A stretch of 64,000 bases of DNA from Tubulanus polymorphus (Eukaryota; Animalia; Nemertea). This document shows, in pieces, positions 1 to 64,000 of this stretch. The DNA lies in contig NC_134025.1 of NCBI RefSeq assembly GCF_964204645.1, positions 15,190,001-15,254,000 of the forward strand. Reading direction: 5' to 3'. The notes under the pieces are model-generated. The model ran no database searches, had not been told where the DNA came from, and worked only from the letters and a program-made list of their open reading frames with translations. The position numbers were made by a program, and so were the translations under genes. Numbering within the stretch: the stretch's first letter is position 1; the number at the start of each line of letters is the position of its first letter.

Positions 1-540
1 ATTTTGATACCGACAGTTACATATTAAAGATAAAAACTAATAACATAACTGATGATTTAAAAACATTAAAACATCATTTTGATTTCAGTAATTATCCTAA
101 AGATCATGAATTGTTTAGCAATGATAATAAAAAGCGACCCGGGAAGTTTTGAGGATGAATTAGGCGGTGAAGAAATGCTAGAGTTCATAGGTATTAGATC
201 TAAAATGTATTCATATAAAACTAAAGAACATGAAGCTAAACAGTTAAAAGGAATTACCAAAAGTGTAGTAGAAAAGAATATTTATTTCAAAGATTATATC
301 AATTGTATATTCAAAGAAGAAGTTAGAAAACATAAGATGAAATGTTAAACATCTGAAGATCATGAAATGTTTATTGAAGAGATAGAGAAGATAAGTCTAA
401 ACCCATTTGATAATAAAAGATATATTTTAGATGATGGAATTCATACAGTTGCTTATGGTTGTAATTTAGATGAATATCTAAAGTTCAAAAGAGAAGAAAC
501 AAAAGAGAACGAGACAATGAAAAGAATTCTAACGTGTTAA
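1..540 (+). pseudogene. pPolB: C-terminal part of protein-primed family B DNA polymerase, disrupted
   Basis: FDTDS at window start, GSFEDELGGEEMLEFIGIRSKMYSY, premature stop at 346-348, ancestral frame continues to TAA 538-540. Confidence 0.88.
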
Positions 541-569
541 TCAAATTTTAATAAAAATATGTATTATAA

Positions 570-923
570 ATGGAAAGTAAACAAGCAAACAGTGAGAACA
601 ACAAATTATTTCTAGATAGAATAAAAGATACTTCAAATGTCAAATCAGTAGATTATAAATTTAAGAAGTTAACAGAATTAACAATCCATAAGAAATATCT
701 AATTACAGATATTGTTACAGTTACTAACAAATATGGAGATAAATTAGTTATACACTTAGAATATGAAGGATTAAAAGGAAATACATATAAATTCAGAACA
801 TATTTACCAGATAGATTTCATAGATTATCAAGTGAAGATTTACAAGAATTATGTTCTGGAGATTTCTATTTCGTATACAAAGGTAAGAATGAAAAAGGGC
901 ACCATGAAATAGATTTCGAATAA
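570..923 (+). CDS. 117-aa protein, putative OB-fold/ssDNA-binding-like accessory protein
   Basis: Intact ORF directly after pPolB, conserved in both copies; FKKLTEL..KKYLIT..TNKYGDKLVIHL..FRTYLPDRF pattern; function is inference. Confidence 0.6.
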   Translation: MESKQANSENNKLFLDRIKDTSNVKSVDYKFKKLTELTIHKKYLITDIVTVTNKYGDKLVIHLEYEGLKGNTYKFRTYLPDRFHRLSSEDLQELCSGDFYFVYKGKNEKGHHEIDFE

Positions 924-940
924 GAAAATATGTAAAATAA

Positions 941-1192
941 ATGGTAGAATTAAAAGAATACAGAATATTTGTTGATTCAAGAAGGCTTACTTATTATAAA
1001 TCACATAATTTACTAGTACAATTAGATAGAGAATTTAAGAATTGTGTAGATTTAAAATTAGTTAACGTAAGTTTATGTAATTCTTTTCATAATATATCGA
1101 ATAAAAGTCTTGATCATTTAGCTTTTAAAATTCATGTTAGAAATTTGAATAAATGGTTTCATCTTTATCTAAAACCAGGATTATATAATTAA
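941..1192 (+). pseudogene. Truncated 5' part of putative minor capsid protein gene
   Basis: Homologous to the 5' part of 7642-8402; cut at the ~1190 junction. Confidence 0.65.
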
Positions 1193-1949
1193 GAAACTTA
1201 TTCTTCACCCTTTTTACCGCATCATCAATAGTTGTTTCATTGTTATGCTTATTCATCCAATCAAATTTATCATTATTTTCTACTTTATGTTTCATAGAAT
1301 CTTTATTATCAATATGCTTATCTGTAACTATATTTTCATTATCATCTTTATTAGTGTTTGCTCCTAATATTTCATTTACAGTGTTTGATCCTAATATTTC
1401 ATTAGCATCAGTTAAATCTAATTCATCTTTATTAGGTGTTGCTAATAAAAAATCTTCATATAATTCTTTACCATTTACTTTTTTATTTGAAACAAACTTT
1501 GTGACATATCTAAATGGGTGTTCTATAAATTCTCTTAAACCAACACGTTCTATAACATTAGTAATATGTACCTTTGTATTCATATGTTTATTCCAATTTG
1601 ATGGAGCGTTTGAAAATTCACCTTTACAATAAGCACAATAATTTCTATTTTCACTAACATTTAATATTATTGCATTATTAGATGTAGAAGGTATTACATT
1701 ATTAGATGTAGTAGGTATTACTGTAGTAGGTATTACTGTCGTAGGTATTACATTATTATCAATTACATTACTTAAATTATCAACAACACCACTTTTATTA
1801 TTATCGATTTCTATTAGTTTAGTTTTATAAATTTTGAAAATAGGATCAAATATCAAAGCTATATTACAAGGTATTACATAATATAAACCATCATTATTTT
1901 CATGTGTATCGATGTATGGAATATGTTTATATACTTTACCTCCTTCCAT
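1137..1949 (-). CDS. C2H2-type zinc-finger protein with short internal repeats, probably 3'-truncated by the junction
   Basis: YCAYCKGEFSNAPSNWNKHMNTKVH; VIPTT x3 and NEILG x2 repeats; last ~18 codons read into the other copy. Confidence 0.65.
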   Translation of the reverse strand: MEGGKVYKHIPYIDTHENNDGLYYVIPCNIALIFDPIFKIYKTKLIEIDNNKSGVVDNLSNVIDNNVIPTTVIPTTVIPTTSNNVIPSTSNNAIILNVSENRNYCAYCKGEFSNAPSNWNKHMNTKVHITNVIERVGLREFIEHPFRYVTKFVSNKKVNGKELYEDFLLATPNKDELDLTDANEILGSNTVNEILGANTNKDDNENIVTDKHIDNKDSMKHKVENNDKFDWMNKHNNETTIDDAVKRVKNKFLNYIILVLDKDETIYSNF

Positions 1950-1981
1950 TTAATATAAGATTTTTTATTAAAGTTAAAATT

Positions 1982-3229
1982 TTAATACATAACACTATCT
2001 AATTGTGAATTTACAATATTTAATTGCGCGTCAGATATAATATAAATATGCATTTTGAAATTTAGGCTTCCCTTTTTCTTTGTCATGAATAATTGTATTC
2101 CATCTTTAGTGTTTTGTAGTTTTTTTCCAGAACCATGTAATGAATTATCCTCTGTTGTTCTAAAATCTAACCATAATGCATATTTATTACCGGTATAATA
2201 ATCAATTTGATTAATATTACAATTTTCAGATGATTTCACATTTTCATTCATAAAATGTTTTCTAATTTCTGGCCATTGATCAATCATTCTCATTCCTTGA
2301 CAAAATATTTTATTTGCTATTCCTTCGATAGTTATTTTTACTTTTGTTATTTCAGGATTATAATAATTATCAACATTTATTGCACCATTAGAATATGTTG
2401 CAATGGTAAAAAATATCAATATACCTTTAATAGATCTTCTTGGGAAGTTAATATTCTCATTAATTATTTCATCATTTGCATTAATAGTTACAGTTTTAAA
2501 TTTATCAATATAATCATATAATAATGAAAATCCTTGATTGTATTGAGTTTGAATTATACTTGAAATATTTTCATCAGTTACTGTATCATATTCTAAACAT
2601 ATATTCGATAATTTATAACTCATATCTTTAACAACGCTAGATAATACAATTTCATTTACAGGAGCAAATGTTATTTCGAATGTAACATCTTCTTGAATTG
2701 CATATTTATATAAAGGTGCATTGTTATTTATCAATTCAAAGTCTAATGGAATTTTATATTTGCTTCCATAAATCTTTTTTATCAAATTATCTGCGGTGCG
2801 AGTTACTATTGCGTCATTAGCTCCTGATCTTAATTTATTTTGGTTTTCTGATTGGATTCCTTGAAATATCATATTATTTCTATTTTCTTTAGTTAACCAT
2901 AAATCTTTATAATGCATGAATAAATTATAATCATCTAATGAGAAAACTGTTTCTGGACCAATCTTTATTGTTAACTTTTTAATCAAATATCTTCGAACAC
3001 TATCAACAACATAATTATTATTATTACCGATTACTTTTATATCAGCTGATAAATAAATACTATTTGGAACGTAAAAAGTATTTTGTGTTAATCGATGGAT
3101 TCTAACATATAAAGTTTCATCCGGATTAATATTAGAAGGGTTATTAGTAATTATATGATGATATCTTTCTGCTTTAATAGCATTAGATATTCTATGATTC
3201 TTAGAAGGATTGATATAACTCCCACTCAT
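1982..3229 (-). CDS. Putative double jelly-roll major capsid protein (415 aa)
   Basis: Intact ORF, MCP-like size and beta-rich pattern (LIKKLTIKIG, YKIPLDFEL, FEITFAP, YKLSNICLEYD, PRRSIKGILIFF, YALWLDFR, HIYIISDAQLNI); Polinton context. Confidence 0.75.
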   Translation of the reverse strand: MSGSYINPSKNHRISNAIKAERYHHIITNNPSNINPDETLYVRIHRLTQNTFYVPNSIYLSADIKVIGNNNNYVVDSVRRYLIKKLTIKIGPETVFSLDDYNLFMHYKDLWLTKENRNNMIFQGIQSENQNKLRSGANDAIVTRTADNLIKKIYGSKYKIPLDFELINNNAPLYKYAIQEDVTFEITFAPVNEIVLSSVVKDMSYKLSNICLEYDTVTDENISSIIQTQYNQGFSLLYDYIDKFKTVTINANDEIINENINFPRRSIKGILIFFTIATYSNGAINVDNYYNPEITKVKITIEGIANKIFCQGMRMIDQWPEIRKHFMNENVKSSENCNINQIDYYTGNKYALWLDFRTTEDNSLHGSGKKLQNTKDGIQLFMTKKKGSLNFKMHIYIISDAQLNIVNSQLDSVMY

Positions 3230-3245
3230 TTATTTAACAAAAAAA
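3227..3245 (-). promoter_or_regulatory. Poxvirus-late-like promoter T7-GTTAAA-TAAATG of the major capsid gene (representative of a repeated motif)
   Basis: Same T-run/6-7-nt spacer/TAAATG architecture at starts 4732, 6140, 6591, 7039, 7285 and 7624; function inferred. Confidence 0.65.
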
Positions 3246-3269
3246 TTAATTATTTATTTTTGATCATGT

Positions 3270-4732
3270 TTACTTGATATTTTTTGATATCATATTTACT
3301 AACCCAAAAATAATAGCACTTACAACTGTAATTAAAAATAAAATAATATGTTCAGCAGCAAAGTTAATAATGTTTCCTGCAGATTTCAATATAAAACCAA
3401 CAATTGATGCAATAACTCCTGGCAATGCTGCAGCAGATTTTTTAGATAGTTCCCATAAATATTTTGCTAATTTCTTTAAACCATCTTTAACTTTATCTTG
3501 TATAGAATTATTATCATTCGGGGGTTTATCCGGTTTATTGGGAGTAGGAGTAGATTTTAAAGCATTTGATATTGCTAAACCTATTGTTGTTAATAACATA
3601 GTTACAGCTGTTAGAATTGAAAGAATTGTTATTCCTTCTAATTTAAATAATAACTGTATTCTATCTTTCAATGATATTTCAGAATTTGGTTTAATCAACA
3701 AATCTTTAAAAATAACTTTTAATCTATTAATATTATAATCATATGATTTTAACAATAATTTAATTTCTTCTTTTTGTAATTCTATGTTATATTCTAAATC
3801 ATCTTTTTCTTTTTCTAAATATGCATTTCTTTTTTTAAATTCAATTTCTTCAATAACTTTATTATCTCTATCTAATTTTAATTGTTCTATTTCTTTATTT
3901 TTATCAGTTAATTCTTTTTCTAAAGTTCTAATTTTAAAATCTCTTATACTTTTATCATGCGCGATTTTATCAGATGCAAGTCTTATACTAATAATTTCTC
4001 TAATTGCTTTATCAGAAAATATATCTAAATCTTCTAATTCTTGATCTGTTGCATCAAGTAATCCATTCGGTAAAAGTTTTTCAATTGGAACTTTATTTGA
4101 TTTAAGTTTACTAGTTTTGGAAGTTTTATTCGTTCAGAAGTTGTTTCTGTTTCTGGATTATCTTTGATTGTTTCAAATAATTCATTAATTCTTTGTTTAA
4201 ATACTCTTTCATTTTTAATAATTTCTTCTTGTGTTACATCTTCTATTTCATTACCATTTCTTATTATTTTAATTCTAGATAGTAATGAGTCAGACTTAAG
4301 CAAAGTTGATTCTGCTAATATTTTGTTTTGTTTTTTATAAGAGATATCAATATAATAATCATCTGTCAAATGATAATAATATTCACCATCTAAAGATTTT
4401 AATTCTTGTACTAAAAGTCTGGCGCCTCTATCATTTATATTATATCCAGATTCTTTAAATACATGTTGAAATTCATACATAAATTCGTAATTTTCTAAAT
4501 TTTCTCTTTCTAAACCTGGGTCTAAATTTTCAGTAGGTATTCTCGATCTAATTCTTCTATCATTTTCTTCTGTTGATGGGACTTTAGAACCACTATCTGC
4601 TAAATTAGAATTATATGCTGATTCATCATCATTATCAATATTAGTTTCATTAAAATCAGGTTGTGGTTCATCACTTATACCGGGTTCATCACCAAAAGGA
4701 TTCAATGGGATATCTTCTCCACCTTCTGCCAT
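3270..4732 (-). pseudogene. ~490-aa protein with acidic N-terminus, coiled coil and C-terminal transmembrane helices, split by one frameshift near 4080-4130
   Basis: ORFs 4034-4732 and 3270-3755 are joined by an open frame through 3756-4085 (LEKLLPNGLLDATDQELED..LQKEEIKLLLKSYD); hydrophobic segments ITILSILTAVTMLLTTIGLAI and IILFLITVVSAIIFGLV. Confidence 0.7.
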
Positions 4733-4748
4733 TTACATAATAAAAAAA

Positions 4749-6140
4749 TTAAAATTTAAAATATAATATTCCTCCGATTACAATTCCTATACAAGTTATA
4801 GCTAATTTAGTATTTTCATGGGATTTATTATCATCATTAGTTTTAATTATATCATGTTGAATATTATCAGTTTTTATATTTTCTGATGTATTATAATCTT
4901 TTATTTTAGAATCATTATTTAATTTGATATTATTAGTTTTAGTTTCTGTTGATTGAATGTGTTTTTTATTTTTTACACCTTCCATTAATTTTGGAGCAGT
5001 AATAATCTTTTTATTTATATCATTTAATCCAAATGAATTATTTATTGTTGCAGTTTTAATTAGATTATTATAACCAATTATATTTCCCATCTTTAATACT
5101 AAATCATTAGAAATAATTAATAGATTAGGGCCTATACAATAATTAAGCCTTACATGAGATTTATCTAAATAATTTTGATATCTTATAATGTTTTCTGGAA
5201 TCGATCTATTTTTATCATTATGTATGGAATCATCAAATAATACTTTGAATTGTTTTGGTGTATCGAATGATGTATTCAAATTTCCAATTATCGGGGATCT
5301 TCTTTCAACTTGCGCACCTAAAATACATATTAAATAAGTTCTAATAGATTGATTTATTCTTTGTACACCTGATTTTGTAAAACCTTCATTATTTTCTAAA
5401 ATGAAATAAACCCAACCATTATTGTTTTCTTGTTTTAAATTATCATAAAATGTCGGTAATTTATTAAAATTTAATGTTTCTAAATCCCTAGTTTCTATTT
5501 TACCATAACCTAATTTATGACTATAGATATTATACAAACTATTAGATGGTATGGGAAGTGCACAATATTCTGCAATCTTTTTAGGGCAAGGAAGTGATCT
5601 TATTGTTCCAATTTTTGTTCTTCTAAAATCAGAATTATTTATATCTATATTAAATTCATTACAAATTTTATAAAACTTAGATAAATTAATATTATTATCT
5701 AATTCTTTAAAATATCTAGATCCTGGTAAAGCGCACTCTAATTCATTTAATATTATTCTTATTTGAAAGTATGTATGAAATCTAAATAAACTTTGAATTA
5801 ATTTATATTTAGAATTATTCAAATGATCATTCCAACTAATTCCACAACCTGTTGTTGCACAATAAACAGCAAAATTTAATTGGATCTGCCAATACTTCAT
5901 ATTAGATTTTAATAACCATTGTTTTTCATCTTTCAATTTTTTAAAATTAATTAAATATACATGAAATATATTTTCCATCTTTGCATTAAAATTATTAGTT
6001 TCAGTGACATAAATTTCTAAATTAGTTAATGAATCTAAAACTTCATTTCTATATGTAATATCTTCATTAAAATCTATTGCTGGAATATTATATTTCATTG
6101 ATTTATTATATTGGAAAGCTTTTGGAAAACTATCTACCAT
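4749..6140 (-). CDS. 463-aa viral protein of unknown function with C-terminal membrane anchor
   Basis: Long intact ORF in AT-rich DNA, YWQIQLNFAVYCATTGCGIS motif, terminal LAITCIGIVIGGILYFKF. Confidence 0.8.
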   Translation of the reverse strand: MVDSFPKAFQYNKSMKYNIPAIDFNEDITYRNEVLDSLTNLEIYVTETNNFNAKMENIFHVYLINFKKLKDEKQWLLKSNMKYWQIQLNFAVYCATTGCGISWNDHLNNSKYKLIQSLFRFHTYFQIRIILNELECALPGSRYFKELDNNINLSKFYKICNEFNIDINNSDFRRTKIGTIRSLPCPKKIAEYCALPIPSNSLYNIYSHKLGYGKIETRDLETLNFNKLPTFYDNLKQENNNGWVYFILENNEGFTKSGVQRINQSIRTYLICILGAQVERRSPIIGNLNTSFDTPKQFKVLFDDSIHNDKNRSIPENIIRYQNYLDKSHVRLNYCIGPNLLIISNDLVLKMGNIIGYNNLIKTATINNSFGLNDINKKIITAPKLMEGVKNKKHIQSTETKTNNIKLNNDSKIKDYNTSENIKTDNIQHDIIKTNDDNKSHENTKLAITCIGIVIGGILYFKF

Positions 6141-6156
6141 TTATATAATTAAAAAA

Positions 6157-6591
6157 TTAATAATTTATTAATTCTTTTAATAATTTATCTTGTTCTTCAA
6201 CTGTTATATGGCCATTTAAACTTATTATATAATCTAGTGTATTCTTTAATTTATTAATTTCTTTTATATTAGTTTTAATTTTTTCTTTATTACTTTTTAT
6301 ATTTAATTTTGAACTTATACCGGTTAAAACACTTGAACTTAATCCTAATACACCAATTGATATAGCTAAAGGTGTTAATGGACTGAATATTGCTAGAAAT
6401 GTTATTACAGAACTAATTGTAACCGAACCACTTATAATCAAATAATATATAATTTTACTTTTTAAATATTTTTTCTTTTTAACTTTTAAATCATTTTCAA
6501 ATTCTAATATTTGTTTTTCTAAATATGTTTTTAATTTAGTTTTATTTATATCATGAGGAATAATATCAATATTATCAACTTTATCATCCAT
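6157..6591 (-). CDS. 144-aa two-helix membrane protein with flanking coiled coils
   Basis: Central hydrophobic hairpin IIYYLIISGSVTISSVITFLAIFSPLTPLAISIGVLGLSSSVLTGI; TAAATG start. Confidence 0.75.
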   Translation of the reverse strand: MDDKVDNIDIIPHDINKTKLKTYLEKQILEFENDLKVKKKKYLKSKIIYYLIISGSVTISSVITFLAIFSPLTPLAISIGVLGLSSSVLTGISSKLNIKSNKEKIKTNIKEINKLKNTLDYIISLNGHITVEEQDKLLKELINY

Positions 6592-6616
6592 TTATTTAAC
6601 AAAAAATAATAAATAA

Positions 6617-7039
6617 TTAATTAGTAAACTTATAAGCAACAAATATAACAATAACAGTTCCACCTAAAATCCATATTATTTCATATTTCTTCTGTTCATT
6701 ACTTGGGGTATAATAATCTGATAATTTAGGTCTGTATAGATGTAATTTTTCTTTATTGGTTACCGCGTTATATAAACTCATTGCATCATCAACTGATTGA
6801 AAATCTCTATGTGAAATCTTCTGATCATATAATTCTTTGTTAATATAATCCATATAGTTTTGCCTCTTTTCTCTATATTCTTCTGCTGCTTTTTTGTATT
6901 TCTCTAATGCTAAGTTATGTCTTCTTTGTTCTCCTAATGAACTATTTTTATCAATATGCTTAAATAAATAACCGCCACCAGTAAATGCTAAAGCGTTAAC
7001 AATTGCCGATCCTATAATAGTTATAATTGCAGAAGCCAT
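6617..7039 (-). CDS. 140-aa membrane protein
   Basis: Hydrophobic N- and C-termini around a charged helix (RRHNLALEKY); TAAATG start. Confidence 0.78.
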   Translation of the reverse strand: MASAIITIIGSAIVNALAFTGGGYLFKHIDKNSSLGEQRRHNLALEKYKKAAEEYREKRQNYMDYINKELYDQKISHRDFQSVDDAMSLYNAVTNKEKLHLYRPKLSDYYTPSNEQKKYEIIWILGGTVIVIFVAYKFTN

Positions 7040-7063
7040 TTATTTAGTAAAATAATTACGCAT

Positions 7064-7285
7064 TTATATGGGAGGAATATATTTTTGTTTTTCCAAATAA
7101 TCAATAGTTAAATTAGATAAAGTAACTGCTAATGTTAATTTTAAAATATCATTTATATCAAATCTATCAACATTAACACTTCCCATTTTAAATACTTTTT
7201 TTATTACCATTGAATAACCAACAGTTCCAACTGATAGTAATGCGCCATTATATAATCCAGTTATTATCCACTTATTATCACTCAT
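7064..7285 (-). CDS. 73-aa small hydrophobic protein
   Basis: Tightly packed ORF with TAAATG start sharing the upstream stop codon; two hydrophobic stretches. Confidence 0.7.
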   Translation of the reverse strand: MSDNKWIITGLYNGALLSVGTVGYSMVIKKVFKMGSVNVDRFDINDILKLTLAVTLSNLTIDYLEKQKYIPPI

Positions 7286-7624
7286 TTATTTATCAAAAAA
7301 ATTACTATCATCAAAATATTTAGTTAACTTATTTATGATTAATTCAACATTTATTTCATTACTACTTTGATGATTATCATATATTTTGGATAATATGTTT
7401 TTGATATCTTCAATAATTCCATCTTCACTTAATTCATAATATTCTAAAGGCGTTTTAATTAAATCAATTACTTTTTCTATATTATAATTTTCTTTATGAA
7501 TCATTGCATTGTTAAATGATTTACTTTTTATATCAGTAATTACATCATTTAGTTTAATTCTCATTTCTTTACCATGTTTAAAATCAAACCCAAAACATAT
7601 ACTCGGTCCAACAGTTATATTCAT
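7286..7624 (-). CDS. 112-aa hypothetical viral protein
   Basis: Fills the gap between neighbours exactly; T7-N7-TAAATG start. Confidence 0.65.
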   Translation of the reverse strand: MNITVGPSICFGFDFKHGKEMRIKLNDVITDIKSKSFNNAMIHKENYNIEKVIDLIKTPLEYYELSEDGIIEDIKNILSKIYDNHQSSNEINVELIINKLTKYFDDSNFFDK

Positions 7625-7641
7625 TTATATAGTGAAAAAAA

Positions 7642-8402
7642 TTACTCTCTACATCTTATAACTAATTCATAAATTACAGGGAAATTATTTAAATCAATTA
7701 AGTATCCATTATGATTTCTAATTTCTAATCTAAAATTATTAAAACGAGGAATGCATGGTTTGAAATCACATTCTGTTAAATTATAATTTATTTGCGTTCC
7801 AAATTCTTTAAAATTCTTCAATGGTAAAATGTTTAGTAAACCAGAATTACAAGTTATATCTTTAGTTGCTTCGAATGTTTTTGTAGGATCGATTAAATTG
7901 CAATAAATATAAAAGTGTGGGTAAGGTATTAAGTTTGGTGTAGTAGCGTCAATATTTGTAAAAGATCTATCTGGAAGAATTCCTAACAGTTTAGCTATAG
8001 GTTTTTTTACCATAAATTTATGTTTTTCACTATTAGACAACCTTATCGTTATTCTATCAGAACTCTCACTTTTTAAAAATCTAATACTAAACCCAGAACT
8101 ACTACCTAATTTGTGCCAGGCTTTTCTATTAATTTCTTGTGCTAATGTATCTAAATTATATAACCCCGGTTTTAAATATATATAGACCCATTCATTTTTA
8201 TTTTTATTAAAAATTAAAAAAGCTCTATGTTCAATAGTTTTATCCGATATATTATAAAAAGAATTACATAAACTTATATTAACTAATTTTAAATCTACAC
8301 AATTCTTAAATTCTCTATCTAATTGTACTAGTAAATTATGAGATTTATAATTTGTAAGTTTCTAGAATCTACAAATATTCTGTATTCTTTTTATTCTACC
8401 AT
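7642..8402 (-). pseudogene. Putative minor capsid (penton-like) protein, disrupted at the 5' end
   Basis: ATG at 8400-8402; codon 4 is TAA versus TTA in the other copy, plus a 1-nt deletion; C-terminus FYIYCNLID..SGLLNILPL..FRLEIRNHNGYLIDLNNFPVIYELVIR resembles Polinton minor capsid proteins. Confidence 0.65.
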
Positions 8403-8419
8403 TTATTTTACATATTTTC

Positions 8420-8746
8420 TTATTCGAAATCTATTTCATGGTGCCCTTTTTCATTCTTACCTTTGTATACGAAATAGAAATCACCAGATAATCTATGAAA
8501 TCTATCCGGTAAATATGTTCTGAATTTATATGTATTTCCTTTTAATCCTTCATATTCTAAGTGTATAACTAATTTATCTCCATAGTTATTAGTAACTGTA
8601 TCAATATTTGTAATAAGATATTTCTTATGAATTGTTAATTCTGTTAACTTTTTGAATTTATAATCTACAGATTTTACATTTGTAGTATATTTAATTCTAT
8701 CTAGAAATGATTTGTTTTTCTCACTGTGTGTTTGTTTACTCTCCAT
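8420..8746 (-). CDS. SSB-like accessory protein, copy of 570-923 with a 9-aa deletion
   Basis: Near-identical to the 117-aa protein; lacks 9 residues around SSEDLQELC. Confidence 0.65.
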   Translation of the reverse strand: MESKQTHSEKNKSFLDRIKYTTNVKSVDYKFKKLTELTIHKKYLITNIDTVTNNYGDKLVIHLEYEGLKGNTYKFRTYLPDRFHRLSGDFYFVYKGKNEKGHHEIDFE

Positions 8747-8775
8747 TTTAATAACATATTTTTATTAAAATTTGA

Positions 8776-11700
8776 TTAACACGTTAGAATTCTTTTCATT
8801 ATCTCGTTCTCTTTTGTTTCTTCTCTTATTTTAAGTATTCATCTAAATTACAACCATAAGCAACTGTATGAATTCCATCATCCAGAATATATCTTTTATC
8901 ATCAAATGGGTTTAGACTTATCTTTTCAATTTCTTCAATAAACATTTCATGATCTTCAGATCTTAAACATCTCATCTTATGTTTTCTAACTTCTTCATTG
9001 AATATACAATTGATGTAATCTTTGAAATGAATATTCTTTTCTACTACACTTTTGGTTATTCCTCTTAACTTTTTAGCTTCATGAGTTTTAGTTTTATATG
9101 AATACATTTTAGATCTAATACCTATGAACTCTATCATTTCTTCGCCACCTAATTCATCCTTAAACTTCCCTGGAACTTTTTTATTATCATTGCTAAACAA
9201 TTCATGATTTTTAGGATAATTACTAAAATCAAAATGGTGTTTTAATGTTTTTAAATCATCAGTTATGTTATCAGTTTTTATCTTTAATATGTAAGAATCT
9301 GTATCAAAATATAATATTTCTATATGTTTTTCTCCAAAAAGTGGTTGTAATACATTATAATAGAATTCATACATTAGTAATTTTGATAATTCTAAAACTG
9401 AAGCGCCAACATAGATTGGTTTATTAAATTTCATTGATGTTCTTCTCATCTTAACTGCGGCTAAATTTTCATCAAATATTCTGTTACCAATGAACTTAGG
9501 ATATGATTGTAAATGTCTAATTCTTTTACCATTACTGACTAACTCAATATCATTTCTATTTCTAATATTTTCACAAGTCTAACCATAGAATGCATTATTC
9601 ATTAACTTGAAGAAATCTTTTTCGAAATCAGTTTTAGCTTTAGTTCTCTGTTTGGTGTTAAAATCTATATATTTTTCTAACCACTTAGATTGACTAAATG
9701 AAATATATCTATGTACTTTTTTTAGAACCATTCCTTGTTTTAGATAAAACTTTAACATTCTATAATGTACTACATAATTATATTTATCTTCTTGAGTTAC
9801 CATTAACTTTTCTGTATGAATATGATTTTCGGGTTTAATTCTTTTTTGATAATTTGATAATTCTTCATGAGTTACAGTTTTATGTTCGGGGCAGTATGCT
9901 AGATTTCTAGATTTAAATTTAATATGTTCAGGATATTCTAAATCTACAACAAAGAAGTAACCAGTATCTGAATCATCTGCAATATCTAGGATTCTTTTTT
10001 TCCAATCAAATGTATCATTATTTTCATTCTGTAAAACTTCAGTTAATTCAAATACTCCATAAGGTTGTGGTTCCATCATTGCCCAACCATACAAATTATT
10101 TGCGTCTATATATAATAACTTATATCCGGGGTTATCATTTACATTGAAATATCTATCCCCCAATACACCTGAAACTCCTCCTCTTATAGATTTTTCAAAT
10201 AATAGTAATTGATCTATATTTGTTAACAAATCCATTTTTATATCTGTAAATTTTAATCCACAATCCCATGTTAATCCTGGTGATGAATAACAATGACAAG
10301 GATCAATGTTAAAATATTTTAGGTTAACATCTCTAAACCTTTCGAATATATCGGTTAATAATAATACATCTGATTTTAGATATGAATCTACTAATTGTCC
10401 ATGATTTTCTATTTTGAAATGATTCCAAATATTCAATGTTCTATTATAGACTTCATCTTTAACATATTCATTTTTTAATTCATCATAGAATTGTTCTTTC
10501 AATAATTCAGTTATATTGAAATCATTATGTGATTTATAAAATGAATATGGAATCGCTCCTTTATATCTCATTAATTGAAAATCATCATTATTTGGGTAAT
10601 GTTGCTTTAATATTTTTAATTCATCATCAACTAATGATTTTGATAAGTTATCTAATGAACTATTTAAAAATCTATATGAATCTATAAATCTTAGGCAACC
10701 AAATTGGAATGATGTTTTAGCTTACATTCTAAATTTATAAGTTGGTATTTTATCTTTTGATCTATTTGAATTTAATCTTTCTATTTCATTATTAATTTCT
10801 TCTATTTTATGACATAACTGTTTGATAAATAAATGTGCATCATATCCTGATAGATTATGAAATATAACTGGTACAAAGTTAATTTTCTTAGCTTGTAAGT
10901 TACAATTCTCATGTGCAGCGCCTCTAAACTTTCCGTTCAAATGATCATGGTCTCTTACTTTTTATCTTTATAATTAAATATCTTTTCACATTAATAACAT
11001 TTATCTGCAAACGCAAATTCTTCTTTATCTTCTTCTGTCATTATAATTTCTTTATTTGTATTCAATAATTTACTAAATCTTATTTCATATTCAATTAATA
11101 AGTCACAAAAATGATTGATAACATTTTCATTTCTATAATCATAATATTCACTATCAATTAGTTCTGGATAATCAGATTTTATATATAACCGGAAAGCAGC
11201 AGCTGATTGATGAATCTTTTTAATTGTATTTGTTTTTGGTGGTTCATCTGAAAAAATCATTTTCATTAGAATTTAATTTCTTTCTCTTATAATATATTTC
11301 TTTTCTATCTTGATCAGTTAATTCTTTATTTAATGATTCAAAATCTCCTTATATTACAAATGGTACTTTATTTTTGTAATCATATTTTTTGAATTCTAAT
11401 ATTTTATCTTTTTCATTTGGTAAAACTAATTTACAATAATCATGATTATCACATAATTGTTTATGATTTAATAATGTACTTTCATTACTGAATCTATGTA
11501 AACATTTTCTACAAAGATATATTTTATGGTGATCATTTTCTGATTTAAAAAATAAATCTATTTGTTTAATCCACATATAATGATTCTCATAATATAATAT
11601 ATCTATAACATCGTTTGAATCATAATCTTTTGATAGGTATAAAGGTTCTAATGTATAATGTTTTATATTGTTACCTTTTGTATTTGGTAATTTGATTAAA

Positions 11701-12776
11701 TCAAATACATTTATCTTTATATTATTATCTCTTTCTATTTTTGGGATGTTTTTAATTCTAACAGGATACTTATCTATCTTATAATTATTTTCAAATGGTT
11801 TATAATGAGTTAATCTAAAACTATGTGTAATATCTTCTGTTGGGTGTAAACAACTTATTATAGCCCATAGAAAACATTTATCATCTTCATTTTGTACATT
11901 TATTACAGCATTAGTTTTAAATGGTAGTTTAATATAACTCGATGCTTCAATATCTGGTTCTTTATTATATGATACATTATTTTCATCAATTGGTTTTGAT
12001 TTAGTTAACTTATTATATTTTGTGTTATAAACATGTAAAGTCATAAATATTATCTCATCAAATATTAAACCAGATCCTTCAAAATATTTCTCTTCTATTT
12101 TAGTTTTTACTTCATTATAACATTTATCTAATTTATGATCTATATTTTGTTTAGATATAATATGTTGTGAATGAGAATTTATATTATATATTGGTTTATC
12201 TTCAGATTTTATGAATTTAACTTTAGAAGATATACTAATTTTAGGATATTCAACATCAGTTATTATTTTTATTATTTCTTTCATATTCTAAATGTTTTTT
12301 ATTTTCTTCTAATGTTTTTCCTTTATGAAATTTAAACTCAATAGCTGCTGGGCCAATATCACTTTTAAATGCTTCGGTTATCTCTATATCTTTTTTATTA
12401 TCTAATATATTTTCTTACATCTTCCATGTATGGTGTTTTATTGTTTAATTTATTTTTTATGCTTTTAATTGTCTTCTGTTTCTTATCATTATCTTAATCA
12501 AAATAATCTTCACCTAAAATATCATTATTCTTATTTCTAATATGACTTATAGATTTTAAATGTTCTTTATAATATCTTTTATCACTGAATGATTGATTAC
12601 ATGTATCACATTTGTATGTTTCTTTTTCATTCTTTAATTCATCTAATTTAGTTTCTAATATATCATCTTTATATTCTAGTTTCAATTTATTCTCTAAATG
12701 TGTTTTAGTTTTATTGTGTCTTGCTTTTTGGGATTTATCTATATTGATATTACATGTTGGGCAGTAGTACTTATTT
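8776..12776 (-). pseudogene. pPolB: Protein-primed DNA polymerase B (~4 kb) with N-terminal Zn fingers and an endonuclease VII-like insert; multiple frameshifts and stops
   Basis: YIDANNLYGWAM, KLMNNAFYG*T, YFDTDS, GKFKDE, SKMYSY; exonuclease region FHNLSGYDAHLF and DVLLLTDIFERFR; DHDHLNGKFRGAAHENCNL; start codon appears to have lost its G (TTAAAAT-AAG TAC TAC TGC) at ~12773. Confidence 0.93.
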
Positions 12777-12854
12777 TAATACTAAATTTTTTATTAGAAT
12801 TGATTTTAGAAGTTCAATGATTTAAATGTTATTCATTTATATGAATATTTTATG

Positions 12855-13258
12855 AGTAATAGGGGTAATGGGCTTTCATATCAAAGGTTGAATGGTCGAG
12901 TTCATTAAAAACATATATTAAAGGTAATTAAAAACTATAATATATTTTCATAACCGTGTGTATTTCAGTTGAATAATAGAATAATTATTATTATTTGAAT
13001 ATATTTGATTATATGAATTTGTGTATTGTAAATAAATCAATTGGTCGCGGAGCGGAGCGGTAGCGAAGTGGAGCGACCAATTGATTTAATACAATATGCT
13101 TTTTAAATTATTGATATCTTAGAATAAATATTTAGTTATAATATAAAATGCACACGGTTATGAAAATATATTATAGTTGTTAATTACTTTTAATGTTTTG
13201 TTTTTTAATGAGCTCGACCGTTCGACCTTTGGTATGAAAGCCCATTACCCCTATTACT
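12855..13258. repeat. Terminal imperfect palindrome (hairpin) of the Polinton-like virus
   Basis: AGTAATAGGGGTAATGGGCTTTCATA..TATGAAAGCCCATTACCCCTATTACT outer stem ~110 bp; inner stem 13033-13048/13073-13088; GGAGC-rich loop. Confidence 0.93.
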
Positions 13259-13754
13259 ACCCGAAATGGGTATACTATAGTTGGTTTGCTCATACTTAAT
13301 TTCCCCAATCGCGGTTGTGTCTCTGATCTAAATAACTTATTCGGCCGATGCTAACAACGGGTCAATGGTTTTTGTTTCTCAATTACTTAATTGCGTAATT
13401 TTCATCCTGCATATTCCGTCACATATCATCGAGGGTACTGACCAGATATTTTAGATGGTAGATGCTAACCATGGGTCAATGGTATTTGTTTCTCAATTAC
13501 TTAATTACGTTCATAGATGATATATTGTATCAAGGGGTCTGGCCAACGACAAAATGCTTGATTATTATAGAGTAAATCCGAATAAAATGAGACAGATATG
13601 AAATATTATATACATTGCAAGTTTATTATTTACTCGTTCATCTAAAAAAACATTAATTTTTTTTTTCCAAAAATATTATACATATACACGGGTTATGGCT
13701 TTTATTTATACAATCCGGTAGATGACGAATGAGTCGCTACGTATAAAAATTCGT

Positions 13755-14122
13755 AAAAGATAGAAACTCACTACTTTAGTTAATCCTCTTTTGGTCAGAG
13801 CGGTTTTAAATTACTTTAATTATACTTGGGTTATCATTATACCGTATTCAGGTGCTTTCTAACCCCGCTTGTGTCTTTTGCGCAGTACGGGCATCTGTAT
13901 TCCTGATTCGAGTGACTCGAATCGTACCAGCACGGTCTCATATTAGCCAGTTCGGATATATCTTCTGTAAAATTAATATCTTTCAATTTTTTTCTATTGT
14001 TCCAATGTTAGTTTTACGCCGCATCTAGTCGGATTTACGTCGAAAAGCTCATCGTATTTTCGGATATCTACGTAATACGGTGATCGTGACTAGATCCATA
14101 TATCTTGATAAAGTTCGAACGT
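13755..14122 (-). pseudogene. Degenerate duplicate of the 3' half and 3' flank of the PC4-like gene
   Basis: Aligns to 14815-15320 (taaaagatagaaactcactactttagttaatcctc; cgcatctagtcgga; ttgataaagttcgaacg) with indels. Confidence 0.8.
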
Positions 14123-15007
14123 AACATTTCGGCTACTATTTTAGTGCTCCAATAACAGACATCTTGGAAATGATTTGTCCTAAAACTACCCCCTTATTTA
14201 TGGGTCTAAGTCAGACGACTAATTAGTTGATTAATTCTCATAGTCTAACAGTTTACTCAAAGTATTTGAGGATTCTATCACATATAATTAACGGTGTTTT
14301 TGATACTCGGGTCTAATATCACCCAGCATATAGGACCATCTGTTCGGTTTTTTCTAAACAATTTAATTACCTCAGTGCTATGAGCACTAAAAATGTTCGA
14401 ATTATTGCTAGTGTAATTGGTTTGAAACCTCACACATAATTTCCCATCTCGGACGTGTCTCCGATCTAAATCACTTAATTGCCTTCGTCTTCCACATATA
14501 ATTAATGGTGTTTGGATACTATCGATCCATCTGCTACTAGTCTAGGTAATTGGTTTTGCTCACACCTATTTTCCCCAATCGTGGTCATGTATTGATCTAA
14601 ATCAATTAATTGCCTTCTTTGTCGGTATATGGTATCATGGGTCTGGATAGCAACGAAATGCTAGATTAACGTATTGTTAAATCAGAATGAGTCAAAAATG
14701 AAATCTTTTATTCAATAAATGTTTTATTTAGTCCTAAAAAACATAAATATTTTTATAAATATTATAGATAAACATAGGCCATATACCTATACACGAAAAA
14801 ACCATAAATCTCATAAAAGATAGAAACTCACTACTTTAGTTAATCCTCATTGGTTAGAGCGGATCTTAATGAAGTCCTGGATTAGTTATTTCGGATACTT
14901 ATTTCTATCTGAGAGTTTAACGCAAACTAACGTATATAAATTGATGTTTTTTACACATTTTGTTAATCGGTTATGATATAAATATTATTTAATTAATATC
15001 TGTGAAA

Positions 15008-15825
15008 TTATACTTGGGTGATCATTACACCGTATTCAGGCGTTTTTCTAACACCGCTGGTGTCTTTAGCGCAATAGGCGCACCTATATTCTTGATTCGA
15101 GTGACTCGAGTCATACCAACACGGTTTCATATTGGTTAGTTCGGGTATATCTTCGTTAAAATTAATGTCTTTCAACTTTTTCCATAGTTCCAATGTTAGT
15201 TTTACACCGCATCTAGTCGGAGTTACGTCGAAAAGCTCATCGTGTAGATCATATTTTCGGATATCTACGTAAATACGATGATCGTGACTAGATCTATAGA
15301 TTTTGATAAAGTTCGAACGACCAACGGTCATCACGCCTACGTAATCGATATCTTCTTTAACGCGCGCAATTTCGTGTTCGATATCGGCTTTACAATAATC
15401 TATATGTACCCACTCTTGGAGATCTAGCGAAATACCGTTCTTTGTGGGATACAGTTGTTTTCTACGCTCGCAACACTCATAAGATCGTAAATCTATACGT
15501 TTTAACCCCTGCCACGTTTTCGCACTCACGTACACAAGCGATCCTAGATAATGAGGCTCGGGGTCATTGTTCCAGGTATTCCGTTGAACTTTCGACGGAA
15601 CAGCGTTGTCATTAACGATTGAACCTATAAAACAATAAAAAATATTCTATATCAGTATACGTATGACTTAATATTTGACGGTTTCGAATACCGGAATAGT
15701 TATAAAAACTTACTAAAGTCGAGTTTGAGCGAGGGGTGTTTTCTTTTCCTAGATTGAAGAGAGGACTTTGCTCGAATCGGTGTGCTTGACATTTCTAAGG
15801 TAGTTTGTCCACTAGTCGAATCCAT
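15008..15825 (-). CDS. Spliced protein with two tandem PC4/Sub1-like ssDNA-binding domains
   Basis: IDLRSYE..PTKNGISLDLQEW and VDIRKYD..PTRCGVKLTLELWKKL; GT-AG intron 15625-15713 joins an upstream exon starting MDSTSG in frame. Confidence 0.78.
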
Positions 15826-16379
15826 CTGGGCGATACAGGTCGATGTTGACGGTTCAAAGTTTCTGAGCAGAATGATTAGTTTATGGATTTACATGACGTT
15901 TTTATTGTCAGAAAATGACTTGCCCGAACACGATTTACGGTTTCACTTGTTGTTGCGAAATATATTTCGCCCAAACTCGTTCATGATTTCACAATAGCCG
16001 TTAAAAGACGCCATCTTGGAAATATTCCCCCACTCCCCCTCCTCTCACGCACACACACACACACACACACGCACACGTTCGCGCTTACGCGCGCACGTGT
16101 ATAGAAATACGTAATATTGAGTCCGATTTAACCGAATGCTTCCGTACGGATATTAATGTAACAGAGTGAAAATATAGTTACCTATTTATTTATTTATTCT
16201 ATTTATTGCGTATTTATTGTTAATAAATGTTTTTTTAATTGTTGACATTAATTTGTTTTACATTTGTTTTTTGAATTTTTGGTTTACTTCGTTTCACCCG
16301 TACTCGGGATTCCTTGGAAAAGCGCCATCTAGGATTTACTCCTCCCCCTCCTCTCACACACACGCATAGGATGTCGTAC

Positions 16380-16697
16380 CCAATAAATAAATTTGGATTT
16401 GGTCTCAATAAATAAAATTGGATTTAACATCATCAATAAATTGATTTGGATTTGTTGTCAATTTATTGATTTGGATTTAGCGGAAAAATTTTGAATTTTC
16501 CCGCCAAAAATTTGAAATTTGAATTTTAACCGCCACTTCCGGTCGCCATCTTGGATTACGTCACTTCCGGTAACCATCTTGGATTACGTCACTTCCGGTC
16601 GCCATCTTGGATTACGTCACTTCCGGTATGACGTCATCCCCCCTCCCCCTCCTCCCCTCACTCCACTGTGGTACCATAGTGACATACCCTAACTACT
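16380..16697. repeat. Subterminal tandem repeats: ~26-bp AT-rich units, then 28-bp CACTTCCGGTCGCCATCTTGGATTACGT x3.5
   Basis: Directly visible; units contain ETS (CACTTCCGG), YY1 (GCCATCTT) and CRE-like (TTACGTCA/TGACGTCA) motifs; E2F-like TTTCCCGCC at ~16497. Confidence 0.88.
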
Positions 16698-17324
16698 GTC
16701 GATTAACTACAAAAACCTTACTACAACAAGATCGAGTCAATGACAAACATTAACTGCTAACGGTTGCAATTATGGGTCATTTTCAACTGTTTAATATATA
16801 CAATACAATAGGTGGATCCTCTTCAGGTATGGTGCTGGAAAATGTCGCAGATTCAAGCGAACATTATCAATCACGGTGACAGTTTCATATCAGTAACAGA
16901 ATCGTATTCAAGGTCAGACAAGGACAACATCTGCCTATAATTCAAAGTCCATAAAACTTCGGTCGTGTGTATACAATTTCACCATCTCAATGCTGCTGCG
17001 CCTGATCTATACATAGTTTAACTTAAATATATTATCAAGGCACACTGGAGCCATCTTGATAGGCTACAAAATTAGATTTATTACATACAAAATGCCTGAC
17101 CCATCTTATGATTTTCCCACCATTTTGGATGAACAACAACAACAAAAAAGTCTCAGCCAATCACTGAGCTTGAATTCTCACCCTCGCATGCCTGTGAAGG
17201 AAAGTAATCCCAGAAGGTGGCAGCACCATACGGGAAACAATTTAAGACAAAATTACTTAATTTACAAAATTAAAACAATGAAATACAATTGGTAACACTT
17301 GTTTCTGGTGGCTGTCTGTGACTT

Positions 17325-18002
17325 ATGTTTTCTTTATATAAGCGTGAACGTCGAAGGGGTAAGACAGAAGCCCAGAAAAAACTTCGAGTCCTTTCGAAAA
17401 TGATAATTTTGGACAAAAGCAAGTGTTCAAAATTGCCTGTTGAAGTTTGGTGCCGTGATAAAGGTGGACTTTACAAATTCAAGCCAGAATTCATGGATAT
17501 GGTAAAATCAATTGATACCGAAATCATGAATTGTGTAAATGTAACCGAATTGCAAAAACATAAAAAAAGAATTATCAGGGTAAGTAAACAATGTTTTAAA
17601 ATATTTTTTATTGCCCTTAAAACAAAAAATACACATCAAAATAAATTAAATGTTCATATTTTTCAGCTTACAACAGACAAAATTCTGCCAAACAAGGATC
17701 TTGAAGCAGTTTTTGTCGGACTTGTCACACAAAGTGTTGGATCAGAGGTGGCAGATGAACTGAGACTGAACATAGTTTCTGTTTGGACGGACTTTTTGCG
17801 TAAATACACTCATGCGCGCATAAATGGAATCATAAAGGGAATATACGTGAAAAAAGTAGAAAAATCTGGTAAACGCCTGAAAGGAGGATCAAGCTTAAGA
17901 GAAACGCTTTATAATCTTGGAAAGACAAGAAACCCTAAACATTCTAAATCAACTCCTTCAACTTCTAAAAAACAATCTGTTCGTAAAGGAAATAAACGGT
18001 GA
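17325..18002 (+). pseudogene. 3' part of a transposon-associated gene convergent with the transposase; 87-nt intron 17580-17666
   Basis: RDKGGL motif, basic C-terminal tail, gtaagt..tttcag intron; in-frame TGA just upstream (VSGGCL*LM). Confidence 0.5.
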
Positions 18003-18230
18003 CATGGTTATTAATTGAATAATAATACGATTCTTCATTTGATGTATATAAAGGTAACTAAGAAATTGGACAATACATGAACGTATATGTTTATATATAA
18101 TTTATTTTTAGTTTGTTAATTATTTTTTTATCATGAGTGGAACGTCCTGGGTATAAAGCGGTGTATCTCTGTAATAATTTCTCTTCTTTTTCTTCTGATG
18201 GCCATGGACCTCTCTTTTTAACATAACAGT

Positions 18231-21200
18231 TCACCTTGCCTGTGGATAGTTCAATGACGTTAGTTTTCCACCCACGCAGTGTTTAAACTGCGAGAAGAGA
18301 GTTTCTACTGCACTGCCATTCACTGTGAGTGGGGTAATACAATATCCAGGAAATTCAGTGAGATAGTCTTTACAAAATCCAATGAACCCAAACACCATAA
18401 CACGAAGTAGATCATATGTCTGAAAATATAAATAGTGTCTCCATTTCTTATAGATGCTCATTTAAAAAGATAGCCATAGGTGCTATTTCGTTGATATGTT
18501 ATCTTAGTTTACCTGCCAACTAATAAATTTCTTTTGGGATGGAGAAATCATCTGGAATTCGTCAGCAACTGAAAATAAGATAGGAACCCAAATTTGAATT
18601 AGTTAATTTCTCTATGAATTATTTCGTCTGGCAAATTTATTTTAGACACATGCAAAATAATTTGTTATATCGGTGTATTCACTCACATTCATGGTGTAGA
18701 TATTCACACCAGTCCCTGACGTATTTATATCCTTCTGAGATGTTCAATATGATTGGGCTTTCCATGTCATGAATCTGGCTATTTCTTGTCATGTCATTTG
18801 GTTTTCTACTTTTCAGAAGTCCTTCTTCAAAAAGTTGGCTGCAAGCCACCAGGAAACTTCGGGTTGCCATAACATGTTCTGATTCCAATGGGATAGGAGA
18901 ATTGTCGGGATTCGCGTAACTGTAGAGTTCGACAAGCACTTGCGGTTGCTATAAATAAATACAGTTCGTGAAGACTAGGTTCTGACAGTTATCTCTTAAT
19001 TAAGTTTGAATTAATGTTTTTTATACCTGCATGATTTTTGCTGGTTTAACATTTAGCTTAGTCCAGGAATCTCGTTCTATATAAGATTTGATCAATCCTG
19101 GTACCATCCGAATATGATTATCATCTCTTCTTTGAGTTTCACGATTCCACATACTTTTTATTTCATCCCATCCGAATTCAACTCCATTCATGAAGTTTTT
19201 CGTTCCACCTGTTTGACTTGCCCACAACTGATTAATTTGATTTTTAAGCTGTAAAAAGAAACATATCAATAAAGATGAGATCCTTCAATTATACTGTAAA
19301 ATACCATATTTCAACTTGGATAGAAGTGTTAGCTTACTTGATGTGATGGACAGATGACAAAGTAAATTTTCTTTTCTGGTTCGTGGGGGTTCATCATCCA
19401 AGGTTCAACTTTATGCCGATCTTCCTGGGCATCCATTAGACCAAAGGCACCGTGCGGATAACCACTGAGTGTTTTTATCATCGATAGGTTGATGCTGGCT
19501 CCATCAGTCACCACCACCCTTGTCTGCAAAGAAATTTGAAAATTAAAGATATCTGAAGATGCTAATCAATGGGTTTCATCAAAAATTATGAATTTTTGGT
19601 TTCATTTGCAATCAACTTAAAAACTTACCATGAATCCATACTCATAAAAGATTCTAAAGACATCATACAGACAAGCTGTCGTAAAAGCTGCATCCATTGT
19701 TGTGTGACAATTAAAATAAGGTCCAATAATATCGAAATCACTGCTTAAGTCCCTCCACAAAAACTGCAACTCATATCCAGCCGTCTCTGGTGTACATTCT
19801 CCGGATAATTCTTTGAAAATATCTTTCAAAGAAGACATTTCTGTGGCGTCCATAGCGAGCCCGTTGAGTTGTTTATTTTTACTATTCCACGCTACTTTAC
19901 CGATAACTTTTACTTCATCGAGTATCAAAACTCCAGTTGAGGTTGGTGATTTTTTGCCTTTCGATGTACACTCATTTTTCCACAAATTATAACGGTTTAA
20001 TGTGTCTTCTATATAATCATAATATGACTCCGTTCCAGGAGTCTGCAACAGTGCAGTAGAATAGTGCTGCAGTGAACTTCGCGAGGGCAGTTTGAAAATT
20101 CCCCACTCTTGAATCGCTTCGTAGGCTGCAGGGCTTCGACAGTATATTGACAGAGCAATTCGATAGGTGACCATACTCCAACGGTTTCCTTTCTGTCCAG
20201 TTTCTAATTTGAAAAATTAAAATATTTTGTAAATTTTGTCTGGATTTCACTTTTCAATTTGAAATTTGGATCAACAAATATATTGAGTTAAAAGAAGTCC
20301 AATTTTCATCTAGAATTGTGGGCTAAAGTATCCAATATTGAGAAGTATATTGAAAATATCTAGTGGTTCAGAATTATATGAATTTTTTCATGAATTCAAA
20401 ATGATAGAAATTCACTTACCATTGCGGTGCTGATCGGCTTCCCAGGTAGTTTTTATTGCTTGCAATGTGTCTTTTTCTAATTCTGCTTCCGCTAAGACAG
20501 CTTCGATATCACCAGGCTTGACGTGAGAACAAAAATCTTCCAATTCCTTAATTTGCGTCTGTTCAAGTTCGATGGTATAGTCATTTTGAATTTTCTGTGA
20601 GGTGTTAATTAATCGACGCTTTACATTTCTAGCACTTGAACTCTTTCTCTCGATTCTCCGCTTTTTGCTTCGTGGTGTCAAATTAGTCATAGGATAGTTA
20701 GAATTTTTTTCTGAACGTCTTGCTTTAGTTTGCGGAGTAACCAATTGTTCACGCTTGTTCGTCTTTCGAAGATTGCGATAAGCATTTGAACGTTCCGGAC
20801 ATCGAGACGTTGCTGATAATCTTGCTTCTCGTTCTTCTACCGTGGCATTGAATCGAAGTTTGAACCATTTTTTGCACTTTTTTGATATAAATGATGGCGG
20901 AATCTTTCTCTCGATAACGAACGACGGAATATACTTGATTGACGAACAAACGCTGTCTGGATATTCCGGTCTGGATATTCCTGTGCAGAATACATATTCA
21001 CTAGACATCCGACCAAGCATATCGTCGATTACATTCCAATCTATTCCCGTGTCCGATAGATATGATGTTTCGAATAATAATTCATCGCATAAGTAGTGTT
21101 TCAGAACACCAGATGTGAATATTAATATCTTCGACACGGTCGCTGGTCCTCCCGTCGTGAATCCCACATCACATATTCCTCGAGTAATCTCGAGAAAAAT

Positions 21201-21401
21201 ATCTCCAGAGCAACTTAAAAATCGTATTTGTAATAACGCAAATAGATCGTGAATATAGTTAACTATTTCTGACAATTCCGATGGACCAGCATTAAGAGCA
21301 ATTTTGCTACTACCCGTTTGAGTAGTTTTATGGTCAGTTTCTTTAGAAAGTAATACTGGAACATAAATAACGGCGGGTTGCGCTGGAAAAAATGTAGTCA
21401 T
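18231..21401 (-). CDS. Seven-exon P-element/THAP9-like DDE transposase (~823 aa; stop may be premature, frame continues to ~18121)
   Basis: Exons 20420-21401, 19629-20203, 19338-19523, 19027-19248, 18687-18948, 18513-18568, 18231-18419 join in frame at GT-AG sites; LILDEVK, VVTDGASIN, CPSHQLKN, KLNVKPAKI, NGSAVETLFSQFK. Confidence 0.8.
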
Positions 21402-22469
21402 CTTTTCAGCTTTACTTGTTGCAATTGAAAGACATTATATGAATGCGGCTTTATATATGTTTTGAGTTGATCAGTTTGATGGTTTCTAGGGGTATGAACA
21501 CTGATATTAGTCACGGTAATTAAAAAAAGCAACTGCTATGTTTTAACCCGTGCACACAGTGATGCATGGCAACTGGTAAAACCATGAACAACTATCTTTT
21601 TCGTAGTCATACAAATTTACTTGAAAATCCATATAGATGTAATAAGTTCATTTTTTTATTCAAAGGTACTTATGAGTGGTTATGGCTTAAAACTCCCATT
21701 CATATTGCTTTTCTATATTACGGGTTGTCTAAGTCGTTATTCGAAAAACATCAAATGAAAAAAAAACCCGTGTAATTTACCTATCTGAGAAAAACTTGTA
21801 AAACTCATTTGTTCTCGTCGGTTTAGCAATTTTAAAGGATTCGAGGTAGAGAATCGTATATATTTTCACTATCTCTATAAAATACCAAATCAAAAGAAGT
21901 TGTTTAGCCTAGTTGTTAACGGCGGGTTGCGCTGGAAAAAATGTAGTCATCTTTTCAGCTTTACTTGTTGCAATTGAAAGACATTATATGAATGCGGCTT
22001 TATATATGTTTTGAGTTGATCAGTTTGATGGTTTCTAGGGGTATGAACACTGATATTAGTCACGGTAATTAAAAAGAGCAACTGCTATGTTTTAACCCGT
22101 GCACACAGTGATGCATGGCAACTGGTAAAACCATGAACAACTATCTTTTTCGTAGTCATACAAATTTACTTGAAAATCCATATAGATGTAATAAGTTCAT
22201 TTTTTTATTCAAAGGTACTTATGAGTGGTTATGGCTTAAAACTCCCATTCATATTGCTTTTCTATATTACGGGTTGTCTAAGTCGTTATTCGAAAAACAT
22301 CAAATGAAAAAAAAAACCCGTGTAATTTACCTATCTGAGAAAAACTTGTAAAACTCATTTGTTCTCGTCGGTTTAGCAATTTTAAAGGATTCGAGGTAGA
22401 GAATCGTATATATTTTCACTATCTCTATAAAATACCAAATCAAAAGAAGTTGTTTAGCCTAGTTGTTAA
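21368..22469. repeat. Near-perfect 549-bp tandem duplication covering the transposase start and upstream region
   Basis: Identical ORFs at 21566 and 22115; junction microhomology TAA; mirrored at ~45465-46566. Confidence 0.93.
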
Positions 22470-23264
22470 GTCTTTATTCGTTCCACTAATGGGTGAAATA
22501 ATGGATAAATACCACAGTAACTGAATATAAGGTCATTTTTAGGAATTAGGCTTTATACGTTTTCCGATTCGAAGTTTTTCATTGGGAATTTTTCGAATAT
22601 ATACCGTGTGCAATTATGTAATTTCTCTAACTTTTTGTTATGCATTAGTAGACCATAGAGAAAACTCATAATTATACGCAAATATAATTGCATCAATCGA
22701 GATATTTCATAAAGATTCTTTGCTCCAGATACAACAAACTTGGCTTCAACCATTTAACTTAGATATTCTGACCATTTAAGATATCACTTGATAGAAGTCA
22801 CACAGATTTTCCAGGTACTATAAGCTCTACAAGCAAAATTGCTCATAGTGAGTTTACTATAGTTTTCAAAGTATCATTTGTTTATATAAACATACGCTGT
22901 TTAAATGTCTGGGTCAGCAAACACAAATAGTAACACACTCGTGTACAGACAGACCACATGTGGTTAGGGACAGGACTGTTGTTGTGCTATGCTAATGACT
23001 TACTTATATGCCAATATCCGATTGTGGTGCCATCTGGTTACTACAGGAGTACCCAGTAAAATGCTTGTGAGGCTATGAAAATCCATGAAAAAGAAGGGAG
23101 ATCTTTCGCCATCTAGTGAGAAAGTGTGCTGCTTCTCATAGTTAAGCAGCTATGATCTATATAGGAGAGATTCCACTGAGTCAAACGATACCAAAATTGT
23201 ATTTTTAAGTTGAATAGTAAATCTGTCACAGAATCTCAAACAAAGGGAAAATAACCCATTTTAC

Positions 23265-23771
23265 GAGTTGTACATTTTTAGTCTTTATGAATTTTTGGTA
23301 ATATTGATAGTTTGTGGTTGTTCTGATTCCATTTATTATACATATTTTTTTACTAAATTGATTTTAGAAGTTCAATGATTTATATATGTATTATTTCAAT
23401 CACACTTTACTAACACTTTTAATGTTTAAAAATCTGACTCATACAAATATAAATATTGAAATAATGTTGTAAATATATCTATATATCTATTCTATAAGAG
23501 CTTACACTTTTATATTGAATAATCTATCAATTTAAATGCTATTCATATATATTTTATTCATGCATATGAATATTTTAAGAGTAATAGGGGTTTAGTTGTT
23601 CTAGGTTAAAGGTTGAATGGTTGAGAAATTTTCCAAATGTGAAATAATAATAATTTCTACTTGAATTAGGAGTGTGCGCGACTAATTCAAGTAGAAATTA
23701 TTGTTATTTCACATTTGGAAAATTTCTCGACCGTTCGACCTTTGATCTAGAACAACTTAACCCCTATTACT
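23265..23771 (-). mobile_element. Relic terminus of a related hairpin-ended element (192-bp palindrome 23580-23771 plus start of a first gene)
   Basis: AGTAATAGGGG..CCCCTATTACT ends, shared AAAGGTTGAATGG and TGATTTTAGAAGTTCAATGATTTA blocks with 12800-12900; TAAATG at 23330-23335. Confidence 0.8.
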
Positions 23772-24504
23772 GCCAAGGATATGAATGGTTTGTGATGATA
23801 TTATGTTAACTAAATTCATTTGTTGGTTGAACGATTTCAATTAATATCGCAATATTTAGCATTCGTGATATAATTAATATAGATAGAGATATGGCCATTT
23901 GTCCATTGTTTATGTTAGCAAAAGATTGCATTTGATATAGAAGGCTTTAAAATGTTTTGATGTATGGTTGAGATTTTCAAAATAAATGTTATGCTTACAT
24001 GAGATAATTGGAACTAGATGTTTTATTTCATTTTTTATCAAGTATCGATGGATGAGAAGTCTTTCGACGATGTGCAGTTAGCCCATTAGAGTTTGCCTTA
24101 AAATACTTTACTCTCAGTCTGCTGAATTTAATTCATACCGCCGTTACAGTACCATAAAATTCACACTAAATCTTTAGCGTCATTGGAATAGGACGTCCCC
24201 TGTTTCACATCCGGCAGGTGTGGTGCCGGTGGGTAAGTTTAATAAGGTACACCAAATCTATTAAAACGATCGCTATTTTAAAATCAAAACATCCCGAAGA
24301 AATTGGGGATTCGAACCTATCGGATATATACTGGTACTCGGCGTCTTTCCACTTAACAAAACATCGTCAATAACATTAGTTCTTATTATTGCTAAGTAGC
24401 GGCGCTACCGGTGCTGTCGATCGGAGATTAGAAACTTTCTACCTTTTGCCATTACAAGGAAGTAAAGAATGGGGCTACTAAGACTTGCGCGCCACCTATC
24501 CCTC

Positions 24505-26717
24505 GCTCGCCAGCGCGGTGGTTCCTATTGGGACCAGCTCCGAGCGAATCTAAGCGCTATTACTCCAAATCTCGAACAAATGTATGCGAGCGGCCGAGGA
24601 GTTCAAGAACTCTGGGACTTTTTCAAAAGGAATCTTAAAGCGAGCGTTGACCGGCATAATGCGTCTAAAACCTGTCGAGGTATAAAATTCCTACCGTGGG
24701 TAAACAGGTCCATCAGGATGAAGCTTCTCCGTCGTAAGAAGCGTCTCTACGCGAAAGCTAAAAAAAAGAAAAAACTGGAAAACCTATCGTCAATTCCAGA
24801 AAGACTGCAGACGGGAGATACGTAAAGCAGAATGGGATCATATCAATAATACGATCCAAACCAGTCTGGACAATAAAGACACTAAGCCATTCTGGAGGTA
24901 TATTAAGTCTAGACGCAGAGGCAACGTAGGCGTATCACCACTAAAAGAAGTTGGCAAACTGCATTGTGATGGAAAAAGTAAAGCTAGGATTCTCCTCAAT
25001 TAGTTTAAATCGGTATTCTCAACTTCTGATGACCAACCACCTGATGCGACAGGTATAACTGGGGATAATTACCCAAATATCCGCGGTATCATAGTTGACG
25101 AAACTGGAGTGAAGAAACTGCTCACCAACATTAATCCATCCAAAGCATGCGGTCCGGATGGTATTCCGAACATGGTATTAATGTGTGCCGATAACCTCTC
25201 ACCCATGTTTACACGAATATTCCAGCGATCATTGGACACTGGGCTCCTGCCATCTGACTGGCGTCGCGCCAACATCTCTAGTATTTACAAGAAGGGCGAT
25301 AAACACCTTGCCGAAAATTACCGTCCGGTATCTCTCACGTCGGTGTGCTGTAAGTTACTAGAGCACATAGTTTACCGCCACGTACGTACTCACCTTGAGG
25401 ATCATTCAATTTGGCGGATTTGAACCACGGTTTTCGTAGTGGTTATTCTTGTGAATCGCAGCTACTCACCACCACACATGACCTCCTCACATCATATGAC
25501 TCTGGAAACCAAGTGGATATAGCGGTACTCGATTTCAGTAAGGCATTCGACACCGCATAATAAACTATTGTCAAAGCAATTATGGTATCCGTGGTCATTT
25601 ACTTGACTGGTTGTCCGATTTTTTATGTTATCGTACCATGTCGTTACGGACGGCGAATCGTCTGAAGACGCGCATGTCGGATCTGGAGTTCCGCAAGGAA
25701 CTGTCTTAGGTCCGCTCTTATTTTTAGTGCACATGAACTATCTCCCTGACGTTGTTAGGTCGCAAGTGCGGCTGTTCGCAGAAGACTGTCTGCTCTATCG
25801 AACTATAAAAACTTTCCAGGATCATATAACCCTCCAACAGGATTTAGAGAATTTAGAACATTGGGCCCTCCGATGGGGCATGAAATTTAACGCACGCAGG
25901 TGTTATATCATCCGCGGCCGTGAAAAGTCGCAGTACCTCTATTTCTTAGATAATGTGGCTCTCAAACAGGTTCAGTCGAGCCCATATCTTGGCCTCCTGT
26001 TATCAGAAGACCTGATGTGGGGCAAGCACATAGACAGTATCGTCAAGAAAGCAAGCTCTACACTCGGTTTCCTAAGAAGGAACTTACGCCACTGTACCGA
26101 AAACAGTAGGCGCACTGCCTACCTAGCGCTGGTTCGTCCAATACTCGAGTACGGAGCGTCGGTTTGGGACCCGCACGTCAGGTCGGACATCGACCATCTC
26201 GAACGCATTCAAAAACAGGCAGCGCGCTTCATTACACAGGACTATAAGTCGCGTGAACCGGGCTGCATCACCAAGATGCTCAACAGACTCTGTATACCAA
26301 CCCTGAGGAACGCCGTAAGAAGATCCGCTTGACTTTTCTGTACAGGGTGGTTGAGGGGTTAGTACCAGCTATGCCAGCCAACCAGTATTTAAAGCCAATC
26401 CGGCCAAATAAGCGCAGAATCAGGCTAGCAAGCCACCTTAAAGACTTTGAAACTGACAATCGTACTGAGCGTTTTGTCACAAACAACTCTAAGTGTTTCC
26501 AGGTCCAGTTCTGTCAAACGGACAAATTCAGACATTCCTTCTTTCCGAGAAAAATTATCGATTGGAACCACCTAGACAATCATCAAGTTTCAGCAGAAAC
26601 CATCGACGCCTTTAAATCGGCGCTACCACTATCTAAATTTCCGTCCCTCTCTCTCTACCGTTGCTGTTGATGCCTTATTGTATTTCTGCAACGTAACAGA
26701 TGTAGATGTAGATGTAG
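24505..26717 (+). mobile_element. 5'-truncated, degenerate non-LTR retrotransposon (CR1/L2/Jockey-group RT)
   Basis: KACGPDGIP, NYRPVSLTSVCCKLLEHI, GVPQGTVLGPLLFL, LFAEDC, YLALVRPILEY, SFFPRKIIDWN; (GATGTA)n 3' tail; many frameshifts. Confidence 0.9.
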
Positions 26718-29296
26718 CTTCGGGAAGTGATATCACACTCTTCGACATTGTACTGTTGTAGAACATGCCCCAACATCCTTTCCTCGCCAAATTTCTCGAT
26801 TGCTGTGACAAGCCTAAAAGAAAAATAAACTGGCATAATAATTGTATTTATAAATTGTATCAACTTCATAGAGATCATAGTAATGAGTCAGTTTAGGTCT
26901 AGCTAGTGTCTATTATTTTCGTCTGGGATCGCGATTTTTGGGGATATTTCTCATTTTCAGTCCAACAGCGTAGGCAGCAGCCTAGTACTAGCTCAAAATG
27001 CCCTAAAACCTGATGATGTATCCATGATATCAGCTAATAAACCTGAGTCAATCAATTTGTAATCATTACAACATAATAGTTCTAATAACCTAATCATTTT
27101 AAGTGTTATTTTAGCAATAAAATGCATTGGATTTGATGCCGCTTCAAATAGGCCTTAAAATTGAAGCAACTCAGCCGCAAATATCAAATACCATGTAAAT
27201 ACAATAACACTTACCTTACGTAACACTTGTAATTACACTTGTTACAACTAGAAGACTGATTATTAGCGATTTTGATAACAAAGAAAACGCGTTCTCAAAT
27301 GTTTTGATACTTTCTCAGTTTGTATCAAAAATATTGCCGATTTTTGGTCCCTAAGTCCTGAAAAATGATAAATTTACAGTGTAAAATCGTACAAACGTGT
27401 CATCTATACCACAAAACACTTTATTTCCTGACCAATTTATGATGTTATGTGTGGGCCATAGACCTCAATATCTGCCTGTGATCTCAACTTTCAATTAAGA
27501 TTACGTAAGCTACTCGTGCCCAAAACGCGACAGGCGCACAATAGAAAGTTACGCGCAGGGTACTTTTATTGTCGCTGACATAGAGGACCGATATTTTTCT
27601 AATTGGATTCGGGAGGTTTAAACCTCCCAAGGTCAATTTACTAAAATTGTGACCTTCAGGGAGATTCTACGAAAGGCGATCGTAATCAATTTTGGTTGAA
27701 GTTGATACCATAATGCTCACTGGTTTTAATGTCAAACCATGTAGTCCATATTTGGTAAGTTGTAAATTACTTAAAACCGAAAGAAAAAACCATTATTGGA
27801 TCGAGTTTTTCCTAATTACACGAATTACTTGAAATATCTAATAAATGAAATGTATACACAATACCAATAAGAACAACCTGATTTGATTCTGTTAGGAATT
27901 CATTCCTATATTTTCGTCATAAAAATCGGAGGCAGTATTTCTCATTGATTTTTTCAGTAGCGTCATTTCAGCCATGGACTGTAAAAAAACGTTACTGATT
28001 CCATGGTTAAGCTCGTTTTCGAATAAAATATTGCATTTGATTCATTTTTCGTAAGTTGTGGTTTTGTCAAAGCTATATTTTCACAGTCCGATCAGTGATA
28101 CAAATAGATAGTCAGTTACCAACGGTATAGCCAATAATCTACAGAACCACCCGAATAGCGAAAATTAGCAAATCGTACCAGTGATACCAGTTTTTGTCAT
28201 GATTTTATCGAACATGTCATTCAATAATCGATGTGATCGGGTAAAAACTCGCCCCGTAAAGGTCCCTTTCAGTAAAAATCCCCTAGTTAAATATACCCCA
28301 AGGTAAAGGCCCCTGGTAACGAACCCGAATAAAGATTTTTCAGTGTCTAGTTGGATGTTGTTTTCTTGTTCCTCTGTATACCTTCTCTATCAGATAGAAA
28401 TGTTGTTAACTGCAACTATCCGTTAATCAAACTGTTGAATTATTTTTGATAATCGGGAGTGATGAAAAAAATGTTAGGAATGAAAATTAACGGTTTAGCT
28501 ACTTATATTTAGTTTAAAATCATGTGTTCTGCTTTAACAAATGCACTGTTTTATCTAAAAATATTATCTGACCCGAGTGCCTCAATCAGGGCTACATCAA
28601 CAGTCCATCTCACTGATTACTTCATCACAAATAATCACCAGCCATTGAAATGTTTAATCCTCATACAATACAATACAATTATCTCAAATCTAAATTTCAT
28701 GAGATAAATGCTCCTAGATTTCATAGGTTTTATTCCAACTGTTGCGACAGTCATATCAAAACTGGACTATTCATATCAATAGACGTTAAACTGGACTGTT
28801 AATATATGAAAAGTCTTTAAGGCCATATCATATATCTGAAGTGCGCTATGTTTTGCCTTGCAGTAATAATTTGATTTGTCACATGATTACTCCATATCTT
28901 CATATAATTTCCAAATAAACGAATACATTTCCATTGTTATGTTAAATGACATCAGCAAAAGCAAATAGACACAAACTACTACACTACTGTGTTTAGGATG
29001 GTTTAAGAGATTGGACGCCGATTGATACGAAAAGTAGATTTCATGCAATCATTTTCTTTCTTTAAAATCGTTGCGAATTAACGCGCGAGTGTTCGACTCT
29101 GGACGAACGGTTAATGGAATTTTATCGGGTTAGTCTTTCTATAGCCGACTAGCTAATGAATACCAGTGATTAACCATAAGTAAATAAAGAAGTTACTTGG
29201 GATGTTTAATCAATTGATGACAATTGATACAAGTAAAACCAGGCCTATGAGACACCCGTAATGTAAAATGATATCATGCAAGATATTCATATAAGC

Positions 29297-29568
29297 TGAG
29301 ACGAGAAGATACACAATATCCGTGTAAGAAGATAACAAGAGAAATCCCACAATAAGTTCAGCCAAAACGAGAAACTTGAATAGAAGAGTTATATATATTT
29401 GCGCAACGTTTCGGCTAAAGACTATTAGCCATCATCAGGCGTACTGATACCCTAGCCAGTACGCCTGATGATGGCTAATAGTCTTTAGCCGAAACGTTGC
29501 GCAAATATATATAACTCTTCTATTCAAGTTTCTCGATTTGGCTGAACTTATTGTGGGATTTCTCTTGT
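29297..29568. mobile_element. Penelope pLTR-only insertion forming an inverted repeat, flanked by 13-bp target-site duplication
   Basis: 29297-29446 matches the Penelope 3' end at 33348; inverted copy follows a short spacer; TATTCATATAAGC at 29284-29296 and 29569-29581. Confidence 0.9.
29461..29502 (+). ncRNA. Minimal type I hammerhead ribozyme (opposite-strand copy at 29401-29442)
   Basis: ACGC-CTGATGA-TGGCTAA(TAGTCT)TTAGCC-GAAAC-GTT-GCGC; Penelope pLTRs are known to carry such motifs. Confidence 0.78.
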
Positions 29569-29889
29569 TATTCATATAAGCGTATTTTAGTCCTGATTTG
29601 AATGAATGTACCCACATTTTAGGCAATGAATCGAGACTTGGTTTTATCCCATAGCGTCAACGCTAGTACATGCTTGAGATGAGATTGTTGGTTTATATTT
29701 TGAACTCTGTAAAGAAGTTTTGTACATTTAAGCGTGAATGACGCACTGTGATGAACTATTGTACGAAATAACATATTAAATTCAATGAAAGAATCTTAAT
29801 GTTCCAAAAGGAATATAAGTGTAGTTAAGATTAATAGTTGTTTTTTTTCTTAATGAAAACCGATGATATAAAATAATTTAGCTTATTAT

Positions 29890-30945
29890 CCCCAAAGTAA
29901 AAATCCCCCGGTAAAATATTCCCAATATTTGATCTAACTAACATAAAATCAACACAATTTATTATGTTAAAAAAAACTCAACTCATAGATTCTAGATTTT
30001 ATTGCACTTCTATTAACTGAAGATGATAGTAATGATGTATAGATGTATAATATGATGACCGAACGTTTGATGAGGAATAACTACTGTGGTTAGATACAAT
30101 TCTCATTCTTAGGATACGAATCGGTTGATTGAATTCGGTCATTTAAACTACTGGCTAATTTACAATGGTCACTATTGAAACGATTAATTGAAGTGCCCTT
30201 GAAATCAAGATAGATTCCTGTTGCGTAAATTAACTAATTTTTAAGCGACCACCTTCTATTGTCGGTATTCGGTTAGCTCTTGGTTAGCCAGAAGTTTTAC
30301 CATACAGACTCGGACTAGATGATTGACTTAAATCTTTGAATCAAAATATTGTCACTGGAGTAAATATATATTCCTTATTACACTTTCAGCAGTGATCATA
30401 TTTTATATGTAAATTGAAGGTATTACTGTCATCTAAAGTTAATAAGGTATTAGAATCGCAAAATTTAAGTTGTTCAAAACCAACATGAAAATGAGAAGAA
30501 AATACACAATATCCGTGTATGGTGAATAACGAGACAAATCCCACGATGAATTCAGCTAAAAATCAAATGTTCTACGAGCAATGTTTCGGCTAATGCTATT
30601 AGCCATTAGCCATCATCAGGCCCCCGTCGACATGAAAATATTGATACGTAAATCGAATCCATATCATAAGCATACTATACCACAAGTTAAAAAGAGTTAT
30701 TTAGTTCGAATTAAAAGATAGAAAAATAAAAATATGAAAAGATAGTATGAATAAAAAGTTCATTAATTTCATTTATTCTATGAATTTATTTAAAGATTTA
30801 TTTCAACAAAAGAGATCAATGCACAGTTAAATATATTGCAGTTGTATTGTGGATGAATATGTTTGAATAAATATCGTGCTTTCAAATGTTCTTGAAAAAT
30901 CGCCAAGTGAGGATTTTACCTAGGGGATTTTTACCTACAACCATC
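29890..30945. mobile_element. Older copy of the foldback-like MITE family, containing an old Penelope pLTR relic at ~30490-30620
   Basis: GTAAAAATCCCCCGG at ~29897 and GGGGATTTTTACC at ~30923; 30100-30150 is the reverse complement of 31772-31822. Confidence 0.55.
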
Positions 30946-31387
30946 TAAAATGCCCCAGGCCCTAAATCCAGTAGGTTTATGGCGAAAGGTTAAGATTAGG
31001 AATGTATTAGCAATATAATTTTTTGAAACAGTATTTTGTCTCCCGATGATTTGATTTGCAGGTCAGACTTAATGTTGACCAAAGTTCTTAAAGTGAATTG
31101 CTTTAAAGTAATAAATATCAATGAAACAATATTATAAATTTTGAAGTGAGTTATTTTGTAATAATCCAATTTGAGTGCACTCCGATGCATGCTAAATTCT
31201 TATAAATTCATTTATAAATTGAATTGATACATTTTCCCTCCTCACTTATTCATTCTATATTAGTTCTACTAATGAACATAACAGTGGCTTGTGCCTAATG
31301 TCAATAAGGAGCGATTGGGTGCCGCCTCTCTGTGTTAATCTATCACGAAAGATTTAACTCGATTAGAGCCGCTGAAAACGAATGTAT

Positions 31388-32110
31388 GTAAAAATCCCCC
31401 CGGTAAATATCCCCCGGTAAAAATCCCACAAGGCAAAAATCCCCCCAGGTAAAAATTCCCCTAGGTAAAAATCCCCCCTGGTAAAAATCCCCCCATATCC
31501 ACTTTTACTATCCATAAAACTAGAGTAGAAAAAATTAACTTTTTACAACATTATTTAGGAATACATAAGTACATTAGGTATTTTATTTTTACTTTTAAAC
31601 CATAGTTTTTATAGAAAATTTCAAAATTATGATAGTGTCATTTTTGATGCATGTAGCTTGCATGTCGTATATGCTAAGTCACATAATAATGTCATTTTTA
31701 TGCACGTAGCTTGTTAAATGTCACAGATTATCCGAGGTGAATATTGTGACCAACACCACGGAGAAATGCCTCAGTTTAAATGACCGAATTCAATCAACTG
31801 ACTCGTACCCCTAGAATAAGTATTTTGTCTCTACACTTATTATTCTTTATTAAACGTTTGGTAACCGTATTTAATGGATGGAATTACTATACTAGAGTTA
31901 AGTAAAGCAATAAAGTGCAATAAGATTTCGAATCTATATTTTTTCAAACATAATAGCTGTTGAAAATTTTAGTGAAATCAATTATGGGGGGATTTTTACC
32001 TAGGAGGGATTTTTACCTAGGGGGATTTTTACCGGGGGATTATTACCTAGGGGGATATTTACCGGGGGGATTTTTACCGGGGGGATTTTTACTGGGGGGA
32101 TTTTTACCTG
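31388..32110. mobile_element. Foldback-like MITE whose inverted ends are arrays of 15-16-bp GGTAAAAATCCCCCC units
   Basis: About 7 units at 31388-31496 and about 8 inverted units at 31984-32108; non-coding interior. Confidence 0.75.
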
Positions 32111-33451
32111 TATTTCTTTGCAGCCTAGAGTTTATGCATACATGTTCTAAATCAAGACAAAATGCTCTATATCAGAGCCTATACTAAAGCATGCACTCAT
32201 AATTCGTTCAAGAGTCCGAGGCTTAATTGTGAGAGTTGTTATACAATGAGTAATTAAATGGTGGGATTACAATGGGAGAGATCATTTCATCAGCCACATC
32301 GTTGCCCCAGGGAGTTAGTTATATTCGTTATAGCCAAAATACCTTGACCATGGACTCTAAAACGTTTTAATGTCTAAATCGTTTTAGAGTCCATGACTTG
32401 ACAGAATATAGAAATTTGCCCAGAAAAAGTTATGCATATTCCAACAAAAAAGAATCAATAGAGACTTATATTATTTGAATTTAAATGAAGAGACGAGTAG
32501 TACTTTAAAGGTTAACTATTTATTTCGACGCACGAGCTTTCGCTTCTAATGTATAGAAGCTTCAATGAGTGAATTATTAGAATTGGTACATGTAGTAAAT
32601 TTCGGAAACAAAACCTAGTCTTAAGAACTACCAACATGGTTCCTACAGCCCCTCAAATCCCTCAAAAACCCTTCAAATTCCAAAATCCATTTTTGAGGGT
32701 ACAAAATCCCTCAAATTCTGAGTTTAAGCCCTTGGCTCCTCAAAATCCCCTCAAATTCTGACAATTGTATCTCTCAGAGAATTTTGTATCACCTATTTCT
32801 AAAGGACCTTTCATTTTTCAAACATTCTCTCAATGTAGGCCCCTACATCATGAATTGTGAGACAGAGTGAATTATGCATTGTGTTGTTTGTTGATAATCA
32901 CAGCAGATCATTGCTTTAATTACTGTGTACACAATGATGGATTGGCATTTTATACTGCGATTGTCTTGCTGGCCAGATTAGTTTAAACAATGGTCATAAG
33001 TGGGCTATAGGCCTTGTTATCATCCCCAAGTGTCCAGACTAACTTTCTCAATCATTTTGGAATGTTCTACGAGCAATGTTTCGGCTAATGCTATTAGCCA
33101 TCATATCAGGCCCCCGTCAACATGAAAATATTGATACGTAAATCGAATCCATATAAGCATACTATACCACAAGTTAAAAAGAGTTATTTAGTTCGAATTA
33201 AAAGATAGAAAAATAAAAATATGAAAAGATAGTATGAATAAAAAGTTCATTAATTTCATTTATTCTATGAATTTATTTAAAGATTTATTTCAACAAAAGA
33301 GATCAATGCACAGTTCAAATATATTGCAGTTGTATTGTGGATGAATATGAGACGAGAAGATACACAATATCCGTGTAAGAAGATAACAAGAGAAATCCCA
33401 CAATAAGTTCAGCCAAAACGAGAAACTTGAATAGAAGAGTTATATATATTT

Positions 33452-33493
33452 GCGCAACGTTTCGGCTAAAGACTATTAGCCATCATCAGGCGT
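33452..33493 (-). ncRNA. Penelope pLTR hammerhead ribozyme
   Basis: Reverse complement reads CTGATGA-stem-GAAAC-GTT. Confidence 0.78.
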
Positions 33494-33811
33494 ACTGAGT
33501 ACAGGAGAATATTACAAGATATTTATACAAGACCAAAACAATAGAAGCAGAGTGAGTGATTAAAATATTGAAAGGGGAATAGATTAAAGTAATGACATAA
33601 CAACTAGAAAACAATGCTAAAGTAAGCAAGGCAAACTAGGGGCAATGTAGATAAAAGTAATTAATAAACAAAGACACAAGCTAAAGTGATTAAAACGGGA
33701 GGACAAGCTAAGGGGTAATCAAATAAAACAAAGAGAAGGAACATGAAAGGCGATAATCAGTGAGTGAGTGGAAACAAGCAAACTATGATAAAGGCAAAAC
33801 AATGGAGGGAA

Positions 33812-36202
33812 TTAGTATAACGGGGGTACAAGAGAAGCGAGAAATTTGGAGATCAAAATGTTGTGGGGGGAGAAACCGTTATTCAAATTAACACAATTTT
33901 CCAAGTTTTCAATAATCAGGGCCGATTCCATAATGTGTCGTTTAATCTTTTCTGAACAGGGGAAAATTATGGAGGCATTTTCAAAATCAAAATTGTGGCT
34001 GGTTTCGTATACGTGATTGGCAACACCGCTTTCAGGCTTAAAATTCTTTACATCATTCTTATGTTCACGAATGCGCTTGTGTAAATCGCGTCCGGTTTCG
34101 CCGATATATATTTTGTTACAAACTTTACAGGAAATTTTATATACACCAATGTTCAGGGGTTCAATTTTGGGGGAGTTATGAGTAAGATTACGACTAAGTT
34201 TGTTGTTATAAGTAAAAATGAGTTGTTTGTTTAAGAGATGGAGGGGAGTTTTAGATTTTTCCAGAAAAGGAACAAAAGGTACAATAATAGGCTGTTTACG
34301 CGCGCGGGTCCCTTGAGAGTGACTGAAATGTGAACGACGGGCTCTCAAGAGAGCTTTATTCAAAATGTCGTCGGGGTAAGCTAATTTATTAAGAGAGGTC
34401 TTGATCTGGGTTAGTTCATCATCCAAGAAAAGGGGGTCACAAATCCTTAATGCGCGAAGGAATAAGCTTTGGGCAACACTAAGTTTAATGTTATGAGCGG
34501 TGAAGGAGAAATAATGTAGGTATGTTCCAGAGTGGGTAGGTTTCCTATAAACCGAGAATTTTAGACAAGACAAACAATTGTGTATACAAACATCAAGGAA
34601 AGGGATTTTCCCATCAACTTCCAATTCAAATGTGAAGTTCAAGGAGGGATAAAAAGAGTTAATAAATGTGAGAAATTGATCAATATCAAAGTCAAAAGGT
34701 ATAAGGGCAAGAATATCATCAACGTATCGTAACCAAAGTTTAGGGAGAGTATCTGTGTAAAGAGGTAGTAATTCGGTTTCAACGTGTTCCAGGAAAAGAT
34801 TTGCTAGAATGGGACTAAGCGGGTTCCCCATAGCCATGCCAAAAACCTGTTCGAAATATGAATTGTTGAAACTAAAAAAGGAGTTCTGGGTGCAAAGTTC
34901 AATTAATTCGATAATACAATCAGTAGGAATGTCAAAATTGAAATCCAACGAAGGAAGTTTCCGTTTAAGAAAATCAAGGGTAGGCCTAAGAGGAACATTG
35001 GTAAAAAGAGAACTAGCATCAAACGAAATGAATCTATCGTTACCAGGAATAATGTTTTTTAACCGTTCTAATAAATCTTGGTTGTGTCGTAAATGCGAGG
35101 CGGAGAAAGAACCAAGAGCCGGTGATAATTGTTTAGCCAGAAATTTGGATAAACGATAAGAGGGCGAATTACAATTAGATACAATGGGGCGCAGCGGAAC
35201 ATCTTTCTTATGGATTTTGGGGAGCCCATAGATATAAGGTAGGGAGGGTAGACGTGATTGAAATTTCGAAAGAATATCTTTAGAGTCCGGAAACCGTTGG
35301 ATAATACCAGACAGATTCTTATTGAATGAAGCTTGCATACGTGAGAGAGGGTTGGATTTCAATGGTTTATAAACATTAGAGTCACCAAGAAGGGAGAACA
35401 TTTTTTGATTATAATCACAGATATCTAAGAGAACAATTTTGCCACCTTTATCAGCTTTTGAAATACGAACAGAGTCTAGTTTTCTGAGTTCAGAGAGGGC
35501 AATCCTGAAACGACGAGGTAAAAATTCTGAGTAATTATAACGGAGGTTATCACAAATAGTTTGTAAGTTCATAAACATAAAATTGTAGTCAAAATTCGAG
35601 GAAGATGTCTTGCGCTGTTCTAATTCCGACATAAAATCCAGGATGTTCGTCTTGCGGTGAGGTAAATAAAAGTTCAAACCGAAGCCAAGGAGTTGAAGTT
35701 GATACAACGTGAGCGAAACGGAGGAGAGATTCACAATAATGTCCGTGTTGCTAAACTTAGTCCAAGGACTAAGAATAATGAGCTGTTGAAGTTTCGAATT
35801 AAGTTTACAAGAATTGTCAGAAAAATGACGGTTACCGGAGTCCATAACGATAGAGCTGAGTAAGTTGAAGAGATGCGGGTCCGGAAGTTGAGATCTGAGG
35901 TAATTGTGCGCTTGCCGAGATCTGAAGAAATGATAATCGCAATCATCTTTAGCTTTGCCGATCGCTGATCTTAGATGAGAATTTGCTTGCTTCGGAAATG
36001 GTGAATGCGAATCGAATTTCTTGATCCAGTTCATGGAGCGAGGAATCACCTTTTCGCTGAGGCAGTCTTGCAGAAATTTCACTTTGGTTTTTGCTGTTTT
36101 CGCTTGGATGTACCGCTTTTCATAAGTCCGAAAGCAAGAGATGAGATGTGGAAAGGTTATAAAGAAGAATTGAAGAACGATTTTTCGATCCGTGGGAAGC
36201 AT
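33812..36202 (-). CDS. Penelope reverse transcriptase + GIY-YIG endonuclease (796 aa, intact)
   Basis: KADKGG, YGLPKIHK, PLRPIVS, SFDASSLFTNVP, GMAMGNPLSP, RYVDD, PFLDV, GVYKISCKVCNKIYIGETGR. Confidence 0.95.
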   Translation of the reverse strand: MLPTDRKIVLQFFFITFPHLISCFRTYEKRYIQAKTAKTKVKFLQDCLSEKVIPRSMNWIKKFDSHSPFPKQANSHLRSAIGKAKDDCDYHFFRSRQAHNYLRSQLPDPHLFNLLSSIVMDSGNRHFSDNSCKLNSKLQQLIILSPWTKFSNTDIIVNLSSVSLTLYQLQLLGFGLNFYLPHRKTNILDFMSELEQRKTSSSNFDYNFMFMNLQTICDNLRYNYSEFLPRRFRIALSELRKLDSVRISKADKGGKIVLLDICDYNQKMFSLLGDSNVYKPLKSNPLSRMQASFNKNLSGIIQRFPDSKDILSKFQSRLPSLPYIYGLPKIHKKDVPLRPIVSNCNSPSYRLSKFLAKQLSPALGSFSASHLRHNQDLLERLKNIIPGNDRFISFDASSLFTNVPLRPTLDFLKRKLPSLDFNFDIPTDCIIELIELCTQNSFFSFNNSYFEQVFGMAMGNPLSPILANLFLEHVETELLPLYTDTLPKLWLRYVDDILALIPFDFDIDQFLTFINSFYPSLNFTFELEVDGKIPFLDVCIHNCLSCLKFSVYRKPTHSGTYLHYFSFTAHNIKLSVAQSLFLRALRICDPLFLDDELTQIKTSLNKLAYPDDILNKALLRARRSHFSHSQGTRARKQPIIVPFVPFLEKSKTPLHLLNKQLIFTYNNKLSRNLTHNSPKIEPLNIGVYKISCKVCNKIYIGETGRDLHKRIREHKNDVKNFKPESGVANHVYETSHNFDFENASIIFPCSEKIKRHIMESALIIENLENCVNLNNGFSPHNILISKFLASLVPPLY

Positions 36203-36308
36203 GATGAGACGAGAAGATACACAATATCCGTGTAAGAAGATAACAAGAGAAATCCCACAATAAGTTCAGCCAAAACGAGAAACTTGAATAGAAGAGTTAT
36301 ATATATTT

Positions 36309-36350
36309 GCGCAACGTTTCGGCTAAAGACTATTAGCCATCATCAGGCGT
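36309..36350 (-). ncRNA. Penelope pLTR hammerhead ribozyme
   Basis: Identical to 33452-33493, one unit length away. Confidence 0.78.
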
Positions 36351-36668
36351 ACTGAGTACAGGAGAATATTACAAGATATTTATACAAGACCAAAACAATA
36401 GAAGCAGAGTGAGTGATTAAAATATTGAAAGGGGAATAGATTAAAGTAATGACATAACAACTAGAAAACAATGCTAAAGTAAGCAAGGCAAACTAGGGGC
36501 AATGTAGATAAAAGTAATTAATAAACAAAGACACAAGCTAAAGTGATTAAAACGGGAGGACAAGCTAAGGGGTAATCAAATAAAACAAAGAGAAGGAACA
36601 TGAAAGGCGATAATCAGTGAGTGAGTGGAAACAAGCAAACTATGATAAAGGCAAAACAATGGAGGGAA

Positions 36669-38431
36669 TTAGTATAACGGGGGTACAAGAGAAGCGAGAA
36701 ATTTGGAGATCAAAATGTTGTGGGGGGGAGAAACCGTTATTCAAATTAACACAATTTTCCAAGTTTTCAATAATCAGGGCCGATTCCATAATGTGTCGTT
36801 TAATCTTTTCTGAACAGGGGAAAATTATGGAGGCATTTTCAAAATCAAAATTGTGGCTGGTTTCGTATACGTGATTGGCAACACCGCTTTCAGGCTTAAA
36901 TTCTTTACATCATTCTTATGTTCACGAATGCGCTTGTGTAAATCGCGTCCGGTTTCGCCGATATATATTTTGTTACAAACTTTACAGGAAATTTTATATA
37001 CACCAATGTTCAGGGGTTCAATTTTGGGGGAGTTATGAGTAAGATTACGACTAAGTTTGTTGTTATAAGTAAAAATGAGTTGTTTGTTTAAGAGATGGAG
37101 GGGAGTTTTAGATTTTTCCAGAAAAGGAACAAAAGGTACAATAATAGGCTGTTTACGCGCGCGGGTCCCTTGAGAGTGACTGAAATGTGAACGACGGGCT
37201 CTCAAGAGAGCTTTATTCAAAATGTCGTCTGGGTAAGCTAATTTATTAAGAGAGGTCTTGATCTGGGTTAGTTCATCATCCAAGAAAAGGGGGTCACAAA
37301 TCCTTAATGCGCGAAGGAATAAGCTTTGGGCAACACTAAGTTTAATGTTATGAGCGGTGAAGGAGAAATAATGTAGGTATGTTCCAGAGTGGGTAGGTTT
37401 CCTATAAACCGAGAATTTTAGACAAGACAAACAATTGTGTATACAAACATCAAGGAAAGGGATTTTCCCATCAACTTCCAATTCAAATGTGAAGTTCAAG
37501 GAGGGATAAAAAGAGTTAATAAATGTGAGAAATTGATCAATATCAAAGTCAAAAGGTATAAGGGCAAGAATATCATCAACGTATCGTAACCAAAGTTTAG
37601 GGAGAGTATCTGTGTAAAGAGGTAGTAATTCGGTTTCAACGTGTTCCAGGAAAAGATTTGCTAGAATGGGACTAAGCGGGTTCCCCATAGCCATGCCAAA
37701 AACCTGTTCGAAATATGAATTGTTGAAACTAAAAAAGGAGTTCTGGGTGCAAAGTTCAATTAATTCGATAATACAATCAGTAGGAATGTCAAAATTGAAA
37801 TCCAACGAAGGAAGTTTCCGTTTAAGAAAATCAAGGGTAGGCCTAAGAGGAACATTGGTAAAAAGAGAACTAGCATCAAACGAAATGAATCTATCGTTAC
37901 CAGGAATAATGTTTTTTAACCGTTCTAATAAATCTTGGTTGTGTCGTAAATGCGAGGCGGAGAAAGAACCAAGAGCCGGTGATAATTGTTTAGCCAGAAA
38001 TTTGGATAAACGATAAGAGGGCGAATTACAATTAGATACAATGGGGCGCAGCGGAACATCTTTCTTATGGATTTTGGGGAGCCCATAGATATAAGGTAGG
38101 GAGGGTAGACGTGATTGAAATTTCGAAAGAATATCTTTAGAGTCCGGAAACCGTTGGATAATACCAGACAGATTCTTATTGAATGAAGCTTGCATACGGA
38201 AGAGAGGGTTGGATTTCAATGGTTTATAAACATTAGAGTCACCAAGAAGGGAGAACATTTTTTGATTATAATCACAGATATCTAAGAGAACAATTTTGCC
38301 ACCTTTATCAGCTTTTGAAATACGAACAGAGTCTAGTTTTCTGAGTTCAGAGAGGGCAATCCTGAAACGACGAGGTAAAAATTCTGAGTAATTATAACGG
38401 AGGTTATCACAAATAGTTTGTAAGTTCATAA
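36669..38431 (-). pseudogene. 5'-truncated Penelope ORF copy with a 1-nt deletion in the endonuclease domain
   Basis: Nearly identical to 33812-35573; A-run at ~36898 is one base shorter (could be a sequencing error). Confidence 0.88.
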
Positions 38432-38488
38432 GAATAAGTACACTAAAGACTATTAGCCATCATCAGGCGTACTGGCTAGGGTATCAGT

Positions 38489-38530
38489 ACGCCTGATGAT
38501 GGCTAATAGTCTTTAGCCGAAACGTTGCGC
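38489..38530 (+). ncRNA. Hammerhead ribozyme motif in the mirrored pLTR
   Basis: Mirror of 29401-29442. Confidence 0.72.
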
Positions 38531-41213
38531 AAATATATATAACTCTTCTATTCAAGTTTCTCGTTTTGGCTGAACTTATTGTGGGATTTCTCTTGTTATC
38601 TTCTTACACGGATATTGTGTATCTTCTCGTCTCAGCTTATATGAATATCTTGCATGATATCATTTTACATTACGGGTGTCTCATAGGCCTGGTTTTACTT
38701 GTATCAATCGTCATCAATTGATTAAACATCCCAAGTAACTTCTTTATTTACTTATGGTTAATCACTGGTATTCATTAGCTAGTCGGCTATAGAAAGACTA
38801 ACCCGATAAAATTCCATTAACCGTTCGTCCAGAGTCGAACACTCGCGCGTTAATTCGCAACGATTTTAAAGAAAGAAAATGATTGCATGAAATCTACTTT
38901 TCGTATCAATCGGCGTCCAATCTCTTAAACCATCCTAAACACAGTAGTGTAGTAGTTTGTGTCTATTTGCTTTTGCTGATGTCATTTAACATAACAATGG
39001 AAATGTATTCGTTTATTTGGAAATTATATGAAGATATGGAGTAATCATGTGACAAATCAAATAATTACTGCAAGGCAAAACATAGCGCACTTCAGATATA
39101 TGATATGGCCTTAAAGACTTTTCATATATTAACAGTCCAGTTTAACGTCTATTGATATGAATAGTCCAGTTTTGATATGACTGTCGCAACAGTTGGAATA
39201 AAACCTATGAAATCTAGGAGCATTTATCTCATGAAATTTAGATTTGAGATAATTGTATTGTATTGTATGAGGATTAAACATTTCAATGGCTGGTGATTAT
39301 TTGTGATGAAGTAATCAGTGAGATGGACTGTTGATGTAGCCCTGATTGAGGCACTCGGGTCAGATAATATTTTTAGATAAAACAGTGCATTTGTTAAAGC
39401 AGAACACATGATTTTAAACTAAATATAAGTAGCTAAACCGTTAATTTTCATTCCTAACATTTTTTTCATCACTCCCGATTATCAAAAATAATTCAACAGT
39501 TTGATTAACGGATAGTTGCAGTTAACAACATTTCTATCTGATAGAGAAGGTATACAGAGGAACAAGAAAACAACATCCAACTAGACACTGAAAAATCTTT
39601 ATTCGGGTTCGTTACCAGGGGCCTTTACCTTGGGGTATATTTAACTAGGGGATTTTTACTGAAAGGGACCTTTACGGGGCGAGTTTTTACCCGATCACAT
39701 CGATTATTGAATGACATGTTCGATAAAATCATGACAAAAACTGGTATCACTGGTACGATTTGCTAATTTTCGCTATTCGGGTGGTTCTGTAGATTATTGG
39801 CAATACCGTTGGTAACTGACTATCTATTTGTATCACTGATCGGACTGTGAAAATATAGCTTTGACAAAACCACAACTTACGAAAAATGAATCAAATGCAA
39901 TATTTTATTCGAAAACGAGCTTAACCATGGAATCAGTAACGTTTTTTTACAGTCCATGGCTGAAATGACGCTACTGAAAAAATCAATGAGAAATACTGCC
40001 TCCGATTTTTATGACGAAAATATAGGAATGAATTCCTAACAGAATCAAATCAGGTTGTTCTTATTGGTATTGTGTATACATTTCATTTATTAGATATTTC
40101 AAGTAATTCGTGTAATTAGGAAAAACTCGATCCAATAATGGTTTTTTCTTTCGGTTTTAAGTAATTTACAACTTACCAAATATGGACTACATGGTTTGAC
40201 ATTAAAACCAGTGAGCATTATGGTATCAACTTCAACCAAAATTGATTACGATCGCCTTTCGTAGAATCTCCCTGAAGGTCACAATTTTAGTAAATTGACC
40301 TTGGGAGGTTTAAACCTCCCGAATCCAATTAGAAAAATATCGGTCCTCTATGTCAGCGACAATAAAAGTACCCTGCGCGTAACTTTCTATTGTGCGCCTG
40401 TCGCGTTTTGGGCACGAGTAGCTTACGTAATCTTAATTGAAAGTTGAGATCACAGGCAGATATTGAGGTCTATGGCCCACACATAACATCATAAATTGGT
40501 CAGGAAATAAAGTGTTTTGTGGTATAGATGACACGTTTGTACGATTTTACACTGTAAATTTATCATTTTTCAGGACTTAGGGACCAAAAATCGGCAATAT
40601 TTTTGATACAAACTGAGAAAGTATCAAAACATTTGAGAACGCGTTTTCTTTGTTATCAAAATCGCTATTCATCAGTCTTCTAGTTGTAACAAGTGTAATT
40701 ACAAGTGTTACGTAAGGTAAGTGTTATTGTATTTACATGGTATTTGATATTTGCGGCTGAGTTGCTTCAATTTTAAGGCCTATTTGAAGCGGCATCAAAT
40801 CCAATGCATTTTATTGCTAAAATAACACTTAAAATGATTAGGTTATTAGAACTATTATGTTGTAATGATTACAAATTGATTGACTCAGGTTTATTAGCTG
40901 ATATCATGGATACATCATCAGGTTTTAGGGCATTTTGAGCTAGTACTAGGCTGCTGCCTACGCTGTTGAACTGAAAATGAGAAATATCCCCAAAAATCGC
41001 GATCCCAGACGAAAATAATAGACACTAGCTAGACCTAAACTGACTCATTACTATGATCTCTATGAAGTTGATACAATTTATAAATACAATTATTATGCCA
41101 GTTTATTTTTCTTTTAGGCTTGTCACAGCAATCGAGAAATTTGGTGAGGAAAGGATGTTGGGGCATGTTCTACAACAGTACAATGTCGAAGAGTGTGATA
41201 TCACTTCCCGAAG

Positions 41214-43430
41214 CTACATCTACATCTACATCTGTTACGTTGCAGAAATACAATAAGGCATCAACAGCAACGGTAGAGAGAGAGGGACGGAAATTTAGAT
41301 AGTGGTAGCGCCGATTTAAAGGCGTCGATGGTTTCTGCTGAAACTTGATGATTGTCTAGGTGGTTCCAATCGATAATTTTTCTCGGAAAGAAGGAATGTC
41401 TGAATTTGTCCGTTTGACAGAACTGGACCTGGAAACACTTAGAGTTGTTTGTGACAAAACGCTCAGTACGATTGTCAGTTTCAAAGTCTTTAAGGTGGCT
41501 TGCTAGCCTGATTCTGCGCTTATTTGGCCGGATTGGCTTTAAATACTGGTTGGCTGGCATAGCTGGTACTAACCCCTCAACCACCCTGTACAGAAAAGTC
41601 AAGCGGATCTTCTTACGGCGTTCCTCAGGGTTGGTATACAGAGTCTGTTGAGCATCTTGGTGATGCAGCCCGGTTCACGCGACTTATAGTCCTGTGTAAT
41701 GAAGCGCGCTGCCTGTTTTTGAATGCGTTCGAGATGGTCGATGTCCGACCTGACGTGCGGGTCCCAAACCGACGCTCCGTACTCGAGTATTGGACGAACC
41801 AGCGCTAGGTAGGCAGTGCGCCTACTGTTTTCGGTACAGTGGCGTAAGTTCCTTCTTAGGAAACCGAGTGTAGAGCTTGCTTTCTTGACGATACTGTCTA
41901 TGTGCTTGCCCCACATCAGGTCTTCTGATAACAGGAGGCCAAGATATGGGCTCGACTGAACCTGTTTGAGAGCCACATTATCTAAGAAAAATAGAGGTAC
42001 TGCGACTTTTCACGGCCGCGGATGATATAACACCTGCGTGCGTTAAATTTCATGCCCCATCGGAGGGCCCAATGTTCTAAATTCTCTAAATCCTGTTGGA
42101 GGGTTATATGATCCTGGAAAGTTTTTATAGTTCGATAGAGCAGACAGTCTTCTGCGAACAGCCGCACTTGCGACCTAACAACGTCAGGGAGATAGTTCAT
42201 GTGCACTAAAAATAAGAGCGGACCTAAGACAGTTCCTTGCGGAACTCCAGATCCGACATGCGCGTCTTCAGACGATTCGCCGTCCGTAACGACATGGTAC
42301 GATAACATAAAAAATCGGACAACCAGTCAAGTAAATGACCACGGATACCATAATTGCTTTGACAATAGTTTATTATGCGGTGTCGAATGCCTTACTGAAA
42401 TCGAGTACCGCTATATCCACTTGGTTTCCAGAGTCATATGATGTGAGGAGGTCATGTGTGGTGGTGAGTAGCTGCGATTCACAAGAATAACCACTACGAA
42501 AACCGTGGTTCAAATCAGCCAAATTGAATGATCCTCAAGGTGAGTACGTACGTGGCGGTAAACTATGTGCTCTAGTAACTTACAGCACACCGACGTGAGA
42601 GATACCGGACGGTAATTTTCGGCAAGGTGTTTATCGCCCTTCTTGTAAATACTAGAGATGTTGGCGCGACGCCAGTCAGATGGCAGGAGCCCAGTGTCCA
42701 ATGATCGCTGGAATATTCGTGTAAACATGGGTGAGAGGTTATCGGCACACATTAATACCATGTTCGGAATACCATCCGGACCGCATGCTTTGGATGGATT
42801 AATGTTGGTGAGCAGTTTCTTCACTCCAGTTTCGTCAACTATGATACCGCGGATATTTGGGTAATTATCCCCAGTTATACCTGTCGCATCAGGTGGTTGG
42901 TCATCAGAAGTTGAGAATACCGATTTAAACTAATTGAGGAGAATCCTAGCTTTACTTTTTCCATCACAATGCAGTTTGCCAACTTCTTTTAGTGGTGATA
43001 CGCCTACGTTGCCTCTGCGTCTAGACTTAATATACCTCCAGAATGGCTTAGTGTCTTTATTGTCCAGACTGGTTTGGATCGTATTATTGATATGATCCCA
43101 TTCTGCTTTACGTATCTCCCGTCTGCAGTCTTTCTGGAATTGACGATAGGTTTTCCAGTTTTTTCTTTTTTTTAGCTTTCGCGTAGAGACGCTTCTTACG
43201 ACGGAGAAGCTTCCTTCCTGATGGACCTGTTTACCCACGGTAGGAATTTTATACCTCGACAGGTTTTAGACGCATTATGCCGGTCAACGCTCGCTTTAAG
43301 ATTCCTTTTGAAAAAGTCCCAGAGTTCTTGAACTCCTCGGCCGCTCGCATACATTTGTTCGAGATTTGGAGTAATAGCGCTTAGATTCGCTCGGAGCTGG
43401 TCCCAATAGGAACCACCGCGCTGGCGAGCG
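41214..43430 (-). mobile_element. Mirror copy of the degenerate LINE
   Basis: Same ORF fragments as 24505-26717 on the opposite strand. Confidence 0.9.
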
Positions 43431-44162
43431 AGGGATAGGTGGCGCGCAAGTCTTAGTAGCCCCATTCTTTACTTCCTTGTAATGGCAAAAGGTAGAAAGT
43501 TTCTAATCTCCGATCGACAGCACCGGTAGCGCCGCTACTTAGCAATAATAAGAACTAATGTTATTGACGATGTTTTGTTAAGTGGAAAGACGCCGAGTAC
43601 CAGTATATATCCGATAGGTTCGAATCCCCAATTTCTTCGGGATGTTTTGATTTTAAAATAGCGATCGTTTTAATAGATTTGGTGTACCTTATTAAACTTA
43701 CCCACCGGCACCACACCTGCCGGATGTGAAACAGGGGACGTCCTATTCCAATGACGCTAAAGATTTAGTGTGAATTTTATGGTACTGTAACGGCGGTATG
43801 AATTAAATTCAGCAGACTGAGAGTAAAGTATTTTAAGGCAAACTCTAATGGGCTAACTGCACATCGTCGAAAGACTTCTCATCCATCGATACTTGATAAA
43901 AAATGAAATAAAACATCTAGTTCCAATTATCTCATGTAAGCATAACATTTATTTTGAAAATCTCAACCATACATCAAAACATTTTAAAGCCTTCTATATC
44001 AAATGCAATCTTTTGCTAACATAAACAATGGACAAATGGCCATATCTCTATCTATATTAATTATACCACGAATGCTAAATATTGCGATATTAATTGAAAT
44101 CGTTCAACCAACAAATGAATTTAGTTAACATAATATCATCACAAACCATTCATATCCTTGGC

Positions 44163-44669
44163 AGTAATAGGGGTTAAGTTGTTCTAGATCAAAGGTCGAA
44201 CGGTCGAGAAATTTTCCAAATGTGAAATAACAATAATTTCTACTTGAATTAGTCGCGCACACTCCTAATTCAAGTAGAAATTATTATTATTTCACATTTG
44301 GAAAATTTCTCAACCATTCAACCTTTAACCTAGAACAACTAAACCCCTATTACTCTTAAAATATTCATATGCATGAATAAAATATATATGAATAGCATTT
44401 AAATTGATAGATTATTCAATATAAAAGTGTAAGCTCTTATAGAATAGATATATAGATATATTTACAACATTATTTCAATATTTATATTTGTATGAGTCAG
44501 ATTTTTAAACATTAAAAGTGTTAGTAAAGTGTGATTGAAATAATACATATATAAATCATTGAACTTCTAAAATCAATTTAGTAAAAAAATATGTATAATA
44601 AATGGAATCAGAACAACCACAAACTATCAATATTACCAAAAATTCATAAAGACTAAAAATGTACAACTC
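44163..44669 (+). mobile_element. Mirror copy of the hairpin-terminus relic (palindrome 44163-44354)
   Basis: Reverse complement of 23265-23771. Confidence 0.8.
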
Positions 44670-46532
44670 GTAAAATGGGTTATTTTCCCTTTGTTTGAGA
44701 TTCTGTGACAGATTTACTATTCAACTTAAAAATACAATTTTGGTATCGTTTGACTCAGTGGAATCTCTCCTATATAGATCATAGCTGCTTAACTATGAGA
44801 AGCAGCACACTTTCTCACTAGATGGCGAAAGATCTCCCTTCTTTTTCATGGATTTTCATAGCCTCACAAGCATTTTACTGGGTACTCCTGTAGTAACCAG
44901 ATGGCACCACAATCGGATATTGGCATATAAGTAAGTCATTAGCATAGCACAACAACAGTACTGTCCCTAACCACATGTGGTCTGTCTGTACACGAGTGTG
45001 TTACTATTTGTGTTTGCTGACCCAGACATTTAAACAGCGTATGTTTATATAAACAAATGATACTTAGAAAACTATAGTAAACTCACTATGAGCAATTTTG
45101 CTTGTAGAGCTTATAGTACCTGGAAAATCTGTGTGACTTCTATCAAGTGATATCTTAAATGGTCAGAATATCTAAGTTAAATGGTTGAAGCCAAGTTTGT
45201 TGTATCTGGAGCAAAGAATCTTTATGAAATATCTCGATTGATGCAATTATATTTGCGTATAATTATGAGTTTTCTCTATGGTCTACTAATGCATAACAAA
45301 AAGTTAGAGAAATTACATAATTGCACACGGTATATATTCGAAAAATTCCCAATGAAAAACTTCGAATCGGAAAACGTATAAAGCCTAATTCCTAAAAATG
45401 ACCTTATATTCAGTTACTGTGGTATTTATCCATTATTTCACCCATTAGTGGAACGAATAAAGACTTAACAACTAGGCTAAACAACTTCTTTTGATTTGGT
45501 ATTTTATAGAGATAGTGAAAATATATACGATTCTCTACCTCGAATCCTTTAAAATTGCTAAACCGACGAGAACAAATGAGTTTTACAAGTTTTTCTCAGA
45601 TAGGTAAATTACACGGGTTTTTTTTTTCATTTGATGTTTTTCGAATAACGACTTAGACAACCCGTAATATAGAAAAGCAATATGAATGGGAGTTTTAAGC
45701 CATAACCACTCATAAGTACCTTTGAATAAAAAAATGAACTTATTACATCTATATGGATTTTCAAGTAAATTTGTATGACTACGAAAAAGATAGTTGTTCA
45801 TGGTTTTACCAGTTGCCATGCATCACTGTGTGCACGGGTTAAAACATAGCAGTTGCTCTTTTTAATTACCGTGACTAATATCAGTGTTCATACCCCTAGA
45901 AACCATCAAACTGATCAACTCAAAACATATATAAAGCCGCATTCATATAATGTCTTTCAATTGCAACAAGTAAAGCTGAAAAGATGACTACATTTTTTCC
46001 AGCGCAACCCGCCGTTAACAACTAGGCTAAACAACTTCTTTTGATTTGGTATTTTATAGAGATAGTGAAAATATATACGATTCTCTACCTCGAATCCTTT
46101 AAAATTGCTAAACCGACGAGAACAAATGAGTTTTACAAGTTTTTCTCAGATAGGTAAATTACACGGGTTTTTTTTTCATTTGATGTTTTTCGAATAACGA
46201 CTTAGACAACCCGTAATATAGAAAAGCAATATGAATGGGAGTTTTAAGCCATAACCACTCATAAGTACCTTTGAATAAAAAAATGAACTTATTACATCTA
46301 TATGGATTTTCAAGTAAATTTGTATGACTACGAAAAAGATAGTTGTTCATGGTTTTACCAGTTGCCATGCATCACTGTGTGCACGGGTTAAAACATAGCA
46401 GTTGCTTTTTTTAATTACCGTGACTAATATCAGTGTTCATACCCCTAGAAACCATCAAACTGATCAACTCAAAACATATATAAAGCCGCATTCATATAAT
46501 GTCTTTCAATTGCAACAAGTAAAGCTGAAAAG

Positions 46533-49500
46533 ATGACTACATTTTTTCCAGCGCAACCCGCCGTTATTTATGTTCCAGTATTACTTTCTAAAGAAACTGA
46601 CCATAAAACTACTCAAACGGGTAGTAGCAAAATTGCTCTTAATGCTGGTCCATCGGAATTGTCAGAAATAGTTAACTATATTCACGATCTATTTGCGTTA
46701 TTACAAATACGATTTTTAAGTTGCTCTGGAGATATTTTTCTCGAGATTACTCGAGGAATATGTGATGTGGGATTCACGACGGGAGGACCAGCGACCGTGT
46801 CGAAGATATTAATATTCACATCTGGTGTTCTGAAACACTACTTATGCGATGAATTATTATTCGAAACATCATATCTATCGGACACGGGAATAGATTGGAA
46901 TGTAATCGACGATATGCTTGGTCGGATGTCTAGTGAATATGTATTCTGCACAGGAATATCCAGACCGGAATATCCAGACAGCGTTTGTTCGTCAATCAAG
47001 TATATTCCGTCGTTCGTTATCGAGAGAAAGATTCCGCCATCATTTATATCAAAAAAGTGCAAAAAATGGTTCAAACTTCGATTCAATGCCACGGTAGAAG
47101 AACGAGAAGCAAGATTATCAGCAACGTCTCGATGTCCGGAACGTTCAAATGCTTATCGCAATCTTCGAAAGACGAACAAGCGTGAACAATTGGTTACTCC
47201 GCAAACTAAAGCAAGACGTTCAGAAAAAAATTCTAACTATCCTATGACTAATTTGACACCACGAAGCAAAAAGCGGAGAATCGAGAGAAAGAGTTCAAGT
47301 GCTAGAAATGTAAAGCGTCGATTAATTAACACCTCACAGAAAATTCAAAATGACTATACCATCGAACTTGAACAGACGCAAATTAAGGAATTGGAAGATT
47401 TTTGTTCTCACGTCAAGCCTGGTGATATCGAAGCTGTCTTAGCGGAAGCAGAATTAGAAAAAGACACATTGCAAGCAATAAAAACTACCTGGGAAGCCGA
47501 TCAGCACCGCAATGGTAAGTGAATTTCTATCATTTTGAATTCATGAAAAAATTCATATAATTCTGAACCACTAGATATTTTCAATATACTTCTCAATATT
47601 GGATACTTTAGCCCACAATTCTAGATGAAAATTGGACTTCTTTTAACTCAATATATTTGTTGATCCAAATTTCAAATTGAAAAGTGAAATCCAGACAAAA
47701 TTTACAAAATATTTTAATTTTTCAAATTAGAAACTGGACAGAAAGGAAACCGTTGGAGTATGGTCACCTATCGAATTGCTCTGTCAATATACTGTCGAAG
47801 CCCTGCAGCCTACGAAGCGATTCAAGAGTGGGGAATTTTCAAACTGCCCTCGCGAAGTTCACTGCAGCACTATTCTACTGCACTGTTGCAGACTCCTGGA
47901 ACGGAGTCATATTATGATTATATAGAAGACACATTAAACCGTTATAATTTGTGGAAAAATGAGTGTACATCGAAAGGCAAAAAATCACCAACCTCAACTG
48001 GAGTTTTGATACTCGATGAAGTAAAAGTTATCGGTAAAGTAGCGTGGAATAGTAAAAATAAACAACTCAACGGGCTCGCTATGGACGCCACAGAAATGTC
48101 TTCTTTGAAAGATATTTTCAAAGAATTATCCGGAGAATGTACACCAGAGACGGCTGGATATGAGTTGCAGTTTTTGTGGAGGGACTTAAGCAGTGATTTC
48201 GATATTATTGGACCTTATTTTAATTGTCACACAACAATGGATGCAGCTTTTACGACAGCTTGTCTGTATGATGTCTTTAGAATCTTTTATGAGTATGGAT
48301 TCATGGTAAGTTTTTAAGTTGATTGCAAATGAAACCAAAAATTCATAATTTTTGATGAAACCCATTGATTAGCATCTTCAGATATCTTTAATTTTCAAAT
48401 TTCTTTGCAGACAAGGGTGGTGGTGACTGATGGAGCCAGCATCAACCTATCGATGATAAAAACACTCAGTGGTTATCCGCACGGTGCCTTTGGTCTAATG
48501 GATGCCCAGGAAGATCGGCATAAAGTTGAACCTTGGATGATGAACCCCCACGAACCAGAAAAGAAAATTTACTTTGTCATCTGTCCATCACATCAAGTAA
48601 GCTAACACTTCTATCCAAGTTGAAATATGGTATTTTACAGTATAATTGAAGGATCTCATCTTTATTGATATGTTTCTTTTTACAGCTTAAAAATCAAATT
48701 AATCAGTTGTGGGCAAGTCAAACAGGTGGAACGAAAAACTTCATGAATGGAGTTGAATTCGGATGGGATGAAATAAAAAGTATGTGGAATCGTGAAACTC
48801 AAAGAAGAGATGATAATCATATTCGGATGGTACCAGGATTGATCAAATCTTATATAGAACGAGATTCCTGGACTAAGCTAAATGTTAAACCAGCAAAAAT
48901 CATGCAGGTATAAAAAACATTAATTCAAACTTAATTAAGAGATAACTGTCAGAACCTAGTCTTCACGAACTGTATTTATTTATAGCAACCGCAAGTGCTT
49001 GTCGAACTCTACAGTTACGCGAATCCCGACAATTCTCCTATCCCATTGGAATCAGAACATGTTATGGCAACCCGAAGTTTCCTGGTGGCTTGCAGCCAAC
49101 TTTTTGAAGAAGGACTTCTGAAAAGTAGAAAACCAAATGACATGACAAGAAATAGCCAGATTCATGACATGGAAAGCCCAATCATATTGAACATCTCAGA
49201 AGGATATAAATACGTCAGGGACTGGTGTGAATATCTACACCATGAATGTGAGTGAATACACCGATATAACAAATTATTTTGCATGTGTCTAAAATAAATT
49301 TGCCAGACGAAATAATTCATAGAGAAATTAACTAATTCAAATTTGGGTTCCTATCTTATTTTCAGTTGCTGACGAATTCCAGATGATTTCTCCATCCCAA
49401 AAGAAATTTATTAGTTGGCAGGTAAACTAAGATAACATATCAACGAAATAGCACCTATGGCTATCTTTTTAAATGAGCATCTATAAGAAATGGAGACACT

Positions 49501-49703
49501 ATTTATATTTTCAGACATATGATCTACTTCGTGTTATGGTGTTTGGGTTCATTGGATTTTGTAAAGACTATCTCACTGAATTTCCTGGATATTGTATTAC
49601 CCCACTCACAGTGAATGGCAGTGCAGTAGAAACTCTCTTCTCGCAGTTTAAACACTGCGTGGGTGGAAAACTAACGTCATTGAACTATCCACAGGCAAGG
49701 TGA
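46533..49703 (+). CDS. Mirror copy of the seven-exon P-like transposase
   Basis: Exons 46533-47514, 47731-48305, 48411-48596, 48686-48907, 48986-49247, 49366-49421, 49515-49703 (2472 nt, in frame). Confidence 0.8.
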
Positions 49704-49883
49704 ACTGTTATGTTAAAAAGAGAGGTCCATGGCCATCAGAAGAAAAAGAAGAGAAATTATTACAGAGATACACCGCTTTATACCCAGGACGTTCCACTCA
49801 TGATAAAAAAATAATTAACAAACTAAAAATAAATTATATATAAACATATACGTTCATGTATTGTCCAATTTCTTAGTTACCTT

Positions 49884-51397
49884 TGTAGCGGAAAACGGGG
49901 GCAACACGGTGCTGCCCTCTCTCTTCTAATATGGCGGTCATTCTTCTGCTCATCAATTTGCTGCTTCAATCGTCATTCATCTAATATGTCAGGAGGTCTT
50001 GAAGGTAAAATCTAAAGTCTTCCAAGCCCGCTACGGAGTTCGCTCACGTCGAATGATTTCTGGTAGTGAAACCAAAAAGGGAAATAATATTTCACCGCAA
50101 GAGATGATCCTCATGAGAAACCGAGAGAGATAAATCTATAAAATAGCCACGATTTGAAAATTATAGTCTGCTATGTTAAGATCGTGCATACCGAGCACGA
50201 ATAGCCTATTTTCCGGTATACGGTTATCCTCAGCAACATGTATCTTACATGCCCGTAAGGCCCACAGCATATAATTGAGTTGGCCACCCCAAATTATACC
50301 TGGATCTACCCTACATTCGACCGGTCTATAGAATAATCCCGTAACCCTCACTTCATACTAATGGCAGTCCAAAATCCTACCATAGATTCTCCCACCTATG
50401 GGCTGTAGGCTCAAAGTCCCTACTAAATAGTCCTCTGCTATTCGTCTCCACCATTTCAATCTTGTCAAAAAGCTGATATCATAAATAATTTTTCCTCAGT
50501 CCTTATTAAGGTTCTGACCATTCTCAATAGATAAGTCTGAAGCCGCATATAAAATACTGAATCTAATTATTAATTTATTAAAGTCATACTTTCTTATTAT
50601 AATTCAAAGTGAATAAATATTAGGTTAATTCTACTATATAACTTATTCTTTTCTTTATCGAATCTACCGTCTAAGTATCTCGTAAAAGAACAAAAACCTA
50701 TTACGTAAACGTATTATCATATAATTCGAATCGACAATCAAATCACGCAAATACGGTTCGAAGAGTAAATTAATGGAAGTTCAGACAAATCCAAGCTGTC
50801 GATCACAATCATCGTTGAAAACGATAAAAAGGAGACGGCCGGCCTGACTGACTTATTAATTATCAATAGTGAACCGATTACGTGAATGTCGGTCAGCCCG
50901 GTCAAAGACCGGAGCTGACCGACGAATCAACTGATGCTTACCAAGTCTGGCTGTCAACTGCCAAACTGAAATGATGGGAGTCAATACGACCGGTAAAACA
51001 GTTAATATCGTTAAATAATGATAATCGGTTGACCCCAGCATCTCAGCATGACAACGGGCAGCTCAGCCTGGTTACCCCACCCCGCTAGCCCAACAACTGA
51101 CATGACAACCGACACACCAGCTGATAGCGCCGCCACTCGCGTGCTACGGACACTACCAGCATGATTAAAATTTACGGATACTTAGCCGGTTAAAAATACA
51201 CATTTAAAGTAAGTGATCCCACCCCCCATCTATACAACATATCAATACACAATATCTATATACAGTATACATCTTAAATTCAACAAAAGTAAATAGAGTA
51301 ACATCTAACAAACCTATCCCGCCCCCCTCTAAATATTATTCCATTCAATTCAATTCAATACATTTGAATAAATACATACAATTGCACAAACGCTACA
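49884..51397 (-). repeat. Outer 3' LTR (1514 bp); polypurine tract GGAGGGGGGGTAG at 51398-51410
   Basis: Matches 58846-60359 at the diagnostic sites checked. Confidence 0.95.
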
Positions 51398-51947
51398 CTA
51401 CCCCCCCTCCAGATCTGGACGTCCTCGTCCAGAAAATAACTATATTACATAACAATTTAATTAAAACTTCTTCAAAATATTACAAAATTCACACTCCACC
51501 TTGCTTCCTACCGGATAAACTAAGACAAATTCCCCCCCAAACATCTCGCCAACGTGCCTGTGTTCGATCATTTTCTTTCTCGGGTCCGACGTCACATCAA
51601 CTGGTATCAACGGAATTGTCCATGGTTTAGCATCTCGCTCTGACGTTTTTGGTCGCAACTTTTCTGTCGGAATTAATTTCTGCGGACTGTTGAAAGGACT
51701 TAGGCTCGGCGTCACTACGGTCGTTTCTTCTTTCCAGTTTCCGGTAATTTCTAATAGTTCCTCGATTGATACTTCAGGTACTTCAATTATAGGTTCTGAC
51801 TGTGTTTTCGTTTCCATCGGAATTTTCTGTACTACTGAACAAGGAATTGCAGGTAATAATTCTCTCTCACACCGTTCCGTTTGCTCTACTGTTCGTATAA
51901 ATCGGCTTGAATGCCCTTTAACTGCATTCAAGCCCCCGAAACGTTTT

Positions 51948-53459
51948 TGTAGCGGAAAACGGGGGCAACACGGTGCTGCCCTCTCTCTTCTAACATGGCG
52001 GTCATTCTTCTGCTCATCAATTTGCTGCTTCAATCGTCATTCATCTAATATGTCAGGAGGTCTTGAAGGTAAAATCTAGTCTTCCAAGCCCGCTACGGAG
52101 TTCGCTTACGTCGAATGATTTCTGGTAGTGAAACCAAAAAGGGAAATAATATTTCACCGCAAGAGATGATCCTCATGAGAAACCGAGAGAGATAAATCTA
52201 TAAAATAGCCACGATTTGAAAATTATAGTCTGCTATGTTAAGATCGTGCATACCGAGCACGAATAGCCTATTTTCCGGCATACGGTTATCCTCAGCAACA
52301 TGTATCTTACATGCCCGTAAGGCCCACAGCATATAATTGAGTTGGCCACCCCAAATTATACCTGGATCTACCCTACATTCGACCGGTCTATAGAATAATC
52401 CCGTAACCCTCACTTCATACTAATGGCAGTCCAAAATCCTACCATAGATTCTCCCACCTATGGGCTGTAGGCTCAAAGTCCCTACTAAATAGTCCTCTGC
52501 TATTCGTCTCCACCATTTCAATCTTGTCAAAAAGCTGATATCATAAATAATTTTTCCTCAGTCCTTATTAAGGTTCTGACCATTCTCAATAGATAAGTCT
52601 GAAGCCGCATATAAAATACTGAATCTAATTATTAATTTATTAAAGTCATACTTTCTTATTATAATTCAAAGTGAATAAATATTAGGTTAATTCTACTATA
52701 TAACTTATTCTTTTCTTTATCGAATCTACCGTCTAAGTATCTCGTAAAAGAACAAAAACCTATTACGTAAACGTATTATCATATAATTCGAATCGACAAT
52801 CAAATCACGCAAATACGGTTCGAAGAGTAAATTAATGGAAGTTCAGACAAATCCAAGCTGTCGATCACAATCATCGTTGAAAACGATAAAAAGGAGACGG
52901 CCGGCCTGACTGACTTATTAATTATCAATAGTGAACCGATTACGTGAATGTCGGTCAGCCCGGTCAAAGACCGGAGCTGACCGACGAATCAACTGATGCT
53001 TACCAAGTCTGGCTGTCAACTGCCAAACTGAAATGATGGGAGTCAATACGACCGGTAAAACAGTTAATATCGTTAAATAATGATAATCGGTTGACCCCAG
53101 CATCTCAGCATGACAACGGGCAGCTCAGCCTGGTTACCCCACCCCGCTAGCCCAACAACTGACATGACAACCGACACACCAGCTGATAGCGCCGCCACTC
53201 GCGTGCTACGGACACTACCAGCATGATTAAAATTTACGGATACTTAGCCGGTTAAAAATACACATTTAAAGTAAGTGATCCCACCCCCCATCTATACAAC
53301 ATATCAATACACAATATCTATATACAGTATACATCTTAAATTCAACAAAAGTAAATAGAGTAACATCTAACAAACCTATCCCGCCCCCCTCTAAATATTA
53401 TTCCATTCAATTCAATTCAATACATTTGAATAAATACATACAATTGCACAAACGCTACA
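51948..53459 (-). repeat. Internal LTR (1512 bp) with its own polypurine tract at 53460-53472
   Basis: Same LTR sequence with at least four differences from both outer LTRs. Confidence 0.95.
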
Positions 53460-53522
53460 CTACCCCCCCTCCAGATCTGGACGTCCTCGTCCAGAAAATA
53501 ACTATATTACATAACAATTTAA

Positions 53523-54242
53523 TTAAAACTTCTTCTTCAAAATATTACAAAATTCACACTCCACCTTGCTTCCTACCGGATAAACTAAGACAAATTCCCC
53601 CCAAAACATCTCGCCAACGTGCCTGTGTTCGATCATTTTCTTTCTCGGGTCCGACGTCACATCAACTGGTATCAACGGAATTGTCCATGGTTTAGCATCT
53701 CGCTCTGACGTTTTTGGTCGCAACTTTTCTGTCGGAATTAATTTCTGCGGACTGTTGAAAGGACTTAGGCTCGGCGTCACTACGGTCGTTTCTTCTTTCC
53801 AGTTTCCGGTAATTTCTAATAGTTCCTCGATTGATACTTCAGGTACTTCAATTATAGGTTCTGACTGTGTTTTCGTTTCCATCGGAATTTTCTGTACTAC
53901 TGAACAAGGAATTGCAGGTAATAATTCTCTCTCACACCGTTCCGTTTGCTCTACTGTTCGTATAAATCGGCTTGAATGCCCTTTAACTGCATTCAAATCT
54001 TTCGGATGACTTTTCTCTACATGTTCCTTCATCAGGCTCACTCGATGCGAATTGAATACGCACAGCGTGCACTGAAATAATCGGGTATCGGATATACCAA
54101 CGTTCTCTTTTCTCGACGCTTTATTTCTGCAGTTCCTCAGATGTCTTCGTTTATTCGTGCCTTCTGATAATGATCGCAAGCAGTATGAACATTTCCACAG
54201 TCTCTCGAACGTAGGAGCCATTTTCATTAAGCTCTCTACCAA
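53523..54242 (-). CDS. Gypsy accessory ORF3 with two C2H2-like zinc fingers
   Basis: WKCSYCLRSLSEGTNKRRHLRNC and FQCTLCVFNSHRVSLMKEHVEKSH; lies between pol and the PPT. Confidence 0.65.
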   Translation of the reverse strand: MVESLMKMAPTFERLWKCSYCLRSLSEGTNKRRHLRNCRNKASRKENVGISDTRLFQCTLCVFNSHRVSLMKEHVEKSHPKDLNAVKGHSSRFIRTVEQTERCERELLPAIPCSVVQKIPMETKTQSEPIIEVPEVSIEELLEITGNWKEETTVVTPSLSPFNSPQKLIPTEKLRPKTSERDAKPWTIPLIPVDVTSDPRKKMIEHRHVGEMFWGEFVLVYPVGSKVECEFCNILKKKF

Positions 54243-57200
54243 GCATCAAGTGATTAGGAGAATAACCCGTAACGTCATGTTTTGTGGCTCTGTACGCCAT
54301 GGTTACATAAGGTAAGCATTCATCCCAATCCTCTTGATCGTCCTGTATTGTCATTGCTAAACAATTTAGTAGGGTTCTATTGAATCGTTCAACCAATCCA
54401 TCAGACTGTGGGTGATACGCGCAAGTTCTCGTCTTCTTTATCTCCAATAATACACATAATTCTTTCATCAATCTAGATTGAAAGTTAGCACCTTGATCCG
54501 TATGAATTATTCTTGGCACCCCAAACCTTGATATAAATTCTTCAACTAATTTACACGCTACAGTTTCTGCGCTCTGATCTGGTAAAGCATAAGCTTCTAC
54601 CCATTTCGTAAAATAATCGCAAACTACTAAAATATAGGTCATTCCATTGCGTGAAGTCGGTAATGGACCCAAAATATCCATGGCTATTCTTTCCATTGGA
54701 AGACCCACTTTGTATAACTGTAGGCTAGCTTTTGGTTTCACTGCTGGTGTCTTTCGAGCACCACATACAAAACAACACAAGCAGTGCATTCTTACATCTT
54801 GCCGGATGTGATGCCAATAAAAACGGCCGTGCACTCTTGTTAAAGTTTTACGAATCCCTAGATGTGCCGCAGTTATAGAGTTATGTAAACTGTGTAAAAC
54901 TTCTTCTCTATAATCTTTCGGTAATAATAGTAAAATGGATTCACTAAATCCTTCTCTCTGTTTACGGATATATAAAACATCATCTATAATCTTTAACTGT
55001 TGCCACCGAGCCCAATAAAACTTAGCATCTTCGCCTAATTCGCTCACATCAGACCATTCTGGTTTGCTATTGCTTTCTATATACGGAAATATCCACTTGA
55101 ACTCCGGATCATTACGTTGAGCTTGTGAGATATTCATAGATAGCCAATGGCCCTCTGGAGCGAATTGACTATACGTATATCGAGTTTCTGTTATATCTTG
55201 TTCCGATACTAAGTTATTTATACTACTCTCTCTCATTTCATTACAGGTACCCTCGTTCTTTCTTGTTATACGATCACATTGTATGCATTCTTGTCTGGAT
55301 AATGCATCGGCATTACCATGATTCTTGCCGGGCCTATGGATGATCTCAAAATCGTAAGTGCTTAATACGGATATCCACCTCGCTATCTGTCCCTCTGGTT
55401 CTTTAAATGACATTAACCACTTTAAAGAAGCATGATCTGTTCTTAAAGTGAAACGCTTGCCCATCAAATAGTATTTAAAATGTTTAATGAACGATACTAC
55501 AGCCAGCAATTCCCGTCTCGTTACACAATAATTTCTTTCAGGCTTGGCTAACGTACGACTTGCGTATGCTATCACTCTTTCTTTTCCATCCTGAATTTGC
55601 GACAAAACTGCTCCTATACCAGTATTGCTAGCGTCTGTGTCTAGTATAAAAGATATGTTCGGGTCTGGATATGCCAATATAGGGGCTGTCGTTAATAATT
55701 CTTTGATCTTTGTAAAAGCCACGTCACACTCAGGTGACCACTTAAATTCTTTGCCTTTTTCTGTAAGCGTATATAAGGGTTTAGCTATTGAAGCGAACCC
55801 TTTACAAAACGAACGATAATAGGAGGCTAATCCCATAAAAGAACGCACTCCCGACGGAGTTACTGGCTGAGGCCATTCTTTGATTGCTTTAACTTTCGCT
55901 TCTGTACAAGCAATGCCTTGGTCTGACACTACATGCCCTAAAAATTCAATACTACTTTTGAAAAAATGACATTTCTTAGGCTTGAGTTTTAACCCCGCGG
56001 CTCGAAGGCGCTCCAAAACTTTCTCTAAATTCATCAAAGTTGATTCGAAATCTTTGCCAAATATAATGACATCATCTAGATAAACTAGGACTATGTCGTT
56101 CAATAAGCCTTCCAGTACTCTCTCCATAAGTCTCTCAAAAGTAGGACCACTATTTTTGAGACCCATAGGCATTTTTCTAAATTGATATAAACCTTGCGGT
56201 ACTACAAAAGCAGTCTTTTCTTTGTCTTTAGGCGATACCGGAACTTGCCAGTAACCTGCCTGAAGATCGGCTCCACAGAAATACTTGGCTCCCGATAAAG
56301 ACCTTATCGTATCATCAATTCGAGGTAATGGATAGGAGTCTGATACTGTACATTCGTTCAAAGCCCGATAGTCTAGGCAAAATCTAAGGTTACCATCTTT
56401 TTTAGTCACCAATACTATTGGACTGCTCCATGGTGACTGACTATTCTCGATCACTTTAGAATCCATCATATCTTTCAAAAGTTTATCTAATTCTACTTGT
56501 TTCGCTAATGGTAAACGCCGAAATCGTTGTTTGATAGGAGGCGTTGAACCTGTATCTATAGTATGGTAAACTCCTTTCGCTTCCCCTAAATCCGTATCTG
56601 ATTTCGCAAATACATCCGCGTATTTCACAATTGAATTTCGCACTTTTCTAGCTTGTTCCGGGCTCAAACCATCGCAACTACGCTTAATTAAGTCTTCTAG
56701 ATATTCTAAGGATTCTTTACTCTCTACTTGATTAACTTGATCTGATTTACCACTTGCCTCTTCTCGTGACCATATAGCTCTTACCCTTGATATTTTAGCC
56801 ATAGAGGTATTTTTATACAATACTCTCGGCTGATCGCCTAAATTTACGATTCTAACTAATATCTGTGATTTTTCCGTGTCCACTACACTACGTGCTACAC
56901 ACATTTCAGGGCCTAACTTCCAATTGTGGTTCGATTCCACCATCGCCCACTTGCCTAAGTACTGTTTATCTTTCTCGTCGATATAGCCCGGCACCGTTAT
57001 TTCAGATAAAGGCGGGACCTTAATTCTGTCTGTTGATCTAATTAATATTGCGTTCTCGTGAATAGGCGCTATTGGCTCCTCATGCATTTGATGACCTTGA
57101 CAAGTCACCGTACGCTGTTTTAAATGGATATGACAATCATATGCTGTCAGAAAATCCATTCCGAGAATTGCATCTTCTTTAATTTCGGCCACTATCACTT

Positions 57201-57591
57201 CCCAAGGTATATTTTTACCAAATAAGCCTAAGGGAATGACCGCTGTACCTCTCACTCTAATACTACTATGATCAGCTGCATAGAGTCGTATAGTTGATTG
57301 TTCTAATTTTATCTTGTGATTCTTTATAATTTCAGTATACAAACGATTACTGATGATTGTGTTATGAGCACCGGTATCTACCAGATACTTCACAGACACT
57401 CCGTGGACTACTGCCGACAAATAAATCGCCGATTGTGATTTATCATTTTTGGACAGTACGTATACTTTAGAATCATCTTTCTTTTGTCTATTTTCAATCT
57501 CTAAATTCTTTGGGAGACTTGATTTATTTACTCTAGCCGAACCTACTCCCTTTTGAACGGCGCGGGAGAGTTTAAAGGCTGCTGTGTACAT
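54151..57591 (-). CDS. pol: Gypsy Pol polyprotein (protease, RT, RNase H, integrase); integrase C-terminus apparently deleted
   Basis: LVDTGA, YLDDVIIF, DTDASNTGIGAVL, HHCC-like zinc motif, MDILGPL / HTDQGANF / GLVERFNRTL. Confidence 0.96.
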   Translation of the reverse strand: MYTAAFKLSRAVQKGVGSARVNKSSLPKNLEIENRQKKDDSKVYVLSKNDKSQSAIYLSAVVHGVSVKYLVDTGAHNTIISNRLYTEIIKNHKIKLEQSTIRLYAADHSSIRVRGTAVIPLGLFGKNIPWEVIVAEIKEDAILGMDFLTAYDCHIHLKQRTVTCQGHQMHEEPIAPIHENAILIRSTDRIKVPPLSEITVPGYIDEKDKQYLGKWAMVESNHNWKLGPEMCVARSVVDTEKSQILVRIVNLGDQPRVLYKNTSMAKISRVRAIWSREEASGKSDQVNQVESKESLEYLEDLIKRSCDGLSPEQARKVRNSIVKYADVFAKSDTDLGEAKGVYHTIDTGSTPPIKQRFRRLPLAKQVELDKLLKDMMDSKVIENSQSPWSSPIVLVTKKDGNLRFCLDYRALNECTVSDSYPLPRIDDTIRSLSGAKYFCGADLQAGYWQVPVSPKDKEKTAFVVPQGLYQFRKMPMGLKNSGPTFERLMERVLEGLLNDIVLVYLDDVIIFGKDFESTLMNLEKVLERLRAAGLKLKPKKCHFFKSSIEFLGHVVSDQGIACTEAKVKAIKEWPQPVTPSGVRSFMGLASYYRSFCKGFASIAKPLYTLTEKGKEFKWSPECDVAFTKIKELLTTAPILAYPDPNISFILDTDASNTGIGAVLSQIQDGKERVIAYASRTLAKPERNYCVTRRELLAVVSFIKHFKYYLMGKRFTLRTDHASLKWLMSFKEPEGQIARWISVLSTYDFEIIHRPGKNHGNADALSRQECIQCDRITRKNEGTCNEMRESSINNLVSEQDITETRYTYSQFAPEGHWLSMNISQAQRNDPEFKWIFPYIESNSKPEWSDVSELGEDAKFYWARWQQLKIIDDVLYIRKQREGFSESILLLLPKDYREEVLHSLHNSITAAHLGIRKTLTRVHGRFYWHHIRQDVRMHCLCCFVCGARKTPAVKPKASLQLYKVGLPMERIAMDILGPLPTSRNGMTYILVVCDYFTKWVEAYALPDQSAETVACKLVEEFISRFGVPRIIHTDQGANFQSRLMKELCVLLEIKKTRTCAYHPQSDGLVERFNRTLLNCLAMTIQDDQEDWDECLPYVTMAYRATKHDVTGYSPNHLMLGRELNENGSYVRETVEMFILLAIIIRRHE
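57535..57576 (-). promoter_or_regulatory. -1 ribosomal frameshift signal between gag and pol
   Basis: Slippery T TTA AAC in gag frame (57570-57576) followed by CTCCC/GGGAG stem and GCCG/CGGC second stem. Confidence 0.72.
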
Positions 57592-58601
57592 TGTCTTGCT
57601 ATATGACCTTTCTGCTGGCAGTTATAACAAACTACGTTATTACTTGTTCTATATGGTGTTGACTGAGATTTATAATTATTTCTGCGACTATTGAACATAC
57701 GTCGCACATCCTCTCTTAAACTCGCCATTTCTTTCTTAAGCTCAGAAACCTCATCTGAAACTATTGCTTGTCTTACATATGTTTCTCTTGGAAATCTATC
57801 ATTCGATGATTCCATCATATATATACTTTCTAAACGTAACGCGTATGAGATTAATTCATCAAAACTCTTTACATCTGATTGCCATAATCTCATTCTCATT
57901 TCACCATCGGACAATGCTTCGATGAAATGCGTTCTGGCTAGCTTGTCTCTTTGCACCAAAGAGAATTCAGGATATGCTTGAGCACAAAGAATTGTTACTG
58001 CTTGTCCCAATTCTTTTAAACTTTCGTGTCTCTTGCGTTTTCGATTGCGCAGTTCGGCCAGATGAACTTCCGCGAAATCCCCTGGACCAAATCTTGCGTC
58101 TAAAATCTTACAAATTTCTTGATACTCTAATCTTTCCGTGTTAACCAGCTTAGTACAAACTAGTTGCCTAGCCGCGCCTCGTAATGAAGCGAATAAGAAG
58201 TCGGCTTTAACATCGTTTGACCAGTGATTAATTCTCGCTACTGTTTCAAACCCTAATCTGTAATCTTGCCATGATCCGTCACCTGAATAATTTTCTGGTT
58301 TTATCTTACAGATCACGTTTGGTTCTACATTACGGGAACTGTAAGAACTTGTTCTACCTACATCCGCCGAACCACTACTTTGAGACCACGTTCCATCTTG
58401 ACTCTCGCCAGAGAACGTTTGGCCTGTCGGATTACTAGTCATACTAGACCGATACGACGCGGACTTGCTAACAGGACCTACATCACCTTGAACTATTATA
58501 GACGTCTCGTTATTCACAAGACCGTCTGGACTTGATAAATCTTCCGAACTTTTACTACGCATAATGCGAGCGCGCGATGCACGAGTCACAGGATAACTCA
58601 T
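57543..58601 (-). CDS. gag: Gypsy Gag with CCHC zinc knuckle
   Basis: KPENYSGDGSWQDY, LRGAAR, CYNCQQKGHIARQC. Confidence 0.93.
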   Translation of the reverse strand: MSYPVTRASRARIMRSKSSEDLSSPDGLVNNETSIIVQGDVGPVSKSASYRSSMTSNPTGQTFSGESQDGTWSQSSGSADVGRTSSYSSRNVEPNVICKIKPENYSGDGSWQDYRLGFETVARINHWSNDVKADFLFASLRGAARQLVCTKLVNTERLEYQEICKILDARFGPGDFAEVHLAELRNRKRKRHESLKELGQAVTILCAQAYPEFSLVQRDKLARTHFIEALSDGEMRMRLWQSDVKSFDELISYALRLESIYMMESSNDRFPRETYVRQAIVSDEVSELKKEMASLREDVRRMFNSRRNNYKSQSTPYRTSNNVVCYNCQQKGHIARQCTQQPLNSPAPFKRE

Positions 58602-58825
58602 TTTTTTTTTTTTTGCTGACTTGTACGACTTCGAATCTGTATAAAATACGAAGTCTAAATTGTATGTCCTTGTTTAAAACTTAACTACATATACTACTTT
58701 ATGCAAAACTTATCGACTCTATCTAAAAGGGAACAGGTCAGAATCTACTTAAATATGTATCTGTTATGTTGCGAGGCTATATAAAAAAAATTATTATCTC
58801 TCAATCTGGAATCTCAAAAAGAATC

Positions 58826-58843
58826 ATCCCACTTCTGACACCA
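58826..58843 (-). promoter_or_regulatory. Primer-binding site complementary to tRNA-Leu 3' end
   Basis: TGGTGTCAGAAGTGGGAT two nt after the 5' LTR. Confidence 0.88.
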
Positions 58844-58845
58844 AT

Positions 58846-60359
58846 TGTAGCGGAAAACGGGGGCAACACGGTGCTGCCCTCTCTCTTCTAATATGGCGGT
58901 CATTCTTCTGCTCATCAATTTGCTGCTTCAATCGTCATTCATCTAATATGTCAGGAGGTCTTGAAGGTAAAATCTAAAGTCTTCCAAGCCCGCTACGGAG
59001 TTCGCTCACGTCGAATGATTTCTGGTAGTGAAACCAAAAAGGGAAATAATATTTCACCGCAAGAGATGATCCTCATGAGAAACCGAGAGAGATAAATCTA
59101 TAAAATAGCCACGATTTGAAAATTATAGTCTGCTATGTTAAGATCGTGCATACCGAGCACGAATAGCCTATTTTCCGGTATACGGTTATCCTCAGCAACA
59201 TGTATCTTACATGCCCGTAAGGCCCACAGCATATAATTGAGTTGGCCACCCCAAATTATACCTGGATCTACCCTACATTCGACCGGTCTATAGAATAATC
59301 CCGTAACCCTCACTTCATACTAATGGCAGTCCAAAATCCTACCATAGATTCTCCCACCTATGGGCTGTAGGCTCAAAGTCCCTACTAAATAGTCCTCTGC
59401 TATTCGTCTCCACCATTTCAATCTTGTCAAAAAGCTGATATCATAAATAATTTTTCCTCAGTCCTTATTAAGGTTCTGACCATTCTCAATAGATAAGTCT
59501 GAAGCCGCATATAAAATACTGAATCTAATTATTAATTTATTAAAGTCATACTTTCTTATTATAATTCAAAGTGAATAAATATTAGGTTAATTCTACTATA
59601 TAACTTATTCTTTTCTTTATCGAATCTACCGTCTAAGTATCTCGTAAAAGAACAAAAACCTATTACGTAAACGTATTATCATATAATTCGAATCGACAAT
59701 CAAATCACGCAAATACGGTTCGAAGAGTAAATTAATGGAAGTTCAGACAAATCCAAGCTGTCGATCACAATCATCGTTGAAAACGATAAAAAGGAGACGG
59801 CCGGCCTGACTGACTTATTAATTATCAATAGTGAACCGATTACGTGAATGTCGGTCAGCCCGGTCAAAGACCGGAGCTGACCGACGAATCAACTGATGCT
59901 TACCAAGTCTGGCTGTCAACTGCCAAACTGAAATGATGGGAGTCAATACGACCGGTAAAACAGTTAATATCGTTAAATAATGATAATCGGTTGACCCCAG
60001 CATCTCAGCATGACAACGGGCAGCTCAGCCTGGTTACCCCACCCCGCTAGCCCAACAACTGACATGACAACCGACACACCAGCTGATAGCGCCGCCACTC
60101 GCGTGCTACGGACACTACCAGCATGATTAAAATTTACGGATACTTAGCCGGTTAAAAATACACATTTAAAGTAAGTGATCCCACCCCCCATCTATACAAC
60201 ATATCAATACACAATATCTATATACAGTATACATCTTAAATTCAACAAAAGTAAATAGAGTAACATCTAACAAACCTATCCCGCCCCCCTCTAAATATTA
60301 TTCCATTCAATTCAATTCAATACATTTGAATAAATACATACAATTGCACAAACGCTACA
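58846..60359 (-). repeat. 5' LTR (1514 bp)
   Basis: Adjacent to PBS; TG..CA ends. Confidence 0.95.
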
Positions 60360-60412
60360 CCTTTATATACATCAAATGAAGAATCGTATTATTATTCAAT
60401 TAATAACCATGT

Positions 60413-61090
60413 CACCGTTTATTTCCTTTACGAACAGATTGTTTTTTAGAAGTTGAAGGAGTTGATTTAGAATGTTTAGGGTTTCTTGTCTTTCCAAGAT
60501 TATAAAGCGTTTCTCTTAAGCTTGATCCTCCTTTCAGGCGTTTACCAGATTTTTCTACTTTTTTTCACGTATATTCCCTTTATGATTCCATTTATGCGCG
60601 CATGAGTGTATTTACGCAAAAAGTCCGTCCAAACAGAAACTATGTTCAGTCTCAGTTCATCTGCCACCTCTGATCCAACACTTTGTGTGACAAGTCCGAC
60701 AAAAACTGCTTCAAGATCCTTGTTTGGCAGAATTTTGTCTGTTGTAAGCTGAAAAATATGAACATTTAATTTATTTTGATGTGTATTTTTTGTTTTAAGG
60801 GCAATAAAAAATATTTTAAAACATTGTTTACTTACCCTGATAATTCTTTTTTTATGTTTTTGCAATTCGGTTACATTTACACAATTCATGATTTCGGTAT
60901 CAATTGATTTTACCATATCCATGAATTCTGGCTTGAATTTGTAAAGTCCACCTTTATCACGGCACCAAACTTCAACAGGCAATTTTGAACACTTGCTTTT
61001 GTCCAAAATTATCATTTTCGAAAGGACTCGAAGTTTTTTCTGGGCTTTTGTCTTACCCCTTCGACGTTCACGCTTATATAAAGAAAACAT
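60413..61090 (-). pseudogene. Mirror copy of 17325-18002 with a homopolymer frameshift near 60560
   Basis: Nearly identical protein to residue ~176, then shifted. Confidence 0.5.
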
Positions 61091-61717
61091 AAGTCACAGA
61101 CAGCCACCAGAAACAAGTGTTACCAATTGTATTTCATTGTTTTAATTTTGTAAATTAAGTAATTTCGTCTTAAATTGTTTCCCGTATGGTGCTGCCACCT
61201 TCTGGGATTACTTTCCTTCACAGGCATGCGAGGGTGAGAATTCAAGCTCAGTGATTGGCTGAGACTTTTTTGTTGTTGTTGTTCATCCAAAATGGTGGGA
61301 AAATCATAAGATGGGTCAGGCATTTTGTATGTAATAAATCTAATTTTGTAGCCTATCAAGATGGCTCCAGTGTGCCTTGATAATATATTTAAGTTAAACT
61401 ATGTATAGATCAGGCGCAGCAGCATTGAGATGGTGAAATTGTATACACACGACCGAAGTTTTATGGACTTTGAATTATAGGCAGATGTTGTCCTTGTCTG
61501 ACCTTGAATACGATTCTGTTACTGATATGAAACTGTCACCGTGATTGATAATGTTCGCTTGAATCTGCGACATTTTCCAGCACCATACCTGAAGAGGATC
61601 CACCTATTGTATTGTATATATTAAACAGTTGAAAATGACCCATAATTGCAACCGTTAGCAGTTAATGTTTGTCATTGACTCGATCTTGTTGTAGTAAGGT
61701 TTTTGTAGTTAATCGAC

Positions 61718-64000
61718 AGTAGTTAGGGTATGTCACTATGGTACCACAGTGGAGTGAGGGGAGGAGGGGGAGGGGGGATGACGTCATACCGGAAGTGACG
61801 TAATCCAAGATGGCGACCGGAAGTGACGTAATCCAAGATGGTTACCGGAAGTGACGTAATCCAAGATGGCGACCGGAAGTGGCGGTTAAAATTCAAATTT
61901 CAAATTTTTGGCGGGAAAATTCAAAATTTTTCCGCTAAATCCAAATCAATAAATTGACAACAAATCCAAATCAATTTATTGATGATGTTAAATCCAATTT
62001 TATTTATTGAGACCAAATCCAAATTTATTTATTGGGTACGACATCCTATGCGTGTGTGTGAGAGGAGGGGGAGGAGTAAATCCTAGATGGCGCTTTTCCA
62101 AGGAATCCCGAGTACGGGTGAAACGAAGTAAACCAAAAATTCAAAAAACAAATGTAAAACAAATTAATGTCAACAATTAAAAAAACATTTATTAACAATA
62201 AATACGCAATAAATAGAATAAATAAATAAATAGGTAACTATATTTTCACTCTGTTACATTAATATCCGTACGGAAGCATTCGGTTAAATCGGACTCAATA
62301 TTACGTATTTCTATACACGTGCGCGCGTAAGCGCGAACGTGTGCGTGTGTGTGTGTGTGTGCGTGAGAGGAGGGGGAGTGGGGGAATATTTCCAAGATGG
62401 CGTCTTTTAACGGCTATTGTGAAATCATGAACGAGTTTGGGCGAAATATATTTCGCAACAACAAGTGAAACCGTAAATCGTGTTCGGGCAAGTCATTTTC
62501 TGACAATAAAAACGTCATGTAAATCCATAAACTAATCATTCTGCTCAGAAACTTTGAACCGTCAACATCGACCTGTATCGCCCAGATGGATTCGACTAGT
62601 GGACAAACTACCTTAGAAATGTCAAGCACACCGATTCGAGCAAAGTCCTCTCTTCAATCTAGGAAAAGAAAACACCCCTCGCTCAAACTCGACTTTAGTA
62701 AGTTTTTATAACTATTCCGGTATTCGAAACCGTCAAATATTAAGTCATACGTATACTGATATAGAATATTTTTTATTGTTTTATAGGTTCAATCGTTAAT
62801 GACAACGCTGTTCCGTCGAAAGTTCAACGGAATACCTGGAACAATGACCCCGAGCCTCATTATCTTGCGCTTGTGTACGTGAGTGCGAAAACGTGGCAGG
62901 GGTTAAAACGTATAGATTTACGATCTTATGAGTGTTGCGAGCGTAGAAAACAACTGTATCCCACAAAGAACGGTATTTCGCTAGATCTCCAAGAGTGGGT
63001 ACATATAGATTATTGTAAAGCCGATATCGAACACGAAATTGCGCGCGTTAAAGAAGATATCGATTACGTAGGCGTGATGACCGTTGGTCGTTCGAACTTT
63101 ATCAAAATCTATAGATCTAGTCACGATCATCGTATTTACGTAGATATCCGAAAATATGATCTACACGATGAGCTTTTCGACGTAACTCCGACTAGATGCG
63201 GTGTAAAACTAACATTGGAACTATGGAAAAAGTTGAAAGACATTAATTTTAACGAAGATATACCCGAACTAACCAATATGAAACCGTGTTGGTATGACTC
63301 GAGTCACTCGAATCAAGAATATAGGTGCGCCTATTGCGCTAAAGACACCAGCGGTGTTAGAAAAGCGCCTGAATACGGTGTAATGATCACCCAAGTATAA
63401 TTTCACAGATATTAATTAAATAATATTTATATCATAACCGATTAACAAAATGTGTAAAAAACATCAATTTATATACGTTAGTTTGCGTTAAACTCTCAGA
63501 TAGAAATAAGTATCCGAAATAACTAATCCAGGACTTCATTAAGATCCGCTCTAACCAATGAGGATTAACTAAAGTAGTGAGTTTCTATCTTTTATGAGAT
63601 TTATGGTTTTTTCGTGTATAGGTATATGGCCTATGTTTATCTATAATATTTATAAAAATATTTATGTTTTTTAGGACTAAATAAAACATTTATTGAATAA
63701 AAGATTTCATTTTTGACTCATTCTGATTTAACAATACGTTAATCTAGCATTTCGTTGCTATCCAGACCCATGATACCATATACCGACAAAGAAGGCAATT
63801 AATTGATTTAGATCAATACATGACCACGATTGGGGAAAATAGGTGTGAGCAAAACCAATTACCTAGACTAGTAGCAGATGGATCGATAGTATCCAAACAC
63901 CATTAATTATATGTGGAAGACGAAGGCAATTAAGTGATTTAGATCGGAGACACGTCCGAGATGGGAAATTATGTGTGAGGTTTCAAACCAATTACACTAG
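61718..64000. mobile_element. Mirror copy of the Maverick/Polinton terminal region starting AGTAGTTAGGG
   Basis: Reverse complement of 14408-16697. Confidence 0.6.
62586..63400 (+). CDS. Mirror copy of the spliced tandem-PC4 gene (intron 62698-62786)
   Basis: In-frame splice TTT A|GT TCA; differs from left copy by a 3-nt indel and a T/A substitution. Confidence 0.78.

Follow-up and report, generated by a model that had tools for sequence, protein, structure and literature searches.

It is debated whether the Polintons of animals are nuclear viruses that live autonomously or depend as satellites on large DNA viruses, and, to our knowledge, nearly all of them are without known virions or helpers. 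In mavirus, a virophage whose host is Cafeteria, the helper, the reactivation and the protection of the host are known, and the promoters match the late motif of the helper CroV (bioRxiv 10.1101/068312). Poxvirus-associated Polinton-like viruses (PLVs) of insects are already known as well. AHEV_PLV1/2, CBEV_PLV1 and Ca_PLV1 are small PLVs proposed as poxvirus hyperparasites (Barth et al. 2024, PMC11296320), a proposal drawn from co-packaging in entomopoxvirus occlusion bodies, and one entomopoxvirus-associated PLV is integrated in an insect genome (PMC11296320). Neither of the words promoter and motif occurs in the main text of that article, and we found no promoter analysis of these insect PLVs. 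New here is a promoter pattern across a lineage.

The promoters of vaccinia are the second point of reference. In its late promoters, TAAAT(G/A) overlaps the start and a T-containing core lies about 5–7 bp upstream (PMC5294985), while intermediate promoters have an AT-rich core at a distance of 12 bp from TAAA (PMC12917281).

A decayed Polinton-like provirus

The window, meaning the whole stretch of 64,000 nucleotides of Tubulanus polymorphus DNA analysed here, holds at positions 1–13258 a decayed, integrated Polinton-like provirus with a double-jelly-roll capsid, a penton and a broken pPolB (protein-primed PolB) (Table 1). The capsid, modelled at a pLDDT of 89.7, had its best Foldseek matches in the double-jelly-roll capsids of PBCV-1, SGIV, faustovirus and mavirus, as expected of a Polinton-like virus (Polisuviricotina). 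It retrieved 835 homologues, and its family includes elements in animal genomes, for example a Mactra antiquata protein whose own close relatives are without TAAATG. IMG/VR capsid scans gave no relatives. The single-jelly-roll penton was recognized through the folded orthologue of a related locus, L003, whose best structural matches were the pentons of mavirus (top) and Sputnik; both window copies are broken, and the copy A fragment is 59% identical to the L003 penton.

Decay is evident in the disrupted ORFs of pPolB, the 3270–4732 gene and both penton copies, and in the absence of an A32-like packaging ATPase, of an RVE integrase and of another conserved gene. Among the closest relatives the ATPase is present (PF04665), and L001 and L003 encode the integrase (rve plus chromo). 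Positions 1–1197 are an inverted second copy (89% identity) matching 8147–9310 and not additional genes; the Zn-finger-like gene adjoins it, and the L001 and L005 orthologues of that gene carry the same upstream core. The window's copy is too broken for a role as an inducible virophage. The element has 21–25% GC and intergenic gaps of 0–40 nt. Terminal inverted repeats and a target-site duplication would involve both ends of the element, of which one lies inside the window; past the palindrome at this right end GC rises from about 21% to 33%.

The gene set resembles that of mavirus in pPolB, double-jelly-roll capsid, penton, integration in the host nucleus and, in the relatives, the RVE integrase. 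The differences are a likely animal host, poxvirus-type TAAATG in place of the CroV TCTA, and an element known so far from its sequence. Of the markers of the virophage class (Virophaviricetes), capsid, penton, ATPase and protease, the resemblance noted here concerns the fold of the penton. With Maverick/Polinton elements (Polintoviricetes, adintoviruses) the lineage has in common pPolB, the RVE-chromo integrase, the A32 ATPase, major and minor capsid and, as we presume, an AGT-type terminal sequence. However, the window's capsid did not match the Maverick-type capsid PF21738, which the capsid of L153 matches at E 3e-47. An adenovirus-type maturation protease had no Pfam or PHROG match among the proteins of the window or of L003, where several conserved genes are unassigned. 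In this the element appears to differ from mavirus, from Maverick/Polinton elements and from the entomopoxvirus PLVs, all four of which encode the protease. No ORF of the size of an RNA polymerase except pPolB was present in L001, L003, L005 and L041, contigs that are possibly incomplete, and no gene with a demonstrable origin in poxviruses turned up.

The SSB-like label of the earlier note stands as a weak lead to a phi29-SSB cluster (0.85), unconfirmed by a PDB search, and the F4 product had no Pfam, PHROG or Atlas match that would give it a name or family.

Table 1. Features of the element and of its surroundings, in window coordinates
Positions	Strand	Feature	Start and upstream core	Remarks
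1..540	+	pPolB 3' part, second inverted copy, broken		tblastn: frame change and stop
549..923	+	SSB-like gene, copy A	ATG 570, A-rich core, TAAATG	orthologue in L003
920..1192	+	penton (minor capsid) 5' fragment, copy A	ATG 941, A-rich core, TAAATG	
1137..1970	-	Zn-finger-like gene	ATG 1949, A-rich core, TAAATG	weak zf-C2H2_2 match
1982..3245	-	major capsid protein, 415 aa, intact	ATG 3229, T7, 6 nt, TAAATG	
3270..4748	-	conserved family F3 gene	ATG 4732, T7, 6 nt, TAAATG	frame change; two frames match L003 F3
4749..6156	-	conserved family F4 gene, 463 aa	ATG 6140, T6, 7 nt, TAAATG	68% identity to L003
6157..6607	-	144-aa hydrophobic gene	ATG 6591, T6, 6 nt, TAAATG	
6617..7053	-	conserved family F7 gene, 140 aa	ATG 7039, T4, 6 nt, TAAATG	hydrophobic N-terminus
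7064..7301	-	conserved family F8 gene, 73 aa	ATG 7285, T7, 6 nt, TAAATG	
7286..7641	-	112-aa gene	ATG 7624, T7, 7 nt, TAAATG	N-terminus matches L003 ORF
7642..8422	-	penton gene, main copy, broken near 5' end	ATG 8402, A-rich core, TAAATG	
8420..8768	-	SSB-like gene, main copy	ATG 8746, A-rich core, TAAAATG	
8826..12780	-	pPolB, broken		PF03175, E 1.9e-11
12770..12800	-	A-rich promoter-like site upstream of pPolB	no start codon in this copy	
12855..13258	.	imperfect palindrome, 404 nt, right end of element		fold -119 kcal/mol, z -22.7
23300..23775	-	end of second, related element	TAAATG at 23332, A-rich core	same hairpin ends

Start-codon context in the window and its relatives

The earlier note had described seven starts as a T-run, a short spacer and TAAATG, and all seven were exact in coordinate, run length and spacer. 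Its observation that start codons are embedded in TAAATG was likewise borne out at 11 of 12 homology-defined starts (10 distinct genes, because two are present twice), the remaining one, at 8746, having TAAAATG. The null, taken as the first ATG following an in-frame stop at non-gene positions of the same element, was 35/388 (9%). A T4-N(5-9)-TAAATG pattern occurs eight times in 1–12900, seven of them at gene starts and none on the plus strand. The flanking host-side DNA contains 12 ORFs of at least 150 aa, several of them mirror copies, and none begins at TAAATG. The A-rich sites at 570, 941, 1949, 8402 and 8746 (TAAAATG) are real. The one near 12776 contains no ATG in this copy, the base in brackets having been supplied by the note, and therefore cannot be counted as a pPolB start. 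The claimed lack of introns is true of the element, but outgroup elements share it, so it is not diagnostic.

A similar picture emerges across related loci. Within the 15-locus capsid clade containing the window (SH-aLRT 99), TAAATG is found at 46 of 50 conserved-gene starts, counted on de-duplicated, full-length conserved-family ORFs with 36 nt upstream, against a null of 116/1799. The three sister loci L015, L016 and L027 have it at 0/11 starts, and outgroup loci at 2/42 (below 40% GC) and 0/181 (at least 40% GC). Local upstream GC is alike in TAAATG-bearing and comparison loci (0.16 vs 0.19), and loci L006–L008, at 36–44% GC, still carry the motif at 9 of 11 starts. All 12 starts in L025, L063 and L041 have it as well, a count without the L041 pPolB, which has no family assignment and does not start at TAAATG; the capsid tree and the ATPase tree both place L041 with non-TAAATG loci, on a long branch. 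L078 belongs to the outgroup, yet TAAATG stands at both of its starts.

Seven of nine head-to-head gene pairs bear TAAATG on both strands, with 19–30 nt between the ATGs. Position -3 is T in 60/64 clade starts and a purine in 38/42 AT-rich and 145/189 GC-rich other starts. The upstream gene's stop forms the TAA of the motif in 3/85 starts only, among them F8, where the motif overlaps the final codons of the upstream ORF (7285). Clade specificity, persistence at higher GC, divergent pairs and T at -3 together speak against an origin in base composition, in the coupling of stop and start codons or in the translation context of the host. Since the clade contrast reflects one or two evolutionary events, however, these large counts are not independent.

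The T-run is also part of the pattern. TTTT ends 5–9 nt before TAAATG at 45 of 81 starts (shuffle mean 9.9, max 20) and at 10/137 non-start TAAATG, and where a T-run is nearby (50 starts), the spacer measures 6–8 nt in 40. No nearby T-run is present in 29/79 clade starts; the 81 included two starts of L078, later treated as outgroup, neither in either class. Both TAAATG and the upstream T-run stand above their backgrounds.

The A-rich class is the weaker one, because its core was defined on the same sequences and is mostly confined to the closest relatives. AATAA lies 11–14 nt upstream in 10/81 starts (3.2 expected, p 0.0015, for a motif picked after the fact), and nine of these ten cases come from the four closest loci. 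Moreover, the SSB-like orthologue in L003 belongs to the other promoter class, and the penton, a structural gene, sits in the supposedly earlier A-rich class. The temporal cascade in two classes that had been proposed is weakly supported.

Motifs of other systems, namely AAAATTGA, CroV TCTA, baculovirus TAAG and TATA, were not enriched, and no early-type poxvirus core was detected. Depletion of TTTTTNT (O/E 0.37) was rejected as specific evidence, as homopolymer runs are depleted in all groups.

Candidate polymerases for the TAAATG sites

The TAAATG sites are probably post-replicative promoters that were read by an RNA polymerase from a poxvirus-type cytoplasmic virus infecting the same cell. 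Their architecture matches that of vaccinia: TAAATG overlaps the start with a T-rich core about 6–8 nt upstream, as in late promoters, and the A-rich class, spaced 11–14 nt, may resemble intermediate ones, a match that is weak by nature because the vaccinia intermediate core has no consensus. In contrast to vaccinia, the motifs sit on a genome in which no RNA polymerase gene was seen and cover about nine in ten genes. As the clade starts its genes at TAAATG and its sister lineage does not, the polymerase was likely borrowed from a poxvirus-like helper, and we infer that the element depended on it. The poxvirus-type polymerase put forward in the earlier note gains independent support from a signal that is clade-specific, robust to GC, present on both strands of short spacers, opposite to Kozak and recurrent in the contig L156.

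By analogy with vaccinia, the helper polymerase would initiate within the AAA of TAAAT and add a 5' poly(A) leader by slippage, which would yield mRNA without a 5' UTR. Every gene, replicative or not, would stay silent until the post-replicative phase of the helper, as in mavirus with CroV, and between infections the genome would lie in host chromosomes, placed there by the chromodomain integrase. Least certain are two additions: that the A-rich core may be an intermediate class expressed ahead of the T-run class, and that the element may have restrained its helper.

Scans of IMG/VR for the helper gave 59 loci matching the T-run/TAAATG pattern, none with more than two TAAATG-started ORFs, and a limited literature search returned nothing relevant on poxvirus-like viruses of marine invertebrates. 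We know of no described late promoters for most Pokkesviricetes, and late promoters are known for few groups of NCLDV. A large cytoplasmic DNA virus that is not of the poxvirus lineage, be it asfarvirus-like, egovirus-like or undescribed, could be the helper if its late initiator were also TAAAT, which is worth weighing, though unlikely. The bipartite core-initiator layout is found in ASFV promoters too, and TAAAT occurs in ranavirus DNA polymerase promoters (PMC5294985); asfarvirus-like viruses have been reported from abalone, and the word promoter is absent from the egovirus preprint. However, the described late promoters of asfarviruses are TATA/TATATA, not enriched here, and it is in poxviruses that TAAAT overlaps the ATG and a T-run precedes it by about 6 nt.

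It is rather improbable that host machinery reads the genes, with TAAATG as a Pol II start or translation context peculiar to the host lineage and no helper needed. The element does integrate in nuclear DNA, and an RVE-chromodomain integrase is encoded by its relatives. In coding DNA, AATAAA and splice sites were no more depleted in the clade than in the AT-rich outgroup (O/E 0.97 vs 0.96, with L002, L011, L015, L016, L027 and L078 left out), an uninformative test that gave no hint of escape from nuclear processing. Yet T at -3 is the opposite of the Kozak-like purine of outgroup loci, host-side ORFs are devoid of TAAATG, and the spacers between divergent genes seem too short for two Pol II promoters plus UTRs.

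Still less credible is that, with no large virus involved, a poxvirus-related polymerase came from a companion cytoplasmic element or genome segment, in the way that yeast pGKL1 is served by pGKL2. The upstream element of yeast cytoplasmic plasmids, ATNTGA, is under-represented here (1/79 vs 7.7 expected), and the two classes resemble late and intermediate cores and not the plasmids' early-type core. In its favour are the TAAAN initiator, 5' poly(A) slippage and poxvirus-close polymerase of yeast virus-like elements (PMC6211774), and the derivation of cytoplasmic plasmids from polintons (PMC11161782). Finally, a motif arising merely from a high AT content or from translational stop-start coupling in a compact genome, to which the low GC and the gene at 7285 might point, is largely refuted and barely conceivable given the AT-rich outgroup, the motif kept at 36–44% GC, the rarity of stop-start adjacency and the divergent genes that also bear the motif.

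A second Polinton lineage and its implications

L156, an unrelated Maverick-type contig, has TAAATG at seven of eight ORFs, pPolB included (null 4/193). It encodes a protease-integrase ORF, and its ATPase falls outside the family of the window's element. The pPolB tree has too little resolution to connect L156 with the clade. The three viral contigs nearest to L156 by ATPase are without the pattern, and the other 15 viral contigs related by pPolB have 0–2 TAAATG starts each.

Two Polinton lineages, the window's capsid clade (about 60 capsid sequences) and L156, bear TAAATG. We tentatively suggest that endogenous virophage-like viruses, widespread in invertebrates, could be adapted to a poxvirus branch yet to be discovered, with two or more unrelated Polinton lineages having switched to poxvirus promoters independently. 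If so, the start-codon context would by itself predict the helper of a Polinton, and the promoter switch in one branch of a family would be a sequence marker for lifestyle. It would also point to poxvirus-like viruses in hosts for which our literature search found none. The model of an integrated, helper-activated virophage (mavirus) would then extend from protists to animals, and undamaged copies could serve the animals as an antiviral defence, inducible as in mavirus. A sharp prediction is that transcripts carry 5' poly(A) leaders at TAAAT and that the promoters are active only in poxvirus-infected cells.

The window also contains the end of the second, related element (Table 1), which is mirrored at about 44160–44630.

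Gene content and decay of the provirus

The Polinton-like provirus at window positions 1-13258 has a GC content of 21-25%, compared to 29-46% across the remaining window. LINE-type, Penelope-like and Gypsy retroelements occur in the rest of the window, which suggests that the window DNA is animal chromosome. The predicted structure of the capsid protein (pLDDT 89.7) matches double-jelly-roll capsids, and the best match of the penton family, for which the orthologue of the related locus L003 was folded, is the mavirus penton. The protein-primed polymerase gene (pPolB), the gene of conserved family F3 and the penton gene in both its copies are broken. The window's element also lacks the ATPase, integrase and F2 family genes that its closest relatives carry. 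The window copy is therefore a relic, whose promoters preserve a record of the lineage's way of working.

Features of the provirus and accessory genes of its clade
Feature	Position	Strand	Remark
Imperfect palindrome, 404 nt	12855-13258		right end of element
pPolB, broken	inward of palindrome	minus	PF03175
SSB-like gene	next after pPolB going inward	minus	
Penton gene, broken	after SSB-like gene going inward	minus	
Five small or unassigned conserved genes	between penton and F3	minus	
Family F3 gene, broken	between the five conserved genes and capsid gene	minus	
Capsid gene, 415 aa	between F3 and Zn-finger-like gene	minus	
Zn-finger-like gene	innermost of gene row	minus	
Inverted second copy	1-1197		89% identity
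Deoxynucleoside kinase / HNH / endonuclease-VII-like genes	L003:10343-10981; L001, L007, L008, L012, L025		

Two related elements, 89% identical and each truncated, meet tail to tail at 1137-1197, and this junction lacks the ATPase-integrase block that L001, L003 and L005 have at the matching place. The palindromic ends at 12855-13258 and 23580-23775 are long and imperfect. They share their outer sequence and differ in their inner parts, and on visual comparison the outer arm is mismatched at the same two positions in each. Possibly, they form a functional terminal structure. Short palindromes near the ends were also seen in the outgroup contigs L031 and L069. The element's end in the window is adjoined by several copies, partly decayed, of a gene with two PC4 domains (15008-15331, 13856-14121, 62765-63400). 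Furthermore, 14408-29488 and 38443-64000 form a giant inverted duplication of 99.7-99.9% identity, with a Gypsy LTR element interrupting one side and tandem Penelope-like elements at the centre. Its origin is either a rearrangement of very recent date or an artefact of amplification or assembly.

TAAATG starts in the window and its relatives

The sites listed in the earlier note all exist in the sequence, and of the 12 starts defined by homology, 11 carry TAAATG and one TAAAATG. The null rate within the element, taken from the first ATG after an in-frame stop at non-gene positions, is 35/388. The site proposed for pPolB has no ATG, and thus cannot be counted among the starts. A T-run lies 6-7 nt upstream of seven starts, and the other five have an A-rich core instead. 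The end of the second related element also shows TAAATG with an A-rich core, at 23332, adjoining the same hairpin. None of the 12 long host-side ORFs in the window starts at TAAATG.

The window's capsid has 835 homologues. With 68 aligned capsid homologues as query, we retrieved the best 80 of 153 matching metagenome stretches and two loci from a genome collection, all sharing a conserved gene set. A quick IQ-TREE run on 58 capsids placed the window's capsid in a 15-row clade (SH-aLRT 99), and a FastTree analysis with database proteins added gave about 60 distinct capsids in its branch. After de-duplication, 46/50 conserved-gene starts of the clade have TAAATG, as do 12/12 in L025, L063 and L041, and the signature is maintained in clade loci at 36-44% GC. 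The counts were 0/11 in the sister loci (L015, L016, L027), 2/42 in AT-rich outgroup loci, with L078 accounting for both, and 0/181 in GC-rich ones; AAA precedes the ATG in 25 of the 42 AT-rich non-clade starts. A T-run ends 5-9 nt upstream of 45/81 TAAATG starts, compared to 9.9 in shuffles and to 10/137 at non-start TAAATG; 29/79 TAAATG starts have no T-run nearby. TAAATG at gene starts is a real and strong feature that extends across the lineage. The clade counts go back to one or two gains in evolution and do not stand for dozens of independent events, and L041, whose pPolB lacks the motif, and L078 are at odds with a single clean gain.

A second lineage is represented by L156, an IMG/VR contig of 9034 nt and one of the 16 viral contigs that were recovered by their match to the window's pPolB. 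This Maverick-type element encodes an RVE-chromo integrase to which a protease-like N-terminus is fused. It has TAAATG at 7/8 ORFs of at least 100 aa, pPolB included (null 4/193), and a head-to-head pair with TAAATG 34 nt apart. Each of the other 15 contigs, of which four are AT-rich and have several ORFs, shows 0-2 TAAATG starts. The ATPase of L156 falls outside the window's family. A convergent gain of TAAATG is suggested, not established, because L156 is a single contig that lacks its capsid gene.

Simpler readings and the two promoter classes

TAAATG could serve as a host translation context, which is unlikely, because T occupies -3 in 60/64 clade starts and a purine is kept there in other loci (38/42 AT-rich, 145/189 GC-rich). 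The T is left untranscribed in late mRNA of poxviruses, and the A comes from the poly(A) leader, according to the initiator mechanism described in PMC6211774. Stop-start coupling fails as a cause, since TAA closes the upstream ORF in only 3/85 cases and divergent genes share the motif: in seven of nine head-to-head pairs, two of the seven being near-duplicates, each strand has its own TAAATG and the start codons are 19-30 nt apart. Composition fails as a cause too, given the low count in the AT-rich outgroup. No enrichment was seen for the motifs that mimivirus, CroV, baculovirus, asfarvirus or yeast plasmids use, and a test for escape from nuclear RNA processing did not separate clade from outgroup.

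The earlier note had read the two upstream classes as a temporal cascade. Both classes of sites are present; the cascade is the weak link of the explanation. AATAA lies 11-14 nt upstream of 10/81 starts (3.2 expected), is conserved in Zn-finger (3/3) and penton (2/2) orthologues, and a T-run precedes 0/6 ATPase starts. The cascade is weakened because AATAA was picked from these same sequences, is found almost exclusively in four close loci, and is not constant, with the SSB-like gene of L003 switching class.

Likeness to poxvirus promoters and a proposed cycle

Vaccinia late promoters consist of a T-containing core, about 5-7 bp and TAAAT(G/A) over the start, and give transcripts without a 5' UTR (PMC5294985). 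In intermediate promoters, an AT-rich core without a consensus lies 12 bp from TAAA and is read by the viral polymerase itself (PMC12917281), and salmon gill poxvirus genes were annotated by the same TAAATG (PMC4542343). Judging from sequence, the feature would serve the element as a virophage's promoters do, and its closest likeness is to the post-replicative promoters of poxviruses. This does not place the element in Virophaviricetes or among canonical Mavericks.

No polymerase gene for transcription was found in the elements, whose contigs may be incomplete; the polymerase must therefore be supplied in trans. By analogy with mavirus, which employs the CroV late motif (10.1101/068312), we infer a cycle in which the chromodomain integrase would insert the element into the host genome, where it would stay silent until a poxvirus-type infection, with expression, replication and packaging in the post-replicative phase. 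PgVV employs its helper's early motif (10.1101/2022.07.28.501842).

The association of Polinton-like viruses (PLVs) with poxviruses is already known, as PLVs from entomopoxvirus occlusion bodies were presented as the first hyperparasites of poxviruses (PMC11296320). The word "promoter" is absent from the main text of that paper, and was not found in two PLV overviews from 2026, in the adintovirus paper or in PMC11161782. Among the matches listed, which leave subscription journals mostly uncovered, there was no report of a TAAATG promoter signature in a Polinton or PLV.

Also found in clade members are genes for a deoxynucleoside kinase (PF01712) and for HNH or endonuclease-VII-like proteins, and most of these genes start at TAAATG. 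A clade capsid (cluster P0044) is deposited on short contigs under several Bartonella isolate names, probably as host-derived contamination. In GC-rich outgroup loci (e.g. L023, L030, L044), TTGAA/TGAAC is enriched in the 36 nt that precede starts (34/189 compared to 9.3 expected, a count inflated by related loci), and is perhaps that lineage's own promoter element. Clade and outgroup alike have inter- or post-genic palindromes near the ATPase (L001:3787-3822, L005:3183-3255, L003:9082-9359, L033:1932-2004), which recall the hairpin polyadenylation rule of mimivirus.
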